Positions 1-64,000 of a stretch of DNA of 64,000 nucleotides are shown here, piece after piece. The notes beneath the pieces are model-generated. The model had not been told where the DNA came from and made no database searches. It worked only from the letters and a program-made list of their open reading frames with translations. This DNA is from a virus. The position numbers were made by a program, and so were the translations under genes. The DNA lies in the IMG/VR virus record IMGVR_UViG_3300036766_002281, positions 1-64,000 of that record. One strand, given 5' to 3'. The number at the start of each line of letters is the position of its first letter. The first letter of the stretch is position 1.

Positions 1-189
1 ATGCCAGAACAACTGAATGATTTTGAAAAGGGGTATTTCAAAAGAAATAAAACTGCTAGAGTTAAGATCTCATGGGATGGTGATTACGAAGAAATAAAGT
101 TACTCTCTAAAAGAGAGTATGTAAAGTTACTACAAAATCCAAATTGGAGCTATCTTACGCTTGACCTTCCAGAAAGGAAAAACGAGTAA
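1..189 (+). CDS. Hypothetical protein, probably 5'-truncated by the window edge
   Basis: ORF abuts the next gene (TAA immediately followed by ATG); no motif recognised. Confidence 0.5.
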   Translation: MPEQLNDFEKGYFKRNKTARVKISWDGDYEEIKLLSKREYVKLLQNPNWSYLTLDLPERKNE

Positions 190-660
190 ATGAGTAATAT
201 AATAGCAATCGATCCAGGCTTGTCAGGCGCGTTCGCTATCTTAGACAAAGATACGCAGGTTATTCTACACACCCAGCACATGCCAACTATCAGGGTCGGG
301 GATAGAACCGAGTTGGACGAATCGGCTATTGTTAGATTCTTTAAATTGTACAAACCTGAGCATGCCTTTATTGAATCAGTTCATGCAATTCCCATCTGGG
401 GTTCTACTGCTTCCTTCCAGTTAGGCATGACATACGGGTTTATAAGAGCAATCTTAGCATGCTTGGAAATTCCTTACACTAAAATCAAGCCGCAGGCATG
501 GAAGAAAGCACTCATGGAGGGCATGAGTAAAGACAAGGGGGCAAGTATTGTTCGTGTTAAACAATTGTATCCTAGTATTGTTCTTAATCTCAAAAAAGAT
601 CACAACATAGCTGATGCAATCTTAATTGGCCGCTACGGAATAGCCCTGAAGATTTTGTAA
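190..660 (+). CDS. ruvC: RuvC-like Holliday junction resolvase (phage type)
   Basis: IAIDPG, conserved E (IES), PQAWKK and C-terminal DHNIADAILIG match the RuvC acidic catalytic pattern. Confidence 0.85.
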   Translation: MSNIIAIDPGLSGAFAILDKDTQVILHTQHMPTIRVGDRTELDESAIVRFFKLYKPEHAFIESVHAIPIWGSTASFQLGMTYGFIRAILACLEIPYTKIKPQAWKKALMEGMSKDKGASIVRVKQLYPSIVLNLKKDHNIADAILIGRYGIALKIL

Positions 661-665
661 CGATT

Positions 666-1337
666 ATGGGTAAATTCATAGACCTGATAGGACAGATTTT
701 TGATCGATTAACTGTATTGTCCTTCAGTCATTATAATAAATGGGGAGCAGCGTGCTGGCTGTGCCGCTGTATCTGCGGCACAGAAGTTGTTGTCGCAGGG
801 TACAATCTTCGAGATGGAGCTACTAGATCTTGTGGATGTTTGAATCGAGAAATAGTAAAAGAGTTAGCAAAAGAAAAATTTACAACTCATGGATTATCAG
901 AACATCCACTTTACGATGTTTGGAGGATGATGAACTATCGATGTAACAATCCAGACAACAAAGCTTACCACTACTACGGTGGCCGAGCTGTTCCGATCGC
1001 TGTCTGCGATCGATGGCATCAAGACAATTCAGATGGGTTAGCTAACTTCATTACGGACATGTACGATACATACAAAGCAGGCTTGACCATCGAAAGAAAA
1101 GAAAACAACTCAGGTTATTGTAAATCAAACTGCCGCTGGGCCACAAGAAAAGAACAAAATAATAATCAAAGAAGCAATAAATTGATTGTCTACCAAGGAG
1201 AAACAATAACTTTATCTCAGTTAATAGACATAACAGGTACGACAATTCCTAGAAATGTTTTAAATGATAGAATCTTTGTATGGAAATGGCCTATCGAGAA
1301 AGCATTGTCAACACCAGTACAAAAACGAAAACAATAA
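666..1337 (+). CDS. HNH-type free-standing homing endonuclease-like protein
   Basis: DLIGQIFDRLTV...WLCRCICG...TRSCGC N-terminus, YYGGR, TIERKENNSGYCKSNCRWATRKEQNNN; paralogue of 6484..7158. Confidence 0.75.
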   Translation: MGKFIDLIGQIFDRLTVLSFSHYNKWGAACWLCRCICGTEVVVAGYNLRDGATRSCGCLNREIVKELAKEKFTTHGLSEHPLYDVWRMMNYRCNNPDNKAYHYYGGRAVPIAVCDRWHQDNSDGLANFITDMYDTYKAGLTIERKENNSGYCKSNCRWATRKEQNNNQRSNKLIVYQGETITLSQLIDITGTTIPRNVLNDRIFVWKWPIEKALSTPVQKRKQ

Positions 1338-1349
1338 TCCTAAATTGAG

Positions 1350-1976
1350 TTGACTTTGGCTGTAGTAAAATATAAGTCTATTGTTTGCAAAACACCGGGA
1401 TGTCTAAACGTATTTCTTTCAAGAGTGGATAATCAAAGTAAATCAGTTTATTGTCAGCAGTGTAAAAAGGATTATCCTCTAACTCTTTTAAAGCTGCAAA
1501 CAGAATACGATCTAAAGGTTCCTGAGCTTTTGATTGAGATTGCCAAAACTTTCAACTTCCATTCAGGAGAATTCATTGCTTCGGTTTTGAAGGTTCCTAG
1601 AAAAAAGTTTATTGAATGGCTGAAGCTTTACGTAGGTATCGAGAGCTGGAATGAATTCAAAAAAGAGTATTACTGCAAAAGCTCAACCTGCTATATCGTA
1701 GACACAGATTTCTTTGACATCACTGATAATAAGTATTACTTGATTCATGTTTTAAAAAAAGACCTCAACGTATGCTCATGTATCTATAAACTGTCTGACT
1801 ATGAAAAACAGCAGAGTAGGCCGCGAATCATTAAAAACTTAATGGAATCCAAAAAAGGAAAAACCATCAGTAAGGAATCTACTATCTTAATTCGAATACC
1901 AAACATTGAGACCCTAGAAAAGATTCAGATCAAAATAATAGCTTCAAAGATAGCAAAGGATAAAAATGAAGTATAA
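1350..1976 (+). CDS. Hypothetical Cys-rich protein
   Basis: 208-aa ORF with CxxxxC/CxxC pairs, operonic position. Confidence 0.6.
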   Translation: MTLAVVKYKSIVCKTPGCLNVFLSRVDNQSKSVYCQQCKKDYPLTLLKLQTEYDLKVPELLIEIAKTFNFHSGEFIASVLKVPRKKFIEWLKLYVGIESWNEFKKEYYCKSSTCYIVDTDFFDITDNKYYLIHVLKKDLNVCSCIYKLSDYEKQQSRPRIIKNLMESKKGKTISKESTILIRIPNIETLEKIQIKIIASKIAKDKNEV

Positions 1977-1998
1977 AATACAATAAAGGAATTTTCTA

Positions 1999-3069
1999 AT
2001 GGCTAAAATTGCAATCTGTTCAGACATCCATTTCCATTCTTATTCAAGCTATATAACAACTGAAACAGTATTTAATGTTTTCGACCAAATTCTTACCTAC
2101 TGTGACAGTAATGGAATAGAAGATCTTTATATTTTGGGGGATCTATTTCATGTTCGTGGAAAAATTCCAGTAGTTGTTTTTAATCGTGTTCATGCCTTAT
2201 TCAAATGTGCTACAGATCAAGGAATCAAATTACATTTGATATCAGGTAATCATGACCAATGCTTCAACGAAGATTTGCAGACAAGTTCTATTTGTTCTCT
2301 TGCTGAAATAGATGGAGTAGATATTTTAAATTTCGAATCGTGGGAACTTGGTAAATGTAAGTTTGTAGGCATTCCTTATGTGAATACGAACAAAGAGTTT
2401 ATGAGTTATTTGGATAAGTACAAAGAAAGTATGTCTTCGGACAAGATCAATATCTTGTTTACTCATGGTATGGTAAAAGGCGCCGTAGTAAGTTCTGGGT
2501 ACAGTTTCTCGCATAGTACTGGGGTTGAAGAAGGTTTAAGATTTTTTGATCTAGCCTTTGTAGGCCACATCCATGAGACCCAACGTCTGTTTGATGGTAA
2601 GGTAATTATTACTGGAGCTCCGTTATGCCACAGTAAAAAGGATATGAATGGAGTTCAAAGAGGATTTTGGGTTTTAGACACGAATACAATCGATCTTGCA
2701 TTTGTGCCTACTAAATATCCTAAGTTTATATCAAACGTACTACATTCTAGGGAGGAACTATTAAAGTTTTTGAAAGATTTAACTCCATTTAACGTACAGG
2801 ATTTTATATTCTTAACAGTTACAGAACAGATTGAAGATCTTGAAGCCATTTTAAAGCCCTACAATAAATACTATATTGAAGTGGACGTTACGGCACCAAT
2901 AAAAAGAAAAGAAGCGAGACTGGAAACATCTTTGGCCGATTCAGAAGAAGCTATAGTAGAAAAATATATTCAAAAGTTTGGATCAGATTATAATTCTGAT
3001 TTGTTGAAACATATTTCAACTGAATTATTTGACGATTACAGCAAAATGATTAAAGAAAAGGTGGCGTGA
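1999..3069 (+). CDS. sbcD: Mre11/SbcD-like recombination nuclease (T4 gp47-like)
   Basis: Metallophosphoesterase motifs SDIH, LGDLF, GNHD, FTH, GHIH; Rad50 partner downstream. Confidence 0.9.
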   Translation: MAKIAICSDIHFHSYSSYITTETVFNVFDQILTYCDSNGIEDLYILGDLFHVRGKIPVVVFNRVHALFKCATDQGIKLHLISGNHDQCFNEDLQTSSICSLAEIDGVDILNFESWELGKCKFVGIPYVNTNKEFMSYLDKYKESMSSDKINILFTHGMVKGAVVSSGYSFSHSTGVEEGLRFFDLAFVGHIHETQRLFDGKVIITGAPLCHSKKDMNGVQRGFWVLDTNTIDLAFVPTKYPKFISNVLHSREELLKFLKDLTPFNVQDFIFLTVTEQIEDLEAILKPYNKYYIEVDVTAPIKRKEARLETSLADSEEAIVEKYIQKFGSDYNSDLLKHISTELFDDYSKMIKEKVA

Positions 3070-3311
3070 AAGGACAATCAAAATACCATAGCATCGAAGA
3101 AACTGCAGTATCCTACATTTTTGGCTTTGTTTTGGCTATCTTATCTCAACTGATTATTTTTCCGTTTTACGGATTGAAAGTTTCTTTAAGCGATAATTTA
3201 CAAATTACTGGATGGTTTACTATTGTTAGTTTAGTTAGAACTTACATCGTTCGTCGTATATATAATTATAGACAAGTGAGGGCAGGCAATGTCAGAAATT
3301 CCAGTTCATGA
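3066..3311 (+). CDS. Small two-TM membrane protein
   Basis: Two hydrophobic segments and basic C-terminal RTYIVRRIYN. Confidence 0.65.
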   Translation: MKGQSKYHSIEETAVSYIFGFVLAILSQLIIFPFYGLKVSLSDNLQITGWFTIVSLVRTYIVRRIYNYRQVRAGNVRNSSS

Positions 3312-3588
3312 AGTAGTTGTTAAAGTTTCAACTGTTAACGCGGTAAAGATCTGTAAAGGTCTTTTTACTAAGAGGTCTGATATAATAATAGGTATAGTAA
3401 AAAAAGTTGATATGTATGCCTATACTATCACAGTAACAAGACTGGGCAAAGATTTTGCTTTTGAGAGGTTCGATCAGATACTGACTTCAGATTATCGTTT
3501 TAGTAATCCAATACAAGCTAAAGAAGCAGGTTCTTTTTTTGTTGATGAAGTTATTGGTTTAGAAAGAACAGTAGATGGGGCTGAATGA
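3289..3588 (+). CDS. Hypothetical protein
   Basis: ORF overlapping both neighbours in operon style. Confidence 0.55.
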   Translation: MSEIPVHEVVVKVSTVNAVKICKGLFTKRSDIIIGIVKKVDMYAYTITVTRLGKDFAFERFDQILTSDYRFSNPIQAKEAGSFFVDEVIGLERTVDGAE

Positions 3589-3869
3589 TGTGGGAATTCA
3601 AAAAAAGAATGTGGGCAAAGTTTGAGAAGGCCTTCGAAAAAGTGGATGAGGCATTCGCTGAGGCAGATTCAGATTCAGCTTTCGGAGGGTTTGAAGCTTG
3701 TCCTAAGTGTGGTCATTGCAATATAAGTATAAAATATTGTAATGATGAAACTCATAGTTCCCACATTGTTTGGACAAATATGTGTGCAGGACATTATCAA
3801 CATGAGGTGCTTCATATACGTTGTAACGTTTGCAGTTATGAATGGATAACGCCAACGAAAGATAAATAG
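3585..3869 (+). CDS. Small Zn-ribbon protein
   Basis: CPKC and CNVC pairs. Confidence 0.6.
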   Translation: MMWEFKKRMWAKFEKAFEKVDEAFAEADSDSAFGGFEACPKCGHCNISIKYCNDETHSSHIVWTNMCAGHYQHEVLHIRCNVCSYEWITPTKDK

Positions 3870-3873
3870 AAAC

Positions 3874-4151
3874 AACTGTCACAATCGAGGTGGGAACTCG
3901 ACAGACGATAAAAGAAAAGTGAGTCTGGATTGAATAAGGGTGAGTTGGTCCCCGAATAATCATCTGGCCAATAGGTCTTGACCTGAATTGACAGGACAGT
4001 GGTTGTAAAATGGTGCCGGAGTTCCGGTGATACCGCAACGAGCAAGCCAGATTTTGATCGTTGTTTGGGTGTGAAACAGAGGCATGGGACCTCGCCATGA
4101 ACAACCCCACTTAGTGACCAAATCAAATCCGTTCGAATCGGATTGGCAGTT
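3874..4151 (+). ncRNA. Large structured RNA with tRNA-like acceptor, D and T arms
   Basis: AACTGTCA (3874-81) pairs with TGGCAGTT (4144-51); T arm ATCCG-TTCGAAT-CGGAT (4127-43); D-like hairpin TCGAG-GTGGGAA-CTCGA (3885-3901); several internal helices; GC-richer than flanks; no + strand ORF in the track. Confidence 0.65.
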
Positions 4152-4159
4152 TATAACCC

Positions 4160-4205
4160 TTTGGTGAGAAACCCCACTGAGTTTTCAGCCTCAGTGGGCA
4201 GTTCA
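4160..4205 (+). mobile_element. Orphan IS200/IS605 (TnpB) right-end / omega-RNA 3' hairpin remnant
   Basis: CCCACTGAG/CTCAGTGGG hairpin then CAGTTCA; closely resembles the end of the TnpB element at 35981-36016. Confidence 0.6.
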
Positions 4206-4221
4206 AAGAAAAGGATATCAA

Positions 4222-6474
4222 ATGATTACTTTCGAAAGACTAAGATTACAAAATTTTCTTTCTTTTAAAGAAGCTTCTTTAAACTTGGAGGCACAGGGAA
4301 TTGTAGCCATCGAGGGAAAAAACAATTCCAATAAATGTTTTACTTCGAATGGATCTGGCAAATCTACTTTGCTAGAAGCATTCTGTTGGGTTCTTTGGGG
4401 GGCAACAATCAGGGGTTACAAAGCTGACGAAATTATAAATACTAAAATAGGAAAGAATTGTGCTGTTGAGATATCTTTCAAGGATAACGCCGAAGTAAGC
4501 TGGGAAATAAAACGTTATCGTAAACATTCTGAATTCGGAAATAAAGTCTTTCTCTATCGAGAAGGTGGGGAATGGACTCAGAATGTAGATGTCCAGGAAA
4601 AGATAGACGAAGTGTTGGGCATGGATTTCAAAACGTTTGTTAGCTCGTTTATTTTCTTTAAGAACGATTCTAAATCCTTTTCGAACAGCACAGATTCAGA
4701 GCAGAAGAAGATGCTTGAAAAATTATACGATCTTGAAAAGTATTCTACCTTATTAACGATCGTACGGGATAAGATGGCTAAAGTAGTTTCCAATTGCCAC
4801 GCTGTTTCACTGGACATAAATGTGAATGAGCTCAAATACAATATGCTTTTAACCGATATTGATAAGTTAGAAAAGGATCGAGAAAAATTTGAGATAGATA
4901 AATTGGCAAAAATACAAGAACTTACTTCGAAGTTATATTTTTTGGAGACAGCGAGGGATGAAGAAAAAATCAAATTCGAAGTTGATAAGAAAAATCGAAT
5001 TAGAACTGTTGAAGCTGAAGTTGTAAAGGCTAGGGATCTTCTAAAACTAGAAGAATTTGATTTTAACATAACTAAAAAGAAAGATTTAGAAGAACTAGCT
5101 AATCAGTTGAAGATGTTGGTATCTAAACAAGCTATAAATAGTGATAATATTCCTGCCACAACAAAATCGGAACATACCAAAGAGTTAGTTGAGATTGATA
5201 GAAAATTACAGGATATTCAGAATAAGGTTTTCTCTCCTGATCTACCTACTTTGCAAAAAGGGTTGGAAAGTAATCAAAAGTACTTGAATCAGCTTGATGT
5301 TTCAATTCTTCAATTTTCTTCACAGCTGTCTGATTTGAAAACTAAAAAAGAGCATTTCGAAAATGATTTAGGAATTGAGTGTCCTTATTGCCTACAACCG
5401 GTTTCTCCTGGGCATCAAGAAAAACATATTAACCAGCTTTTAGCGTCCCTACAAGAAAAAAAAGCTGAGTATGATAAGGTAGTAACTTCCAAACGAGAAG
5501 CTAATGATGCTATAATACAGGTTAAGCAGAATATAAGAGCTGTTGAATCTCAAATGGAGACAGATAGAAAAACAGAACGTTCTTTGTTCAGTCTTAAATC
5601 AGACCTATTAACTAAATTACAAGTTGCTGATCAGGAGTTGTTGAAAATAGAGCGTAGCATTGATCAAGTAAGATTAAAAATAGAACAAAGAAGTAATGGA
5701 GAGTACTCAAATAGAACTGCTGAAACGAACTTAGAATTATTAAAAAATAAGGTGTTGGACTTTCAGAAAGAACAGTATTCGAATACTTCAATTGTTGTTA
5801 GTATTGAAACAACCAGTATTCAGTTAAAGAATACAAATTCTAGTACTTATTTAAATGAAGATACGATTGAGTACAAAAGTCAAGAAGCTGTTGAACTGCA
5901 TGAGCATAATTCCAAATTGAAAGCGAAAGAAAAAGATCTCAAGGAAAAGTTAAGACATTATGAATTTTTCGACGCTGCTTTTTCCAGGGCAGGCATACCT
6001 AGTTTTTTACTTGATAACATTCTTCCCACGCTGAATAAGTATGCCCAGTATTATAGCTCTATTTTAACCGGCGGTTTGATGAAGATCGAATTCAATAATC
6101 AATCTGCTTTGAAGTCCACCAAAGAGATAAGAGAAAAATTCGAAGTCAAAGTTTACGCCAAAGATGGGTCAGAATCGTATAAAGGCGATTCTAGTGGTGA
6201 GAAACGAAGAGTGGACCTCATTGTACTGTTTGCTCTACAAAAGGCGGCTATGACACGAAATAAGAGTAAATTTAACGTATTATTCCTCGATGAAGTTTTT
6301 GATACGCTAGATAAGGCTGGGTTAGAGAACGTAGTCGCTTTGTTGGAAGAAGAGGTCCAGACCTTCCCATCTATTTTCTGCATCTCCCATGATGATTTTT
6401 TAAGCAGTTACTTCGATAGCGTAGTAACAGTGCAGAAAGACGCCGACGGATTTAGTTCTATTATAGGTTCTTAG
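4222..6474 (+). CDS. sbcC: Rad50/SbcC-like ATPase (T4 gp46-like)
   Basis: Walker A NGSGKST, long coiled coil with CPYC Zn hook, signature SSGEKRR, Walker B/D-loop LFLDEVFDTLD, ISH. Confidence 0.93.
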   Translation: MITFERLRLQNFLSFKEASLNLEAQGIVAIEGKNNSNKCFTSNGSGKSTLLEAFCWVLWGATIRGYKADEIINTKIGKNCAVEISFKDNAEVSWEIKRYRKHSEFGNKVFLYREGGEWTQNVDVQEKIDEVLGMDFKTFVSSFIFFKNDSKSFSNSTDSEQKKMLEKLYDLEKYSTLLTIVRDKMAKVVSNCHAVSLDINVNELKYNMLLTDIDKLEKDREKFEIDKLAKIQELTSKLYFLETARDEEKIKFEVDKKNRIRTVEAEVVKARDLLKLEEFDFNITKKKDLEELANQLKMLVSKQAINSDNIPATTKSEHTKELVEIDRKLQDIQNKVFSPDLPTLQKGLESNQKYLNQLDVSILQFSSQLSDLKTKKEHFENDLGIECPYCLQPVSPGHQEKHINQLLASLQEKKAEYDKVVTSKREANDAIIQVKQNIRAVESQMETDRKTERSLFSLKSDLLTKLQVADQELLKIERSIDQVRLKIEQRSNGEYSNRTAETNLELLKNKVLDFQKEQYSNTSIVVSIETTSIQLKNTNSSTYLNEDTIEYKSQEAVELHEHNSKLKAKEKDLKEKLRHYEFFDAAFSRAGIPSFLLDNILPTLNKYAQYYSSILTGGLMKIEFNNQSALKSTKEIREKFEVKVYAKDGSESYKGDSSGEKRRVDLIVLFALQKAAMTRNKSKFNVLFLDEVFDTLDKAGLENVVALLEEEVQTFPSIFCISHDDFLSSYFDSVVTVQKDADGFSSIIGS

Positions 6475-6483
6475 TTTAGTTAT

Positions 6484-7158
6484 ATGGACAAATTCATAGA
6501 CATGATAGGACAGATTTTTGATCGATTAACTGTATTGTCTTACCATCATACCGATAAATGGGGGCAAGCGTATTGGCTATGCCGCTGCCTCTGCGGCATA
6601 GAAGTTGTTGTCGCAGGAGGAGATCTTCGGCGCGGCCATTCTAGATCTTGTGGTTGTTTAAGCAGAGAACGTTCTACAACTCACGGATTATCAGATCATC
6701 CACTTTACGATGTTTGGTGGAATATGAACTATCGGTGTAACAATCCAAACGAAGATTCTTATCACAACTACGGTGGCCGATCTGTTCCGATCGCTGTCTG
6801 CGATCGTTGGCATCGTGACAATCTAGAAGGGTTAGCTAACTTCATCTTCGACATGTATCCAACAGATAGGTTTGGAAACCAATACAAAGCAGGCTTGTCC
6901 ATCGAAAGAACAGAAAACAATTTAGGCTACAACGCCGAAAACTGCACCTGGGCCACTTGGGTAGAACAAAACAATAATACAAGAAGTAATAAACTAGTTA
7001 TTTTACCAGATGGAGAAGCAATAACATTAGCTCAGTTATCAGAAAAAACTGGAATTAAATGGACTACTTTAGAATATAGAATCTTTGTACGAAAATGGCC
7101 TATCGAGAAAGCCTTGACAACTCCAGTCAGGAAATGCTCTTCTAAAAACATTTCTTGA
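6484..7158 (+). CDS. HNH-type free-standing homing endonuclease-like protein
   Basis: Same motifs as 666..1337, with long identical nucleotide blocks. Confidence 0.75.
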   Translation: MDKFIDMIGQIFDRLTVLSYHHTDKWGQAYWLCRCLCGIEVVVAGGDLRRGHSRSCGCLSRERSTTHGLSDHPLYDVWWNMNYRCNNPNEDSYHNYGGRSVPIAVCDRWHRDNLEGLANFIFDMYPTDRFGNQYKAGLSIERTENNLGYNAENCTWATWVEQNNNTRSNKLVILPDGEAITLAQLSEKTGIKWTTLEYRIFVRKWPIEKALTTPVRKCSSKNIS

Positions 7159-7252
7159 TCAGTTAATTTTCTAATTTTTGATGGTTTTTAAAACAGTATT
7201 CTTACTAAAATAAATCAAAATCTATTTTTATGTTCAGGATGAAGGAGATTCT

Positions 7253-7651
7253 ATGGGATTTTTTGTAGGGAAAGGCGTCAAACATTGCTTTAGTAAGAAA
7301 AGTGGAATTGTTATAGCCTGTTCAGTAGCTACCCCATCAAACGTTATTGTTCGATTTGGTTCTGAAGATGAATTAGTTAATGTTGCAGAATTACAAACTT
7401 CAGATCATTTGCAAAATCCTCCTGCTACAGATCTTGTTAATCGTTTGAATACTTTTCTTGAAGATTCAAGAGCCAACCAAGTGGCATCCAATCTTTGCGA
7501 TATTGATGGGGAAATAATTGGGATTGAAGAACTCCCTTATGCAAGCGATGTAGAAGTTTTGTATTCCGCTAATTCTAAGTATGGTACTAAAAAGATTTCA
7601 GCTGAATTTTTAAAAAATATTTTGATGGAAGTTGAAAATCAATTATCATAA
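7253..7651 (+). CDS. Hypothetical protein
   Basis: Strong SD (GAAGGAG) and 132-aa ORF. Confidence 0.65.
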   Translation: MGFFVGKGVKHCFSKKSGIVIACSVATPSNVIVRFGSEDELVNVAELQTSDHLQNPPATDLVNRLNTFLEDSRANQVASNLCDIDGEIIGIEELPYASDVEVLYSANSKYGTKKISAEFLKNILMEVENQLS

Positions 7652-7682
7652 GCATAGGTATAAAATAAATTGAGGAGAAACG

Positions 7683-9311
7683 ATGAAGTCATTTCTTGAC
7701 CTGGATTTGTCCCGAATTGAAGACAAAAAATTCAAATCCCTAAAAAAATCTAACATAGTGGTATCTGAGCCAACAGAAGATGTTGTAATAGATACTCCAG
7801 CGGACTTTGACCTTCAATCTGTTGCAGAGTCTTTAAAAGAGGCTTCTATTGAACATCCTTATGATAAAGGTTTAAAATATGCTAGAGCTCAGGTAGTTTA
7901 TCTGGCAAAACAGTTATACAATAGTAAAGTTGGTATTGAATCCATTCATCAGATTATAGCTACGAGTCAAGAACGATTTCCAAATTCTTCGATTGGAGAG
8001 TTTGGGGCTACGCAGTTGATGAAGCTTTCAAAATCCAATCAGATAGATCCAGTTTTTCTTTCCAAAGTAGCCCGCCTTATTACATCGCAAGAAGATTACG
8101 AAGTCAAATTAAAACAGCTTGCATACGATCAAATGGATGTAGCTTCAATCGAAGCAAGAAAATTTTTATGTATGAAAGTAAATGAGCATCTTGGAGAAGA
8201 CGTAGTCAATAATCTGACTTACGAAATGGAAGAATCCAGCCAAGATGTTTTGAATCAGCAGCCTGCTATCGAACGACTTATGGAAAACGATTCGTTTGTA
8301 GATACTTTTACCAAACTTTGTAAGGTGACAGAAAAAATTGGAGTAGATGTTGTCAACGATCCAAAAGTTTTTGACCTTATTGATTTTACAGGCTACAAAG
8401 GGGCTTACAAAAAGTTTGGGGTCCGAACTCCAGAATATCAGGTTCTTGATTCTCTGTCTGATGAGGATTGGAATTCTTATAGAAGCAAAATGGGATCTTC
8501 TAATTTGATTGTGGAATACAACGCAGATGATGATGTTTTTGAAGTTCATTCCATTTCTAGCTATAGAAAACGGGCAGAAGACCCAAAACCAGAAGAAGGA
8601 ACTACTACGTACAAGTACTCGCCAGAAATTAAAGCTCCAGCAAAAATGAAGAAAGATATTATTCATCCACTCGAAGGACAGGGAAAAGAGGCCTTGACTA
8701 AGATTTGGAATAGAACTGAAAAATCAAGGGAGCTGAAAGACAAAGCTGCTGAATCTCAAGCTCAGTTAACTAAGGATAATAATCTTCTTGCAAAAGAGAA
8801 AGAGGCAATTAGTGAAGATCTTGAAAATTATTTAAAGTTTGCAGACGCTGCTTTTTTGAAAATGGAATTGGCAATAGATGCAGCATACTCCTTGAAAACA
8901 CAAGAAGGAGTTATTCTTGCAGCTATACATGCTGAATCTAAAGATGTTCCTATCGATCCAAAAGAAAAAATTATTCCTGTAACAAGATCAGCAATTTTAG
9001 CTCACCTGGATAAAATGGGAGAGATATCGGAAGAAATGGTTAAACGGGCAGAAAAACAGCTTAATGAAATGAATTCAGCTGTGCGAACAGTCAAGAGCAT
9101 GACCAAGACTATTTACACATGGCCTCCAAGTCAGGAAGATATTAAAAAGATGGAAAAAGGCAGTTTTAAAACTGCTGGAGTTCTTGATAAATTCATTGAT
9201 TGGGCAAAAAAATCTGTAGCATCAATAAAAGGGTTTTTTACATCAACAAATAAGTTGGTTGATAGTTTTTTAAATGAGTACCAGAAATTACAGACTCTTT
9301 TAGAACAATAA
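7683..9311 (+). CDS. Hypothetical protein, possible internal head protein
   Basis: SD GAGGAG; 542 aa; RKRA and FKTA linker-like sites. Confidence 0.65.
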   Translation: MKSFLDLDLSRIEDKKFKSLKKSNIVVSEPTEDVVIDTPADFDLQSVAESLKEASIEHPYDKGLKYARAQVVYLAKQLYNSKVGIESIHQIIATSQERFPNSSIGEFGATQLMKLSKSNQIDPVFLSKVARLITSQEDYEVKLKQLAYDQMDVASIEARKFLCMKVNEHLGEDVVNNLTYEMEESSQDVLNQQPAIERLMENDSFVDTFTKLCKVTEKIGVDVVNDPKVFDLIDFTGYKGAYKKFGVRTPEYQVLDSLSDEDWNSYRSKMGSSNLIVEYNADDDVFEVHSISSYRKRAEDPKPEEGTTTYKYSPEIKAPAKMKKDIIHPLEGQGKEALTKIWNRTEKSRELKDKAAESQAQLTKDNNLLAKEKEAISEDLENYLKFADAAFLKMELAIDAAYSLKTQEGVILAAIHAESKDVPIDPKEKIIPVTRSAILAHLDKMGEISEEMVKRAEKQLNEMNSAVRTVKSMTKTIYTWPPSQEDIKKMEKGSFKTAGVLDKFIDWAKKSVASIKGFFTSTNKLVDSFLNEYQKLQTLLEQ

Positions 9312-9346
9312 CGAACAAACGATAGATCCTAAAAGGCTTCTATTAT

Positions 9347-9508
9347 ATGCCATATAGTTCTGGGGCTTTACATTATTCCTGCCGCTACTGCAGCACAGAA
9401 ATTCCCATTGACAAAAGAGAAACTCAAGTCTATTGTACCCACTGTAAAACAATTGTAATTTTAAACGAAAGTACCGTAAAAGAGTTGGAAATCATGTTCG
9501 CAGAATAA
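9347..9508 (+). CDS. Small Zn-ribbon protein (53 aa, not in ORF track)
   Basis: Manual translation MPYSSGALHYSCRYC...YCTHCKT... Confidence 0.5.
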   Translation: MPYSSGALHYSCRYCSTEIPIDKRETQVYCTHCKTIVILNESTVKELEIMFAE

Positions 9509-9531
9509 CCTTATCTGTACAAGGATTCCAA

Positions 9532-9765
9532 ATGAGGTGTCCAAAATGTGGTGGAAGACTAGAAATCAATAAATGGGTTTTAGAAGAATGGAATCCAGGA
9601 GAGAATTACGAAGAAGTTTATCATAGATGCATCAACTGCGGTAAGTATTACAGCTCAGGAATTTATTGCAACAAGATGTTTCCACCGGAAGTCAAAGAAC
9701 GAAGTGGGAGAGGAGTTATTACTGTAGTGGGGGACGCAGATGAGTGGAATGAATTCGATTTGTGA
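9532..9765 (+). CDS. Small Zn-ribbon protein
   Basis: MRCPKCGG...RCINCG. Confidence 0.6.
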   Translation: MRCPKCGGRLEINKWVLEEWNPGENYEEVYHRCINCGKYYSSGIYCNKMFPPEVKERSGRGVITVVGDADEWNEFDL

Positions 9766-9914
9766 CGGTATTATTTGCACTAATTGTGGACGTTCCGATA
9801 TAGATATTGGAAGTTGTGAACCAGAAGAATGTGCCACAAACAATCATTATCACATTATTTGTTTAAACTGTGGTTTTGATTGGATAACTTTGGTAATGTA
9901 ACGTAGCGTAGAAG

Positions 9915-10190
9915 ATGGTCGAAGGTAAGATGGAACTATGGGAACAAAACGTTGCACAATTACGAAAGGATTTGGATCAAACTGGAGAATGGAGAGCTGT
10001 TGAAGTTGATTTCACCAGGTTTCCATGCTTAGATTGTTTAAAAAATCCTATTTCCCAGATTTACATTTGTAATCGTGTTAATAGACCCAGACGAGTTTGT
10101 GATCTTTGTTTTAAAGTAGCTTATAGAGAAGGCAGAATAGTAAAAGAAGTAGGAGAATTCGATGTGGTTCTTTCTACGCCAGAAAGCTGA
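9915..10190 (+). CDS. Small Cys-rich protein
   Basis: CLDC and CDLC pairs. Confidence 0.55.
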   Translation: MVEGKMELWEQNVAQLRKDLDQTGEWRAVEVDFTRFPCLDCLKNPISQIYICNRVNRPRRVCDLCFKVAYREGRIVKEVGEFDVVLSTPES

Positions 10191-10231
10191 AAGATTTAAA
10201 GAACAAGAACAAGAACAGAAACAGAGTCAAA

Positions 10232-10501
10232 ATGGAAGTTAGCCTTTTATCATTAGATCCTCGTTGGATTGAACATGACGAACACTATATTGGAATAGCA
10301 TTTACTTGCCCATTTGAAAAATGTCCTAGTGTTGCAGGAGATAAACATACAATCGGAGCCTATTGGGCTTATCCAGGTAAAAATAATTGGAAAAAGACTG
10401 GTGAGACGTTTGAGAACTTAACTCTTGAACCATCAATCGATGGTAGTCCAATGGGATGTTCCTTTCATGGACATATAATCAATGGAAAGGTGGTTTATTG
10501 A
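10232..10501 (+). CDS. Small Cys/His protein of unknown function
   Basis: FTCP...LTLEPSI...CSFHGHIING pattern. Confidence 0.6.
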   Translation: MEVSLLSLDPRWIEHDEHYIGIAFTCPFEKCPSVAGDKHTIGAYWAYPGKNNWKKTGETFENLTLEPSIDGSPMGCSFHGHIINGKVVY

Positions 10502-10848
10502 TGGAGGAAGAAAAACCTAAGAAAGTAACTTTGTCTGGTAAGGATCCAGAAGTAAATGATCCATTTCTCGGCGCTCCAGCTCCTATTGATCCTAAAACGG
10601 GAATGCATGGTGATTATTGGATTTTAAGCGATGAAGAACGAGCCAAAGGATATGTTCGTCCAGTTCGTACAAAGTATATTCATAAGACTTGTGGGGTTGA
10701 GACCGTAATGCATATTAAATTTGCTGAAACCTATGCAAGAGACCCAAAGTTTTATGGATCGACGTTTTGTGCTGGATCAAGATGTAGAGCTCATTTTCCG
10801 GTAAGTGAATTTTTGTGGTCGGATACGAAGGAAGAGGTAGGAAGTTAG
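10501..10848 (+). CDS. Hypothetical Cys/His protein (start refined to 10501)
   Basis: YIHKTCG...TYARDPKFYGSTFC...HFPVSEFLW; TGATG translational coupling to upstream gene. Confidence 0.6.
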   Translation: MEEEKPKKVTLSGKDPEVNDPFLGAPAPIDPKTGMHGDYWILSDEERAKGYVRPVRTKYIHKTCGVETVMHIKFAETYARDPKFYGSTFCAGSRCRAHFPVSEFLWSDTKEEVGS

Positions 10849-10937
10849 CTCAGGGGTAGTTCACATAAATCAAAACGCAAACGTAGGCAAACGAATAACC
10901 AGAAAATAGTAAACTTGAATGGAAAGGAAGAAATCAA

Positions 10938-11414
10938 ATGGAAGTAATATATGCTCCTACTAAGTACGATTATGATTTTAATAAGAAGTATGTTTTCATA
11001 GCTGGTTCTATCGAAATGGGAACGGCAGAAGATTGGCAGAGCGAGGTTATTAAACAGTTTGAGCATACTAATTTTGTTATTTTGAATCCTCGTAGATTAG
11101 ATTGGGATTCGAGTTGGGAACAGACGAAGGATAATCCAAAGTTTCGAGAACAAGTAATGTGGGAGTTAGCTAGTCTTGAACGGGCAGACCATATTTTGTT
11201 GTACTTTAGTCCTGGAACTAAATCTCCAATCTCATTACTCGAATTAGGACTATTTCAATTAAGTAGAAAATTGATTGTAGTCTGCCCAGAAGGATTTTGG
11301 AGAAAAGGCAACGTAGATCTTGTCTGCGAACGATATAGTATTGTTCAAGAAGAAACATTAAATGAAGCTGTTAATTTAATAAAAAGGAAAGTGAGGATAA
11401 ACGCAATTGTCTAA
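10938..11414 (+). CDS. Nucleoside 2-deoxyribosyltransferase-like protein
   Basis: VFIAGSI...DWQ, NPRR, QVMWE...AD, SPISLLELG motifs of the NDT-like family. Confidence 0.8.
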   Translation: MEVIYAPTKYDYDFNKKYVFIAGSIEMGTAEDWQSEVIKQFEHTNFVILNPRRLDWDSSWEQTKDNPKFREQVMWELASLERADHILLYFSPGTKSPISLLELGLFQLSRKLIVVCPEGFWRKGNVDLVCERYSIVQEETLNEAVNLIKRKVRINAIV

Positions 11415-11614
11415 CTCTAACTCTAACTCTAATTCTAATCCAAACGAAAACGCACCATCAAACACAAGAAATAGTTTCTTTAACGAGCTATTTAAAGATG
11501 CCAAGACTAAGACGATTCATGATCTTATAGATGAGGCAAGGGGTAGTTCATGACAGTTTCCGGGTAAGATGCCTCAGAAACGTTGACAATTTCAGAATCA
11601 AACGAACGAACGAA

Positions 11615-12070
11615 ATGAGCTATTTTTTCTACCGTCTAAAATATAGTATAAAGAGCTTTTTTCGTAGATGGTATTTTACTGCTGAAAAATGGTATTTGGT
11701 TCGACTCAGGAAAAGAACTCAAACTTGTCCTAGACGATCGGAGCTTGGAGTAGCTAGTCAAGTATTCAAAGATCCAGATTATTGGCGCTTGGACAATACT
11801 TGCTCCTATTGCGGTGGCTTAAATCCTGAACGATTTTTAGAGGAAGTGCGAAATGGGGCAGAAGTAGAACCAACTAACAAAAGTTACAAAGCTTACGTGC
11901 ATGTTAATAAACGTATGTACAAAATCTATTTCCAACATTTCAATGACCCACATAAAAAAGAGTTTGTACGCTTGTATAACGATCACACGATGAAGATAGG
12001 TTATCCAGGATGTTTCTATGCTAAGCCTTATTTTGTTCAGATACGAGGTGGAAAAACTGAAGTTGTTTAA
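11615..12070 (+). CDS. Hypothetical protein (start uncertain, 11531 or 11615)
   Basis: TCSYCGGLNP, KSYKAY and FQHF segments. Confidence 0.55.
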   Translation: MSYFFYRLKYSIKSFFRRWYFTAEKWYLVRLRKRTQTCPRRSELGVASQVFKDPDYWRLDNTCSYCGGLNPERFLEEVRNGAEVEPTNKSYKAYVHVNKRMYKIYFQHFNDPHKKEFVRLYNDHTMKIGYPGCFYAKPYFVQIRGGKTEVV

Positions 12071-12130
12071 ACTGTTCTCTAGTTAAAAGCGGAAAGGAAA
12101 GGAAATTAAAAAGGATTAATCTTAAAATGT

Positions 12131-12141
12131 ATAATATAATG
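12131..12141 (+). promoter_or_regulatory. Possible sigma70 extended -10 promoter
   Basis: Overlapping TATAATATAAT preceded by TG, ~20 nt before the 12159 start. Confidence 0.35.
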
Positions 12142-12158
12142 GGAAGGAAATAGAGAAT

Positions 12159-12353
12159 ATGCCAATTTTTGAATATCAGTGTAATATCTCAGAATGTAAT
12201 CATAAATTTGATCATTTGATTCTTAGTTCTCGTAAACCGGAAGAGGTTATTCCTTGCGAAAAGTGTGGAAAGGAAGCAAGCAGAATTCTTTATAGTGGAT
12301 CAAGCTTTAATTCTCAATTTTTGTGTTGGGATCGCGTCGGAGAAGGATCGTAA
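12159..12353 (+). CDS. FmdB-family zinc-ribbon protein
   Basis: MPIFEYQC...C.HKFD...CEKCG signature. Confidence 0.75.
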   Translation: MPIFEYQCNISECNHKFDHLILSSRKPEEVIPCEKCGKEASRILYSGSSFNSQFLCWDRVGEGS

Positions 12354-12493
12354 AAGATCGTTAAAGATCGTTACACTGAACGAGTTAAGGTTGTAGTACT
12401 GAATCGTTAACAATTTGAGATCCTTTACGTTTAAACACGAAATCAGTATAACGGTAGTGAAAGATCTTAAAAAAGAAACTAAGGGAGACATAA

Positions 12494-14161
12494 ATGTACG
12501 CAGGAAAAAGAGCAAATAGAGAGAATACGGGAGCAGATACTCTATCAGATGGCTTTGTAAAGAGTATGGGAGCAAAGCTCAATTCTAAAAAGAAAGGCAA
12601 TAAGGTAGTAACTTCTAAGCAAAAGAAGCCTATTACAATTAAGATTAGTTATCTGTCGGAACTTAGCAAAAAGGGTTTTGAGAGTTGTGGAACTGGAATC
12701 TACAAAGATGCTAAGCATCATTTGTGGACAGTAGAACGTTCTGCAGATGGTTATACTCTATCAAGAAACGCTGATGAAGATGGTACAGCAGATTCTTCAG
12801 AAACGAAAAAAGAAGGTTCTGAAGAGAAAGAAGCAGATCTTACCTCTTTAATGCAGGAATATGATGAATGGGTAGAAGAAGGTGGCTATCCTGTTGGAGG
12901 TAGTGCTAGTTCAATTCTTAATCAGTTCAGGAAGGAAAAGAACCTATCAAACGAGCAGTTCGAGCAAATGCACAAGGAGTTGAAGTTTGGAAGGAGAGAT
13001 CTAAAACAAGCAGATCAAAAACAAGGTCTAATTCAAGCAATTATTGATGCTATGTTTGAGATAGATAAGACAGATGACGAGGAGTTGGCTCATCAAGCAA
13101 TTAAAATTTTCTGGGAGTTTGGAGTATCAAGTGTTGCTCCAGATCTTGTTGATGAACTCATGGGTGAACTTGAAGAATTAAATTCAGCATCACTGGAAGA
13201 ACTACTTACGAAACTTGAAACTTTAACAAAGAAAAAAGGATCAAAAACTGCTTTCGATCTTGATAGTAAACCAAGTGTAGAAGAGTTAGAAGAAGCAGAA
13301 TCAAATGAGCGTCAAACTCAGATTGGAGAACCATACGAAGAAAAGGATGTAACTGAGTTTTATGACGAGGCAGAAGATAGAGAGGTTATGGAAGGGCCAC
13401 AGACAAAGCCTTACAAGCTAGAAGAGAATGAGACTCCGGCTGAGAAAAAGATATCAGCTATAATCAAAGTTTTTACTAGTTCTGGAAAAGTAAAAGGTTA
13501 TAAAATTGCCTTCGTTGCAACTGATGATACTTACATAGACAAAGGACGTTTAGGAGGGTACATACTCCTAAACGATAAAACAAAACTTCCAGGATATTTT
13601 GAATATAATGAAGAAACAGGTCTGGGTTGGGATTTCGAAAATAATGAGCAGGTAACTGCTGTACTTGATCAACTTTATGATGCTAATGATAATTTTTCGT
13701 TTGGTATTGCATCGTATATTCTTAAAAATACTGACAGAGGTGGAAGTACAAAGATTTCGTACTCAATTTCAGATGTTTTACGCTTAGACAGTTTAAAAAA
13801 GTTTGCTATCAGTAAGACTAGAAAGAAATTAAGGGGGACATCAGTGATAGACGCAGACGCAGACGCAGACGCAGACGAATTAGATGAAGTAGGAAAATGG
13901 TGGGACATGACCTCTGACGACGAACATTCCGAAATTCTTCAAAGTATTGGATATGGAAAAGAAATTATAAGTAAGTATAATTCCCTTACCTGGGAAGATC
14001 AATTATGGGATGTCAAAGAAAGGCTTGAAGATTACTATGACAAACGAGTACGAGTACGAACACGAAGTGAGAATGAGAATGAGAATGAGAATGAGAATGA
14101 GAAAGCCAAAGCCAAAACTAAAGTCAGCAGACCAACAACAATATCATCAAAACCTTTTTAA
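12494..14161 (+). CDS. Acidic multi-segment protein (possible N-terminal part of a frameshifted polyprotein)
   Basis: SD AAGGGAG; very E/D-rich; KEA, KQA and KTA linkers. Confidence 0.7.
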   Translation: MYAGKRANRENTGADTLSDGFVKSMGAKLNSKKKGNKVVTSKQKKPITIKISYLSELSKKGFESCGTGIYKDAKHHLWTVERSADGYTLSRNADEDGTADSSETKKEGSEEKEADLTSLMQEYDEWVEEGGYPVGGSASSILNQFRKEKNLSNEQFEQMHKELKFGRRDLKQADQKQGLIQAIIDAMFEIDKTDDEELAHQAIKIFWEFGVSSVAPDLVDELMGELEELNSASLEELLTKLETLTKKKGSKTAFDLDSKPSVEELEEAESNERQTQIGEPYEEKDVTEFYDEAEDREVMEGPQTKPYKLEENETPAEKKISAIIKVFTSSGKVKGYKIAFVATDDTYIDKGRLGGYILLNDKTKLPGYFEYNEETGLGWDFENNEQVTAVLDQLYDANDNFSFGIASYILKNTDRGGSTKISYSISDVLRLDSLKKFAISKTRKKLRGTSVIDADADADADELDEVGKWWDMTSDDEHSEILQSIGYGKEIISKYNSLTWEDQLWDVKERLEDYYDKRVRVRTRSENENENENENEKAKAKTKVSRPTTISSKPF

Positions 14162-16691
14162 TACTGATTACGCTTTAGGAGAAATAAAGGAATCTACGAG
14201 TACGACTACGACTATACCTACCAAATGTCCGTTCTGTAAATCTGAACTTATGACAGTAGACAATGAGCCAGGAAGTACGATTGTAATGTGTAAGGAATGT
14301 GGATATGCAGGTTTAATTCCAGATCATCCTCTGGCACTTGAACGAGGGGCAGAAATGAAAACAGCAGATACAGCAGATAGAGTTTCCGAAGCTCTTAAAC
14401 GAACTTACTACGAATCTAAAACAGTGCAAGGGGTATTTGCAAATTCAGTTGAGTTTGTAGACTGGGTTTACAATCGTTGGGGAGATTGGTTGCATTCAGA
14501 AGAAGAGTTAGAAAGAAAATTTGATGGAGATACCTGGGAATTTATTAAATCAAAGATGCTTAACAAGAAAGACTTTTTAGAAGCATTGTTAGATAATCTT
14601 CCAGAACCACTAGATCCGAATAGAGAAAGTAGTATGAAAACTACTTCAGCTGACGAACATGGAGTAAGAGAACTTTTACTGTATATTGCTCAAGATGATG
14701 AACTTCAGAATAGGATTGTAAACCCACTGAAGGAGAGACTTACACGTAAAATTGAAAAAGGAATATTCGATTTAGATCGTTCTATTTCGGCTTGGCAGAA
14801 CGTAGTTGAGAAATCAACGCATAAGTATATGATGGATTTTGGAGATCCAGGAGAGAAAGTAAGTAATATATTTAATCGATCTACTAGAACTAAGGTGGCT
14901 GAAGAGTTGGCTGAAGCATTTAAAGTAGAATATGACTTGGGTCATGATCGTGAACGTGAACCTGCCGCTATAGTGGAAAAGGAAGGGGCACCAGAAGCAA
15001 GTGATGAAACTCTTTGTTCAAGGTGTCAGCATATGAAGGGAATTCATGATCCAGATGGATGTAGTGGATCAACAGGAGTCGTAGAAGATCCACTAGAATG
15101 TTTTTGTCAAGGGTTTGTAGAGGAAGGAGCATCTAGGACTGCCGCAGATGAATCTATCTTCAATGAGTTAGTAGATAAGATTGAAAACGAAATTAAAAAT
15201 ACGGAGTCAATGAGTTACTTCAATGTAACTCAACCGCTAAAAGAAATTGGAAAGTTATTTGGTAAGGATCGTTTGAATCAAGCTATTGACCAACTTGGTT
15301 TAGAAGATTACGGTATAAGAAAAGTTTCTCACGTATCAGAGTTAGACTCTTGGCTAATTCGTTCTAATTTTACAACAGTCAAACAGGCAGGTGAAGGCGA
15401 GGTTGAAGTAGACCCAAGAACTGGAAAATGGTTTTGGTTTTCTATCGATCCAGCTCAAGAGGGTAAAGAGGGATTTGAGACTGAAGATGAAGCACGAGCA
15501 GATATGGCAAAATTTATGCAACATGTCCATGGAAGTAGAAAGCAAGCTGCTGGTGGGGAAGAAGCTGCTCGGGCAGTCTGGGAGGCACTTGACGACGCAG
15601 GAAGAAAAGAAGAGTTGGAAGCCATTGGAGTTCTAAAACTTGAGACATCAAAAAAGGATTGGATTGCTCTTCCACCAGTTACAAGACAGAGACTTACGGA
15701 GAAGTTGGAAGGAGTTCCCAAACCTGTAGAAGAGGGAAAGCAGTATCAAATCAAAAGACCTGATGGGTTTCACGTTTACACTGTAACGGACATTCGTGGT
15801 AACCTGATAGAGTTCATGGACGAGCAGGAGAAAAAGTTTACCGCCCCGAAGGAGACCATAGAACAAGGACTTGCCAAAGGACAGGTTAAGGAAGCGTATA
15901 TTAACCAGATAGCCGGGGAATTTTGTCCCCAGTGTAAGATTCCTGTACAAATGGTGGGAAGGGAAGATAATCTCCTTATTATGGGTTGTATAGCCTGTAG
16001 CTACAAAACAGCAGAGTACGATAATGAGTTTAAGATCCAATCTGACCTAGCTGACCAAAAGAGTTTACAAAAAGAAGTAAACAAAATTGATATGTTGTTT
16101 ATGCATGATAAGAAGTATGCTACTAATCCTGCGGCACAAAAGTGGTTAAACGACGCAGAAGAATTGTTGGGGCAATGCGAAAAAGCTTATTGGGTTAACG
16201 CTGTAAATGAAGATCCTCAAGGAGTAGCAGAATTAGTTAGAAAAGGTTTGGATATTATAGAACAAATGAAGAGACAGTCAAGAGGTAAAACAGCAGAGTA
16301 CGAGCGAGAGCGAGAGCGAGAGCAAGAATATGCTGTTCTAAATAGCACGTCCAGTGTTTTGACAAAGAATCCAATGGCGAATGAACTGATAGAAGATTGG
16401 GAAAGCCCTCAGCATGGAGAACCTTCGCTTCATTCTTATCTGCTTATTAAAACGAATAAGTATACTACTCCATTTGTTTTAGTAGGGTCAGGAAAAGAAT
16501 ACTCATCAGTAGGAGATCATATTCTATTATGGGATGATGGGAATGGGAGCACTAGATTTCCATTTAGAGATTATAGACCAGGTTATCAAAGACCAGCTGC
16601 ACGAGGAGAAGTTATTGCCACTGCTTACGGAGCAGAAGAAATCAAAACTAACTTTCCTCCCGGTCGATATAAAATGATGGTTATGAAGTAG
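14010..16691 (+). CDS. Acidic multi-segment polyprotein-like protein (start uncertain)
   Basis: 893-codon ORF of short domains, including Zn ribbons, separated by KSA/KTA/RTA/KQA/KEA. Confidence 0.7.
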   Translation: MSKKGLKITMTNEYEYEHEVRMRMRMRMRMRKPKPKLKSADQQQYHQNLFNTDYALGEIKESTSTTTTIPTKCPFCKSELMTVDNEPGSTIVMCKECGYAGLIPDHPLALERGAEMKTADTADRVSEALKRTYYESKTVQGVFANSVEFVDWVYNRWGDWLHSEEELERKFDGDTWEFIKSKMLNKKDFLEALLDNLPEPLDPNRESSMKTTSADEHGVRELLLYIAQDDELQNRIVNPLKERLTRKIEKGIFDLDRSISAWQNVVEKSTHKYMMDFGDPGEKVSNIFNRSTRTKVAEELAEAFKVEYDLGHDREREPAAIVEKEGAPEASDETLCSRCQHMKGIHDPDGCSGSTGVVEDPLECFCQGFVEEGASRTAADESIFNELVDKIENEIKNTESMSYFNVTQPLKEIGKLFGKDRLNQAIDQLGLEDYGIRKVSHVSELDSWLIRSNFTTVKQAGEGEVEVDPRTGKWFWFSIDPAQEGKEGFETEDEARADMAKFMQHVHGSRKQAAGGEEAARAVWEALDDAGRKEELEAIGVLKLETSKKDWIALPPVTRQRLTEKLEGVPKPVEEGKQYQIKRPDGFHVYTVTDIRGNLIEFMDEQEKKFTAPKETIEQGLAKGQVKEAYINQIAGEFCPQCKIPVQMVGREDNLLIMGCIACSYKTAEYDNEFKIQSDLADQKSLQKEVNKIDMLFMHDKKYATNPAAQKWLNDAEELLGQCEKAYWVNAVNEDPQGVAELVRKGLDIIEQMKRQSRGKTAEYEREREREQEYAVLNSTSSVLTKNPMANELIEDWESPQHGEPSLHSYLLIKTNKYTTPFVLVGSGKEYSSVGDHILLWDDGNGSTRFPFRDYRPGYQRPAARGEVIATAYGAEEIKTNFPPGRYKMMVMK

Positions 16692-16697
16692 ACGAGA

Positions 16698-17084
16698 ATG
16701 ATGACCCAGATTTCAGATTCTATTTTTATTGGAAATAGTCAAGATCATAAACGACTTGATGTTCTAAAAACAACTGGTATAACCGCAGTATACAATGTCG
16801 CAGCAGATTTGAATACTGAATGGTGTACTGAAATTGTTTACGTTAAATGTGGTTTATGGGATGGACCTGCTGGCAGTAATAGAATTGAGTTAGCTGTTGA
16901 TCTGCTTGAGAAGTTAGTCGATGGTGGAGAAAGAGTTCTTATTCATTGCCATGAAGGATGCAATCGTAGTCCATATATTGTGGCAAAGTATTTAGCGAAA
17001 AAGAATGGAACTGATTGGAAGAAAGAGTTTGAAGGCATTAAAGTCAAAAGACCACAAGTCTATATTAAAGATTGGATGAGTTAA
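16698..17084 (+). CDS. Dual-specificity (Cys) protein phosphatase
   Basis: IFIGN, GITAVYNV, VLIHCHEGCNRS (CX5R). Confidence 0.85.
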   Translation: MMTQISDSIFIGNSQDHKRLDVLKTTGITAVYNVAADLNTEWCTEIVYVKCGLWDGPAGSNRIELAVDLLEKLVDGGERVLIHCHEGCNRSPYIVAKYLAKKNGTDWKKEFEGIKVKRPQVYIKDWMS

Positions 17085-17125
17085 GTTACGTTAAGTTACG
17101 TTAAGTTACTAAATGGAGTAATCAA

Positions 17126-17695
17126 ATGCGATTAGAAGAATTAAAAAGTAGTGATGATTTTGAGAATGATGATGATTACTATGAGTACATACATGAATGG
17201 GAAACAGCCGACTGGAAAGATATTGAAGGTTTAATGAATGCTATTGATCATGCGCTGGGAGCTCATGGTCTTGAGTTGATTCAAGGTAAAGGTGAAGATG
17301 ATAATTACTACGTTAAAGTGGAACAACTTGGGGAAGGAAAAGACAAAGGAAAACGATCTGAGATCGAAGCTAGTCTTATGACTAAGATGAAGATCTTTCA
17401 ACGGGAAGCCGTAAGATTAAATCGTAATCCAAAATCAGTTAAAGAATTTAAGCTTTGGTTAGAAGCTCAAGAACAGAGACAAGCTATTGGTAAACAGAAA
17501 GGTCCAGACGTTGGGGAAACGATCGAAGTCTATGACTTTAGAACTGACGAGATGCTTCCTGCAGAAGTTACTAGTAAACCAAGTCTCAACCAAGATACTG
17601 GGCTCGAAGAAGTGGATGTGGTCTTCGAGGATGGTATGGAACACTACGCGGTCTGGAATGATGATGAAATGATGTGGGAATCAGGGGAGCTATAG
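17126..17695 (+). CDS. Acidic protein with internal leader-module copy
   Basis: Module at 17375-17467 followed by RQA. Confidence 0.7.
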   Translation: MRLEELKSSDDFENDDDYYEYIHEWETADWKDIEGLMNAIDHALGAHGLELIQGKGEDDNYYVKVEQLGEGKDKGKRSEIEASLMTKMKIFQREAVRLNRNPKSVKEFKLWLEAQEQRQAIGKQKGPDVGETIEVYDFRTDEMLPAEVTSKPSLNQDTGLEEVDVVFEDGMEHYAVWNDDEMMWESGEL

Positions 17696-17699
17696 TTTA

Positions 17700-17885
17700 A
17701 TGATAAACAGCATAAAAGTTTCAGATATAATTGATCGTAGTGATTCTCCAAGAGCAGAGTTAGATAAGCATATCGACAAAATAAACTTATCTGCTGATGA
17801 GAAAGAACGCTTACGAAAACTAATTAGTGACGCATTAGATCAATCCTACCAAGAAGGAATTTGGGCAGGACAGGAATCTAGATAG
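17700..17885 (+). CDS. Hypothetical protein
   Basis: Short ORF filling the gap between neighbours. Confidence 0.55.
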   Translation: MINSIKVSDIIDRSDSPRAELDKHIDKINLSADEKERLRKLISDALDQSYQEGIWAGQESR

Positions 17886-17896
17886 GGAAATGTGAG

Positions 17897-18559
17897 ATGA
17901 AAAAATACGAGCTAACCAACGAGACAACTCAATCTGCTGCTGGAGCTACTTTGTATAGGATCAAATCCTTAATCAAATCATCAGCAGATTTTGGCATTAT
18001 CGATTCCGGAGAACTAGGCGGGTTTGTTGAGAGTGAGGACAATTTAGCACATGATGGTCAATGCTGGATTTCTGATAATGCACAAGTCTCTGGCAACGCA
18101 CGGGTCTTTGGAAGGGCACAGGTCTCTGGAAATGCAAAAGTATTCGGCGACGCGTGGGTGGCTGGCGAAGTACAAGTCTATGACAACGCCCAAGTCTATG
18201 GAAATGCGCGGATCTCTGGGAGTGAGAAAGTTTATGGGGATATGGAAGTCAAAGGAGACGAGAAATCAACCCAGAAGGAGGGTAAAAATATGCTAAACAA
18301 GATCGAAAAGTTTCAACGTCAAGCAAAAGCTCTTGGACGAGATGAGAACTCTGTTGAAGAGTTTAAAATGTGGTTGAAGGCAGAAGAGGGAGATTCACTC
18401 AAGTTTGAAACCACAAGTGATGAAGAAGTCCATAGCAATATAGATGACATCATATCCGATTTGAATGATGTAAAGAGTTTAGGCGGTAGAGACGATATCA
18501 AAGAAAGATTACGTAATATCAAACATACTTTAGATGACATTATTAATTACTACAGATAA
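17897..18559 (+). CDS. Hexapeptide-repeat (beta-helix) protein fused to a leader cassette
   Basis: ELGGFVESEDNL then (N/D)A(Q/R/K)V(S/F/Y)G hexapeptides; internal SD AAGGAGG and ATG at 18290 starting a leader copy. Confidence 0.75.
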   Translation: MKKYELTNETTQSAAGATLYRIKSLIKSSADFGIIDSGELGGFVESEDNLAHDGQCWISDNAQVSGNARVFGRAQVSGNAKVFGDAWVAGEVQVYDNAQVYGNARISGSEKVYGDMEVKGDEKSTQKEGKNMLNKIEKFQRQAKALGRDENSVEEFKMWLKAEEGDSLKFETTSDEEVHSNIDDIISDLNDVKSLGGRDDIKERLRNIKHTLDDIINYYR

Positions 18560-18569
18560 GGGAGATAAC

Positions 18570-18869
18570 ATGCTATCAAAAATCAAAGAATTTCAACGTC
18601 AAGCAAAAGCTCTTGGACGAAATGCCTACAGCATTGAAGAATTCAAACTCTGGCTGGATGCTCAGACCAAAACCGCTGAAAAACCAGTTGAAACAGATCT
18701 AGAACTAGCTGAAGTGGCTTTAGCTAAAGCAACGGCAGCTTATTTGGATGCCCTATTACAAGACTTCGGCAAAGATGTTGTTTTAGATGAGGTAGAAGAA
18801 GCATTGGATGAGCTGACCTCTGAAACTTTTGGTCTTTGGGCAAAAGAAAAGTTTCCTTTAGATATTTAG
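18570..18869 (+). CDS. Leader-module protein with acidic payload
   Basis: GGAGATAAC-ATG; leader then QTKTA. Confidence 0.8.
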   Translation: MLSKIKEFQRQAKALGRNAYSIEEFKLWLDAQTKTAEKPVETDLELAEVALAKATAAYLDALLQDFGKDVVLDEVEEALDELTSETFGLWAKEKFPLDI

Positions 18870-18930
18870 GTGATGTCAGATCTAGAAAACCATCTCAGGA
18901 AGAGGAATAACCCGAACTAGGAGTAAGATT

Positions 18931-19458
18931 ATGTCAAACGTAAACGCAAACGTAAAAGATGTAGCTCATTATGAAGAGTACCAAAAGGAAGTAGAAACAC
19001 ATAAATTTGTTAGCTGGGGTATAGGTATAGGTATAGGATTAGAATTAGATAAACCTTATATTGTGGCTCCTTTAGTTGGCAAACTAGTTTTTTGTGATGA
19101 ACAAGTTGATTTGGATTCTGATTATCCATGGGATAAAAAACTTCTTGCCCCCGATCCAAGAAAAAGCCCTACTTCTCGTAGAGCAGCAATGATGTATAAA
19201 TTTGTTACCTGTGGAAGTAGTGTAAAAAAAGCAAGCGAAGAAATAGTAAAAAATATAAGTATGGTTTTGAATTGTTACCCAGATTTTCAGCTGGTAGTAC
19301 AAATTGCTTTGGCAGAACCTTATGAGCTTAGACGTTCTGTTGATGGGACAAAAACTTCTCGGTCTTTCGAGAAAATCGAAGGGGAATCCTACGTTGAAGA
19401 TTGTGGGTTTGCCTGCGTTGTGCAAGGTTGTATTGTTAAGAATCCTAGATGGGAATAG
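18931..19458 (+). CDS. Hypothetical protein
   Basis: SD AGGAG, 175-aa ORF. Confidence 0.6.
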   Translation: MSNVNANVKDVAHYEEYQKEVETHKFVSWGIGIGIGLELDKPYIVAPLVGKLVFCDEQVDLDSDYPWDKKLLAPDPRKSPTSRRAAMMYKFVTCGSSVKKASEEIVKNISMVLNCYPDFQLVVQIALAEPYELRRSVDGTKTSRSFEKIEGESYVEDCGFACVVQGCIVKNPRWE

Positions 19459-19491
19459 GTAAAAAGGAAATTACTAGACTAGGGAAATAAA

Positions 19492-19719
19492 ATGACACTT
19501 TCTGAGCTAAGGACATTGATTGGTAATAAATATCTTTATACTGATTTCTATACTGATTGGGAAAATAAAGGGTATGGATTTAGTTTTTCTATAATAGAAG
19601 ATTCTAAAAATAAAAAAATTTATACTTTTCCAGGATTGTTTCCTGATTACAAAAGTAGAGATTTGACAGTTAAGTATATGAGACAAGTGTTTGTGCCTGA
19701 TCCTGAGGAAATAATATGA
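19492..19719 (+). CDS. Hypothetical protein
   Basis: ATGA overlap with next gene. Confidence 0.55.
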   Translation: MTLSELRTLIGNKYLYTDFYTDWENKGYGFSFSIIEDSKNKKIYTFPGLFPDYKSRDLTVKYMRQVFVPDPEEII

Positions 19720-21305
19720 TAGAAACTATAATCTTTAAAGATCTTTTACGTTTAACTGCTGATAAAGAAGGGTTTGTAGCCCTAAACACTTCTCGGCATA
19801 CAAACAAGTGGGTAGCTGGACTTCCAGAAGAGTTGTGGGAAAGTATCTACGAGGTCAAAACAGGTGATAGAGTTGATCTAGCTTTTGTATTTAGACCAGA
19901 TGCAAAGTACGATCATGCGAAACTTGCTCTTTGGCGTAATCATTTTGGAGATGCCCCTAGATTAGAAGATTACAAAGCAGACCATGCTGAAGAGTTTGGT
20001 ATTGACGAAGAAGAGTTAGAACAGTTTGAGAACGCACAGGGAGAGAAAGAGGAAATCTATCGCAATGATCGTTACCAGGCTACCAACAAGGATGCCGCTA
20101 ATTGGCTGTTGAACATTCCAATGAAGTTTCTTGAACGGTATTTCTATTCACGTACTACTCCAGAAGAGATTGTAAGCATCAGGCACGAACTGATCAATAC
20201 CCTAGAAGGATTTGAAGCACAGCTCGAGCAGATTGGAGTCGACCCATCGGAAGTAAAGGAACTGGAATCTGAGTTTGAGACTGTAGCCACCCCTCAACAA
20301 ATGGATAGGGCATTAGAAGATTTGTACAAGTTTGGGAAAGACCATGGCGTCTGGTTTGAAAGCACTTTAATGAAAGGTAGTGCAGTTACGGCTTCCAGAG
20401 TTTATAAACGATTGGTAGATGGGTGGAATAGAATAGTTGAACCAGATTGGAGTCCGAAGATGGATAAAAGTCTGAATACAGTAGTAATTGAATTCTATGA
20501 TGGGCGGACGGAAAATGTTTTAACTGAAGAACAGTTAGATGAGTTCTTGGAAGAACAATTCTCTTACAATGATATGAATGCTGGAAAGGGTTTTAAAGTT
20601 TTTAAACGAATGAGTTATCAGGATTATCAAGTTGCGGTAAACGAAATGATTGATGAGATCTTTCCCGGGCATAATATTGGATCAAGCGTGCTAGATAACT
20701 TGTGGAGAGATGGGTACAAGATTGCAACAGTAACTTTGTACAATCGGGTTTGGTATGATAAGTGTGCCCCAGATCTTAATCAACCAAGTAGTTTTGTTGA
20801 GCCAAAGATTGTGGGAATGAACCGATATTATGAAGTAGTACAAGCTCTCGATCAAATGAATACTGCGATTGGGCATTCCGTATTGAATTGTTTCAGCGAC
20901 CTTATCCTGTTTAAGAAATCAAACGCTGTAGGAAGAAAAGCACATGATCAGGATTCAGATACTGTTAGTTCCCTTGACTTGATACTCTTGAACAAGACTG
21001 TAGAAGCATTAAATAGCAGAGGACTTTCGGTAAAGGTAGAAGACTATATCGATTGGCTGACTGGAAATGTGACAAAAGGAAGTTCCCGTTTCGACCAGGC
21101 TATTAAACTCTTCTTAACAGAACCAGTTTATAACACGTTTAAGCATTTGAATCTTGTAGATGCTAAGGTTAAATTCGAACTAGGTCTTGGCCCACCTACG
21201 GTAGACGGGATCGATGTAAGTATGAGTCCAGAAAAAGAGTCACTACAGTTACTGCCGGGATTTACTGATGCAACAGTGGAGCCGCCAGTAGTAATAACTA
21301 GGTAG
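19716..21305 (+). CDS. Acidic multi-segment hypothetical protein
   Basis: 529 aa; LTA, VTA, KIA and RKA linker-like sites. Confidence 0.7.
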   Translation: MIETIIFKDLLRLTADKEGFVALNTSRHTNKWVAGLPEELWESIYEVKTGDRVDLAFVFRPDAKYDHAKLALWRNHFGDAPRLEDYKADHAEEFGIDEEELEQFENAQGEKEEIYRNDRYQATNKDAANWLLNIPMKFLERYFYSRTTPEEIVSIRHELINTLEGFEAQLEQIGVDPSEVKELESEFETVATPQQMDRALEDLYKFGKDHGVWFESTLMKGSAVTASRVYKRLVDGWNRIVEPDWSPKMDKSLNTVVIEFYDGRTENVLTEEQLDEFLEEQFSYNDMNAGKGFKVFKRMSYQDYQVAVNEMIDEIFPGHNIGSSVLDNLWRDGYKIATVTLYNRVWYDKCAPDLNQPSSFVEPKIVGMNRYYEVVQALDQMNTAIGHSVLNCFSDLILFKKSNAVGRKAHDQDSDTVSSLDLILLNKTVEALNSRGLSVKVEDYIDWLTGNVTKGSSRFDQAIKLFLTEPVYNTFKHLNLVDAKVKFELGLGPPTVDGIDVSMSPEKESLQLLPGFTDATVEPPVVITR

Positions 21306-21340
21306 AACAACGAAATGTATAGAGCTGCGAACATGTACGC

Positions 21341-21544
21341 ATGAAGGAGTTTATGCTTATGTTCAAGTTCACTGACGATGATGAAGTTTTGTTACGTTGC
21401 TTGAATGCCTATTTAGATTGTCCAGGATGTAAAGGGCAGTTAGTCATTACGCACATAGAATTTTCGAATACATTTTTGAGATTTGTTCCAGTTAAGAGCT
21501 GTCTATCATGCAAATCAGATTATTTTATTACTGAGTCAGATTAG
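21341..21544 (+). CDS. Small Zn-ribbon protein
   Basis: CPGC and CLSC pairs. Confidence 0.55.
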   Translation: MKEFMLMFKFTDDDEVLLRCLNAYLDCPGCKGQLVITHIEFSNTFLRFVPVKSCLSCKSDYFITESD

Positions 21545-21892
21545 GAGCAAGCAAGCACGCACAAATGGAATGCCTACATTTAGAACTAATTAGAATCGAC
21601 AAGGAAGACAGTTGGCTGTTCTACCAGTGTAAGAATTGTCATTTCGAAACGGAAGTGAAGGAAACTGAATTTTACAAATCAATGACAGAAGAAGAGAGAA
21701 AACAAGTTCACGAACCTTTAGATGGAAATTAATTAAAGTTAATAAACCTAAGGAGAAATCAAACGAACGTGTTCAATCCTACTCAACCTGCTAGTAAAGT
21801 ATCTAAACCGAAAGCAAATATTGTAAGACCATTTGAAAAGATAATGAGACCTAAAACAAAAGTAATTAAAATAAAATTTGAAGGGAATTAAC

Positions 21893-22213
21893 ATGCTATC
21901 AAAAATAAAAGAATTTCAACGTCAAGCAAACGAACTTAAACGGGATGAGAACTCAGTGGATGAGTTTCGTCTTTGGTTAGAAGCTAAGACAGCAGAAGAA
22001 AAAGTTTTTCCTGAAAATACACTTCCTAGACGTATCCAACCAGGTATTCGACTTGAAATACCTAGTGGAGATATAGTAAAAGTTGTAAGTAAGCCATATG
22101 ATTATATGGACAATACTGTGATTGATATAGTTTTTGATAATGGGTTGGAAACTACTGCTATATGGTATCCTGAAGATAGTAGATGGGATGCCGTAGAAGA
22201 GCCAACTGAATAA
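21893..22213 (+). CDS. Leader-module protein; payload resembles the C-terminal domain of 17126..17695
   Basis: Leader then KTA; KVVSKP...IDIVFDNGLETTAIW versus EVTSKP...VDVVFEDGMEHYAVW. Confidence 0.8.
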   Translation: MLSKIKEFQRQANELKRDENSVDEFRLWLEAKTAEEKVFPENTLPRRIQPGIRLEIPSGDIVKVVSKPYDYMDNTVIDIVFDNGLETTAIWYPEDSRWDAVEEPTE

Positions 22214-22271
22214 GAAGAGCTTATCAACAACGAAGCGGAACCAAGACCAAGACCAAGACCAAGGAGATAAC

Positions 22272-22580
22272 ATGCTATCAAAAATCAAAGAATTTCAACG
22301 TACTGCAAAAGAGCTGGATACTGATCCAAATTCAATAGAACAGTTCAAGATGTACCTTGAAGCAGAATATCCTGAAGGTGGAGAAGGTTCTGCAGACGAA
22401 GTAGATTTTGCCATCGAGAAGGTAATTTCTAGTTTGTATGAATTCAAAAATGGGTTGGATAAATTAAGATATACTAACGAATCTATTTTGGAAGAGTTAG
22501 AAAATATGGATATGGTATGGGAAGTATTTAGAACTGCTGTTACAACCTTTGTTGAATCAAACACAGAAGGGGAATCTTAA
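22272..22580 (+). CDS. Leader-module protein, acidic helical payload
   Basis: AAGGAGATAAC-ATG plus leader. Confidence 0.8.
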   Translation: MLSKIKEFQRTAKELDTDPNSIEQFKMYLEAEYPEGGEGSADEVDFAIEKVISSLYEFKNGLDKLRYTNESILEELENMDMVWEVFRTAVTTFVESNTEGES

Positions 22581-22589
22581 GGAGATAAC

Positions 22590-22895
22590 ATGTTAAATAA
22601 AATCAAAGAATTTCAACGTCAAGCAAACAAACTTAAAAGAGATGCCAACAGCGTTGAAGAATTTCGTCTTTGGTTAGAAGCCGATCAAAAAATGATAGAA
22701 CTTAATGCTGGAATTGTTCCTAGCACAATTAAGCAAGTTGACGAAGTCTATTCTCGATTCAAAGGTGCGAAGAATGATCTTACTAAATTGTACCACGAAC
22801 TCAAGGGGGAAGACGCTGTGGATCTTTCAGCAGTTCTTACTTCCATGGATAAGGCCATGGAAGGCCTTGAAACTTTATTACAGAGGTATGCCTAA
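22590..22895 (+). CDS. Leader-module protein, helical payload
   Basis: AAGGAGATAAC-ATG plus leader. Confidence 0.8.
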   Translation: MLNKIKEFQRQANKLKRDANSVEEFRLWLEADQKMIELNAGIVPSTIKQVDEVYSRFKGAKNDLTKLYHELKGEDAVDLSAVLTSMDKAMEGLETLLQRYA

Positions 22896-22896
22896 T

Positions 22897-22986
22897 ATGT
22901 TAAACAAAATCAAAGAATTTCAACGTCAAGCTAGCGAGTTAGGAAGAAATCCAAACAGCGTAGAAGAGCTTAAGTTCTGGCTGTAA
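22897..22986 (+). pseudogene. Payload-less leader module (29 aa)
   Basis: MLNKIKEFQRQASELGRNPNSVEELKFWL then TAA where most copies have GAA. Confidence 0.65.
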
Positions 22987-23030
22987 GCAATACCGCTATT
23001 GTTATAAACCTATTTGTAGAAAGTGAGGGA

Positions 23031-23432
23031 GTGAATCGATATAAGTATAAAAACGGGGCAATAGTTCGCATACTTACGTTTTTAACAGTTTTAATTCTTT
23101 CTACGAGTATTATAGCGGTACAAGCACGAACACTTCTCTCTACGGTGACTTTACTTAAATTTGAGGATGATTACGATCAGAAGGACGTAGCAGTCATGGC
23201 AGTTGTAGATCGAATAGCAAAAGTTGATGGTGCTCACGGTGGTTTTTATTACGAAGTGAGTTTATATCCAGATGTAGTAGCAGTAGCTTTTACAACACAG
23301 ATAAGTAAAAGGTTAAAGGTTGGAAGCCTAGTTGAAGTCCGTGGACGTTATTTTAAGTCGAACATGTTCATGGGGAACGTTTACAAACGATTTATTATTG
23401 CAGAAAAGCTTCTGGTTCTTGACGTAAGTTAA
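23031..23432 (+). CDS. Exported or membrane-anchored protein, possible OB-fold
   Basis: N-terminal hydrophobic segment ending VQA; LKVGSLVEVRGRY strand pattern. Confidence 0.55.
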   Translation: MNRYKYKNGAIVRILTFLTVLILSTSIIAVQARTLLSTVTLLKFEDDYDQKDVAVMAVVDRIAKVDGAHGGFYYEVSLYPDVVAVAFTTQISKRLKVGSLVEVRGRYFKSNMFMGNVYKRFIIAEKLLVLDVS

Positions 23433-23594
23433 ACAGTAATAAATCAAACGAAAGCATCTTAGTTTGCGGACCGAAAATTGAGAAACACCAGCAAAAACGG
23501 TATAACAAAGTAAATCTAAAACTGAGAAAGTAAATCTACGAATAGAATGAAATCAATAGAATTAGAGCCATAAAGGAAATCTAAAAGGAAACAA

Positions 23595-24116
23595 ATGTTA
23601 TCTATTATTGGAGAATTTCAAAGGGAAGCTGTTAAGTTGGCCAAAGATCCTAACTCGGTTGAGGAATTAAAGAGATTTGCTTATGCAAGAATGTCTTTTA
23701 TTCATTATTCTAAAACTGAGATAGAAAATTTAGGAAGTATGAGAGTAAATTCAATTCTTATATCTATTGCGGGACTGAACGATGATTTTGCTGAAGTAGA
23801 TGATTCTCGTTTTAAAGATGTATTACGTTTAAGATTTAGTGATGTAACAAGGGACTTTGGAAAATTTTTAGCTTTTAGAAAAAATCAAGCTGAACAGATT
23901 ATCGCTTTTGTAAATAGAAACATTCCAGTTGATTTTGTTTACATCAACTGCGAACAAGGCAGATCTAGATCGGCAGCTATTCATTCAGCTTTAGAAAAAA
24001 TTTATCATGCAAAAGAGGTTAATTTCCTTCATTGTAATTTACAGGTCAAGGAGACTTTGTTAGATGTTATCAAAAATCAAAGAGTTTCAGAAGTTAGCAC
24101 AAGAATTAGACCGTAA
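23595..24116 (+). CDS. Leader module fused to a protein-tyrosine-phosphatase-like domain
   Basis: Leader; ILISI, LRLRFSDV, INCEQGRSRSAAI (CX5R). Confidence 0.8.
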   Translation: MLSIIGEFQREAVKLAKDPNSVEELKRFAYARMSFIHYSKTEIENLGSMRVNSILISIAGLNDDFAEVDDSRFKDVLRLRFSDVTRDFGKFLAFRKNQAEQIIAFVNRNIPVDFVYINCEQGRSRSAAIHSALEKIYHAKEVNFLHCNLQVKETLLDVIKNQRVSEVSTRIRP

Positions 24117-24522
24117 TCCAAACAGCGTAGAAGAGCTTCGGCTTTGGTTAGAGGCTCAAACCAAAACGGCTCAGGATCTTAGTTTTACTTCGGATGTTGA
24201 TGATGTTGATATTCGACCTCGACCAAAAGATGTTGATTTTGTAAATGCAAAAGCCAAAGTATTCTGGGATCTGCAAATGGACGCCCGGGAATATGGGATT
24301 AAGGATATCTACCCAACAGTTAGAAAAGTTGTGATTTCAGGAACGTATGAGTACGCCGTAGATATTGATGAAGAGGCAAGAGAAGAAGAGTTTGAGCTCT
24401 CCATTACAGCGGAAGAATGGAATATAAAAGAGGACTTAATGGGTGCGAAATTTGCTAACGGGTTGTACCCTTCTACAGTAAACGTAGACCAAGAATCAAA
24501 ACAATGTACAGTTGAGTTTTGA
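24064..24522 (+). CDS. Leader-module protein, acidic beta-rich payload
   Basis: Leader then QTKTA. Confidence 0.8.
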   Translation: MLSKIKEFQKLAQELDRNPNSVEELRLWLEAQTKTAQDLSFTSDVDDVDIRPRPKDVDFVNAKAKVFWDLQMDAREYGIKDIYPTVRKVVISGTYEYAVDIDEEAREEEFELSITAEEWNIKEDLMGAKFANGLYPSTVNVDQESKQCTVEF

Positions 24523-24543
24523 TAGATAGAACGTTACGAACGA

Positions 24544-24936
24544 ATGATATTAGATCTGAAACAATTTAAAAACGATCTTAAGCATTTGAATCGACATGGA
24601 AGTTCCCGGTGCGTTTTAGTAAATGTTTACATGATTTCAGATTCAGAGCTCTATCACCGTTTTGTTACAGAACGTTTGAGAGTAGCATTTCCACTCGTTC
24701 TAGTTGTGGAAGAATCAAAAATTTTTAGTGGTTTTTCAAACGATTCTTATAGTAAAATTATGGATAAAATATACAATCGAGAGATTGTACTGTTTTCATT
24801 TGAGAATGCTGATGTAGGATTTGGTTATAATATTGAGCATCTTCGTAGTAAAGTGCAAGCTGTTGTTGATGAAAGTTTTAGACAAAGAATAGACAAGACC
24901 TTTAAACGTATGGAGAGTGAACATGTTGTCAGATGA
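24544..24936 (+). CDS. Hypothetical protein
   Basis: 130-aa ORF in operon. Confidence 0.6.
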   Translation: MILDLKQFKNDLKHLNRHGSSRCVLVNVYMISDSELYHRFVTERLRVAFPLVLVVEESKIFSGFSNDSYSKIMDKIYNREIVLFSFENADVGFGYNIEHLRSKVQAVVDESFRQRIDKTFKRMESEHVVR

Positions 24937-27088
24937 AATAGGCGGTAAACTTCTAGATCTTGAACAACGTAAAGAAGCTGCAAAAGTTAGTAATCATCTA
25001 CATACTGCAGTAGAAAAGCTCAGAGCAATAGAAGAAGCTATTTTAAAGTTTTGTACCAAACCTAGAACTTCCAGCCAGGTTATACAGCTCTTTCCTGCTC
25101 GTCCTTTTAACATCTTGGCAATCATGGAAAATCTTAGAGTTAAAGATATGCTTACTCTTGCTGCCAATAAGTATGTCACAAACGTTGAGCATAGAGAGTT
25201 TGATGTCAGCATGACTATGACAGCTGATAGACGCAGCTTTACTTCGAAGACAGAGGAAATGTGGAGCTATTCCGACCAGGAAAGCAAACGTAGGCTTCTT
25301 TCAAAAGCTCATGTAATTCCAGAGAACGTTCCCAGATTCGCAGCAGAAGAATGGGCTCATCTTCCATCATGGGTTCAGAAGGCAGTTGAATATGAGCATA
25401 AGCATCCAGCCATTTTAGCAGAAGTTGAGGGTCAGGCAGAATATCCAGATCGCCCAAGTATTCAAACTATAAAAGATGCAGACGGACAATTCTACGCAGA
25501 AGAAGTTGAAGAGTCTGGAGGAGATTGGGGAGTATTCGATACCGAAGTAGGACATTGTTTTGCTACTTACTCAGGATCAGCTAAAGCAGAAAAAGAAGCG
25601 GATAAAATGAATCAAGAACATGGGCTAGGAAAGTATAAAAAGAAAAAAGCTGATGACGCTCCTGCAACTATAAATGTCAATGAGCAATCGCAACTTCAGC
25701 AAGTTGAAGGTGCAGAAGAAGATCACGGTCCTTCGTGTGAGATCTGTGGTTATGAATTTACCGAATCCCCTCAATTTGGAAACTCAGATATATGCCAACG
25801 TTGTGCTAAGGATCCTAACAAACGAGAACAGTATGCAAGAGATGCTGGTTACGGTAAATGGCGGGGTGGGGACGAACGTAGTCTTGATCAGGCAGTTTCG
25901 GGCGAGATTGTTCCCTTCGGGGATAAATGGTGGAAGTTTACAGGTAGAATGACTTACAAACAATTGCGACCTGGAGTGATTTTTGGAGCCACTTATAGAG
26001 CCTTTAACGCCGGGTTTACTATTGAAGAGTTTCTTGGCTATTCTGGAAGAGATGTTAAGTATGGAGAAGGTGGTAAAAAGTATGATACCATCCAAGAAGT
26101 TTTTAAAGCTGAAGGAGTTAATTCCTTAAAGGCATTAGAAGCAAAACAAGATGAAGGGGAATACGGTTTTCATACCTACATGTGTACCAAGGAGTTGAGT
26201 GGTAAGCTGGAAGAGGGATGTTACTACTACATTAGCGAAGGTAGATGGAGTAGAGGATCTGGTGCTGAGGCATTAAGCTTCTGGACAGTTGAAGAAATGG
26301 CAAAGCCAGAAAAGTATGAGGATGAAGAAGGTGGAGCCTTCGCACCAAGAAAGCATTCTCCTAGAGATCTATCGGTATCTGATCTTAAGGAAAGCCGGAG
26401 ACGAAGACAAGCTTGTGATAAGGGGCAATTTATCGAGCTTACATCAGTACAGGATGTTGATACAGGAGTAACTACAGATAATCCAATAGAGCTCCAGGAA
26501 GTGGTTGACTCTGGATTGAGTGCCAATTACAAAGCTACGTTTATTACCAATGGTAGATCCAGAACTGCAATGTTGTCTACCTTGCCTGTAAAGAAGATAA
26601 AAGTTAAAACAGCAGAACCATTAATTCGACAAGTTAAATCGGCAGATTCCAGTTTCGAAGAACATGTTAAGAAATTAATGCAAGAGGCTTTCAAGTATTA
26701 TTCTGAACAGACAAAAATTATTCCAGACACAGTAGATATCTGGAACGACGTTTTGAACAGTTTGTCTAGAGAACGTGGTACTACCTTAACCAAAGAAGAA
26801 GAGAATGAAGTCTGGGCTATTATTACTGGCGAGGAACCAGAAGGCGGAGGCGAAGACGAGATTGATATCAGTGGCTGTGGAACACAGATTAAGCAATTCC
26901 AAAGTGAAGCCAAACGATTAGGTCGTAATGCTAACAGTGTTGAAGAACTTAAACTATGGATGGAAGCTGACAACGCTGAAAAAGAAGAACCTTTCAAATG
27001 GAAACACAAAACTTATGAAGAACCACCACCTACAGCAGAACAAATATTACAAGAAATGGAAGATAAAGAATTTGATTCGTTCTGGTAA
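24917..27088 (+). CDS. Acidic multi-segment polyprotein-like protein with a C-terminal leader copy
   Basis: MTA, KKA, RQA, KTA and KSA linkers; module at 26876-26968. Confidence 0.75.
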   Translation: MNMLSDEIGGKLLDLEQRKEAAKVSNHLHTAVEKLRAIEEAILKFCTKPRTSSQVIQLFPARPFNILAIMENLRVKDMLTLAANKYVTNVEHREFDVSMTMTADRRSFTSKTEEMWSYSDQESKRRLLSKAHVIPENVPRFAAEEWAHLPSWVQKAVEYEHKHPAILAEVEGQAEYPDRPSIQTIKDADGQFYAEEVEESGGDWGVFDTEVGHCFATYSGSAKAEKEADKMNQEHGLGKYKKKKADDAPATINVNEQSQLQQVEGAEEDHGPSCEICGYEFTESPQFGNSDICQRCAKDPNKREQYARDAGYGKWRGGDERSLDQAVSGEIVPFGDKWWKFTGRMTYKQLRPGVIFGATYRAFNAGFTIEEFLGYSGRDVKYGEGGKKYDTIQEVFKAEGVNSLKALEAKQDEGEYGFHTYMCTKELSGKLEEGCYYYISEGRWSRGSGAEALSFWTVEEMAKPEKYEDEEGGAFAPRKHSPRDLSVSDLKESRRRRQACDKGQFIELTSVQDVDTGVTTDNPIELQEVVDSGLSANYKATFITNGRSRTAMLSTLPVKKIKVKTAEPLIRQVKSADSSFEEHVKKLMQEAFKYYSEQTKIIPDTVDIWNDVLNSLSRERGTTLTKEEENEVWAIITGEEPEGGGEDEIDISGCGTQIKQFQSEAKRLGRNANSVEELKLWMEADNAEKEEPFKWKHKTYEEPPPTAEQILQEMEDKEFDSFW

Positions 27089-27186
27089 GTCTTAATTAAA
27101 AATGATGGAAGAATATTAATTCGAAAGGATTAAAACAATTAACAAACTAACAATCAACATTAAACGAAACGAAGGAGAACACGACT

Positions 27187-27591
27187 ATGTACGCTTTCAT
27201 CGCAGCTTACAAACTTTATATTACCAATGGTGGTTCTGGATCAGCAACAAGTTTAACTGACTTCTTGACCTGGTTTAATGGCATTAGAAATGCCCTTACT
27301 CAGGAGCAGCAGATTTATATTGATCTTCTGAGTAATTCTGCTTATGCAACGTTCAGAAACAAATCTTCTGCTGTAATTCAAGAAGCAGTGCATGGTCTTG
27401 AATTTATTGATAACGTTGATAACTATACAGATCCAGCAAATACTGCCACTGCCTATCCAACAACTGTTTCAGGAAGTACTGTGATGGCCACAGCATTTAT
27501 TAAGGCAGAGCTGGCAATGTTTGATAAGGTTATTAACGAGAATGGGCAATCGAGTAATAGTCAGGTAAATACTCTTCAAACGCTTTTATAA
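27187..27591 (+). CDS. Hypothetical protein (possible virion protein)
   Basis: Strong SD GAAGGAG; A/T/S/N-rich composition. Confidence 0.6.
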   Translation: MYAFIAAYKLYITNGGSGSATSLTDFLTWFNGIRNALTQEQQIYIDLLSNSAYATFRNKSSAVIQEAVHGLEFIDNVDNYTDPANTATAYPTTVSGSTVMATAFIKAELAMFDKVINENGQSSNSQVNTLQTLL

Positions 27592-27632
27592 GCGTAAGTG
27601 ATCAAACGAAAGAAAGGTAGGCAATTAAATCC

Positions 27633-27929
27633 ATGCTGGACCAAATCAAAGCATTTCAAAAGGAAGCTAAAGCTCTTGGTCGTAATGAGAACTCTGTGGA
27701 GGAGTTCAAGCTATGGATTGAGAGCGAGTCTCAGTCTCAATCGCAGACCAAGCAAGCTGCTGAACCAGAGGAAGATTACGATGAAGATAGAAAAAAGGTA
27801 ATGGGAGATATCAAAAAGGAAATTGATTTTGTGTTAGAAAATTCATTTCCAGAGTTAGAGAACTTAGAGACTGTTATGTTCTTTGAGGACAATGATCCTG
27901 TTATAAAAGTAAGATTTATAGGTAGGTAA
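27633..27929 (+). CDS. Leader-module protein
   Basis: Leader then SQSQSQTKQA. Confidence 0.8.
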   Translation: MLDQIKAFQKEAKALGRNENSVEEFKLWIESESQSQSQTKQAAEPEEDYDEDRKKVMGDIKKEIDFVLENSFPELENLETVMFFEDNDPVIKVRFIGR

Positions 27930-27936
27930 AATACCA

Positions 27937-28239
27937 ATGCTGAATAAAATTAAAGAATTTCAACGTCAAGCAAACGAACTTAAACGAGATCCAAACTCTT
28001 TGTCTGAGTTCAAACTCTGGCTGGATGCTCAGACCAAGACAGCTGCTTCAGACACTGTAAAAGCTATTTTCACTTTAGAAATCAGAGATGATGATACTGG
28101 ATATCCTGTTGATGTAGATTACAGTGAGTATGAGGAAATGATGGAAAAACTTGAACAGATACTTATGAGAGCAAGATACAAAGGAGAAGGGTTAAACGCA
28201 GTAATTACTTCCCATGCTGATTCTGGTTGGCAAGGGTAA
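27937..28239 (+). CDS. Leader-module protein
   Basis: Leader then QTKTA. Confidence 0.8.
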   Translation: MLNKIKEFQRQANELKRDPNSLSEFKLWLDAQTKTAASDTVKAIFTLEIRDDDTGYPVDVDYSEYEEMMEKLEQILMRARYKGEGLNAVITSHADSGWQG

Positions 28240-28252
28240 ACTGTAAGAGCCT

Positions 28253-29275
28253 ATGAATTACAAATACCTGATGGTAAAAGTGGCTCATTTCCAGCACGAT
28301 GCCCATAATCCGAATTCGATAGATGAATTTAAACTTTGGTTAGAAGCCAGAAACAGGCATGCCTGGATTGAACCACTGGGGGATGAAGATACTTTAAGAA
28401 CGTATCTGAAAGAAAACCATCCAGAATCTTTGGATGGTAACCATCCTGTGTATCTTTTTGTGGATGAGTCGTTTGAAGAACATAAACTGATGTTAGTAGG
28501 CTCCACGCCTATTACTCTAAACTTTTTGAAGAACTTTAAAAGATTGTATAATGAGACAGAGCAAGAACGTGAAGACGAAGCGGCAGAAAAAGAAGCACTA
28601 CCACCAGTTCTATCAAATAAAAAATCGTATAAAAATGGAGCGCCCAACATGTTAAAAGAACTAAATCAATTTCAGAAGGAAGCAAAACAACTAGGAAGAA
28701 ATGAGAACTCTGTTAATGAGTTTATATTATGGCTGGAAGCAAGATCGCAATCTAAAACGGCATTAAGTGATGAGGCAAACAAATTCATTAGTGACAAAAT
28801 TAGTAAGCTTCATGACGAAGGTTATGAAGGGGATCAAGCTATTGCTATAGCTCATGAGTATGCCAGAGATGCTGGCTACGATGTTCCAAGTCCAAAAAGT
28901 TCTTATACAAAAACGAAAAAGAAAGCTGATCCAGATCCAGAACCTGAGGCAGACTTTGGACCAGACGAAGACTTGGGGGATCAAATAGAAGACGTAATGG
29001 AACATGAGGATGACCCAGAAAAGGAAGCCAAGCAGTTGATGGCTCTTTGGGAAAAAGGTGAGATGAGTTTGAAAGAGCTTCACCACCATATCTTAGAAGA
29101 ATATGGTACGGAGCAGGAAGAAGAAAACATTGAAGACATCGTTTTTGATCTAATTGACAAGCACGTCAAAGAGCTCAAGGGCGAAACCGAAGATGAGAGC
29201 GAGAGCGAGAGCGAGCTCGAAGAAGAGGAAGAGGAAGAAGGAGTAGGCGAAGAAGTTGGAGTACCAGAAAAATAG
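28253..29275 (+). CDS. Two fused leader cassettes with extremely acidic tail
   Basis: Shortened leader then RHA at the N-terminus; second leader with GGAG SD at 28649 then SKTA. Confidence 0.8.
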   Translation: MNYKYLMVKVAHFQHDAHNPNSIDEFKLWLEARNRHAWIEPLGDEDTLRTYLKENHPESLDGNHPVYLFVDESFEEHKLMLVGSTPITLNFLKNFKRLYNETEQEREDEAAEKEALPPVLSNKKSYKNGAPNMLKELNQFQKEAKQLGRNENSVNEFILWLEARSQSKTALSDEANKFISDKISKLHDEGYEGDQAIAIAHEYARDAGYDVPSPKSSYTKTKKKADPDPEPEADFGPDEDLGDQIEDVMEHEDDPEKEAKQLMALWEKGEMSLKELHHHILEEYGTEQEEENIEDIVFDLIDKHVKELKGETEDESESESELEEEEEEEGVGEEVGVPEK

Positions 29276-29276
29276 G

Positions 29277-29663
29277 ATGAAAATAATCGTGTACAAGACT
29301 AGGGAAATAGAGAAGATAATTTCGTTTTTCCAGCATTTACCCGATGACTGGGATAGTTACGGGAGCCCACGTCCTAGTGCTAAAACTATTTATTCGTTAG
29401 AAAAGTTTACATCAAAGTTCTTTAAATTTTTCTATCTTCGAAATTCTGTTTATGCTATTCCAGGTGGGGGTATCCAACTTGATTTTAGGTATGAGCAGAA
29501 AGTTTTAGGATTTGAAATCTTTTCCAACGGGGAAATTCGTTATGAGCAGTATATAGGTAATAATCTGCTTTCCTGCAACGATCCTATTTGTAATAAGATT
29601 TCTTTGAAGGAAGATCTGGCAGATGCTCAGTTTAATGCTTTACTAAACTGGTTGATGGAGTAG
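29277..29663 (+). CDS. Hypothetical protein (start 29256 or 29277)
   Basis: LPDDWDSYGSPRP...PGGGIQLDF pattern. Confidence 0.6.
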   Translation: MKIIVYKTREIEKIISFFQHLPDDWDSYGSPRPSAKTIYSLEKFTSKFFKFFYLRNSVYAIPGGGIQLDFRYEQKVLGFEIFSNGEIRYEQYIGNNLLSCNDPICNKISLKEDLADAQFNALLNWLME

Positions 29664-29670
29664 CGAGTAA

Positions 29671-30015
29671 ATGATTCATGCGATAAAGGTTTTTCAACGT
29701 GAGGCAAGAGAGTTGGGTAGAGATGCCAACAGCGTTAAAGAGTTAAAACTTTGGTTTCAGGCAATGACTGACGCTAAGTTTGATTACATTTTTGAGAAGC
29801 ATCCAGAGTTTAAAACGCAATCAAGTCATGAAATAATACAAATACTTAAGAATAGGTATCATCTGGACGGAGAAGAGATTACAGATTTTTTAAAACGTTT
29901 TATGCTAAGAGATGAAAAAGAAGCAGTAGCTCCTTATGATGTGGATCAGACGGAGGGTCGGCCAGGACATTCTTATGAAGAAATTCGTGATGTGTTAACT
30001 GGATTAGGAATATAA
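29671..30015 (+). CDS. Leader-module protein
   Basis: MIHAIKVFQREARELGRDANSVKELKLWFQA. Confidence 0.8.
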   Translation: MIHAIKVFQREARELGRDANSVKELKLWFQAMTDAKFDYIFEKHPEFKTQSSHEIIQILKNRYHLDGEEITDFLKRFMLRDEKEAVAPYDVDQTEGRPGHSYEEIRDVLTGLGI

Positions 30016-30017
30016 TC

Positions 30018-30971
30018 ATGTATGGGGCAATAGAAACTAGTTCTGAAGTAAAAAGACTTTCTTCAGATCGATCTAGTTCTATAAGTAATAGATCTATGGT
30101 TGTTCAATGTCACAACTGTTTTGCTTTTGGAAGCGTAGAAACAAACGAAAGATTTGATTTCTTTTTATGTGATATATGCGTAAACGTAAAGGACTAAAAC
30201 GTTCGTTTGTTCTCATTCCACTAAGGGAGGCTGAACATGGAAGTAAAAGAATACCAGGCTAGAGTATGTCATAACTGTGTTAAGCCGTTTATTGTGGAAG
30301 AGGTATCATTTCGGCGAGTATGCCCCGTATGTGCCAGAATTGGTCATGAAAATACAAGTTCGAAGAAGAAATGTTCTAAATGTAGATCGCAGGTCTGGTA
30401 TAGAAGAATCGTAAGAAAGATTTCGTCCTGGTTTAAGTATATGGTTGAAGGAGTTAAAAATAGATCACGATTAGTAAAGAAGAAGTCTAAAACTTTAACA
30501 ATAAGATTAAAAACTGTATCAAAACGATCAAAACGAAAGTAAACAAACTACATGATGTCAAAAGTTACACTTTCAAGATGTCATAATTGCAACGAATACT
30601 TTAAAACAGGTCCGGCAAAGAAACAGGCTTGTGACGAGTGTGCAAAGTTGGGACACGATAATCAAACAGCGGCAAGATGTGCAAAGTGTTTAAACGAAGT
30701 AATGGCAGTTACCTGGGATGCCAATAATGCTGGAACAGAAGAAGGATGCTAAACAGTCATGTATCGAAAGTAAGAAATGGAAAAGAAATGCCACTGGTGT
30801 TTTGTCGTTATCGTTGTGGAACGGAAACAAAACGAAAAGGAACTTTGTTGCTCTAATTGTGAAACTTTAGGACATAACAAAAATGGATGTGCCAAATGTA
30901 AAAGATACTGGCGAGAACGCTTCATTGAATGCTCTTCCGCAGGAGTTGGAAAAGAACCAGTTAACTCTTGA
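30018..30971 (+). other. Tandem of four paralogous Zn-finger miniproteins (30018-30197, 30237-30542, 30552-30752, 30777-30971)
   Basis: Shared CH(N/W)C...CxxC(xxxGH...CxKC) pattern. Confidence 0.7.
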
Positions 30972-31332
30972 GCAAAGGCATGTTGTGGAATGCTTCAAAA
31001 CATGGTTGGATATTAGACATAAGAACCATCAGGGAGATTCCCCAACTTCTGCAGATATAGATCATTCAGCCTTGCTTTGGAGAATGATCGTGGAAAGAAA
31101 ACAGCCATTACTAGAGCCACCACTTTTGCACATGAGCTGCCCAGATTATAACTCTGTGGAGGGAGATAGTCCAAAACATCCATGGGATCCATATCGTGAT
31201 CCAACAAAATGTGCCTCTTGTCATACTGGTCATAGATGGGAAAGAGACAAAGAAATTCATCCACGATGTGTTGTCTGTGGAGGGTATGGTCATTTAGCTT
31301 GTTTAAGGGAAAAATCAGTAGAGGTAAAATGA
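30883..31332 (+). CDS. Hypothetical Cys/His protein
   Basis: DIDHSALLWR, CASC, CVVCGG. Confidence 0.55.
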   Translation: MDVPNVKDTGENASLNALPQELEKNQLTLEQRHVVECFKTWLDIRHKNHQGDSPTSADIDHSALLWRMIVERKQPLLEPPLLHMSCPDYNSVEGDSPKHPWDPYRDPTKCASCHTGHRWERDKEIHPRCVVCGGYGHLACLREKSVEVK

Positions 31333-31333
31333 A

Positions 31334-31903
31334 ATGAAAAAAGTTCACGAGGCATTGCTTATTATTTTAATGTTAGTAACTGCCATAGTATCTTCAAATA
31401 CAGTTAGGGCTTCTGGTTCTATTGCTACCACCTATTATTTTCTACCACAACAAAAAGATGAAGTTCTAAAGTTCCAACACGATCTTATTACAACGGCTAA
31501 AAAGAAGTTGGATGTTGCTATGTACGGTCTTACTTCCTCGAATAATAATAGCTATGCAACAGATTTATTGGATGCCTGTAAAAGAGGAATACAAGTTCGT
31601 TTACTGAGGGACCAACTTCAATCTAGTTCTAAAGCTTCATCCGCTATCAATCTAGAAATTTCTAAGTTTAAGAATTGTGAAGTTAGATTAAAAAAGGTAG
31701 TAGCACCAATTATGCATTCTAAGGTGACCATTGTAGATGGAACAAAAGTTTTCTGGGGAAGTTTAAACGAATCTGGATCAGGTCCAGCAGAAACAAACAT
31801 AATGGAATCGAATAGTTCTGGAACAGTATTTGAAAAAGCCTTTGAAGACTGGTGGAAGAACTCAATCTCACTAGCAGATTTCTTACTAAAGAGCAAAAAA
31901 TAA
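31334..31903 (+). CDS. Phospholipase D-family (single HKD, Nuc-like) protein with signal peptide
   Basis: LDVAMY, MHSKVTIVDG...WGSLN; N-terminal hydrophobic signal ending VRA. Confidence 0.85.
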   Translation: MKKVHEALLIILMLVTAIVSSNTVRASGSIATTYYFLPQQKDEVLKFQHDLITTAKKKLDVAMYGLTSSNNNSYATDLLDACKRGIQVRLLRDQLQSSSKASSAINLEISKFKNCEVRLKKVVAPIMHSKVTIVDGTKVFWGSLNESGSGPAETNIMESNSSGTVFEKAFEDWWKNSISLADFLLKSKK

Positions 31904-31917
31904 TCTAAGGAGAATAC

Positions 31918-32742
31918 ATGTCAGATCTATTTGAGAAGATCGGAGAACGTCTTATAAATGAAGTTAAGCAACCAGTTCTTGTTCCAGCAGGACAGATTAT
32001 TTTCTTCTTAAAGGATGCTGAAGAAGGGGTGGGAGCAGGAGCAGAAGTTGGGGAAGGGGAATTTGTAGAACAGATTGCAGATGACTTCGTTCAGATTCAA
32101 AGTAATGGAGATGTTCTTGGTTATCCTGTAGAGAGTATTGCCGACGATGAGAAGTTGTCTATTGTGCCTGCCTCAAAGATTTTTGCTTCGATCGAAGAAT
32201 GTCAAGAAGCCTATCCAGAAGTTTTTGCATTAAAAGAACAAAAGGTATCAGACAATCTATCGGTAGTTGGTAAACGTACAGCATGGATAATCAATGACGA
32301 TACAGAAAAAGAGTTAACCAGTCATAATCTACAAAAGCAAGTTGTATCGTTTGTACGTAACTTTCTTTCTAACTATGATATTGGTGCTCAGTATGATTTG
32401 AAATTCTATACGGTAAGAAATGGATCTTACAAAGAGCGTAACGTTATTGAATCAGGGGATATTAGTCTAGGATTAAATCTCAGAACGATCTCGAATGTTA
32501 AAATCAAAACAGATGTTACTGTGCCAATTCGGGGTGGAAAAATGATTGAGCCATCTGTATTGTTCCTAAACGGAGGACCAAGAATTATTTGTCAGTCCAC
32601 CTTCGATCGACTAATTAAGGATAATACCTTCAGTCATCCAATGTATGGCAATCCTGAACGGTTTGTTACCCCTGAGATTTTGAAAATGTACCAACGTACT
32701 CGTATTCCAAGAATTAATCCTGGAGTGTATGGGCGTGAGTGA
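31918..32742 (+). CDS. Hypothetical protein (possible virion protein)
   Basis: SD AAGGAG; acidic N-half then KRTA. Confidence 0.65.
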   Translation: MSDLFEKIGERLINEVKQPVLVPAGQIIFFLKDAEEGVGAGAEVGEGEFVEQIADDFVQIQSNGDVLGYPVESIADDEKLSIVPASKIFASIEECQEAYPEVFALKEQKVSDNLSVVGKRTAWIINDDTEKELTSHNLQKQVVSFVRNFLSNYDIGAQYDLKFYTVRNGSYKERNVIESGDISLGLNLRTISNVKIKTDVTVPIRGGKMIEPSVLFLNGGPRIICQSTFDRLIKDNTFSHPMYGNPERFVTPEILKMYQRTRIPRINPGVYGRE

Positions 32743-32812
32743 CCTATGAATAGTAATTTAGAAAGTTGCGTTAGTAAAATAAAGGAAGAATTAATTTTGG
32801 AGGGAATAAATT

Positions 32813-32986
32813 ATGAATAGACGCGATGTTAGAAATAGGATAAAGAAAAAAAGAACTCGTCCTACAAGTATACAAATTCATAGGGCGTTTAATCGCTTTA
32901 AACAATTGGCTTGTAATGCCATTAGAATCCCGGTTGATTATGAAGGTTGGGCTAAAAAGATTTTGAAAGTTGTACCAATGGGGTAG
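32813..32986 (+). CDS. 57-aa basic miniprotein containing a major-capsid-protein-like segment (not in ORF track)
   Basis: SD GGAGGG; ...IPVDYEGWAKKILKVVPMG versus MCP ELIDYEGWARKCLRVRPLA. Confidence 0.7.
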   Translation: MNRRDVRNRIKKKRTRPTSIQIHRAFNRFKQLACNAIRIPVDYEGWAKKILKVVPMG

Positions 32987-32989
32987 AAA

Positions 32990-33274
32990 TTGAATATGGA
33001 AAAACTTAAAGATAGTATTTCGCGTCTAAGAACTGTTGATAAATGGATACTAGATCAGTGGATACTAGTTCAATTTTTTGATTTACGAAAAGGCGATATC
33101 TTTCGTATGTTTGAAGACGAAGCTCGTACTGAACCAGTGAAGGACAAAGAAGGAAATATTGTTTCTGTGGCAACTTCAGATCCTTACAAAGATTATAGTA
33201 ATAGTGTGGTTGGAGTTTACACAATAGAATGCGATCCCTACATTGGAGGACTACATGACAGAGTCTTCAACTAA
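32990..33274 (+). CDS. Hypothetical protein
   Basis: FFDLRKGDIFRMFE...ATSDPY. Confidence 0.6.
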   Translation: MNMEKLKDSISRLRTVDKWILDQWILVQFFDLRKGDIFRMFEDEARTEPVKDKEGNIVSVATSDPYKDYSNSVVGVYTIECDPYIGGLHDRVFN

Positions 33275-33608
33275 GAAATCCTTCTTTTCTATCTTGTTAG
33301 GAAGAATAGATGGAATAATGGCTATCGTAGGTTTAGTAGCTTTAGGATTTGGGGCACCGTATTGGCTGGATGATCACTATGCTCGAGCTTCAGAAGTTGT
33401 GCAACTAAAAGAACAATTTGAGCAACAACAACTTGAGAGTCGTCAGTTTTCTGTTCAGCAGAATATATTTGCACTGACGAATAAGTACAAGGATACTTCT
33501 AAGATGTCGATTGAAGACAAAATCAATTTACAGAAGTTGCAAGATTTATTAAAAAGGGTGAACGATCGTTTGGAAGTACTGGACAAGAAATTAGGCCTCA
33601 CCCCGTAA
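33255..33608 (+). CDS. Single-TM coiled-coil membrane protein (holin- or spanin-like?)
   Basis: SD GGAGG; one TM helix then heptad-rich tail. Confidence 0.55.
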   Translation: MTESSTKKSFFSILLGRIDGIMAIVGLVALGFGAPYWLDDHYARASEVVQLKEQFEQQQLESRQFSVQQNIFALTNKYKDTSKMSIEDKINLQKLQDLLKRVNDRLEVLDKKLGLTP

Positions 33609-33629
33609 TAAAGAATGGAGGAATAAGCA

Positions 33630-34571
33630 TTGGAACAGAAAAGCATCCAGGTCAGCGTTCTTGGGATCGGTGGTTGTGGTGGTAACATCTTAGCAGATGT
33701 CTATGCTGATTTGAAAGATTCTACTACCCCTATTACTTATAGAATTATGAATACCGATGTTCAGGCGCTTTCTTTTGTAATGGATCGTGGTTTTCCAAAA
33801 GACTTTCTCACTCAGATTGGTGGTAATGCTACTCGTGGGTTAGGGGCAGGATCGAATCCCGATGTAGGACGTTCAGCAGCGCAAGAGGACATTACTGAGA
33901 TAAGAAGTTTGGTTACGGGAAAAGATCTGGTTATTGTTATTACTGGTCTGGGTGGAGGAACAGGATCAGGGGCTACTCCAGTAATACTTAAAGAAGCCAA
34001 AGAAGCAAATGCCCTGACAATGTGTTGTTGCGTAATGCCGTATTCTTTTGAATCAGCGGCAAGAAATAGTATTGCAAAGAAAGCCTTGAAAGAGATTGCA
34101 GAAACTTGCGATGCCTATCTTGCTGTATCAAACGACGCAGCAGAAAGCCTTGTTTTCAAAGACGTAATCAAGGAAATTAACAGTTCAGTATCTCAAGGTA
34201 TTCAAGTTACTTTAGACGTACTACTCAATGCCAGTTTAGTAAACTTAGATTTTGCAGATTTTACTACCGTAATAAAGAATGGAGGGAAAACATATTTTTC
34301 GTATGCTTGTTTCGATGGAGACAAACGAGACGAGAAAATAGTCAAGGAACTCACCAGATTGAAGTTATATCCTGGTGCATCTCTTAAAAAGATTCAACGT
34401 GCTGTCATATTTGTGCGCGGTGGATCTGATATGAGAAAAGAGGAGCTGAAAACTATTGTTAACTCTATTCAAGAAAAGCTATCGGAAGATGTGCTTGTGC
34501 TTATGGGGGTATCCGTCAAGGAATCTAAAAGTACTATCGAAGCGGCATTCGTTGGAGTTGTTGGAAATTGA
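33630..34571 (+). CDS. ftsZ: FtsZ-like tubulin-family GTPase
   Basis: GIGGCGGN, NTDVQAL, TRGLGAGSNPDVG, GLGGGTGSG, PYSFE, NLDFAD. Confidence 0.93.
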   Translation: MEQKSIQVSVLGIGGCGGNILADVYADLKDSTTPITYRIMNTDVQALSFVMDRGFPKDFLTQIGGNATRGLGAGSNPDVGRSAAQEDITEIRSLVTGKDLVIVITGLGGGTGSGATPVILKEAKEANALTMCCCVMPYSFESAARNSIAKKALKEIAETCDAYLAVSNDAAESLVFKDVIKEINSSVSQGIQVTLDVLLNASLVNLDFADFTTVIKNGGKTYFSYACFDGDKRDEKIVKELTRLKLYPGASLKKIQRAVIFVRGGSDMRKEELKTIVNSIQEKLSEDVLVLMGVSVKESKSTIEAAFVGVVGN

Positions 34572-34572
34572 T

Positions 34573-34809
34573 ATGTTGGATGTAGTAAGTGGGGTAAAGG
34601 GAATTGTGTATATGAAACGTAGAAAGCATGAGATTCCTGCTAAATGGGCATTCGTTTTTCTAAACAAAAGTGCCTATATAACCCATACCTATTTTAGGCA
34701 GATGGGAAAAAGATTTTGGTTTCATTTTTGGACTCCAAAGTGGCATGAAGGCAGAGGACCTTATTTATCAGTTGGTCTTGGAATAGTAGCAATCTATAGA
34801 GGATATTAG
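34573..34809 (+). CDS. Small hypothetical protein
   Basis: FWFHFWTPKWHEGRGPYLSVGLG; start uncertain. Confidence 0.45.
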   Translation: MLDVVSGVKGIVYMKRRKHEIPAKWAFVFLNKSAYITHTYFRQMGKRFWFHFWTPKWHEGRGPYLSVGLGIVAIYRGY

Positions 34810-34810
34810 T

Positions 34811-36016
34811 TTAGGGGATGAATCGTAAAATTATAAAGTAAATGATAAAAACATATAAATATAGACTTTACCCAACAAAAAAGCAGGTTCAGAAACTAGA
34901 GCTTACTCTTGATATTTGTCGTATCCTGTATAATTCTTGTCTCTTGGATAGGAAAAATACTTGGGAGAAAACAGGAAAAGGTTTGTCTTACAATCAGCAA
35001 TGTGAAATTTTAACTCAAAACAAGAAAACTGTTTTATTCTTAAAAGAAATACATTCTCAGGTTCTCCAGGATGTCTTACTGAGAGTAGATAAGTCTTTTC
35101 AGAATTTCTTCAGGCGAATAAAACAAAAACAAGGTAAAGCCGGGTACCCAAGATTCAAGGCAATGAATCGTTACGATAGTTTCTGCTATCCACAAAGTGG
35201 TTTTGAAATTGTAGACGGTAAACTAAAACTCTCTAAAATCGGAACTATTAAGCTAAAACTACATAGAAAAATAGTAGGACAAATCAAAACTTGTACTATT
35301 AAGAAAGAACTTGATCGCTGGTACGCCTGTTTCTCGGTTGAACATCAACCACAAAAACGACCGGTACCAACCAAATCTATAGGAATAGATGTAGGCCTCA
35401 CCAATTTTGCTACTCTTTCCAACGTAGAGGTTATAGAAAATCCAAGGCATCTTAGAAAATCAGAAAACAAACTAAAACTGAAACAACGATTACTTTCTAA
35501 AAAAATTAAAGGTTCTAATAACAGAACCAAAGCCAGAACTACCTTAGCTAAACTGCATAGAAAAGTAAGAAACCAAAGATTAGATTTTCATCATCAAGAA
35601 AGTAGAAAGTTAGTCAACGAATATGGCTTTATAGCTGTAGAAGATCTACAAATCAAAAACATGGTTCAGAACCACCATCTTGCTAAATCAATTTCAGATG
35701 CTGGATGGGGTCAGTTTTTGTCCCTGCTCAAGTACAAAGCGGAAGAAGCTGGTAGTTGGGTAGAAAAAGTAGGAGCTTATTATACAAGTCAGATATGTAG
35801 TCATTGCGGTGAACTGGTCAAGAAAACACTCTCACAAAGAGTGCACTTGTGCACAAACTGTGGGCTGTTATTAGACCGAGATCATAACGCTGCTATAAAT
35901 ATTATTAATAAATCTACGGCAGGAACTGCCGGATTTCAAGCTTGGGGAGAAACGACGTATCAAAGTCCTTCGACGAACCAAGAAGTCACTGAGTTTTTAA
36001 CTCAAGGGTAGTTCAC
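34811..36016 (+). mobile_element. tnpA-less IS200/IS605 (IS1341-like) element with omega-RNA overlapping the tnpB 3' end
   Basis: Right end AGAAGTCACTGAGTTTTTAACTCAAGGGTAGTTCAC; only a short TTAGGGGATGAA left-end-like remnant; left boundary approximate. Confidence 0.65.
34842..36011 (+). CDS. tnpB: RNA-guided endonuclease TnpB (IS200/IS605 family)
   Basis: KTYKYRLYPT HTH, GYPRFK, RuvC GIDVG / VEDL / DRDHNAAINI, CSHC-CTNC Zn finger. Confidence 0.95.
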   Translation: MIKTYKYRLYPTKKQVQKLELTLDICRILYNSCLLDRKNTWEKTGKGLSYNQQCEILTQNKKTVLFLKEIHSQVLQDVLLRVDKSFQNFFRRIKQKQGKAGYPRFKAMNRYDSFCYPQSGFEIVDGKLKLSKIGTIKLKLHRKIVGQIKTCTIKKELDRWYACFSVEHQPQKRPVPTKSIGIDVGLTNFATLSNVEVIENPRHLRKSENKLKLKQRLLSKKIKGSNNRTKARTTLAKLHRKVRNQRLDFHHQESRKLVNEYGFIAVEDLQIKNMVQNHHLAKSISDAGWGQFLSLLKYKAEEAGSWVEKVGAYYTSQICSHCGELVKKTLSQRVHLCTNCGLLLDRDHNAAINIINKSTAGTAGFQAWGETTYQSPSTNQEVTEFLTQG

Positions 36017-36077
36017 TTGGTAGAACATCATTGTAATGTAATTAAAATTAGTATCTAAGAGGATAAGACTAAATAGA

Positions 36078-36359
36078 ATGACTCGTCGTAGGCATTCTAA
36101 AAAACTGTTGGAAGAATACAGGAAAAAGATTTTAGCTAGTTCAAAGGATTTACATTTCTATGGAATACAAGCATCGGAAGACTATCTGGACAATCGACTA
36201 AGTAATGAGCAGTACATTTACATTATGGATCAGATTGAGGAAGATGTAGGTAGATTTTTGTTACTGATTCAAGAGTGTAAGAAGTTTCACCAGGCAATCA
36301 ACATTAAACAGTTGTTAGCAGTAACAACTGAAAAACCAAATAGGAGGAGATTACAATGA
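36078..36359 (+). CDS. Hypothetical protein
   Basis: 93-aa ORF, ATGA overlap with next gene. Confidence 0.55.
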   Translation: MTRRRHSKKLLEEYRKKILASSKDLHFYGIQASEDYLDNRLSNEQYIYIMDQIEEDVGRFLLLIQECKKFHQAINIKQLLAVTTEKPNRRRLQ

Positions 36360-36742
36360 AAGTATTTAAATTAGTATTGATGTTAACGGTATTGATGGTT
36401 GGATTGAGTTTGAGCATGCCAAGGAAGGCTAGTGCAACTGGAAATGTTTGTACTCCATGTACAGCTACTTGGACAGCCAACGCGTCAACAGATAACGTTA
36501 CTGGATATAATGTTTATCTGTCTACGAATGCCGCCGCAACAATTGCCAATTCAACAAAGGCCGCCGCAGGAAATGTTACGACAGCCACAATGGCAACTCT
36601 GTTTACTTTAACAAATGGTACCCAGTATTATACCTTTGTTACAGCTGTTAACGTTGCTGGAGAATCAGGTGCAAGCACTATTGTTCCATTTGTTTATCAG
36701 AATGCAGCTCCTGGGGTTGTTCAGGGCGTAACAGTTAAGTAA
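36356..36742 (+). CDS. Secreted fibronectin type III domain protein
   Basis: Signal peptide ending ASA; TWTA...VTGYNVY...LTNGTQYYTFVTAVNVAGES. Confidence 0.85.
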   Translation: MKVFKLVLMLTVLMVGLSLSMPRKASATGNVCTPCTATWTANASTDNVTGYNVYLSTNAAATIANSTKAAAGNVTTATMATLFTLTNGTQYYTFVTAVNVAGESGASTIVPFVYQNAAPGVVQGVTVK

Positions 36743-36772
36743 AAGTAAGAGTAAGCTACAACGACAACGACA

Positions 36773-37270
36773 ATGACAATGAAGAAGCATGAAATGAGAA
36801 AATGGAATTATCTATATCTTGGTATAGTGGTTCTTCTTCTCATTTCATGCGCTTCTTCTCCAACAGTTTATCCATCTTCAAATGGGCAGATATCTGGGGA
36901 ACTTAGATCAAGTGCAAAGCAAGGAATAAGATTTGCGCAAACTGCAGGAAGCGTAAGTGCCTTAACGTGGGATGCCCCTACTACAAATGTAGATGGAAGC
37001 CTTTTAACAGATTTGGCTGGATTCAAAGTCTACTGGGGATTGACTTCTGGATCTTATTCAAGCGTAAAAGATGTTGGAATGGCTGGCGTAGGCAATGGTA
37101 ATTTAGTAGGTGGAGTAGATATCAGTAGCTTAGGATGGCCTCAGAATACAACGTATTATGTTGTGCTTACAGCCTATGATACCTATGGCAACGAATCTTC
37201 TTATTCAAATCAAGTAAGTGGATTTTACGATGGACTTGCTGGATCTCCTTTTCAGATTAAAGTACAGTAA
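36773..37270 (+). CDS. Lipoprotein with FN3 domain
   Basis: Lipobox LISC; LTWDAP...LAGFKVYWG...TYYVVLTAYDTYGNES. Confidence 0.85.
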   Translation: MTMKKHEMRKWNYLYLGIVVLLLISCASSPTVYPSSNGQISGELRSSAKQGIRFAQTAGSVSALTWDAPTTNVDGSLLTDLAGFKVYWGLTSGSYSSVKDVGMAGVGNGNLVGGVDISSLGWPQNTTYYVVLTAYDTYGNESSYSNQVSGFYDGLAGSPFQIKVQ

Positions 37271-37282
37271 TAGGATAAGGCT

Positions 37283-37609
37283 ATGAAAAACTTTATAAGA
37301 TTTTTGGTTCTTGCATTAATTGGTTTCTTTCAGTTGGCAGCAACTTGCACGCCTATTCCTACTACTGATCCAAAAGTTTCAGCAGTACAATGGATTCCAA
37401 ATATTGCTACTGATTATGTTCAAGGGTATAAAGTTTACGTGGGAATTCAAACGCAGGTTTACCCACTGGTTAAAGATGTTGGAGAGGTATCAAGCTATTC
37501 CCTAACAAGTCTTGGGTTAAAAACTGGGGTACATTATTATCTTACAGTTACTGCTTATAATGTTGCTGGAGAATCTATAAAGTCTGCAGAAGTGCAATTT
37601 GATTACTAG
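37283..37609 (+). CDS. Exported (probably lipo)protein with FN3 domain
   Basis: Signal with LAATC; QW...GYKVY...LKTGVHYYLTVTAYNVAGES. Confidence 0.8.
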   Translation: MKNFIRFLVLALIGFFQLAATCTPIPTTDPKVSAVQWIPNIATDYVQGYKVYVGIQTQVYPLVKDVGEVSSYSLTSLGLKTGVHYYLTVTAYNVAGESIKSAEVQFDY

Positions 37610-37626
37610 TAGTAGAGAGGAAGATA

Positions 37627-38367
37627 ATGACTGGAAAGGTATTGGAATTCAAAAATTATACAAAATGTAAAGTTTGTAAGATTGAGAAAGAAGATCAAAC
37701 CTTTTTTGATTATTTTCATGGTTTAAGATTTAAAGATAATCTTTCCCTATCTGCCCTTATTGAAAAGATAAGAATAAGATTTATGGAAAAGGGTATTCAG
37801 CTTCTTCTTCCTAACGAAGTAAATCTTTCAAATCACTTCAGCAAACACATTCCTTTAGATTTAGCGTCAAAGTATAAAGCTCAATCTCTGGTGAGAGCTT
37901 CCCAACAGTCTAAGGCAATTAAAAAAGAAACTATTCAGACCTCAACGATTGTAAAAGAAAAGATTGCTATCTACGATGAGTTTGAAAAACTGTACAGCAA
38001 ATTCAAAGGGGTAATTGAAGAATTTGAACGAAAAGAGAATAATCAGATTACTGCTTTGAATTGGCTTCCGTATACAAGTTTGATTAGAGAGTTGAAATCT
38101 TTTCTCGTAGAGCTCAATAAAATGAATTCTAATGAGCAGATTGTAAAATTAGTTCTTCAAACTGCATTTCAGCAATACACGTTAGGAGCCCTTCAAGGAA
38201 CGTTAAAGGAATGCGATCTGTTTAAGATGAGTTTGAAGAGTTACATTAAAGAATACGACGTTGTAGAAAAACTTGTGGATATGCATCAATCTAGATTGTA
38301 TGATTGCCTATCATCAAGTAGCAAAGAAGCTATAAACCTTGTAAAAGAAGAGTACAAAATAGCCTAA
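37627..38367 (+). CDS. Hypothetical protein, candidate terminase small subunit
   Basis: CKVC...HFSKH, helical C-terminus, position shortly upstream of terL. Confidence 0.4.
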   Translation: MTGKVLEFKNYTKCKVCKIEKEDQTFFDYFHGLRFKDNLSLSALIEKIRIRFMEKGIQLLLPNEVNLSNHFSKHIPLDLASKYKAQSLVRASQQSKAIKKETIQTSTIVKEKIAIYDEFEKLYSKFKGVIEEFERKENNQITALNWLPYTSLIRELKSFLVELNKMNSNEQIVKLVLQTAFQQYTLGALQGTLKECDLFKMSLKSYIKEYDVVEKLVDMHQSRLYDCLSSSSKEAINLVKEEYKIA

Positions 38368-38400
38368 TCAATAAAACTTAACAAAGTAAGGGGTAGAAAA

Positions 38401-39084
38401 ATGTTTAAAAAGGTTATAGTTGCAGTAGCATTATTGCTAGTTTGTTTTACCGTTAAGACGCAAACGCAGGCTCAGGCTGAAGATAGTTTGAAGCTTGAAA
38501 ATGTATCTGTGCATGTTGGAAATCATATTCTTTCTAGTGCTCCTTCAGGAATATCGGGAACTCAGTTCGAATACGGTATTGAAACTGAGTTTAACGTTAG
38601 ACATTGGAAGAATTGGAGGATAGCAGCATCTATCTCTAGATCATCTTCTTCTGGGTCTGAGGCATTTAAGGAATCATCTTCTTCATGCACAACAGTTTCA
38701 GCAGTTCATTACAACGATGATTATATGCCTCTGCCTACTTCGCATACTGTTTGCACAACTGCAGATTCAGTTTACTACAGCTCCAGTTCTTTGGATCTTT
38801 TAACTTTAGATCTTGGAATTAAAAGGCATTGGCATTTGCACAAACATCTTGAGACATCAGTTGGATTAGGATTGAATCACGTGAACGCAGATTTTCATTC
38901 TGGAGGTAGATCTGATACGAATTCAACGCTGGGAGTTTTTGTATCAACAGGAATTCAGCTAGAGCATAAAACATATCTATTTGGAGTAGATCTAAAAGCT
39001 AGCACAGATCCAGTAACGTTGAATGGCAACAGAGTAGATGTTGGTGGAACTTCTATTATGGTGCTGGCTGGAAAATCTTTCTAA
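38401..39084 (+). CDS. Outer-membrane beta-barrel protein
   Basis: Signal peptide ending AQA, alternating amphipathic strands, C-terminal Phe (LAGKSF). Confidence 0.7.
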   Translation: MFKKVIVAVALLLVCFTVKTQTQAQAEDSLKLENVSVHVGNHILSSAPSGISGTQFEYGIETEFNVRHWKNWRIAASISRSSSSGSEAFKESSSSCTTVSAVHYNDDYMPLPTSHTVCTTADSVYYSSSSLDLLTLDLGIKRHWHLHKHLETSVGLGLNHVNADFHSGGRSDTNSTLGVFVSTGIQLEHKTYLFGVDLKASTDPVTLNGNRVDVGGTSIMVLAGKSF

Positions 39085-39252
39085 CGTTAAACGAAAGAAC
39101 GTTACTAACGAAAGGAAATTGCTATTAAGGTTGTTCCTTCAACGGTAAATTTTACTTTAGATGATGTAGCAAGCAATCTACAGAATATCATCGAAAAGTT
39201 TGAAAAGCCCGGTACAGGTAGGTTAACTGATAACGTAAGCCATGTTGACTAC

Positions 39253-41160
39253 ATGGTTCATCAAGCTCAAGGACAGGATCTTTCTCTCGATACCTTTTTC
39301 AAGAAGCTTGGTGGGCCAGCCCCCAACATTATCGAATGGGCTTCTCGACCTGAGTATTTGAATTTTATTATTGAGGACGAGGATTCAGAAGAGTTAAGAG
39401 GAATCTACGAACACTATGGACAGTATGAAACATTAAGAGATTTTTTCGAACTACTGTGTCCAATTTGTTCTAGACCAGAAGATCAGGATTGTTGGGGTAA
39501 AAGTAGAGAAACTTTAGAAGCCCAAACTCTTTTGATATGGAGTGCCGAATACAAAGAAGACATTTGTCCAAAGTGCCATAGCACCAGATCTGAGTTAGAA
39601 GAATCTGGAATGTTTAATGCCTACGATACAATGCTTCTTATCGTAGGCATGCGATCGTCTAAATCAACAACAGCAGGAATAATTGGATCGTTCATTGAGC
39701 ATAAAGTTTTGCTATCTCCCTCACCTCAAAAGTTTTTAGGCCAGGCTCCTAGGCAGCTCTTCGAAGTATCCTTTGTTGCTACTACCGCCAAACAGAGTGA
39801 GAAAACTGTTTACGAAGTGTATAAAGGTTTGAGAGATAACTCTCCATGGGTACAATCTTACCTTAAACGCTTGAAAGAGATTGAAAAGTTCAAAGGTCAG
39901 TATTATGATGATGGAAGTAGTACATCGGTAAAATACAAGCATATCAACGTTAATTTCGAGAGTCTAAACAGTAACAGCAGTGGCATTGCTGGAGGAACTA
40001 GGATTGCTGCGTTTATAGATGAGTTGGCTCGGTTTGATACTACTGAAAGTAAAAGAAGCGCAAAAGAAATCTACCGAGTTTTTAATCAAGGACTTAGAAC
40101 AATTAGGTCGGTCAAAAAGCGCAAGAATATTCCTAATTGCTATGGATTGCTCGTTTCAACGACTTCTCCATTAACGGCAAGAGACTATTCCATGCAGTTA
40201 GGTCAAAAAGCGGCAATTTTGAAGAAGATGTATTTCATTCATAAATCAACCTGGGCTTTCAATCCTTACGAGCCGGAGGAAAATTTTGTAGAAGATTTTA
40301 AACTTGATCCTGCTGGAGCGGCTCGAGACTTTGGGGCAACCCCGCCACTTGCTGAAATACCATTCGTAACAGACGTGGAAAACTTCCATCGAAGCATTGA
40401 TGACCTATTAAAACCAACTGCTATCTTTAAATATATTAGTTCGAAAGATCCAACTGGAATTGATTATGTTGCTGCTCAGGTCGAGTTCTGTCAGTTGGAT
40501 AGAATCTCAAATAAAGTTATCTTTGGTGACGCTGGAAAATCTGGGGACAGTTTCGGACTGGCCTGCGCCCACGGAGAGTGGAAAACAATTGATATAGCCC
40601 ACGCTGCGACTAAGGTCTGGGTTACTGTGTTCGATTGGATAATGGCAATTGTTCCAACTCAAAATCCAAGAAGAATTGTTTCGTTTACTTGTATTCCATT
40701 ATTGGTTAAAGATCTTGCAACAAAGCATAAAATTGCTATGATAAGATTTGATAGATGGAATAGTGAATCTATTATACAAGAGCTCAGGCAATCGAGAATT
40801 GACTCGGATGTTTTCAAACTGAGGGTCGAACACTATAAAACTTTTATACAGGATGTATATGGAAGCAAGGTTTCAATGTTACCACCTCTTCCTTCTGATG
40901 CAGGAGAAGATCCTTACCATGGAATGAGTGCGCAGGGAAGAGTCATCCACGAAATTTTGCATTTGGAGAGATCCCCAGATCTAAAGTCAGTTGATCATAG
41001 AGCTGGAGAACATAATGATCTCGCCGTTTGTGTTGTTGGGGCACATTATCTGGTTCAATCTGTTTTACCGACGCACTTTCTCGGTGGAGCCGGATCTGCG
41101 CAAGGAGTACAGCATGCTCAAGATTTTGTAGGAAGTATTGGAAAGTTTCGTCGGTGGTAA
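39253..41160 (+). CDS. terL: Terminase large subunit (frame is open back to 39109)
   Basis: LIVGMRSSKST (Walker A-like), ATTAKQS, AFIDE (Walker B), STTSP, nuclease FGDAG..GD, FDRWNS, HNDLA; N-terminal CPIC/CPKC. Confidence 0.85.
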   Translation: MVHQAQGQDLSLDTFFKKLGGPAPNIIEWASRPEYLNFIIEDEDSEELRGIYEHYGQYETLRDFFELLCPICSRPEDQDCWGKSRETLEAQTLLIWSAEYKEDICPKCHSTRSELEESGMFNAYDTMLLIVGMRSSKSTTAGIIGSFIEHKVLLSPSPQKFLGQAPRQLFEVSFVATTAKQSEKTVYEVYKGLRDNSPWVQSYLKRLKEIEKFKGQYYDDGSSTSVKYKHINVNFESLNSNSSGIAGGTRIAAFIDELARFDTTESKRSAKEIYRVFNQGLRTIRSVKKRKNIPNCYGLLVSTTSPLTARDYSMQLGQKAAILKKMYFIHKSTWAFNPYEPEENFVEDFKLDPAGAARDFGATPPLAEIPFVTDVENFHRSIDDLLKPTAIFKYISSKDPTGIDYVAAQVEFCQLDRISNKVIFGDAGKSGDSFGLACAHGEWKTIDIAHAATKVWVTVFDWIMAIVPTQNPRRIVSFTCIPLLVKDLATKHKIAMIRFDRWNSESIIQELRQSRIDSDVFKLRVEHYKTFIQDVYGSKVSMLPPLPSDAGEDPYHGMSAQGRVIHEILHLERSPDLKSVDHRAGEHNDLAVCVVGAHYLVQSVLPTHFLGGAGSAQGVQHAQDFVGSIGKFRRW

Positions 41161-41189
41161 ATGTTTTAGTAAAAATGGAGGGAATTTGA

Positions 41190-41621
41190 ATGCAAGATTC
41201 AATTACCATTAAAGATGAAAGAGCTACGACTAGTAAGGTAGGAAAGTATTTTTGTAAGATAGCTGGTATAATTAATTTTGAAGGATTGGGTAGTTCAGGT
41301 CCGTTTGATACAGAAGAAGAAGCTATTCAAGCTGGTTGTAAAGAATGGTCCGGTCAAGTATTTATGGTTGGAAGAGGAGAACTTAGGGCACCAAGATTAA
41401 ACGGGTATGCGTTAATAGATCAATGCTATCAGAATTTTTTGGAAGAAACACATTTGGATTCTGTCGTTGATACTTGGCTTCTGAATGTTACTAAGGGGCA
41501 TGAAAAAGATTTAAGCGCAATGATTTCTAAAACTTTTTCAGAATGGTTAGAAAAATATGGCTTCGATCATTACTGGGAAATTATTAAAGTAACTAGAATA
41601 ATTAATATTGATGTAAAATGA
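41190..41621 (+). CDS. Hypothetical protein
   Basis: SD GGAGGG; GPFDTEEEAI. Confidence 0.6.
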   Translation: MQDSITIKDERATTSKVGKYFCKIAGIINFEGLGSSGPFDTEEEAIQAGCKEWSGQVFMVGRGELRAPRLNGYALIDQCYQNFLEETHLDSVVDTWLLNVTKGHEKDLSAMISKTFSEWLEKYGFDHYWEIIKVTRIINIDVK

Positions 41622-41727
41622 AAGATCATCTTAATAAATATGGTCCTGAGTATTTTTTAGTAGTTTATGTAATAGTTTTTCTTAGTTTTGTTTATTGGCT
41701 TTCAAATTTAAAATGAAGGAGTATTAA

Positions 41728-42174
41728 ATGAAAAAATCATTTGTCGAATTAACTAGTAATCAGATTCTTGAGAAGTTTCCAGATGCTACTCAAGTCAACT
41801 CATTTTTTGAAATTGCTCAGGCTATGATTGATTCTGGAGTAGAAGAGAAAGAGATTAAGAAGACCTTGAAAGAGTTGTATGGTGCTACGAAAGAAGATTT
41901 AGAAAGGTTGACTGAAAAGTTTTTCAAACGTAAGCAAGGGGAAGTCGAAAAAACTGCCGGAAAAGAATCTGATGAAGTTATACGAGAAGAGTTAGCTACT
42001 GTTAGAAATGAAATGAATCGTCTGATAGGAAGATTAGAATTTTTAGAAGGAAATATTCCTATAACTCAATCAGATTTAGAATCTAAAATTTATGATATTG
42101 TAAAAGAATTTGATAACACTTTACAACTGTTGAATACTTTGGTGGAGTCCTTAACAGAATCCAAAGAAAGTTGA
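41728..42174 (+). CDS. Acidic helical protein, possible internal head protein
   Basis: SD GAAGGAG; central EKTA. Confidence 0.6.
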   Translation: MKKSFVELTSNQILEKFPDATQVNSFFEIAQAMIDSGVEEKEIKKTLKELYGATKEDLERLTEKFFKRKQGEVEKTAGKESDEVIREELATVRNEMNRLIGRLEFLEGNIPITQSDLESKIYDIVKEFDNTLQLLNTLVESLTESKES

Positions 42175-42354
42175 CTTTCAGATAAAGGAACAAATGCGAA
42201 AACAATATAGAATCAAGCGTAGATCATGTGCGATGTGCAAGCCAAACAAAATGGGCTGGGCAAATAGATTTACAAGTAAGGAGCAGGGCCTTCAAAAAGT
42301 TCACGATAAAGAAATCAAAGATACCTTACAACGAGGACAATCGAGGAGAAGCTA

Positions 42355-44361
42355 ATGCCAGGAAATTTAATTAATATAACGGTAATGAATCAAAGCACTG
42401 TTTTAACTGACGGAGCTATTCTTGCTAGTATTCCTGATTTTCAAGTGCAGATTAGTAGAGATTTTGCCCCAGCATGGGGAGTAGATGCTGCCTTGAACTT
42501 TTTATCATCAAGCGAGATCGCAGATCATCCTGAAAAATTAGCAGACGTGGCTAATCATTATTGGCTAGTAATTTTGGATACAAGTGACGTTGCTTGTTTT
42601 ACAGGAGATACCAAAGTATCTTTAATGAATGGAACTGAAGTAACTTTTAAGGACCTTGTAGAAAAATATTCCGATAAACAATTTTATGTATATTCTTATG
42701 ATATTGAAAATCAGGAAATAGTTCCAGGGCTGGCACATTCCCCCAGACTAGCAAAACAGAATTCCAAACTAGTAGAAGTTGAATTAGATAATGGTGAAAA
42801 AATTAAATGTACCCCTGATCATTTATTTTTAATGAGAGATGGAACGTATAAAGAAGCTCAAGATTTGAAAGAAAATGATTCTCTTATGCCGTTGTATAGA
42901 AGTTTTACTGTTAAGGATCCGCATAAGAGAGTGAGAGTTGGTTATGAGTTATGTCATGCTGGCAGTTGTTCTGAAGAACAATTTACCCATTATTTATCTG
43001 GTAAGTTATCGAATACTGGCAGTTGTTCTGTTTGTGGTTCAATTCTTCCAGATTATGCTCATCAAATAAGACATCATAGAGATTTTAATAAACTAAATAA
43101 TTCTCCTGAAAATATCCAATGGCTTACTTCTCTAGAACATGCAGAGCTTCATCAACGTCTTTCTAGAAATCTTGCTATGTATGCTAAAACAGAAAAGCAT
43201 AAAAAAAGAGCTAGTGAAACGTTGAAAAAATGGTGGCTATATTCCCGAGATATTATGTTAGAAGGTTGCCGTAAAGGAGGGGCTTCTGTTGATGGGACAA
43301 AAAATCTTATGGAATGGAATAAATCTGAAGAAGGTAAAAAGCTTTCACTGGAAATGGTTGATAAATTTTTAATACCTTATGCTAGATCTAAAGAAAATAG
43401 AGAAAAAATGAGATTGCTAGGTCCAGAAAGACTAACAGCTTACAATGTATCAGATAAGGGAAGATTAAAATCGAGAGAAACAGCTTTAAAAAAGCATCGT
43501 GAAGGTATCTTAAATCCAAAAGAGTTTGTAACGCAATTGCATAAAGAAGGAAAACTTCCAGGATTTAATAATCATGATAGATGGCATGTAAAAAGAGAGA
43601 TTAAAAAAGAAGATTGTATAGATTGTAATTTAGACACTTTGTTTGAAAATTGTGTTCCTGAAGCCATGAAAGAATTGCAATTTAATCACAAAGTAGTATC
43701 GGTAAAATTTCTTAATCATGTTGAAGATGTTTATGATATTACCGTAGAAAAATACCATAATTTTGCTTTGACCTCAGGAGTTTTTGTACATAATTCAGCT
43801 CTCGGATATCATGATTTGAACCCAGCGGGTTATCCTATTTCAAAAGTATTTGCAAAATCTGATCTAGACTATGGGACTAGCTGGACTAATACAGTAAGTC
43901 ATGAATTATTGGAAATGCTGGCGGATCCGAATATTAATAAAACGGCTCAAGTACAAGATCCAGGAACTGGAAGAGATGTTTTTTATGCTATCGAAGTGTG
44001 CGACGCCCCGGAAGCAGACCGCTACGGGTATCTGATTAATAATACCTTAGTATCTGATTTTGTATTTCCAAGCTGGTTTCAACCTTTCGGCCGAGCTCCT
44101 TTTGATCATTGTAACCATATCACTGCTCCATTTCAATTGATGCCTGGTGGGTATATTGGAAAGTATGATTCAGCTCAAGGGGGCTGGACTCAGGTAACTG
44201 CTGAATCTGTGACATCTGCGAAGGTTATTCTGCATCAAGGTTTGTCAATTGATTCGTTTAAAAGATCTTACGGTTCTATTCCAAAAGTTGGAAGTCGTAG
44301 GGAACGTAGAAGCAGGCCTCACTATCAATGGATTCATAGTCAAATCAAATCTGGGTCATGA
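42355..44361 (+). CDS. Metallopeptidase-like protein (SHELLEMLADP) interrupted by an intein
   Basis: Spliced exteins read DTSDVA|SALGYHD...SHELLEMLADP...EVCD. Confidence 0.7.
   Translation: MPGNLINITVMNQSTVLTDGAILASIPDFQVQISRDFAPAWGVDAALNFLSSSEIADHPEKLADVANHYWLVILDTSDVACFTGDTKVSLMNGTEVTFKDLVEKYSDKQFYVYSYDIENQEIVPGLAHSPRLAKQNSKLVEVELDNGEKIKCTPDHLFLMRDGTYKEAQDLKENDSLMPLYRSFTVKDPHKRVRVGYELCHAGSCSEEQFTHYLSGKLSNTGSCSVCGSILPDYAHQIRHHRDFNKLNNSPENIQWLTSLEHAELHQRLSRNLAMYAKTEKHKKRASETLKKWWLYSRDIMLEGCRKGGASVDGTKNLMEWNKSEEGKKLSLEMVDKFLIPYARSKENREKMRLLGPERLTAYNVSDKGRLKSRETALKKHREGILNPKEFVTQLHKEGKLPGFNNHDRWHVKREIKKEDCIDCNLDTLFENCVPEAMKELQFNHKVVSVKFLNHVEDVYDITVEKYHNFALTSGVFVHNSALGYHDLNPAGYPISKVFAKSDLDYGTSWTNTVSHELLEMLADPNINKTAQVQDPGTGRDVFYAIEVCDAPEADRYGYLINNTLVSDFVFPSWFQPFGRAPFDHCNHITAPFQLMPGGYIGKYDSAQGGWTQVTAESVTSAKVILHQGLSIDSFKRSYGSIPKVGSRRERRSRPHYQWIHSQIKSGS
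42595..43794 (+). mobile_element. Intein (400 aa) with HNH endonuclease
   Basis: CFTGDT start, CTPDHLF block B, HHRDFNKLNNSPENIQ HNH, VYDITV...HNF...VHN|S end. Confidence 0.92.
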
Positions 44362-44546
44362 AAAATTCTTTAATCTATTTAGGTATTTACATTTTTGGGT
44401 TTGTTTCCCCGTTTGTACTTGGCGTCATATTGCCATGTATTGTAGATTATTTCGATAACAGAAAAAGGGAAAAAGGAATAGCCAACGAATGGAAAGAATG
44501 GAATGAGAGACGAATCAATTCTCATACTCATAGAAGAAGTTCTTAA
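44358..44546 (+). CDS. Small membrane protein
   Basis: Single TM and charged tail. Confidence 0.45.
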   Translation: MKNSLIYLGIYIFGFVSPFVLGVILPCIVDYFDNRKREKGIANEWKEWNERRINSHTHRRSS

Positions 44547-46170
44547 ACGAAATTGGTCCAAAGTAAAAGAACTCGTTCACGCACTGGGAGAAAAACTTAG
44601 TCCTGATGAATTTGAAAAGGAACTAAGTCCTTTATCAATTTTTATTAGGTTATACAAAGATGTTGGCCTTTCGGCTCTAGACATAGTACGAGATTATGAA
44701 GAGCAGATATGGTCCATGAAAAAAGATTCTGACTATGTAGATCATGGAATGTATTCTTTAACCAGAAATAAGATGAAGCCTTTTGAAATGGAACCAACTA
44801 AAGGGCCATATCCAAGAGCCTTATCTCCAGTTCAAAAAAGTATTGGAGATATTTCTATGTTCGATCGTATTAGCAGCTCTTTTCAATCTGTTTTGAAATC
44901 GTTAAGAAAGAGATTAGTAACTGCTGATAAAACATTGTTTGAAAACAAGTGGACCTGCATCAAGGAAACCGACGACGGATATGTTTACTATGAAGGAATT
45001 GATGGGGTAGGGGTTCTTCCCTACAAAATTGATGAAGATACGAATAAGATATCGTACCTGGTTCGGGACGAGCACAATCCACTGTTCCAAAACTTTATCA
45101 CAGTTGTTACAGGAAGACGAGCAGAGGATGAGCACGATGATGAGAATTGGATGATCAATACTGCCGTAAGAGAGCTCTTCGAAGAGGCAGGAATTGAAGC
45201 TGAGCCAGAAAGATTTACGTATGTTGGGGAACTTGCCAATGGTAAAGGAAGTACTCCAACAGATAAGTTATTTATCGTAGACGTTACTGGGCTGGAACAG
45301 ACAACGCCAGAAACAGATGGATCTTCCTACGAGGCCAAGAGCAGTAATTTCTGGGTTGACCAAGACGAATTCAATCAGCATTGTGCTAATTCCTTTTGTC
45401 CCTACCTTCCAAAATTTCTTAGTAAATTAGTACAAATCCACAACGAATCTTCTAAGGAAGGTTGCTTAGCAAGCGTAGGAGTAGCAGATCTAATCAAGGA
45501 AGCAAGTGAATCTTTAATGCTGACTCCAAAGAATACTGATCTGGCTCCACAAGTAGATTGGAGGTACCCCGTAAGGCAAGAAAATCCGGGTATAGGGCAT
45601 AGACCATTTATGAGGAATGATCTACCGTTTACTAGATTGAAACCATCAGAAGAAGATTCTCATACGTTCTTCTTCGGTCCTGCCTTTCCTCAGAACTTAA
45701 CAAAATTGAGAAAGGTTAAGAAGTCTTCTTATTTCCCTAGAGTTTTTCTTTGCATTCCAAGATTCAAGATAGCTCAGGAGAAGCAAGTAACCCCTTACAT
45801 TGGGGTTGATTTGGATGGAACACTTGCTCATTATGACAAGTGGAGAGGAATTGAGCATGTCGGCAAACCTATTATGACAATGATAAATCGGGTAAAAGAA
45901 TGGTTACAACTAGGAATTAGGGTTAAAGTATTTACAGCAAGAGCTTCTGAACCTGCAGCCATTCCTTATATTGCTAAATGGTTGGAGGAACAAGGTCTTG
46001 GTGGTCTTGAGATAACCAACATCAAAGATCATTATATGATACAAATCTGGGACGATCGTGCAGTAGCAGTTATCCCGAACACGGGTATCCCAGTAATGGA
46101 AAACCCAGATGAGAGAGTATTGGATGAGACCCGTAAAGAGTTGGAGTTAGTTGAAAAGGAGTATAGATAA
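44503..46170 (+). CDS. Multidomain protein: NUDIX hydrolase plus HAD phosphatase
   Basis: G...TAVRELFEEAGI NUDIX box; IGVDLDGTL, FTAR, K, WDDRA HAD motifs. Confidence 0.8.
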   Translation: MRDESILILIEEVLKRNWSKVKELVHALGEKLSPDEFEKELSPLSIFIRLYKDVGLSALDIVRDYEEQIWSMKKDSDYVDHGMYSLTRNKMKPFEMEPTKGPYPRALSPVQKSIGDISMFDRISSSFQSVLKSLRKRLVTADKTLFENKWTCIKETDDGYVYYEGIDGVGVLPYKIDEDTNKISYLVRDEHNPLFQNFITVVTGRRAEDEHDDENWMINTAVRELFEEAGIEAEPERFTYVGELANGKGSTPTDKLFIVDVTGLEQTTPETDGSSYEAKSSNFWVDQDEFNQHCANSFCPYLPKFLSKLVQIHNESSKEGCLASVGVADLIKEASESLMLTPKNTDLAPQVDWRYPVRQENPGIGHRPFMRNDLPFTRLKPSEEDSHTFFFGPAFPQNLTKLRKVKKSSYFPRVFLCIPRFKIAQEKQVTPYIGVDLDGTLAHYDKWRGIEHVGKPIMTMINRVKEWLQLGIRVKVFTARASEPAAIPYIAKWLEEQGLGGLEITNIKDHYMIQIWDDRAVAVIPNTGIPVMENPDERVLDETRKELELVEKEYR

Positions 46171-46735
46171 CCAAGTGCAAACTATTCAACTAACTCAGAA
46201 TCAAACGACTATTGTTTCTGATGAAGACTTTGAATATCTAAATCAATTCAAATGGTATGTTCTTAAATCTTTGACTTCCTCTGGAATAGAAAAATTCTAT
46301 GCTGTGAGAAATATTCGTAATCTTGCAACAGGAAAACAAATTCTTGTGTTTATGCATCATGAAATTATACGTCGCATAATTTCAGTCGAAGAATACCAAT
46401 CTTATAGAGATCAAGGTCTACTGATAGATCATAAGAACAGAAACAGGCTCGACAATCAACGACCTAATCTCCGCTGGGCTACTTCTCAACAAAATAATTG
46501 GAATCGATCTTTTCAATCGAACAATACTGATAAATACAAAGGTGCTAATAGGCAAGTAAGTAAATACAAAGATAAAATATATCTAAGCTGGCATTCAGAA
46601 CTAGGGTACAACAAGCAGAGAATTTCTTTAGGGTATTTCAAAACCGCACTAGAAGCAGCTCTAAGGTACGATAGTTTTGCAAGATTTTTATACGGCGAAT
46701 TTGCTGTCTTGAATTTTCCAGATTCATATTACTAG
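46151..46735 (+). CDS. HNH-AP2 homing endonuclease
   Basis: IDHKNRNRLDNQRPNLRWAT and LGYFKTALEAALRYD...YGEFAVLNF. Confidence 0.88.
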   Translation: MKRSIDNQVQTIQLTQNQTTIVSDEDFEYLNQFKWYVLKSLTSSGIEKFYAVRNIRNLATGKQILVFMHHEIIRRIISVEEYQSYRDQGLLIDHKNRNRLDNQRPNLRWATSQQNNWNRSFQSNNTDKYKGANRQVSKYKDKIYLSWHSELGYNKQRISLGYFKTALEAALRYDSFARFLYGEFAVLNFPDSYY

Positions 46736-46755
46736 ATCAATACTAAAATCAAAGG

Positions 46756-47046
46756 ATGTATATGGTTACTGGATATACCAATTACTTTCGAGACAAATGG
46801 AAGCAACAATTCCAGGAAGAGCCATCTGTTGAAAAACTAAACAAGCAGATGGATCTCAGCATAAGGATTCAGCCTTACTTGATTTTCTGGGACAGTAAGG
46901 CAGCAAAACTGGTAAAGATTCTTGCCTCGTATTGGATTCCTGATAGTAATATCGTTGTGAAGGTGGATTTTGAAAGCAAGTCATTCGTAACGTACTACTC
47001 ACCTCAAGATATTACAAGTGAGGTAGAAAAGGTAGTAGGAACATGA
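46756..47046 (+). CDS. Hypothetical protein
   Basis: Operonic ORF, ATGA overlap. Confidence 0.55.
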   Translation: MYMVTGYTNYFRDKWKQQFQEEPSVEKLNKQMDLSIRIQPYLIFWDSKAAKLVKILASYWIPDSNIVVKVDFESKSFVTYYSPQDITSEVEKVVGT

Positions 47047-48944
47047 CAGATTTTGTTGATACGTTAACAAAAGTAAGGCATAAAATTAAGAATCCATACG
47101 CAAAGGATGAACTAGAGAGCTTAGATTCAGCAGGCGGTCTTGGATCTGGATCTCGTGGTCCTGGGGCTGATGGCATAGATATGAATCCAACTCCTAAGTA
47201 TAAACCAAAACGTTTAGAGAAAGCGCCTACACCAAACAATCCAGACAAAGATGCTGTTGAGTGGCTGGATAAATTATCCTTCGCCAACGCCTTCGATCAA
47301 ACCCTTCTTCGATTAAAAAATCAACTTACAGGATCAGTCTTAGACTATCCAAAGCCTGGACTTGACCCGCAAATTTGGCAAGCTGATGGTACTTTACATC
47401 CAAACATTAAGCATACGATCCTGAAAAAGATTGTAGACTTCTTCAAAGAGAAGGGCATTAACAAACATATTAGAAGAGTAGTAAAGTATGTTTACATTAT
47501 CGGATCATTGACTTCCTATCAATACAATTCTAAATCCGACCTTGATACCCACATTGGAATCGATATTGATGATTTGAAAAAGGCTTTGTCCAAAACTACT
47601 TTCTGGGTAAGCGATGAAGAACTTGCTGATCTATTGAATAAGCATTGGAAAGACGAACTAAACGAAAAGGAACCAGTTCTAGCTCCGGGAACAGAACATC
47701 CACTTGAATTTTATTTTGAGATAAAAGGTTATACTGGAGCTGAAAGAGCTGACGGAGTTTACAATCTTCTAAAGGATAAATGGATACAAGAACCAAGAAC
47801 AGTTGATTATGATTTCGATCTTGATGAGCTGTATCCAAAAGTTATTGACGAGGCTTCTCATTTCTTGAAGTCAATGGATGCAGAGCTTGGGGATGTTAAA
47901 CGAACTATTAGTGATATAGCTTTTTTGAAGGAAACCTTAGCACGATTTCCAAAGGAAAAGCGTAAACTTTTTAAAGAAAAAATAAGAGAGAAGATAAGAG
48001 ATATCAATTTTTCCATTCAAGAACTTGTAGAAAAAGGGCAGAATATAATCGATGAACGTAAAGAAAAATATAATCCACTGGCTCCTTCCAATATCCATTT
48101 TAAGTATCTACAACGCTATGGTTACATCTGGCTTATAAAACAGCTAGAAGAAGTTCTTGAAGACAAAATGACAGAAGAAGTGAGTGTGCAAGACCTTGAA
48201 GATGTCAAAGCCGTTCAAGAAGTTTTAGATCAGTTTGATTGCTTAGAAGATAGCACAGTAAAATTATCAGAAGCTCAAGTTATTTATGAGGACAGCACTA
48301 TCCAGACTTCAGAAGTTTCAAAAGAAATATTAGATCAAATACGTGGCATTCAGAAGACCATCGATAAGGATTTACTATCTCACGATGAAGATGCTCGTGG
48401 TTGGGTACATGGTGGAATGCAGGAACTTCTTCACGTAACGGTTTTATTCGGAGTTAATGCAGAAGACTTTGAAAAAGCAAAAGAGATATGCAAAGACTTT
48501 AAAGATATTGAGATTGAGGCTACTCACGTTGACTATTTTGATGTGGATACGAAGGAAGGTAAGTTTTCTTGCGCCGTAGTAAAATGTAGTTCCCCTAGGC
48601 TAGAAGAACTTCATAACAAATTAAAGGATAATCTCGAAAATAAACACAAGTTTGATTACAAACCTCATATTACCATTGCCTACTTACAACATGGAAGTAG
48701 ATTAGGGGATATTGAGTTTAAGCCGGTGAAATGGATAGTAGGTGATCTCGAAATGGGTATGCCTGATGGAAGTTTAAAACGATTGGCAACAAAATCTGAT
48801 TTTGAAATCTTATTTGGTGGTAGGGTGGATAAAAAATATGAAAGAAAACTAATTAGCTTTCTTACTATTAAATCAAAGGATAAAGTAGTAGAAGTACTGG
48901 AACGTATCAATAATGGAGAAGATGTAGCAAATGTTATACTTTAA
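47043..48944 (+). CDS. Pol-beta-type nucleotidyltransferase fused to a 2H phosphoesterase (T4 gp57B/Acb1-like)
   Basis: IIGSLTSYQY..KSDLDTHI; C-terminal LHVTVLFG and YKPHITIAY (two HxT motifs). Confidence 0.75.
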   Translation: MTDFVDTLTKVRHKIKNPYAKDELESLDSAGGLGSGSRGPGADGIDMNPTPKYKPKRLEKAPTPNNPDKDAVEWLDKLSFANAFDQTLLRLKNQLTGSVLDYPKPGLDPQIWQADGTLHPNIKHTILKKIVDFFKEKGINKHIRRVVKYVYIIGSLTSYQYNSKSDLDTHIGIDIDDLKKALSKTTFWVSDEELADLLNKHWKDELNEKEPVLAPGTEHPLEFYFEIKGYTGAERADGVYNLLKDKWIQEPRTVDYDFDLDELYPKVIDEASHFLKSMDAELGDVKRTISDIAFLKETLARFPKEKRKLFKEKIREKIRDINFSIQELVEKGQNIIDERKEKYNPLAPSNIHFKYLQRYGYIWLIKQLEEVLEDKMTEEVSVQDLEDVKAVQEVLDQFDCLEDSTVKLSEAQVIYEDSTIQTSEVSKEILDQIRGIQKTIDKDLLSHDEDARGWVHGGMQELLHVTVLFGVNAEDFEKAKEICKDFKDIEIEATHVDYFDVDTKEGKFSCAVVKCSSPRLEELHNKLKDNLENKHKFDYKPHITIAYLQHGSRLGDIEFKPVKWIVGDLEMGMPDGSLKRLATKSDFEILFGGRVDKKYERKLISFLTIKSKDKVVEVLERINNGEDVANVIL

Positions 48945-49395
48945 AGCTTCAGAAATAAATAACTATGGGTATGCTACAACTCCGGACATTGATAAAAATA
49001 TCACAGAATTAATTGTGCGAGTAAGCGTGGTTAGGGGAGCTTGGGGTTTCCCAATGTCCGCGACTTCAGGATTAAGAAACATTGCTGATCAAACTCGTAT
49101 TAATCCAATAAACCCAAAATCAAATCATTTAACTGGTAAAGCTGTGGACATTGCAGATACAGGTGTTCTTTGGCTATGGTCTTTGAGGAATCTGCAGTTA
49201 TTGAAAGATACTGGGCTTTGGCTGGAGCATTTTAATTGGACTCATCATCCAGCAGGAAATGGTTGGGTTCATTTTCAGATAGTCGCTCCAATCAGTGGAC
49301 ATAGAATTTATGTTCCATCAAGTGCTCCTGCGTTAAGTAATGTATGGAATGGAAAGTACGATTCAAAATTCGATGGATTCGATAAAAGTTTTTGA
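48931..49395 (+). CDS. Peptidase M15-family peptidoglycan hydrolase (candidate endolysin)
   Basis: TSGLR, SNHLTGKAVD (SxHxxxxAxD), WVH. Confidence 0.8.
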   Translation: MLYFKASEINNYGYATTPDIDKNITELIVRVSVVRGAWGFPMSATSGLRNIADQTRINPINPKSNHLTGKAVDIADTGVLWLWSLRNLQLLKDTGLWLEHFNWTHHPAGNGWVHFQIVAPISGHRIYVPSSAPALSNVWNGKYDSKFDGFDKSF

Positions 49396-49455
49396 ACCAT
49401 GGAATTTCGTTTGTTTTGTTGGTTCTTTAATAAGAATTAATAGTATACTATAACT

Positions 49456-50721
49456 TTGAGAGAGGAATTCATGAACAAAATCTCTTGGGCAGAAATTCAG
49501 CATCTCCTTCCTAAAGAAGCTAAAACCCACGAACAAGAATTTAAACAACTTTTTAAACGCTTCGGAGCTGAAGAATTATCAGTCAATGATATTGATTTAG
49601 TTCTGAATGAGAAGAGTTTGGATACTGTTACCGTGGCTGATGTTTTAAAAATAGCTAGCTTCGATAGGTATTTCTATGATTCCCTTGGTCAAATCATTGG
49701 ACGTATAGAGACGGACGACAACGGCGATTCCAGGGCATATGATAAATCAGGTAACTATGTAGGACAAACTAGTGCTGGAATGACCCTTAACGCAGCAGGA
49801 GAACTCGTCGCCCAAAGTGACGTCCTTTCTAGTTTGTTTGTAAGAGAAGAAAGAATTGTTGGAAGCGTCTGTGTGGAAGATCTGATTAAAGAAGATTTAA
49901 TGGCTCCAGTATCTATCACAGTTGCACACGTAATCGAAGGAATTGGAATCGATTATCTTGAATTGGAAGATGAGCCCACGCAAGAATATGTTCCAGTAAG
50001 TAAAGGTCGTGGAAAATTCAAAGTATATGATATTGTAATGACCCCATTCGGTAGAGGTAGAATTATCACTAAACAAACAGAGGACAAGCCCTATACTTAT
50101 GGTGTTAAAATTACCTCTACGGATGAGCTTGAAATTGTAGACGAAGATGATCTAAAAATGATCAAAGAAGAAGTGGTCATGAACGAGCTTCAAACTCAAC
50201 AAGGCTATAGTCTAGATAACGTAGTTGGGGTCAAAGATCTAATACGTCTAAGCATGGAGAAGTCGGCTTTAGATATTGAATGGATAAGAGCAAAATGGGA
50301 TGATGAATCTAAAAAAGTAATGGATCAGTTAGCAAAAGAGAGCCAAGACTTTGCTGATGATCTTGAAGCTGGTCATATTCCATTATTGGAAGAATACTCG
50401 TTACATGACCTCAAACGTGTTACTTCCCCTTATATGCAGGGTAGCATTGACCAGGATCAGGCAGAAAAGCTTCTACGAGATCTAATGTATCAATTTAGAG
50501 CTAAGCTGTATTCTGATTATGGGCTAACTGTAGATCAAGCACGTAAAGACAAAGAAAAAGAAGAAGCTAAAGAAAAAGAAAGCCGCTTTGAGAAGGATCT
50601 TCCAGCTTACGGGGTGGCAGATATCTATCCGTACTCGGGAACAGGTGCAGGAATGCCTTCTAGTGGCGATCTTACGCGTATCATTAACGATGCTCCATCT
50701 AGACAAATTAGATTGAAGTAA
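49456..50721 (+). CDS. Acidic multi-segment hypothetical protein
   Basis: KEA, KIA and KSA linkers; likely start 49471. Confidence 0.65.
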   Translation: MREEFMNKISWAEIQHLLPKEAKTHEQEFKQLFKRFGAEELSVNDIDLVLNEKSLDTVTVADVLKIASFDRYFYDSLGQIIGRIETDDNGDSRAYDKSGNYVGQTSAGMTLNAAGELVAQSDVLSSLFVREERIVGSVCVEDLIKEDLMAPVSITVAHVIEGIGIDYLELEDEPTQEYVPVSKGRGKFKVYDIVMTPFGRGRIITKQTEDKPYTYGVKITSTDELEIVDEDDLKMIKEEVVMNELQTQQGYSLDNVVGVKDLIRLSMEKSALDIEWIRAKWDDESKKVMDQLAKESQDFADDLEAGHIPLLEEYSLHDLKRVTSPYMQGSIDQDQAEKLLRDLMYQFRAKLYSDYGLTVDQARKDKEKEEAKEKESRFEKDLPAYGVADIYPYSGTGAGMPSSGDLTRIINDAPSRQIRLK

Positions 50722-50773
50722 GCAGATGAATCCACAAATAAAGATATCTTTAAGTCCGATGGAGAAATATTTT

Positions 50774-53098
50774 ATGGGCGCTAATGAATTGAGCACAAAC
50801 ACAAATACAGAGAAAACGACAACTACAAGGGCATTGGTATCTGCAAACGCATATAAAGTTTTAGAGAAGAGATATCTTGCAAAAGATGATGCTGGTAAAG
50901 TTGTAGAAACTCCTCAACAGCTCTTTCAACGGGTAGCAAGTAATATTGCAAAAGCTGAAATGAGTTATTCCAACGATGCAGAAATTACTACATCAGCCTA
51001 TTATGATTTTTACAATGTTATGGCGAATCTAGAATTTCTTCCAAACTCACCTACCCTGATGAATGCTGGTAGGGAACTTCAGCAACTCAGTGCATGCTTC
51101 GTTCTTCCAGTAGAAGATTCTATGGTGGGAATTTTTGATGCCATAAAGAATGCAGCAATCATACACAAGTCGGGTGGTGGCACGGGTTTCTCTTTTTCAC
51201 GTTTAAGACCAAATGGATCTTATGTTCGTAAAACCGGTGGGGTAGCATCAGGACCAATTTCCTTTTTAAAAGTATTCAATCAAGCTACTGAAGCAGTAAA
51301 ACAAGGTGGTCGACGTAGAGGCGCCAACATGGCAATTCTTAGGGTAGATCATCCAGATATTTTAGAATTTATTAAATGCAAGGACAATACCAAAGACCTT
51401 ACCAATTTTAATATTAGCGTTGCTATCACAGATGAGTTTATGAATGCTGTTGATCAGAACCTGGAATACTCTTTGATTCATCCAAAAACAAAAGAAGAAG
51501 TCAAACGATTAAGAGCAAGAGAAGTCTTTGACATGATTGCAAAGCAAGCCCATAAAAACGGGGAGCCCGGATTATTCTTTATTGATAAAGCTAATGCAAC
51601 AAATCCTGTTAAGCATGTTGGAATGATTGAAGCTACGAACCCATGTGGGGAGCAGGAACTTATTGCAAATGACGTTTGTAATCTTGGTAGTATTAATCTT
51701 GAGCAGCACCTTCAATACAGCGATGTATCAGGAATTGTCATTGGAGTTGATTGGGAAAAACTGGCTAAGACCACAAAGATTGCAGTAAGATTTTTGGATA
51801 ACATTATCGATATGAATTGTTACCCATTACCAGATATTGAGACTATGGCAAAAGGAAATCGTAGAATTGGTCTTGGTATAATGGGATTTGCTCGAATGCT
51901 TTATCGTCTTGGTATTAGATATGATAGTGTCGAAGGATTGCAGGCTGCCGCAAGTATTATGTCGCATATTCAAGATGTAGGGCATGCCGCTTCAATGGAG
52001 CTGGCTGAAGAACGAGGAACATACTTAAATTGGGAAGGTTCTGAGCATCAAAACAAAAATAAAAGAATGAGAAATTCTTATGTTACAACGATTGCTCCAA
52101 CTGGAACAATTAGTATGATTGCTGATACGTCGTCAGGGTGCGAACCAGAGTTTAGTCTAATATGGTACAAGAATGTTATGGACGGACAGCATCTTCCATA
52201 CGTTCAAGAATACTTTATCGAAGTAGCTAAACAAGAAGGGTTCTGGTCAGAGACTTTGTTGGATAAGATTGTTGCAAATCATGGGTCAGTTCAAGGGCTA
52301 GAGGAAGTTCCAAAGAAATGGCAAAATATTTTTGTTACTTCTCATGATATACATCCATTGGATCATGTTAAAATGCAAGCCGCTTTCCAGCTCTATGTAG
52401 ATAGTGCCGTATCTAAAACAATTAATATGGCAAAGTCAGCAACTGTGGAAGATGTTAAACAATCTTATATGCTTGCTTACAAACTAGGATGCAAAGGCAT
52501 TACGGTTTATCGTGATGGCAGTAGAGAGGAACAGGTTATGAATTTAGGAGTAAGCATTAAGAACGAGGTAAAAGAAGTTCCTACAAATGGCAATGGTAGT
52601 GGATCCGCCCCGAATAGTTCTTTTCCTTTGATTCAGATAAAACCCAGACCAGAAATTATGAAAGGCTGCACAGTTAAAAGAGAAACTTCGTGTGGGCATT
52701 TGTATCTGACTGTTAACGAGGATGAGACGGGAAAACCTTTTGAAGTATTTTCAACGATGGGGAAAAGTGGTGGATGTGAAGGTTCTCAGAATGAAGCCGT
52801 GGCAAGACTCATTTCTTTGGCTTTGAGAGCTGGAGTTGATTACCATGAAATTGTTAAACAGTTGATTGGCATTAGATGTAATAAGCCTTTTGGATTAGGA
52901 GAAGCAAAAGTTGAATCCTGTTCTGATGGGGTAGCAAAGATGATGTTAAGTTACTACCACAAAACAAGGCAAGAAGAGGTTCGTAAAGTGCTAGTAAAAA
53001 ATAAGATTACAGCTTCATGTCCAGATTGCGAATGCGAGTTAGAAATTAGCGAAGGATGTGAAAAATGTAGGTTCTGTGGGTACTCTCGTTGTGGATAG
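50774..53098 (+). CDS. nrdJ: Class II (adenosylcobalamin-dependent) ribonucleotide reductase
   Basis: PNSPTLMNAG, LSACFV, TNPCGEQ, CNLGSINL, TIAPTGTIS, C-terminal TSCPD-like domain and Zn ribbon; no nrdB nearby; start refined using GGAG SD. Confidence 0.92.
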   Translation: MGANELSTNTNTEKTTTTRALVSANAYKVLEKRYLAKDDAGKVVETPQQLFQRVASNIAKAEMSYSNDAEITTSAYYDFYNVMANLEFLPNSPTLMNAGRELQQLSACFVLPVEDSMVGIFDAIKNAAIIHKSGGGTGFSFSRLRPNGSYVRKTGGVASGPISFLKVFNQATEAVKQGGRRRGANMAILRVDHPDILEFIKCKDNTKDLTNFNISVAITDEFMNAVDQNLEYSLIHPKTKEEVKRLRAREVFDMIAKQAHKNGEPGLFFIDKANATNPVKHVGMIEATNPCGEQELIANDVCNLGSINLEQHLQYSDVSGIVIGVDWEKLAKTTKIAVRFLDNIIDMNCYPLPDIETMAKGNRRIGLGIMGFARMLYRLGIRYDSVEGLQAAASIMSHIQDVGHAASMELAEERGTYLNWEGSEHQNKNKRMRNSYVTTIAPTGTISMIADTSSGCEPEFSLIWYKNVMDGQHLPYVQEYFIEVAKQEGFWSETLLDKIVANHGSVQGLEEVPKKWQNIFVTSHDIHPLDHVKMQAAFQLYVDSAVSKTINMAKSATVEDVKQSYMLAYKLGCKGITVYRDGSREEQVMNLGVSIKNEVKEVPTNGNGSGSAPNSSFPLIQIKPRPEIMKGCTVKRETSCGHLYLTVNEDETGKPFEVFSTMGKSGGCEGSQNEAVARLISLALRAGVDYHEIVKQLIGIRCNKPFGLGEAKVESCSDGVAKMMLSYYHKTRQEEVRKVLVKNKITASCPDCECELEISEGCEKCRFCGYSRCG

Positions 53099-53104
53099 CT
53101 GCTA

Positions 53105-53518
53105 ATGAAATTAAAGCTTGGGTCGAATGCTTTTTTTAATGTCGGCGTTGTAGTTCCTAAAAGGTCTTCTCACTCTGATACCCAAGGAGAAGGAGTTAGA
53201 AGATGGGTTTCTCTACAAACCGACTTAACTCAGTTAGAGATTCAGCTTTTTACATCGATTAGTTACTTTTGTGATCTTCATGGGTATTTTCATTTAAGTG
53301 TTTTTGATATAAAAAAGTTAGTAAATTGGGAAACTAAAGAAGTAGTACGTATTTTAATCGAGTTAAAGAAAAAACGATTCTTAACTTTTTATTTTAATTT
53401 GCCAGAAAAACCTAGTAGATTATGTTTAGAATTAGTTCGATTGTTTAGAAGTAAGGTTAAAAATAGGATACTTAGGAAAACAAATGAGCTGGGAGCAAAT
53501 CAAGTTACAAAAGTTTAA
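53105..53518 (+). CDS. Hypothetical protein (possible winged helix)
   Basis: Basic 137-aa ORF. Confidence 0.5.
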   Translation: MKLKLGSNAFFNVGVVVPKRSSHSDTQGEGVRRWVSLQTDLTQLEIQLFTSISYFCDLHGYFHLSVFDIKKLVNWETKEVVRILIELKKKRFLTFYFNLPEKPSRLCLELVRLFRSKVKNRILRKTNELGANQVTKV

Positions 53519-53708
53519 TGAAGAGATTCATAAACTCGTAAATGAGAGTCCATGTGATAATTGTGGGGAGACGGAACATACCTGGTATTCACATCAATCC
53601 TATACTATTCTATGCCCTATTTGTAAAGACATGGTTCAACGAATCTGCGAAAATAGAAATAAAAGAACCGTAAGAATAGAACAATTAAGACAGGATATGA
53701 TGGAGTAG
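53484..53708 (+). CDS. Small Zn-ribbon protein
   Basis: CDNC and CPIC. Confidence 0.55.
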   Translation: MSWEQIKLQKFNEEIHKLVNESPCDNCGETEHTWYSHQSYTILCPICKDMVQRICENRNKRTVRIEQLRQDMME

Positions 53709-53712
53709 TGCC

Positions 53713-53961
53713 TTGGATATAATTGAAGCAATCATACAAGCTGCTCGAGAACGTAAATTACTCAGAATTCAGTATAAAAAGCTCAACAACGAGGTTACTG
53801 AGCGCGATGTAGAAGTTTATGAAATAAAGGATGGAACACGTCTCTACGCGTGGGATATTGCCAAAAACGACCATATCAGACAATTTATTATAACTGGAAT
53901 TCTACAAGCGGAAGTGCTTGATCAAGTATTCGAGCCTCGATACCCAATTCTAATTGAGTAA
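53713..53961 (+). CDS. Stand-alone WYL-domain protein
   Basis: IIQAARERKLLRIQY...TERDVEVYEI...LYAWD...IRQF..GI. Confidence 0.75.
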   Translation: MDIIEAIIQAARERKLLRIQYKKLNNEVTERDVEVYEIKDGTRLYAWDIAKNDHIRQFIITGILQAEVLDQVFEPRYPILIE

Positions 53962-53969
53962 AGGAAAGT

Positions 53970-56900
53970 ATGTCAGACGGAAATAAAAAGAAAGGGTCAA
54001 CTGATAAAAAGTTTGATCCTAATAAAATAATTGATTCTTTAATCGATGCTCAAAACAAGAGAATGGCTGGAGCTTCGGGAAGGCCTAGAATAGCGGCAGA
54101 CCCGGGATTTTCATTTACCCTTCCAATGCCATACCAACCAGAGTTTGCCTCACCGGAACGTGTGCAGTGGCCTATTGATAGGCTACAACAAAATCGGTAC
54201 TGGAGATTATTCTATAAAACGGATCCAGTTATTTCTACATGTGTAGATATGTTCTCTGAAATTATAGGAACAGAATTTACAATGTCAGGGGAAGGAGTTG
54301 AGAAAGAGGTTAAGAATACTTACGAGTACATGATTGAGAAAACGCAGATCATGGCTCTCTTTCCCTACTTCATAAGAGAATTTTTGGTTATGGGAGAGGT
54401 AATACCTCATCTCGTTTTTGATAAGAAAAAAGGTATTTGGACAAGTTTAATTTTTCATAATCCCGATCAGATAAAGGTTATCTCTTCTCCTTTTATTGGA
54501 TTAGATCCAATTCTTGAATACACTCCTGATGAGACCTTGAGAGCCATGGCAAGATCAACTAATCCAATGATACAAGAGTACATGAATAAATTGCCAGCTG
54601 AAGTCTCAGATGCTATTTTATCCGGTAGTAATCTTCCTCTTAATACTAGTCTAAATGTTAGCTTTCTAGCGAGAAAAACTCATCCGTATGATACTCGTGG
54701 TACTAGCATCTTTACCAGACTTTATAGAATTCTGATGTATGAAGATGCTGTAGCCAATGCTTCCATCGCAACAGCTAGAAGACACGCTGGACCGCTGAAG
54801 ATTGCAAAGTTAGGGGACAAGCAATTAGAATGGGTACCAGAAGCATCTTACCAGGACAAGATCATACAGTTACTTACCGTAGCAGAACAAGATCCTCATT
54901 CATTTTTAATCCTACCATGGTTCGTAAACTTCGAAGCCTTTGGTACCACAGATAAGATGATGAACATTGGTAGAGAATGGGATGTGATCGAGCGTATCAA
55001 GCTGACTGCCCTAGGAGTAAGCCAAGGTTTCTTGCATGGCGAGTGTTTTGCAAAAGGGACTAAAATTTTAATGGCTGATTATCTAAATAAATCGATTCAA
55101 AATGTCAAAGAAGGAGATTATGTTTTAGATAGAAACGGGGCTTCTCAAAAAGTTTTAAAATCATGGAAATCTGAAACTCCAGAAAGATTAGTAAAAATTG
55201 ATTTATGGGGAGGAAAATCTTTATTAGTTACAGAGAATCATAAGTTTCCAGTTTGGGCATGGCAAAGAACTTGTGGTTGCGGCTGCGATAAAAAAATGGC
55301 TCCTGATCAAATGTTTGCTCAAGGACATTTCTTAAAGGTTACTAAAGGAAATACTTTAAAGAAGCCAGAATTTATTAGCATACAAGCTGCTGAAGAAGGA
55401 AATAATAAAAGAAAAATCATTTTGAAAACTTATAATCCTTATCAAAAATTAGAAGCTAAAGATATTTGCCGACGCGATTTTTTGCTAGTTCCTAGAAAAT
55501 TTGATGAAATTGTCCCGAAGGTCTCTTTAGATTATGCCAGATTACTAGGTTTTTATGTAGCAGAAGGATGTTATATAGATCCTAACAAAGCTTCAAAGTA
55601 CAATAGTATTCAATGGACTTTTAATAAAAAAGAAAAAAATACTTACGCTGAAGAAGTAATGACGGCAGCTAGAAATTTAGGAATGAAATTTTATTTAACA
55701 ATTGATGATCTTAATAATACATGTCAAGTGAATGCAGTTAGAAAAGGATATCAATTGTTTTATGAGTGGCTTTTAAGCAACGGAGGAAGGTATTCTCATG
55801 AAAAACAATTTAGTTCTGAAGTAATGAGATGGCCTTTGATTTACAAAGAAGAGTTAATAAGAGCTTTGTTCAAAGGAGATGGGTGCAGAAGTACTTCTCT
55901 AAGATTAGACAAGCAAAACAACAAAATTTATCCAGATTTTGTTGTCCAGTATGGAACTGTTTCGGAAGTGTTAGCTGATCAGATAGGTACCTTATTGGCA
56001 CATTTAGGTATTTATGCTTCCTTATATTTTACTCCTTTAGAAAAGTTAGGCAAAGCACATAAACACGATGTTTACAATATTAGTTGTTATGGTACTCAGG
56101 CTCGAAAGGTAGCAAAACTTGTATGGGGGGACGACGTCAAGCCAGCAAAAAATTCAAGAAATAAATATTGGGTTGATGAAAATTACATCTATGTTCCGGT
56201 AAGGAAAGTTAGTATTATACCTAATGTAGAACGTATTCCTGTTTATAATCTTACGGTTGATGAAGATCATAGTTATATTGCTGAAGGAGTAGCTACCTAT
56301 AATTCAACTTATGCGTCGATGAAAGGGAATATGCAAACCCTTTTGATGCGCTTAGCTGGGCTAAGATCCATGTTTGAAAGTGCCTGGTGGAAGCCAAAAT
56401 TCTTTAGGCCTATTGCTGAAATGAATGAGTTTGTCAAGCCTACCAAGGCAGAGGTTAGTCATAAACTTAAATTTAGAAGAAGTAAAAGGGAGTTGATTGA
56501 GGATGATCGTTATATCATTCCTACCCTACAGTGGAAGAGATCATTAGATCCCAGAATCGATGCAGAACTGCTTGATGCCTATGAGCAAGTTATCGGCCGT
56601 TTGAAATTCCCAATTAGTAAGACGACAGTTTATTCTGCTGCCGGATTGGATATAGAAGAAGAACAGCGTAATATGGCTAACGAGAAGAAAAATGAAGTTG
56701 AGTTAGCAAAAGAGATGGGCGTTACTACAGAAACTCTTACGGGAGAAGAACCTGCCGCTGCAGGTGGTGGTGCGGGTATGCCTGCTGGTGGAGAAGCTGG
56801 TGGAGAAGAGGTTCCTCTAACCCCAGTTGAAGAAGCTGCTTCTAAACGTTCCAAAACAGCTGAACTAGATATTGGAATGGAGGATGATGAGTATAATAGT

Positions 56901-57290
56901 TTAATCGATTTGATACACGGCAAAAAAGCATCTGCCTTTTGGAAACCTATTTTGAAAAAGAATGAGAAGGTAGAAGACTTTTCTAAAAGGTTTGATTGGG
57001 ATAGGGTAGAAGAATTTTTGGATGGGAATGATTTTACTCCAGCTCAGGTTCAGGCGCTCAGACAGAAGTTATTGGATGAGAATTTAGTAACTTCAACAAG
57101 AGATGAGATTATCAATTCCATGGTTGCTTCCCTCGACCCTGATAGTTCAGACGAAGAATTAAATAGAATTTCAGATATAGTTATACAGTCCAATAAAAGA
57201 ATCAAGCAAAAGAGTGCCTCAAACGATTTATTTTTTGCAGGTGAAGGAAATAAGCATCATTTAAATGGAAATGAAAAGAAAGGAGGTTAG
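53970..57290 (+). CDS. Portal protein with intein
   Basis: FYKTDPVISTCVD, REFLVMGEV, RGTSIFTR, FLHGE|STYAS; position between terL and protease/MCP. Confidence 0.8.
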   Translation: MSDGNKKKGSTDKKFDPNKIIDSLIDAQNKRMAGASGRPRIAADPGFSFTLPMPYQPEFASPERVQWPIDRLQQNRYWRLFYKTDPVISTCVDMFSEIIGTEFTMSGEGVEKEVKNTYEYMIEKTQIMALFPYFIREFLVMGEVIPHLVFDKKKGIWTSLIFHNPDQIKVISSPFIGLDPILEYTPDETLRAMARSTNPMIQEYMNKLPAEVSDAILSGSNLPLNTSLNVSFLARKTHPYDTRGTSIFTRLYRILMYEDAVANASIATARRHAGPLKIAKLGDKQLEWVPEASYQDKIIQLLTVAEQDPHSFLILPWFVNFEAFGTTDKMMNIGREWDVIERIKLTALGVSQGFLHGECFAKGTKILMADYLNKSIQNVKEGDYVLDRNGASQKVLKSWKSETPERLVKIDLWGGKSLLVTENHKFPVWAWQRTCGCGCDKKMAPDQMFAQGHFLKVTKGNTLKKPEFISIQAAEEGNNKRKIILKTYNPYQKLEAKDICRRDFLLVPRKFDEIVPKVSLDYARLLGFYVAEGCYIDPNKASKYNSIQWTFNKKEKNTYAEEVMTAARNLGMKFYLTIDDLNNTCQVNAVRKGYQLFYEWLLSNGGRYSHEKQFSSEVMRWPLIYKEELIRALFKGDGCRSTSLRLDKQNNKIYPDFVVQYGTVSEVLADQIGTLLAHLGIYASLYFTPLEKLGKAHKHDVYNISCYGTQARKVAKLVWGDDVKPAKNSRNKYWVDENYIYVPVRKVSIIPNVERIPVYNLTVDEDHSYIAEGVATYNSTYASMKGNMQTLLMRLAGLRSMFESAWWKPKFFRPIAEMNEFVKPTKAEVSHKLKFRRSKRELIEDDRYIIPTLQWKRSLDPRIDAELLDAYEQVIGRLKFPISKTTVYSAAGLDIEEEQRNMANEKKNEVELAKEMGVTTETLTGEEPAAAGGGAGMPAGGEAGGEEVPLTPVEEAASKRSKTAELDIGMEDDEYNSLIDLIHGKKASAFWKPILKKNEKVEDFSKRFDWDRVEEFLDGNDFTPAQVQALRQKLLDENLVTSTRDEIINSMVASLDPDSSDEELNRISDIVIQSNKRIKQKSASNDLFFAGEGNKHHLNGNEKKGG
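55044..56303 (+). mobile_element. Intein (420 aa) with LAGLIDADG endonuclease
   Basis: CFAKGT start, VTENHKF, LLGFYVAEG and LFKGDG, VYNLTVDEDHSY...TYN|S end. Confidence 0.92.
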
Positions 57291-57292
57291 TT

Positions 57293-57478
57293 ATGGTTAT
57301 GAAGAGAACTGGAAAGTCTACAGTGATTGCTGTTGGAGAGGCTGAAACAGAAGTTGAAGAACAAACTCAAACTCAAACTCAAACTCAAGAATCTTCGAAG
57401 AGCAATAGCAAGGGCGGGTCTAAATCATCTTCGAGTAAAATAAAAATCAAGATGAAACAAAAATCAATTGATTTTTGA
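57293..57478 (+). CDS. Small low-complexity protein
   Basis: SD AAGGAGG; (QT)n repeat. Confidence 0.55.
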   Translation: MVMKRTGKSTVIAVGEAETEVEEQTQTQTQTQESSKSNSKGGSKSSSSKIKIKMKQKSIDF

Positions 57479-57515
57479 CTTTTTGAATTTTGAATTTTAG
57501 TGGTTTTTAAAACGA

Positions 57516-57559
57516 ACTCCCTTTAAAATGGATTTAAATTGATTCATTTTAAAGGGAGT
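57516..57559 (+). promoter_or_regulatory. Hairpin sequestering the SD of the protease gene
   Basis: ACTCCCTTTAAAATG / CATTTTAAAGGGAGT perfect 15-bp inverted repeat ending 5 nt before the GTG start. Confidence 0.7.
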
Positions 57560-57564
57560 GCCTA

Positions 57565-60456
57565 GTGAGTTTTTTTAAATCTGCAAAGACAGAAATTCTT
57601 TCTTTCACAGATAATTTAACAAATCCTTCTATAATTAGTAAATCTGCTAGTATTCAAAAGATAGCTAGCTTCTATAACGACAATCCTCCTGTAGCTGAAG
57701 ATATAGCTTCCAAATTAGAATCTGTCGCTGAATCCTATTCTATTAGCACTAATCCAAAAGATTATGTTTATGTTGCTGTAAGAGCCCTTACAGCAGATCT
57801 TCCAAATGAAAATTTTGATGCTTTCTCCGAAAAGGAGCTTTTGAGGTTCGAACCTAAGTTTGGATGTAAGGTTTATCAAACTTTTAAAATGAAACCCCAT
57901 CATGTCAATCATCGTTCTGCTGATCCTAAACAAGCTCGTGGTGTTATTCTTGACGCTCATTACAATACCAAGAACGAAAAACACTTTCCAGAAATTCTTA
58001 TTGCAGTAGACAAAACCAAAGACAAAAAATTGGCAGAAGGAATTGTGAGTGGGGATATTCCCGGGTTTAGCATGGGATGCACAGCTGATTGGACTATTTG
58101 TGCCGTTTGCGACCATAAGGCATCTTCTCCAGCAGACTTTTGTAATCATATTCGTTTCCACAAAGGAAAAGAAATTAACAGTAAAGTGGCTTTTGAATGG
58201 TGCGAAGGAGTTTGTTTCGAAGAGGAATCAAGCGTAGATGATCCAGCGGACAAAGAAGCTTTAACACAAGAAGTTATTTTGGCAAGCAAAGGCTTAAGTA
58301 AAGATTTACAGATGGAAACTGAGTTTTTGGCATTGAATACGAAGGTCAACCAACTTAACGCGGGATTAAATAAAGTGATTGATAAATTAGATGGTAAGAG
58401 TACCCCGCTTTTAAAGGCGGCTTCGAATTCAAAGAAAGCTAATCCTCTTATGGTAGCTCCAGAGCAAGAGGAAGAGTCTGACGTAGAAAAGAAAAAGACC
58501 AAGAATTTTGAAAAGTATACGAAAGATAAAAAAGAAGAAGATGAAAAACAGATGTCTGGCACTGAGTATGGTGTAATTCCGGACATGGAAACAGAGAGAG
58601 GGCGAGGAGTGGAAAACACAGCTAAGAAATCAGAAGGTATTAAAATGGCAAAAAATCCTTATCTGAAACAAGCTCTTGATTCTGCTGGTAAAGAGTATTG
58701 GAGTAAGTATTTGGCAGATTATGGGAAAGATATAACAAAGGATGTTAAAAAGAAAAAGCTTTCTTCTGAAACCAAAAAAGCTGATTCAGGCCAAATGTGG
58801 AAAGGTACAGCTAAAGGTGGTGGTAACCCTCCAGCTGAATTCAAGATTGATAGAAAACCGGGAAATCCTCCTGCGGAGTTCAAATTTGCTGGATTGTACA
58901 AGGATGTTGAGATTTACCCTTCTAAAAAATCTTATCTGCTTGTTGCCAAATCCAAATGTCCTATTTATTTGATTTCTTGTAAGGATGAAAAAGTCAATCT
59001 TAAACATGCTGCTTCAGATATTTTGAAATCAGTAATCACTGTAGGATTGGCTTCAACAATGAAGAAGTTCGAAGCCATCCAACTTAAGTCCTACACGCCT
59101 ACTTTCAAACCTTCGCTTGTAGAAGAGTTTTCAAGCGATGTTCGGGATAAGAGTTTAAGAACTAAGCCTACGGAAGGCGTCAATGAAGATGGAGTTGTTG
59201 ACAAAGGTAAACCTTTTATGAAAGGTAAATTCAGAGAAGATTCTGTTGATGCTGACGGGGTTAATACAGTTAAGCTCTCTTCTGCCGAGATGAATAGGCG
59301 GATTACCGCTATGCAAGATCTTATGCAAATGATTGACGATGAGCAATCTAAAGGAACAGCTCAAGAAGAGATTGTAAAGATGATTGATACCTGGATTGAG
59401 AATTGGGATAAATCAGGACGTCCTGCAATCACACCAGGTTCAGGAACATCAGTTGTACCTGGAGCTAGCCCCGGAACTACTTCTGCAACTCCTGCTGGAC
59501 CAATGGCACGTGTGCAAAAAAAGAAAGCGAAAGAAGCTGGATCTCAGGATAGAGCTTTGTCAGATCTTGCTAACCAGGATAGATTTAAAAAGGAAGAATC
59601 TGCCCCGGTAACAGCAGATGGTACTGACGATCTTGCTAAAATACAAAGAGATACCACTAAGGCAGATGAAATATGGTCGGCAGGAAAAGACGATTTAAAC
59701 ATTACTCGTAAGCAAGTGGTAGATCTTAAAGCAGAAAAAGAAAATCCATATTCTAAGGCATCTAGCAGACCTAGAATTTCTTACGAGACCAAAGAAACAG
59801 CAGTGAATGAAAAGAACTGGAAAGAAGTTTCTGATAAGAAATGGAAAGCTATCCAGAAAGCAGAAGTAGAACGTATTCAAAAGGAAAGTTCAAAACAAGT
59901 GCAAGAGTTTAAAACAGCTTTCAGACAGAGGCTTGTCAGAGCCTTGAAATTAGCTTCCATGCGTTCTGATTTAAACCTGATTGAAAGTCCATTAAAAATG
60001 CATCTGGCAGATGTTTTAATCGAGGAAAATGGGGACTATACAGGTATGGATACTGAGTTAGCCACCAATTTAATTGAGAATGCCTTTGCTAGTACAGGAT
60101 CAGCCCATATTGAATATCTTTTGAAGGAAGCGGAATCCTACATTGATATGCCAGAAGAAAGCTTCTTAGCAATTGAAGAAGATACAAAGAAGTTGAATTT
60201 GGTGCTTCCTGTAGCAGATGTGACGGATCGTCCAGGAGGAGAGTTCCCAATGTCTCTTGGAGAAGGTGAGGAAGGATTTTTAGATGAATCCGAACCGGGA
60301 TTAGACCTTGGTATGGAAGAGGAAGAAATAGGTTCCCCGGCAGAAGAGCTTGCAACTAAAGCTTCTAAATCTAATCCAGTTTTTACACCTCATGATAGTT
60401 CAACGGTTGGTAGATTCAGTGAGTTGAAGGGAATTTTTAGGAATCGTTTTAAGTAA
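57565..60456 (+). CDS. Prohead (capsid maturation) protease fused to scaffold
   Basis: NENFDAF, HVNH, GVILDA, FSMGC, CAVC..C.H, FEEESSVDDPAD; long charged C-terminal region; possible internal start at 58645. Confidence 0.8.
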   Translation: MSFFKSAKTEILSFTDNLTNPSIISKSASIQKIASFYNDNPPVAEDIASKLESVAESYSISTNPKDYVYVAVRALTADLPNENFDAFSEKELLRFEPKFGCKVYQTFKMKPHHVNHRSADPKQARGVILDAHYNTKNEKHFPEILIAVDKTKDKKLAEGIVSGDIPGFSMGCTADWTICAVCDHKASSPADFCNHIRFHKGKEINSKVAFEWCEGVCFEEESSVDDPADKEALTQEVILASKGLSKDLQMETEFLALNTKVNQLNAGLNKVIDKLDGKSTPLLKAASNSKKANPLMVAPEQEEESDVEKKKTKNFEKYTKDKKEEDEKQMSGTEYGVIPDMETERGRGVENTAKKSEGIKMAKNPYLKQALDSAGKEYWSKYLADYGKDITKDVKKKKLSSETKKADSGQMWKGTAKGGGNPPAEFKIDRKPGNPPAEFKFAGLYKDVEIYPSKKSYLLVAKSKCPIYLISCKDEKVNLKHAASDILKSVITVGLASTMKKFEAIQLKSYTPTFKPSLVEEFSSDVRDKSLRTKPTEGVNEDGVVDKGKPFMKGKFREDSVDADGVNTVKLSSAEMNRRITAMQDLMQMIDDEQSKGTAQEEIVKMIDTWIENWDKSGRPAITPGSGTSVVPGASPGTTSATPAGPMARVQKKKAKEAGSQDRALSDLANQDRFKKEESAPVTADGTDDLAKIQRDTTKADEIWSAGKDDLNITRKQVVDLKAEKENPYSKASSRPRISYETKETAVNEKNWKEVSDKKWKAIQKAEVERIQKESSKQVQEFKTAFRQRLVRALKLASMRSDLNLIESPLKMHLADVLIEENGDYTGMDTELATNLIENAFASTGSAHIEYLLKEAESYIDMPEESFLAIEEDTKKLNLVLPVADVTDRPGGEFPMSLGEGEEGFLDESEPGLDLGMEEEEIGSPAEELATKASKSNPVFTPHDSSTVGRFSELKGIFRNRFK

Positions 60457-60559
60457 TAAGTTAGACGATTAGGAACAGGAACAGGTGCAGGTAAGGACAA
60501 GAAACAAAAACGAACGAAAACGAACGAATCGAAAAGAACAATAGAAGGAGTATAAAGAA

Positions 60560-61273
60560 ATGGCAATCGATCTTAAAAGAAGTTTCATCGGTAGGGAAGT
60601 TGGAAATAAAACGGTAGAACCAACTACCTCTTTCAACGCGGGTATGATTGGAACTATCAATTCTTCTGGCAATGTTGCCGTCTGTGATTCTACAGCAGTG
60701 CCGGCAGGTATCTTGAAATGGAATAAGACATCTACAGAGTATGGTGTAACTGTTGATGAGCCAGTGGTTATGAATACGGATGGGACTACTGCTTCTAATC
60801 TGAAACATGCCAATGTTTCTAACGTTAAAGTTAGAAGTGTTGCTGGTGGTGGTACAACCTATATCTTGACTACAGACTATACTGTTAACGCTGTTAATGG
60901 TACAGTTACAAGGGTGGCAACCATTACTTCTGGTGCCACTGTGTATATTTCTTACACCTACCAGTTAACGGCAAATGATCTGGCTTCCAATGTTGCCGCT
61001 CCTGGTTATACCGGTCTTAATTTTCAATTAAGCACGGATGACACTCAGGGAAGTAACAAGATAACGCTGATTCAAGGGGTTAGCACAGTCTACACAGACC
61101 AGTACGATACCTCTAGAAACTATGCGATTAACGACGTGTTGTATTGCACTTCTGCCGGGATCTTTATCAACACTCCGGTTGGACCAGCATACAAGTTTGG
61201 AAGGGTTATCTCCGTGCCAACAGCATCTGATCCATTTCTCGGCGTAGAAGGTAACTTTATTCAAGATAGATAA
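60560..61273 (+). CDS. Head decoration / minor capsid protein
   Basis: T/V/G-rich; YTDQYDT..Y..ND.LY...G and GRVISVPTASDPFLG; directly upstream of MCP. Confidence 0.7.
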   Translation: MAIDLKRSFIGREVGNKTVEPTTSFNAGMIGTINSSGNVAVCDSTAVPAGILKWNKTSTEYGVTVDEPVVMNTDGTTASNLKHANVSNVKVRSVAGGGTTYILTTDYTVNAVNGTVTRVATITSGATVYISYTYQLTANDLASNVAAPGYTGLNFQLSTDDTQGSNKITLIQGVSTVYTDQYDTSRNYAINDVLYCTSAGIFINTPVGPAYKFGRVISVPTASDPFLGVEGNFIQDR

Positions 61274-61281
61274 TCTGATTT

Positions 61282-61313
61282 CAGGCTAGACTAGTCTAGT
61301 CTAGACTAGCCTG
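61282..61313. repeat. Near-palindrome made of five CTAG units
   Basis: CAGG-CTAG-A-CTAG-T-CTAG-T-CTAG-A-CTAG-CCTG. Confidence 0.75.
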
Positions 61314-61387
61314 GGTTGGATTAAGACAAATTGAATTCAAAATGAACCAAGAAAAGAACGATTGAAAATGAAAAGGAGTTTATAAAA

Positions 61388-62542
61388 ATGTTAAAAACCA
61401 ATCCGTATAGGAAAGCTGCTAAAAAGGCAACCATTCCTAGCAAGACAAATGAAAAAGTATTTGATGAAGCTGGAAAATACAATCCAAGACCTATTGGAAG
61501 AATGAGAGGCGATGGTAAAATAGTTGCTGCAAAATCTGGTCGGATGTTTGACAAGTCAGGGCAGGTCAACGCATACGACAATAAAGATTTGCTTCAGCAG
61601 GTTGCCTATCTTCTCCAGAATGTAACAAAAGAGAATCCAGTTCCAAAAGAAGCCATGAGAAAAGAATCTGCTCTTTCTAAATCTGCAAAACAGAGAGCAA
61701 TCGTGGCGGCTTTCAAAGATCCAACAGGAGAAGGATTCCATATGATTGGCCAGGAATTACTTGCTCCAATCAAGGAACTCATCGACTATGAAGGTTGGGC
61801 AAGAAAGTGCTTGAGAGTTCGGCCTTTAGCTCAGGGTGAGATCTTCCGTTTGACGAAAGACGTTGCATATCAAACGGTTTCCTGGGTTATCGGACAGGAT
61901 GGTATGACTCCTGAATCAAGGGTGATTGGTCGGTATGTTGTCGGTCCAGAATTCAAAGTGACCGCCTTCGTAGATATCGATATCGCTGAGATCTACCAAA
62001 TGCAGTTCGATGGACTCGATCGGGCACAAGACCTGGCCAGACAGGACATCGAAAGAAAAGAAGATCAGGCTTTCATCACGGCACTAGACAAAGCTTCGAC
62101 CACTTACAATTCAATTACCTACTTCTCTAGCTTATCAGTTTCAGCTTTTGAAGATGTCCGGTTTCAGGTTGAACGTAACCGGTTGGTAGTTGATAAATTT
62201 CTCATTAACCGTCAAGAGTTGTCTGATGTTGTTAAGACAATGTCCGGGGCGGTTGATCCAGCCACTCAGAGAGAGTTGATCCTTTCTGGGTACATTGGAA
62301 ATATTTTAAATACCCAGATCGTAACATCAGCGGGTACAGGAACTTTCGAAGTTGTCCCTGCTGGAAAGATCTACGCGGTTCCAGCAGCGGAATATCTTGG
62401 AGACATGGGTATTCGTATCGATCTGTTCTCAGAGCCCTACAACAGATATGCAGTTGGAGAAACTGTTAAGGGCTGGGCCCTGATCGAGCAAATTGGATAC
62501 ATTCTTCCGAATGCTCGTGCAGCTGCAAAAGGTAGCAAATAA
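61388..62542 (+). CDS. Major capsid protein (HK97-type fold inferred)
   Basis: Position after portal-protease-decoration genes, 384 aa, strong SD AAGGAG, C-terminal GWALIEQIG, strong hairpin after the stop. Confidence 0.85.
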   Translation: MLKTNPYRKAAKKATIPSKTNEKVFDEAGKYNPRPIGRMRGDGKIVAAKSGRMFDKSGQVNAYDNKDLLQQVAYLLQNVTKENPVPKEAMRKESALSKSAKQRAIVAAFKDPTGEGFHMIGQELLAPIKELIDYEGWARKCLRVRPLAQGEIFRLTKDVAYQTVSWVIGQDGMTPESRVIGRYVVGPEFKVTAFVDIDIAEIYQMQFDGLDRAQDLARQDIERKEDQAFITALDKASTTYNSITYFSSLSVSAFEDVRFQVERNRLVVDKFLINRQELSDVVKTMSGAVDPATQRELILSGYIGNILNTQIVTSAGTGTFEVVPAGKIYAVPAAEYLGDMGIRIDLFSEPYNRYAVGETVKGWALIEQIGYILPNARAAAKGSK

Positions 62543-62572
62543 GTAAGTAGTAAAAGTGGTTTATCTAGGCCC

Positions 62573-62614
62573 AACAAGGTAGGTACTCTTAAAGTGGGTA
62601 CCTACCTTGTTTTC
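62573..62614 (+). terminator. Intrinsic terminator-like hairpin after MCP
   Basis: AACAAGGTAGGTAC / GTACCTACCTTGTT 14-bp stem followed by TTCT. Confidence 0.7.
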
Positions 62615-62715
62615 TATCACCACAAAATGGAAAGGAGGAAATCTAACGTCTTTCCATACCTGTTTATCTAATGGTAGGTAAACAGAGGTCAACCAGCAAT
62701 CTGAGGAGACATTCT

Positions 62716-63729
62716 ATGAATGGTCCCTCCAATAAAAACAAGGAGGTTCTTGTTCTCGATGGAGATGGAAAGTATCTTTTACCAACTACACCTGCACTTG
62801 CTCGTAAGCTGCTAAATGAAGGCAAAGCAAGGGTAGTATCGAAAGATCCTTTTTCAATTTCCTTATTCAAGAACGTAGAATCCCCAAACACATCACGGAG
62901 GTATGAAACAATGAAGGCAATCAACTTACATGAGTATTTTAACGTATCAAAAGCAGTTTATATTCAAAACATCAGTGACCCTATTGGTGTTATCAGTTTA
63001 ACGTTCAAAAAACTCAACGGGGAAATTATTCCCTGCCCAATTCTCTCCTCAAGAAATCCAATTATACTAACTGATAAAGTAGCGTTTGAAGATATCAAGG
63101 AAAGTATCGAATTTAGGACCTATCTTCGCGCTAATAGTTATGGACCTGCCAAGTTACAGCTTTTAACGGAGGAAGAGTTCAACGGTTATTATGACCGAAG
63201 AGCTAAAGAAATAGGGGCATCCACTTCAGAACTTATTGAAGAAACGCATAGGAAAGCAGAAAGCATTGCGGCAAGAGAGAAAATCGTTACAGAGAAAGAG
63301 GCGTTTGTGGATCCAAGAACTATGGATCACTCTATCCTTGAACCTGAAGTCAACACAAGAGTTATTTCTACCTGTCAGCAACTGGATCCTTCTAATCCAA
63401 GCAAAATTAGTGCAAGAGATGCCATTGACACCTTTAATTCTTTGAATATGACTCAGGTGGATTATGATTATATTTTATCAAATTGCTTTGACAGATTAGA
63501 AAAGAATAATGCAGTTATTCGGAAGTGGGCTATGGGCAGGTTGAAGGATATAAATGGTCCTTCGATGGCTCATTCTGAAATTATCATGCCACAGCAGGAA
63601 ACAGAGCAATTACAAAAGGATCTTAATCCACCAGTACAACGGACACAAACCAAAGAGAAGAAAGCCGCTCCTCAACAAAAAGAGCTAAATCAAGCTAGAG
63701 TAAAAGTAGGCGCCGGTGCGAGTAAGTAG
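62716..63729 (+). CDS. Protein with N-terminal IscB-type PLMP (RRXRR) domain and unrelated C-terminal body
   Basis: VLVLDGDGKYLLPTTPALARKLLNEGKARVVSKDPFSISL; SD GAGGAG before 62716; second in-frame SD GGAGG and ATG at 62911. Confidence 0.75.
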   Translation: MNGPSNKNKEVLVLDGDGKYLLPTTPALARKLLNEGKARVVSKDPFSISLFKNVESPNTSRRYETMKAINLHEYFNVSKAVYIQNISDPIGVISLTFKKLNGEIIPCPILSSRNPIILTDKVAFEDIKESIEFRTYLRANSYGPAKLQLLTEEEFNGYYDRRAKEIGASTSELIEETHRKAESIAAREKIVTEKEAFVDPRTMDHSILEPEVNTRVISTCQQLDPSNPSKISARDAIDTFNSLNMTQVDYDYILSNCFDRLEKNNAVIRKWAMGRLKDINGPSMAHSEIIMPQQETEQLQKDLNPPVQRTQTKEKKAAPQQKELNQARVKVGAGASK

Positions 63730-63769
63730 TAGAGAGTAGAGAGTAGGTGCGTGCGTGGAGGATCTGGAA

Positions 63770-64000
63770 ATGGTTGAACCCGTAGTGGTTAAAGAAGTAT
63801 TTGAACTACCTTCTTTAACAGAGAGGAACATTCTAGTAAAAATTCCAGATCGTTTCCACAGAAATATTTTCTTGTGGATGCATTCAATTCGTCCAATTAG
63901 CTACGAGTATGATGTTCGTACGGAAAAGACTTCTCTAAAATTAGGGAAGTCTTTTCCGGAGCATTCTATTCCTTTTTTGGTTTTATACAAAGGCAGAGTT
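63770..64000 (+). CDS. Hypothetical protein, 3'-truncated by the window
   Basis: SD GGAGG then ATG; frame open to the window end. Confidence 0.6.
   Translation, partial: MVEPVVVKEVFELPSLTERNILVKIPDRFHRNIFLWMHSIRPISYEYDVRTEKTSLKLGKSFPEHSIPFLVLYKGRV

Follow-up and report, generated by a model that had tools for sequence, protein, structure and literature searches.

The window, by which we mean the whole stretch of DNA that was analysed, comprises the first 64 kb of a 74.6-kb IMG/VR record of an uncultured phage from a sediment metagenome. Close to its start lies a series of genes, all of them on the plus strand: an Mre11/SbcD-like phosphoesterase (1999-3069), three small ORFs (3066-3311, assigned to DUF7220; 3289-3588; and 3585-3869, which encodes a cysteine-rich product of 94 aa), and a Rad50/SbcC-like ATPase (4222-6474) with a ribosome-binding site at about 4209-4214. 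The 94-aa ORF and sbcC are separated by a non-coding gap of 352 nt (3870-4221), most of which is occupied by the candidate RNA that is the subject of this report (3874-4151, 278 nt, plus strand). A preliminary description had placed the candidate between sbcD and sbcC. This is loosely worded, as the candidate does lie 5' of sbcC, but the three small ORFs (3066-3869) intervene between the sbcD-like gene and the gap.

The gap differs from the rest of the record in size and composition. It is the largest plus-strand non-coding stretch (352 nt, the next being 168 nt), it contains no ORF on the plus strand, and it is the only gap that is rich in GC, with a content of 0.463 (0.46-0.475 across measures) against 0.28-0.38 in the other gaps. 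The genome mean is 0.375 (sd 0.039), and the phage's own copy of tnpB (see below) has a GC content of 0.36. No promoter or terminator was predicted for the candidate. The record is devoid of tRNA genes detectable by ARAGORN and of tRNA enzymes, and its 74.6 kb encode no TROVE/Ro protein, SmpB, CCA-adding enzyme, tyrosine or serine recombinase, or TnpA.

The two ends of the candidate, together with the segments next to them, form an outer frame that resembles a tRNA. An acceptor-like closing stem joins 3874-3881 to 4144-4151, the latter segment including a discriminator-like U with no CCA after it; the stem consists of 7 bp (A3875-A3881/U4144-U4150), one of them a G.U pair, with an optional eighth pair between 3874 and 4151. 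Directly abutting its 3' strand, with zero spacer, is a T arm (4127-4143) composed of five Watson-Crick pairs (4127-4131/4139-4143) and the loop UUCGAAU, closed by a G53-C61-type pair, so placed that T54, Psi55, C56, purine 57 and A58 are found at the same loop positions as in tRNA; stacked together, the two helices make 12 bp. On the 5' side, 3 nt past the acceptor strand, there is a D-like hairpin (3885-3901) of 5 bp with the 7-nt loop GUGGGAA, and next to it a hairpin in the position of an anticodon arm (3902-3927), in which CAGAC and GUCUG enclose a purine-rich loop of 16 nt containing AAAGAAAAG. All four outer helices are intact, with 22 pairs, of which one is G.U. The pair equivalent to 3:70 is U3877-A4148, and CCA is not encoded. 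On these points the preliminary description is borne out by the sequence: it had reported an acceptor-like stem of 7-8 bp stacked on a 5-bp T arm with a TTCGAAT loop, a D-like hairpin with a GG-containing loop, and the lack of both CCA and a G3.U70 pair.

The nonamer AAAGAAAAG has two copies, one at 3911-3919 within the loop (16 nt) of the anticodon-like hairpin, the other at 4205-4213 in the ribosome-binding region of sbcC. Both copies are complementary to UUUUCUUU at 4253-4260, in the early coding region of sbcC. Judging from this complementarity, alternative pairings could mask or free the sbcC ribosome-binding site.

The resemblance to tRNA is confined to part of the molecule. The acceptor/T-arm stack is present; a canonical D arm, a canonical anticodon arm and variable region, and recognition by tRNA finders are absent. 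On the D side, the acceptor strand is followed by a 3-nt spacer (CAA), a 5-bp stem and a 7-nt loop, and there is neither a U8 nor a nucleotide 26, while on the anticodon side the loop has 16 nt and 199 nt separate the anticodon-like hairpin from the T arm. As it has no 7-nt anticodon loop, the candidate cannot decode. ARAGORN reported no genes in the record at default settings, with the intron option or at relaxed thresholds, and it still rejected the frame once the insert had been virtually excised. A search of 356 nt against all Rfam models, including tRNA in local mode, gave no match at E <=10. In agreement with the preliminary description, the candidate is not a normal tRNA or tmRNA, since ARAGORN and Rfam recognize neither, and the same searches returned no strong match to any known family.

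Several more specific identities were considered and set aside. An interrupted true tRNA or an intron-containing tRNA is contradicted by the failed excision test and by the lack of a complementary anticodon-stem strand beside the T arm. Two of the suggestions made in the preliminary description are not supported: a very divergent tmRNA, because there is no G3.U70 pair, no tag frame (ARAGORN -m, default or relaxed) and no match to a tmRNA model; and a Y-RNA-like species, because there is no TROVE/Ro gene, no YrlA match and the topology is wrong. In the latter case, PF05731 (TROVE) is absent from the 74.6-kb record, itself only ~43% complete, and RF02553 (YrlA) gave no match. A tRNA fragment of the attP type is not indicated either, as the record contains no PF00589 or PF00239 integrase and the flanks are the sbcD-side small ORFs and sbcC. 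Nor does the stretch interrupt a gene in the manner of an intron or IStron, given that the upstream ORF has its own stop codon and SbcC aligns to its homologues from residue 1-2; the group I intron model RF00028, which is known to miss some subgroups, had no match at E <=10. Finally, a tnpB pseudogene was rejected on finding no TnpB protein similarity in any of the six frames.

To express how unusual the frame is, we defined a strict T arm as GTTCRAWYC together with five Watson-Crick pairs. Strict T arms occur once per 3 Mb of Markov sequence, which corresponds to 0.025 expected per genome of 74.6 kb, and the one at 4127-4143 is the sole example in the record. Given a T arm, the probability of an acceptor partner within 60-450 nt with a GG hairpin behind it is 0.05. 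The full strict frame is expected ~0.001 times per genome, a rate at which it would still arise by chance many times among ~250,000 windows. A relaxed frame (relaxed T arm plus acceptor partner) is common, with 1.3 per genome, and an acceptor partner alone is found by chance in ~35% of cases, which makes the closing stem weak on its own. Real loci from phages and bacteria, 1.57 Mb in total, contain 63 strict T arms, of which 59 belong to ARAGORN genes, three to likely tRNA-like genes, and one is unexplained. Three strict T arms without an ARAGORN call (L082:6534 on the plus strand, L088:1657 and 1383 on the minus strand) have acceptor partners 63-94 nt upstream and lie in phage tRNA arrays; these are likely unrecognised tRNA-like genes.

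Predicted folding of the 278-mer is compatible with the frame. Its minimum free energy (MFE) fold itself contains the outer frame, and forcing the three arms changes the energy by +0.5 kcal/mol relative to the MFE. When the 278-mer is folded in isolation, the ensemble assigns the closing stem a pair probability of ~0.9, the D-like hairpin 0.93, the anticodon-like hairpin 0.84 and the T arm 0.55; once 270-350 nt of flank per side are added (3600-4500), neither the closing stem nor the D hairpin is retained. The position of the variable arm is taken by a central domain of 199 nt (3928-4126), for which the MFE fold consists of irregular long hairpins and in which a candidate closing helix (3941-3950/4116-4125) has a probability of ~0.5. 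An interior of ~225 nt is indeed found in place of the anticodon and variable regions, as the preliminary description had stated, but the inner-helix architecture that it listed is not supported. The complementary words on which those helices were based (ATCTGGC/GCCAGAT, TTTGAT/ATCAAA, GTTGTT/AACAAC and others) exist, with an ensemble probability of 0.00, and the complete structure model has an energy of -19.2 kcal/mol, compared with -85.8 kcal/mol.

The region is also exceptionally stable for this genome. With an MFE of -109.4 kcal/mol, 3874-4216 ranks below all others among 53 sampled windows of 343 nt (mean -72.4, sd 9.3), and its z-score relative to shuffled sequences is -3.0 to -3.2; the single sampled window with a lower z-score contains a 19-bp terminator hairpin. 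In a comparison of strands, the z-score is -2.05 for the plus strand and -0.79 for the minus strand, which folds no better than its shuffles. That hairpin, which is perfect and followed by a U run, constitutes a strong intrinsic terminator at 57479-57564, 3' of the portal gene and a small ORF.

Searches for relatives of the gap covered a wide range of sequences. No homologue was detected by blastn against phages, by blastn against plasmids, by megablast of 12 kb, or by blastn and nhmmer in 160 SbcC loci from IMG/VR and JGI metagenomes and in 80 TnpB loci taken from GTDB. Scanning IMG/VR for patterns yielded nothing beyond ordinary tRNA arrays and one gene each for an adenylate cyclase and a repeat protein. 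Scans of IMG/VR and JGI metagenomes with the SbcC and TerL proteins likewise revealed no close relative of the phage; the best SbcC relative (P0002, from Logan) is 39% identical. Because no homologue was found, not one base pair of the frame is supported by covariation. Among 137 other SbcC-like loci, the gap upstream of the gene has a median length of 0 and a maximum of 170 nt, and none reaches 250 nt; the gaps of 150-170 nt in two of them (L006 and L054) contain a terminator and a tiny ORF, and in Kayvirus the genes overlap at the equivalent position. As it is unmatched in these 137 loci, the gap 3870-4221 is taken to be a lineage-specific insertion into a string of genes, from sbcD to sbcC, that is otherwise closely packed. 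The sequencing runs that hold the sequence are three sediment DNA runs, with no RNA run among them. One of them (X2) contains a near-identical strain, represented by fragments that cover 3679-3940 and 4162-4505 and that carry two indels in the tail and ribosome-binding region; with no cover at 3941-4161 and no joining contig, this run is uninformative on the presence or absence of the interior.

Between the frame and sbcC, outside the RNA, the plus strand at 4163-4208 contains GAGAAACC, a 9-bp hairpin (4173-4181/4190-4198) and GGCAGTTCAA. From its sequence, this segment is probably a short relic of an IS200/IS605 end. An 11-mer is common to this segment and the end of the phage's own tnpB, and a targeted alignment to the 3' end of that gene gave p=0.006 for the tail and p=0.52 for 3870-4159. 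In a generic Smith-Waterman test across the genome, the tail did not reach significance, and the TnpB-family profile and covariance model R1, run with filters off, had no match anywhere in the gap. The intact tnpB of this phage, with its omega-RNA 3' end and right end, is found at 34842-36016 on the plus strand (the gene itself at about 34842-36011), and is likely to represent the source lineage of the relic. Within the gap we also observed a direct repeat, AACCCCACT(T/G)AGT, at 4102-4114 and 4170-4182; its copies are 68 nt apart, on either side of the T arm, and each of them is a possible pairing partner for the 3' strand (4190-4198) of the tail hairpin.

The TnpB family to which this element belongs is very large, with thousands of members at 60-79% identity. 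We aligned the last 130 nt of 24 members (alignment A3, model R1; loci L172-L249, and 35883-36016 of the phage). These 3' ends have in common a conserved hairpin, a stem in which CCTGG pairs with CCAGG over a long range, a terminal hairpin that covaries and, as an invariant end, GGTAGTTCAC; compensatory changes are found at 15 pairs of the omega-RNA 3' part, for which Rfam contains no family matching either the window or 16 TnpB-family loci. The left end of one member (L172) carries the same motif, consisting of CAAGAAG-CC, a hairpin and GGTAGTTCAC. An origin of the 278-nt stretch from the omega-RNA scaffold or from tnpB was rejected (p=0.52, no match to R1, no TnpB similarity and no left-end similarity), as was the idea that the T arm is the omega-RNA stem located 5' of the conserved TGGGGAGA (p=0.17-0.52, no match to the covariance model). 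The segments 4063-4116 and 4121-4160 are collinear with the omega-RNA 3' region by eye only (p=0.17-0.52).

Other features of the window concern mobile elements or the nature of the phage. Immediately past the stop codon of the ORF at 10456-10848 lies CTCAGGGGTAGTTCAC (10849-10865), which agrees at 15/16 bases with the end of the phage's tnpB element and, on this resemblance, is probably a second degenerate IS200/IS605 end. A helicase-like gene (42355-44361) is split by another selfish element, an intein with an HNH endonuclease (Pfam Intein_splicing, Hint and HNH_3). About 270 nt upstream of tnpB is a gene for a tubulin/FtsZ-family GTPase (33630-34571), which suggests a large, jumbo-type phage; the same proteins were found elsewhere on a contig of 211,832 bases. 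The gene at 47043-48944 encodes a protein of 633 aa with a C-terminal 2H-phosphoesterase domain (2'-5' RNA ligase superfamily, anti-CBASS Acb1-like), for which the PHROGs label is 'RNA ligase'.

We compared the candidate with known RNAs in which parts of a tRNA serve ends other than decoding. The tRNA-like stable RNAs of phages T4 and T5 are similar in being phage-encoded and non-decoding, with an acceptor/T-arm frame for host enzymes and a replaced interior. Those RNAs (rnaC/rnaD, or "species 1 and 2", in T4; RNA1/RNA2 in T5) are ~120-145 nt long, lie within tRNA gene clusters and have relatives, whereas the candidate is ~278 nt with a 225-nt interior, stands alone between recombination genes in a record without tRNA genes, and has no relative that we could find. 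The Y RNAs of the YrlA type (RF02553) are non-coding RNAs with a tRNA mimic that comprises a T arm and a D arm. The ends of YrlA build the Ro-binding stem, a loop closes its acceptor end, and its genes are located next to rsr; in the candidate it is the acceptor stem that the ends build, and neither a TROVE gene nor a match to the model is present in the record. The tmRNA (SsrA) is of a similar size class, and its ends likewise form an acceptor stem and T arm around a large structured interior. The candidate differs in its U-A pair at 3:70, in the lack of a tag frame, an Rfam match and an encoded CCA, and in its D-like stem, which is absent in tmRNA.

The t-elements of plant mitochondria resemble the candidate as non-canonical tRNA-like folds that possess a T arm and lie beside protein genes in long transcripts (PMC1920247). 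They are only ~70-80 nt, are derived from tRNAs and have experimentally mapped ends, while the candidate is four times larger. To the right end of IS200/IS605 elements, and thus to the omega-RNA 3' end, the likeness is that of the tail at 4163-4208, which has the motif, the hairpin, AGTTCA and the 11-mer of the phage's tnpB end; elements of this type do have ORF-less derivatives, namely PATEs and ORF-less IStrons (PMC4227781). The 278-nt candidate, in contrast, is unlike omega-RNA, left end and tnpB; the covariance model is silent, and no group I core was detected. By analogy, the candidate would work most like the T4/T5 stable RNAs and the t-elements, and it is a member of no family that we tested.

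The explanation that we favor, tentatively and as something short of an even chance, is that 3874-4151 could be a tRNA-framed non-coding RNA that is excised by RNase P and RNase Z and carries a payload in its interior. This reading is founded on the rarity of the frame and the specificity of its T arm, the size and GC content of the gap, the folding and the intact helices, the non-coding nature of the stretch, its status as an insertion, and the literature. As no promoter or terminator of its own was found, we propose that the candidate would be transcribed within a long plus-strand operon message. The acceptor/T-stem stack, with its 12 bp and true T loop, would then be the part measured by RNase P, RNase Z and the CCA-adding enzyme, and the GG-loop hairpin would be placed so as to close the elbow with the T loop. 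Cleavage by host RNase P before A3875 and by RNase Z after U4151 would release a stable RNA of ~277 nt, in which the 225-nt interior (the hairpin with the 16-nt loop and the 199-nt domain) could be the functional payload; the excision would also split the upstream message from that of sbcC.

Borrowing of the tRNA elbow for processing by RNase P and RNase Z, an interpretation already offered in the preliminary description, appears by analogy to be the most economical mechanism. RNase P is known to bind the stack of T stem-loop and acceptor and to measure from the elbow, the D loop being dispensable (PMC4919913), and the non-canonical, tRNA-like t-elements of plant mitochondria direct RNase P and RNase Z cuts within mRNAs (PMC1920247). 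We infer transcription, processing, stability and any function of the RNA from these considerations. What the preliminary description had observed is thereby partly confirmed, and what it had made of the observation is partly supported; the decoy role that it also suggested is neither favored nor contradicted by these results. A bolder form of the proposal, which we consider unlikely, is that the candidate would be the first of a novel class of phage non-coding RNAs of large size (~280 nt), in which a tRNA-type handle recruits host tRNA-processing enzymes that excise and stabilise a 225-nt payload, and that its gene may have been brought into the recombination-gene cluster as cargo of, or beside, an IS200/IS605 (TnpB) element. 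Against an excised RNA stand the lack of a homologue and of recognition by Rfam or ARAGORN, the non-canonical D side, and the closing stem, which is weak alone and lost with flanks; a frame of this kind is, moreover, expected by chance in a scan of many windows. The adjacent IS-end relic shows that mobile DNA has passed here, in a phage that also harbors tnpB and an intein, no promoter or terminator specific to the RNA was predicted, and the record is without tRNA genes and tRNA enzymes.

The main rival explanation, rather unlikely in our estimate, is that the stretch is an inert remnant of the passage of mobile elements: foreign DNA of higher GC content would have arrived, or been left behind, with an IS200/IS605-type element, the tnpB of which was later lost. 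Part of this DNA may be a tRNA or tRNA-like gene in decay, the frame then being a functionless fossil. The tail (4163-4208) fits this history both in its resemblance to the phage's tnpB end (p=0.006) and in its hairpin-plus-AGTTCA architecture, which is that of the family; a second degenerate end is present at 10849-10865, and the occurrence of the ~45-nt motif at both ends of an element (L172) indicates how recombination could leave a solo end. The phage contains other selfish elements (tnpB and the HNH intein), and the gap, which stands out as an insertion against 137 other loci, has no homologues, as would be expected of junk. Other observations speak against this explanation. The 290 nt 5' of the tail are unlike the tnpB 3' end (p=0.52), the family profile and covariance model, the left ends and the TnpB protein, and the GC content of the gap (0.46-0.475) does not match that of the phage's tnpB (0.36). 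Furthermore, all 22 of the 22 outer-helix pairs are intact, which would not be preserved under decay, and the lowest folding energy of the sampled windows is unexpected for junk in an AT-rich phage.

It is also conceivable, if quite improbable, that the element acts only in cis, as a leader that processes or regulates the sbcC message through t-element-like punctuation or translational control, without producing a stable trans-acting RNA. Its location on the coding strand of sbcC, directly 5' of that gene and lacking a promoter or terminator of its own, would suit this role, as would the precedent of the t-elements (PMC1920247) and the presence of AAAGAAAAG in a loop and in the ribosome-binding region, both copies being complementary to UUUUCUUU; A/U-rich 8-9-mers are, however, weak evidence. 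The 137 other SbcC loci do without such a leader, no riboswitch or leader family was matched, and 280 nt is far beyond the need of a processing signal. We regard it as very unlikely that the likeness to tRNA is coincidental and that the region is instead a DNA-level site for replication or recombination, or some other structured RNA with a T-loop hairpin. T loops do turn up in RNAs that are otherwise unrelated (PMC4919913), chance readily produces the relaxed frame, the D side departs from the canonical form and genes for DNA metabolism surround the region. The strict frame, on the other hand, has a joint expectation of ~0.001 per genome and is anchored at the left edge of the gap, 5 nt past the upstream stop codon; no direct-repeat iterons were seen, and the minus strand folds no better than shuffles, which argues for an RNA rather than a symmetric DNA structure. 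A protein gene on the minus strand (ORF 3703-4110, 135 aa) is scarcely credible. Its open frame is unusually long for an AT-rich genome, but it belongs to no Pfam family, has a marginal PHROGs match (E=0.066) and three weak matches to unrelated repeat proteins among 1.84 billion representatives, and overlaps a plus-strand ORF by 167 nt in a neighborhood where all genes are on the plus strand.

Should the stretch prove to be only a relic, it would serve as a cautionary case, in which a near-perfect frame, high GC content and strong predicted folding are insufficient without relatives or transcripts. The relic of a TnpB transposon end alongside the candidate also raises the question of whether such elements carry RNA genes between phages. 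If the RNA proposed here is real, it would extend the known set of non-decoding, tRNA-shaped phage RNAs to one that is much larger and that is found outside a tRNA cluster, in a phage without tRNA genes, and it would provide a natural example of a tRNA handle that frees a large RNA from an mRNA.

Follow-up and report, generated by a model that had tools for sequence, protein, structure and literature searches.

A peptide module of 31 residues, termed the tag in the following, is present in 15 copies, all on the + strand, in an uncultured large phage from sediment. Profile matches elsewhere indicate that the tag is a real, previously undescribed family of uncultured large phages, and its most plausible role (with a probability of roughly 0.55) is that of a portable docking module, which would bring interchangeable proteins to one partner. 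The stretch analyzed (64,000 nucleotides, referred to as the window) belongs to a record of 74,629 bp, which is itself a fragment (CheckV completeness 43%); the same proteins are found on a contig of 211,832 bp.

An array of tag copies and the genes that carry them

A tag HMM was built from 11 copies found by regular expression and run at full sensitivity on the whole record, translated in all six frames. It recovered 15 domains (independent E-values 2e-23 to 1e-7), starting at positions 17375, 18290, 18570, 21893, 22272, 22590, 22897, 23595, 24064, 26876/26882, 27633, 27937, 28268/28271, 28649, and 29671. These are exactly the copies that the first-pass annotation had listed, and no further one was detected in the record (next best match, E>1). 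Scans for promoter and terminator consensus sequences performed no better than on shuffled sequences.

Three of the copies (at 17375, 18290, and 28649) lie within longer open frames. Copy 1 (tag 17375-17467; E 5e-20) has an ATG, but a clear Shine-Dalgarno site is absent; it precedes an acidic 75-aa payload (17375..17695; pI 4.1) and sits in an ORF (17126-17695) whose frame is open for 270 nt upstream. Copy 2 (18290-18382; E 6e-22) has its own ATG and Shine-Dalgarno site (AAGGAGG) inside ORF 17897..18559, where it connects an N-terminal beta-solenoid domain (YdcK repeat PF18836, 6e-12; residues 1-123 match phrog_7964 and phrog_5070, 1e-42) with an acidic payload of 58 aa. The third of these, copy 14 (28649-28741), again with its own Shine-Dalgarno site (GGAG) and ATG, shares a 340-aa ORF with a very acidic tail (28253..29275) with copy 13 (28268-28348), which is four residues shorter (E 3e-14 for copy 14 and 1e-7 for copy 13). 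Copy 10 (26876-26968; E 1e-15) is truly internal, as it has no ATG and is located at approximately residue 654 of a 723-aa protein (24917..27088) with a 39-aa acidic tail; this protein had no Pfam or PHROG match.

The remaining copies, all recovered by the HMM, start genes of their own. Copy 3 (18570..18869; E 2e-23) carries the helical acidic payload that was modeled (see below). Copies 4 (21893..22213; 75-aa payload, KTA immediately after the tag), 5 (22272..22580; 71 aa), and 6 (22590..22895; 70 aa) follow, the last having orthologues in other phages (P0057 and P0086) in which the tag is present too. Copy 7 (22897..22986; E 3e-20) is an orphan of 29 codons, followed by a stop and several more stops downstream, and is a decayed cassette. 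The divergent copy 8 (23595..24116; E 8e-11) precedes a payload of 142 aa that is basic and contains a phosphatase-like CX5R motif; its match to phrog_5614 (3e-15) is restricted to residues 32-152, so that family lacks the tag. The gene of copy 9 (24064..24522; 121-aa payload; E 2e-22) overlaps the end of the preceding gene in a different frame. Copies 11 (27633..27929; 67 aa), 12 (27937..28239; 69 aa, QTKTA after the tag), and 15 (29671..30015; 83 aa) complete the array, and the orthologues of the last one (P0049 and P0068) also possess the tag.

Upstream, in the same acidic block, the ORF listing contains tag-less neighbors on the + strand (12494..17084), comprising multi-module proteins of 555 aa (the ORF in the 12.35-14.0 kb stretch) and 893 aa, and a dual-specificity phosphatase (16698-17084; DSPc PF00782, 2.5e-15). 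In the 893-aa protein, Lar-like zinc ribbons were seen with Pfam, but only weakly and below threshold.

Selection, shape, and novelty of the tag

Mean nucleotide identity among the tag copies is only 62%, and synonymous sites are near saturation (pS 0.73 versus pN 0.29). The tag is thus under selection as a protein module, as had been presumed, and not as a DNA repeat. In the AlphaFold2 (AF2) model of the 18570 protein, the tag is predicted with confidence to be a helix-loop-helix (helices 2-15 and 22-35, loop 16-21, pLDDT 84-91), which agrees with the hairpin proposed earlier from the sequence; a flexible linker (36-42) and two payload helices come after it. The design is that of an amphipathic helix 1, an LGR(D/N)xNS loop capping helix 2, and an amphipathic helix 2, and one face (F8, Q9, A12, L15, G16, R17, D/N18, N20, S21, E24, and W28) is kept across the paralogues and the relatives in other phages. 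A triplet of the type [KR][TQH]A, described before as frequent behind the tag, occurs within 11 residues of it in 8 of 14 copies, where the [KR]-x-A falls in the linker predicted from the AF2 model.

No match to the tag was obtained in Pfam (scanned with 10 window ORFs, among them 9 carrier ORFs with 10 of the 15 copies, and with 64 homologues), PHROGs, NCBIfam, or PDB sequences, and a search of the ESM Atlas gave no usable match. The model has the general shape of two short helices and a loop (a motif of ∼35 aa), for which Foldseek found nothing at E<=0.001 in PDB and BFVD and no significant match to solved domains; its highest, non-significant rows were helical-hairpin dimers, for example, ESAT-6/CFP-10 and ROP. 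The tag is therefore an undescribed small domain, in line with the initial impression that it is not a named family, and such clear evidence for modular reuse is unusual.

Payloads and the exchange of cassettes

The payloads measure 39-177 aa, and not 65-210 aa as first estimated. Their strongly acidic nature was borne out (pI 4.1-5.0 in 13 of 14), the exception being the 23595 payload (pI 9.0), which also has the only phosphatase-like domain among otherwise small acidic payloads. That the payloads are mostly unrelated holds as well, except for one detectably related pair (17375/21893, E 4e-7). By blastp, no modules were common to the payloads and the large tag-less proteins at 12494, 14010, and 19716, and toxin or immunity families were detected neither among the window carriers (Pfam and PHROGs) nor among the 64 homologues (Pfam).

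Between the tag copies, exact runs of 24-39 nt form a patchwork; copies 3 and 5 have an exact 39-nt run in common, which includes the Shine-Dalgarno site. In the source sequencing run, contigs break at tag copies. The assembly breaks at the repeats in two sediment DNA runs, and a second study contains a near-identical strain at low depth. Tags on the same contig resemble each other more than tags on different contigs (0.60 versus 0.54; permutation p 0.008).

Occurrence in other phages

At E<=1e-3, the HMM search of metagenome proteins that the first-pass annotation had proposed yielded 76 representative clusters out of a collection of 1.84 billion proteins. Some 60 of these clusters originate outside the window, and their varied payloads are again interchangeable. 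Over 78 domains, the tag is N-terminal in 51, internal in 23, and C-terminal in 4 (P0034, P0045, P0054, and P0066); the N-terminus is thus its usual place, but the idea of an obligate N-terminal leader has to be given up because internal and C-terminal copies exist. Identical tags were found on different payloads (P0017/P0018, on one contig of 27.6 kb, and P0050/P0065), and one payload stands alone in P0019 and forms part of a fusion in P0025. Two tags per protein occur in the window (28253-29275) and in P0043, P0070, and P0072, of which the latter two are homologues of the window protein. Four other assemblies encode several tagged proteins per contig. The 24064 payload recurs in P0079-P0081 (64-83% identity) behind a truncated tag from which helix 1 and the loop are deleted; hence, the occurrence of a payload does not depend on a complete tag. 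True family members were obtained neither from IMG/VR (profile-derived patterns, three degenerate DNA patterns, and P0074) nor from JGI metagenome contigs or GTDB genome contigs, where the pattern matches failed the HMM, nor from INPHARED phages (tblastn).

Possible partners of the tag

A two-helix hairpin has no core of its own, and the same face is kept by all paralogues and relatives, which suggests that every carrier meets the same partner; a single recognition event would then be enough for cargo that keeps changing. Docking on one common partner, the broader of the two alternatives considered in the first-pass annotation, is what the evidence favors. The tag is fused mostly N-terminally, but also internally and C-terminally, to many unrelated small proteins, most of them very acidic, and their genes occupy a single accessory-gene block, in which giant acidic proteins with multiple modules and phosphatases are their neighbors. 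Recombination within the tag DNA would attach new cargo and homogenize the tags, and the payloads probably have an anti-host role.

The probability given for docking is the sum of two kinds of partner, a slightly larger share falling to the prohead or core and a slightly smaller one to another hub. Prohead loading is, tentatively, the leading specific model: the hairpin would bind the core or shell of the assembling prohead and draw a changing set of acidic anti-defense proteins into the head; cleavage at the [KR]-x-A linker would remove the tag, and injection would deliver the cargo along with the DNA. A different hub in the infected cell, made by the phage or by the host, is a slightly less probable partner. 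No link to the head, as originally put forward, was found. Neither the scaffold region (57565-60456) nor the MCP or the portal contains a tag-like segment according to the HMM run on the record. Among deposited phages, this head module is present only in Rctr197k (MCP 55%, portal 51%, TerL 36%, and protease 31%), which lacks the tag (best score 4.8 bits) as well as any comparable short module of shared use, and in which the K-x-A near the N-arm of the MCP is not conserved. Enrichment of the triplet [KR][TQ]A is limited to the block of 12.5-30 kb (25 observed versus 4.1 expected, about 8 of the 25 being inside the tag itself; 6 versus 0.73 in the 893-aa ORF), compared with 16 observed versus 12.1 expected outside of it, and enrichment of this K-T-A junction motif in head proteins was not found.

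The amphipathic helix-loop-helix pattern would also be explained if the hairpins paired with each other into four-helix bundles; the acidic proteins would then be dimeric or multimeric, possibly as mixed paralogues, and require no separate partner. Two-tag proteins and the hairpin dimers heading the non-significant Foldseek rows fit such self-association, and many DNA-mimic anti-restriction proteins work as dimers. However, a single interface on fifteen paralogues would cross-pair indiscriminately. Nothing would prevent a purely structural dimer interface from drifting apart in the paralogues, whereas one consensus is actually preserved, both inside a phage and from phage to phage. Furthermore, no confident bundle emerged when P0072, which has two tags, was modeled with AF2 from its single sequence; the quality of this model was low, with a pLDDT of 35-60 over the tags. 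We regard self-association as unlikely. Tethering of the payloads to nucleic acid (DNA or RNA) of the phage or the host through a motif like SAP, HeH, or Rho_N, which the tag presumably resembles in length and pattern (hydrophobic 3-4 spacing, A..LG, loop, and capped second helix), is less likely still. The net charge of the tag is slightly positive, and the partial profile match P0053 is an LxxLAKELGRTP repeat typical of homing-endonuclease-associated repeats, but the carriers are strongly acidic overall, and the Pfam models for SAP (PF02037) and Rho_N (PF07498) found nothing on the record at E<=10, whereas control genomes yielded matches to both (those to SAP all below its cut-off). Nor did Pfam (10 window proteins and 64 homologues), PDB sequences, or a significant fold match connect the tag to a DNA-binding or other characterized domain.

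The exact runs of 24-39 nt (one with the Shine-Dalgarno site), the assembly breaks at the copies, and the orphan tag at 22897 would agree with a conserved 5′ gene segment that mainly supplies DNA homology for the shuffling of cassettes and encodes a peptide of little function. Against this very improbable explanation stand the low nucleotide identity and near-saturated synonymous sites at which the amino acids are nevertheless kept, the recurrence of this peptide consensus in some 60 clusters of other phages, and conserved residues that fit helix caps and an amphipathic face.

Should the tag be an address label, roughly 14 proteins of the sediment phage, plus dozens in others, would form one functional class, managed by the phage as a rapidly changing arsenal through a single partner, and accessory or counter-defense proteins that are otherwise without recognizable features could be traced by the sequence of the tag. 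Should the partner be the prohead, the tag would constitute a compact, position-tolerant packaging signal.

Comparison with known systems

The scaffolding protein of phage P22 has a C-terminal helix-turn-helix coat-binding domain of ∼30 residues, which suffices for the entry of fused cargo into the procapsid. Like this domain, the tag is a helical hairpin of ∼30 residues that can also be placed C-terminally; no sequence or fold match between the two was found, and the scaffold region of the sediment phage (57565-60456) is devoid of a tag-like segment.

In polymorphic toxins and MuF-toxin fusions, the conserved part is a domain for trafficking or anchoring, to which variable C-terminal cassettes that are swapped by recombination are joined, and the MuF toxins of temperate phages were proposed to travel in the capsid (PMC3482391, PMC5576092). 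The exchange of variable C-terminal modules behind a conserved N-terminal one is common to both, whereas known trafficking domains (MuF, RHS, LXG, and others) are missing from the window ORFs scanned and the 64 homologues, as are recognizable toxin domains and immunity genes here. In addition, the cassettes of the sediment phage are complete, separately translated tandem genes, in contrast to one full gene plus orphan tips.

Phages and conjugative elements also encode polyvalent proteins, an arsenal for which injection along with the DNA has been proposed (PMC5512222). Similarities to them lie in the 555-, 893-, and 723-aa acidic multi-module proteins in the neighborhood, the phosphatase, and the weak Lar-like zinc ribbons, and in tagged cassettes within larger proteins (24917-27088, P0025, and P0074). 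Most carriers, however, have a single small payload, no typical Pfam domain scored above the cut-off, and an associated peptidase was not found.

In T4, a short conserved capsid-targeting sequence is attached to the internal proteins, diverse small anti-host proteins from a variable locus (PMC3012670). Homology to them was not detected (no head or internal family in the PHROGs scan of 10 carriers, nor in Pfam or NCBIfam). The tag is also about three times longer, a hairpin instead of one short helix, and not confined to the N-terminus, and its payloads are acidic. The organization is nonetheless alike: a conserved separable tag, possibly with a processing site after it, on diverse cargo of ∼100-200 aa in a variable locus, the plasticity of which is evident here from unrelated interchangeable payloads, identical tags, mosaic copies, and an orphan tag. 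If capsid loading proves true, large phages would have solved the task of T4 capsid targeting a second time and by unrelated means, and the tag could be used to package cargo in HK97-fold capsids.

Fifteen copies of a two-helix module

Using a hidden Markov model trained on 11 copies that matched a loose regular expression, the six-frame translation of the 74,629-bp record was searched at full sensitivity for the tag, a module of ~31 residues. Fifteen domains were found (17375-29763; independent E between 2e-23 and 1e-7), exactly where the first-pass annotation had placed them and all on the + strand; a 16th was not present in the six frames, the remaining matches all having E ≥ 1. Four alignment positions are invariant (F8, Q9, A12, and S21), and mean column identity is 64%. 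At the DNA level, mean identity among the copies is 62%, with synonymous differences of 0.73, near saturation, versus 0.29 for non-synonymous ones. The copies are not a DNA repeat, and a purely DNA-level role was rejected.

At least 10 copies start their own ORF downstream of a Shine-Dalgarno (SD) site. Longer open frames enclose three (17375, 18290, and 28649); the latter two have their own SD and ATG, and 17375 has an ATG and no clear SD. The copy at 26876 lacks an ATG and is truly internal in a 723-aa protein, and that at 22897 is an orphan ending at a stop after 29 codons. The payloads, that is, the protein parts joined to the tag, comprise 39-177 aa and have a pI of 4.1-5.0 in 13 of 14 cases; when all payloads of the window were compared, a single pair proved related.

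That the tag is not a named family, as first noted, was borne out: profile searches returned no Pfam, PHROG, or NCBIfam family, none of 64 tag homologues carried a Pfam family, and neither a PDB sequence match nor a usable ESM Atlas match was obtained. With the copies as alignment, AlphaFold2 predicted a helix (2-15), a loop (16-21), and a second helix (22-35) at a pLDDT of 84-91; in a modeled carrier (tagged protein), a flexible linker follows the tag, then the payload helices. Foldseek comparison of the modeled fold with PDB and BFVD gave nothing significant.

The copies have exact runs of 24-39 nt in common, arranged as a patchwork; 18570, for example, is a mosaic whose 5′ end equals 22272, its middle 18290, and its 3′ end 27937. 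The assembly of the source run is interrupted at tag copies. Tag identity is higher within (0.60) than between contigs (0.54; permutation p 0.008), and in orthologous tag-payload pairs tags (35-81%) and payloads (35-71%) diverge roughly in step. Gene conversion and cassette exchange therefore operate in addition to protein-level selection.

A family with differing payloads

Among 1.84 billion representative proteins, 76 clusters matched the tag profile at E ≤ 1e-3, ~60 of them not from the window; thus, the search that the first-pass annotation had proposed yielded further carriers, again with variable payloads, and the tag is a real family. No further member was found in the scanned DNA collections (IMG/VR, JGI metagenome contigs, GTDB genome contigs, and INPHARED phages). 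The 78 family domains are N-terminal (51), C-terminal (4), or internal (23); roughly half of this last group have Met as their first residue and could be independent starts. Four other assemblies contain two to three tagged proteins each. Contigs with tagged proteins include those of 208,797 bp (P0043), 30,139 bp (P0073 and P0074), 27,645 bp (P0017 and P0018), 20,670 bp (P0016 and P0025), and 15,565 bp (P0009, P0084, and P0086).

Tag and payload are separable. Two family proteins encoded on the same 27.6-kb contig, P0017 and P0018, combine an identical tag with differing payloads; in P0050 and P0065 the tag is identical and divergence begins right at its end. P0019 has its payload free-standing, and in P0025 the same payload is fused behind a 770-aa protein. 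For the 23595 payload, the PHROG profile begins where the tag ends. Homologues of the 24064 payload (64-83% identity) lack helix 1 and the loop and have kept K-T-A; these proteins, P0079-P0081 of other phages, begin with '...SYSVKDFVEASHKTA', the tag minus these parts, and make up a natural series of truncated modules.

Genomic setting

All genes of the record lie on a single strand, among them those for the large terminase (39253-41160), an intein-containing portal (53970-57290), a 963-aa protease-scaffold fusion (57565-60456), and an HK97-type major capsid protein (MCP; 61388-62542); a second intein lies within 42355-44361. SbcCD, ribonucleotide reductase, a tubulin/FtsZ homologue, and a TnpB-like protein are also encoded. 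CheckV rates the IMG/VR record a fragment (43% completeness); because the protein collection has the same proteins on a contig of 211,832 bp, the source is a large phage. The DNA was found in sediment metagenomes of two studies. Virus Rctr197k, the only deposited relative, has the same head module (identities: MCP 55%, portal 51%, TerL 36%, and protease 31%).

The array sits in a region (12.5-30 kb) of genes for acidic proteins, which also encodes multi-module proteins of 555 and 893 aa and a dual-specificity phosphatase. ORFs 12494-14161 and 14010-16691 overlap by ~150 nt inside a (GAGAAT)n repeat whose translations in the two frames are ENENEN and RMRMRM. The overlap, joining two giant acidic proteins, may reflect frameshift, fusion, or an assembly slip; the source-run contigs are broken at 14040-14127, too. 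The tubulin/FtsZ-family GTPase (33630-34571; PF00091 8e-36, FtsZ_C 1e-5, PhuZ PHROG weak), 3.6 kb downstream of the array, suggests organized intracellular replication. It is followed by a TnpB/IS605 OrfB-like transposase (34842-36011; phrog_506, 2e-123) with a 270-nt non-coding stretch ahead.

Elsewhere, HNH endonuclease paralogues (666-1337 and 6484-7158; phrog_374, 2e-63 and 7e-58) lie on either side of the sbcD/sbcC region, and a 633-aa protein (47043-48944) ends in a 2H phosphoesterase domain, which gives a match to anti-CBASS Acb1 (PF23474, 1e-6) as well. Directly 3′ of the MCP gene, 62671-63729 encodes an RRXRR domain (PF14239, 4.8e-9) followed by ~270 unassigned residues; in Rctr197k a homologue (29% identity) is also found behind MCP. 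A heptosyltransferase-like family 9 glycosyltransferase (70964-72055; PF01075, 7e-16) lies at the record's far end, downstream of the head genes, among otherwise unassigned ORFs. The heptamer AAACGAA occurs 13 times in intergenic DNA (5.8% of the record) versus 2.0 expected, a count not controlled for intergenic base composition. Its sites (e.g., 21761, 23446, 27162, 27604, 39089, 57510, 60508, and 69016) lie upstream not only of array genes but also of those for the terminase, protease, and head, so that it could be part of a promoter or 5′-UTR.

The junction motif

[KR][TQ]A is a junction motif of the 12.5-30 kb block, where it occurs 25 times versus 4.1 expected from shuffles, an about sixfold enrichment confined to this block (elsewhere in the record, 16 versus 12.1). 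About eight of the 25 lie within the tag, in FQRQA, and six in the 893-aa protein. The motif typically stands ahead of acidic residues. Across the family, 27 of 78 domains have it no more than 14 residues past the tag, and in the model it falls where helix 2 ends or the linker begins. It looks like a junction or candidate processing motif between modules; as a cut site of the prohead protease it would be conjectural. The protease-scaffold protein has three occurrences versus 1.1 expected and MCP none; the K-x-A that lies near the N-arm of MCP has not been retained in the MCP of Rctr197k.

Possible role of the tag

An amphipathic two-helix hairpin cannot stand by itself. One and the same face is conserved among all paralogues and between phages, and the module works at either protein end; at least one payload family can do without it. 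The best-supported reading, to which we assign a probability of roughly 0.55, is that of a docking tag taking interchangeable cargo to one partner. Such a hairpin might instead be a self-association module, which we regard as unlikely. The tag pattern also recalls SAP and Rho_N motifs, which would make it a nucleic-acid-binding motif; neither profile matched the record at E ≤ 10, although both matched in control genomes (for SAP, all below its cut-off). We regard this role as quite unlikely.

If the tag does dock, the prohead is a tentative candidate for the partner, slightly ahead of another phage or host hub. T4 internal-protein genes are likewise remote from the head genes, so the location of the array alone says little. 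The tag is missing from Rctr197k, where its best score is 4.8 bits, nor do three or more ORFs of that genome have any other short module in common, in a test that recovers 14 of 14 carrier ORFs here; because neither the tag nor a similar shared module is present in this relative, its genome argues modestly against the tag belonging to this head-assembly system.

The payloads would probably be directed against the host, because they are acidic, adjoin phosphatases and weakly matched Lar-like zinc ribbons, and have precedents in the internal proteins of T4 (PMC3012670) and in polyvalent proteins (PMC5512222).
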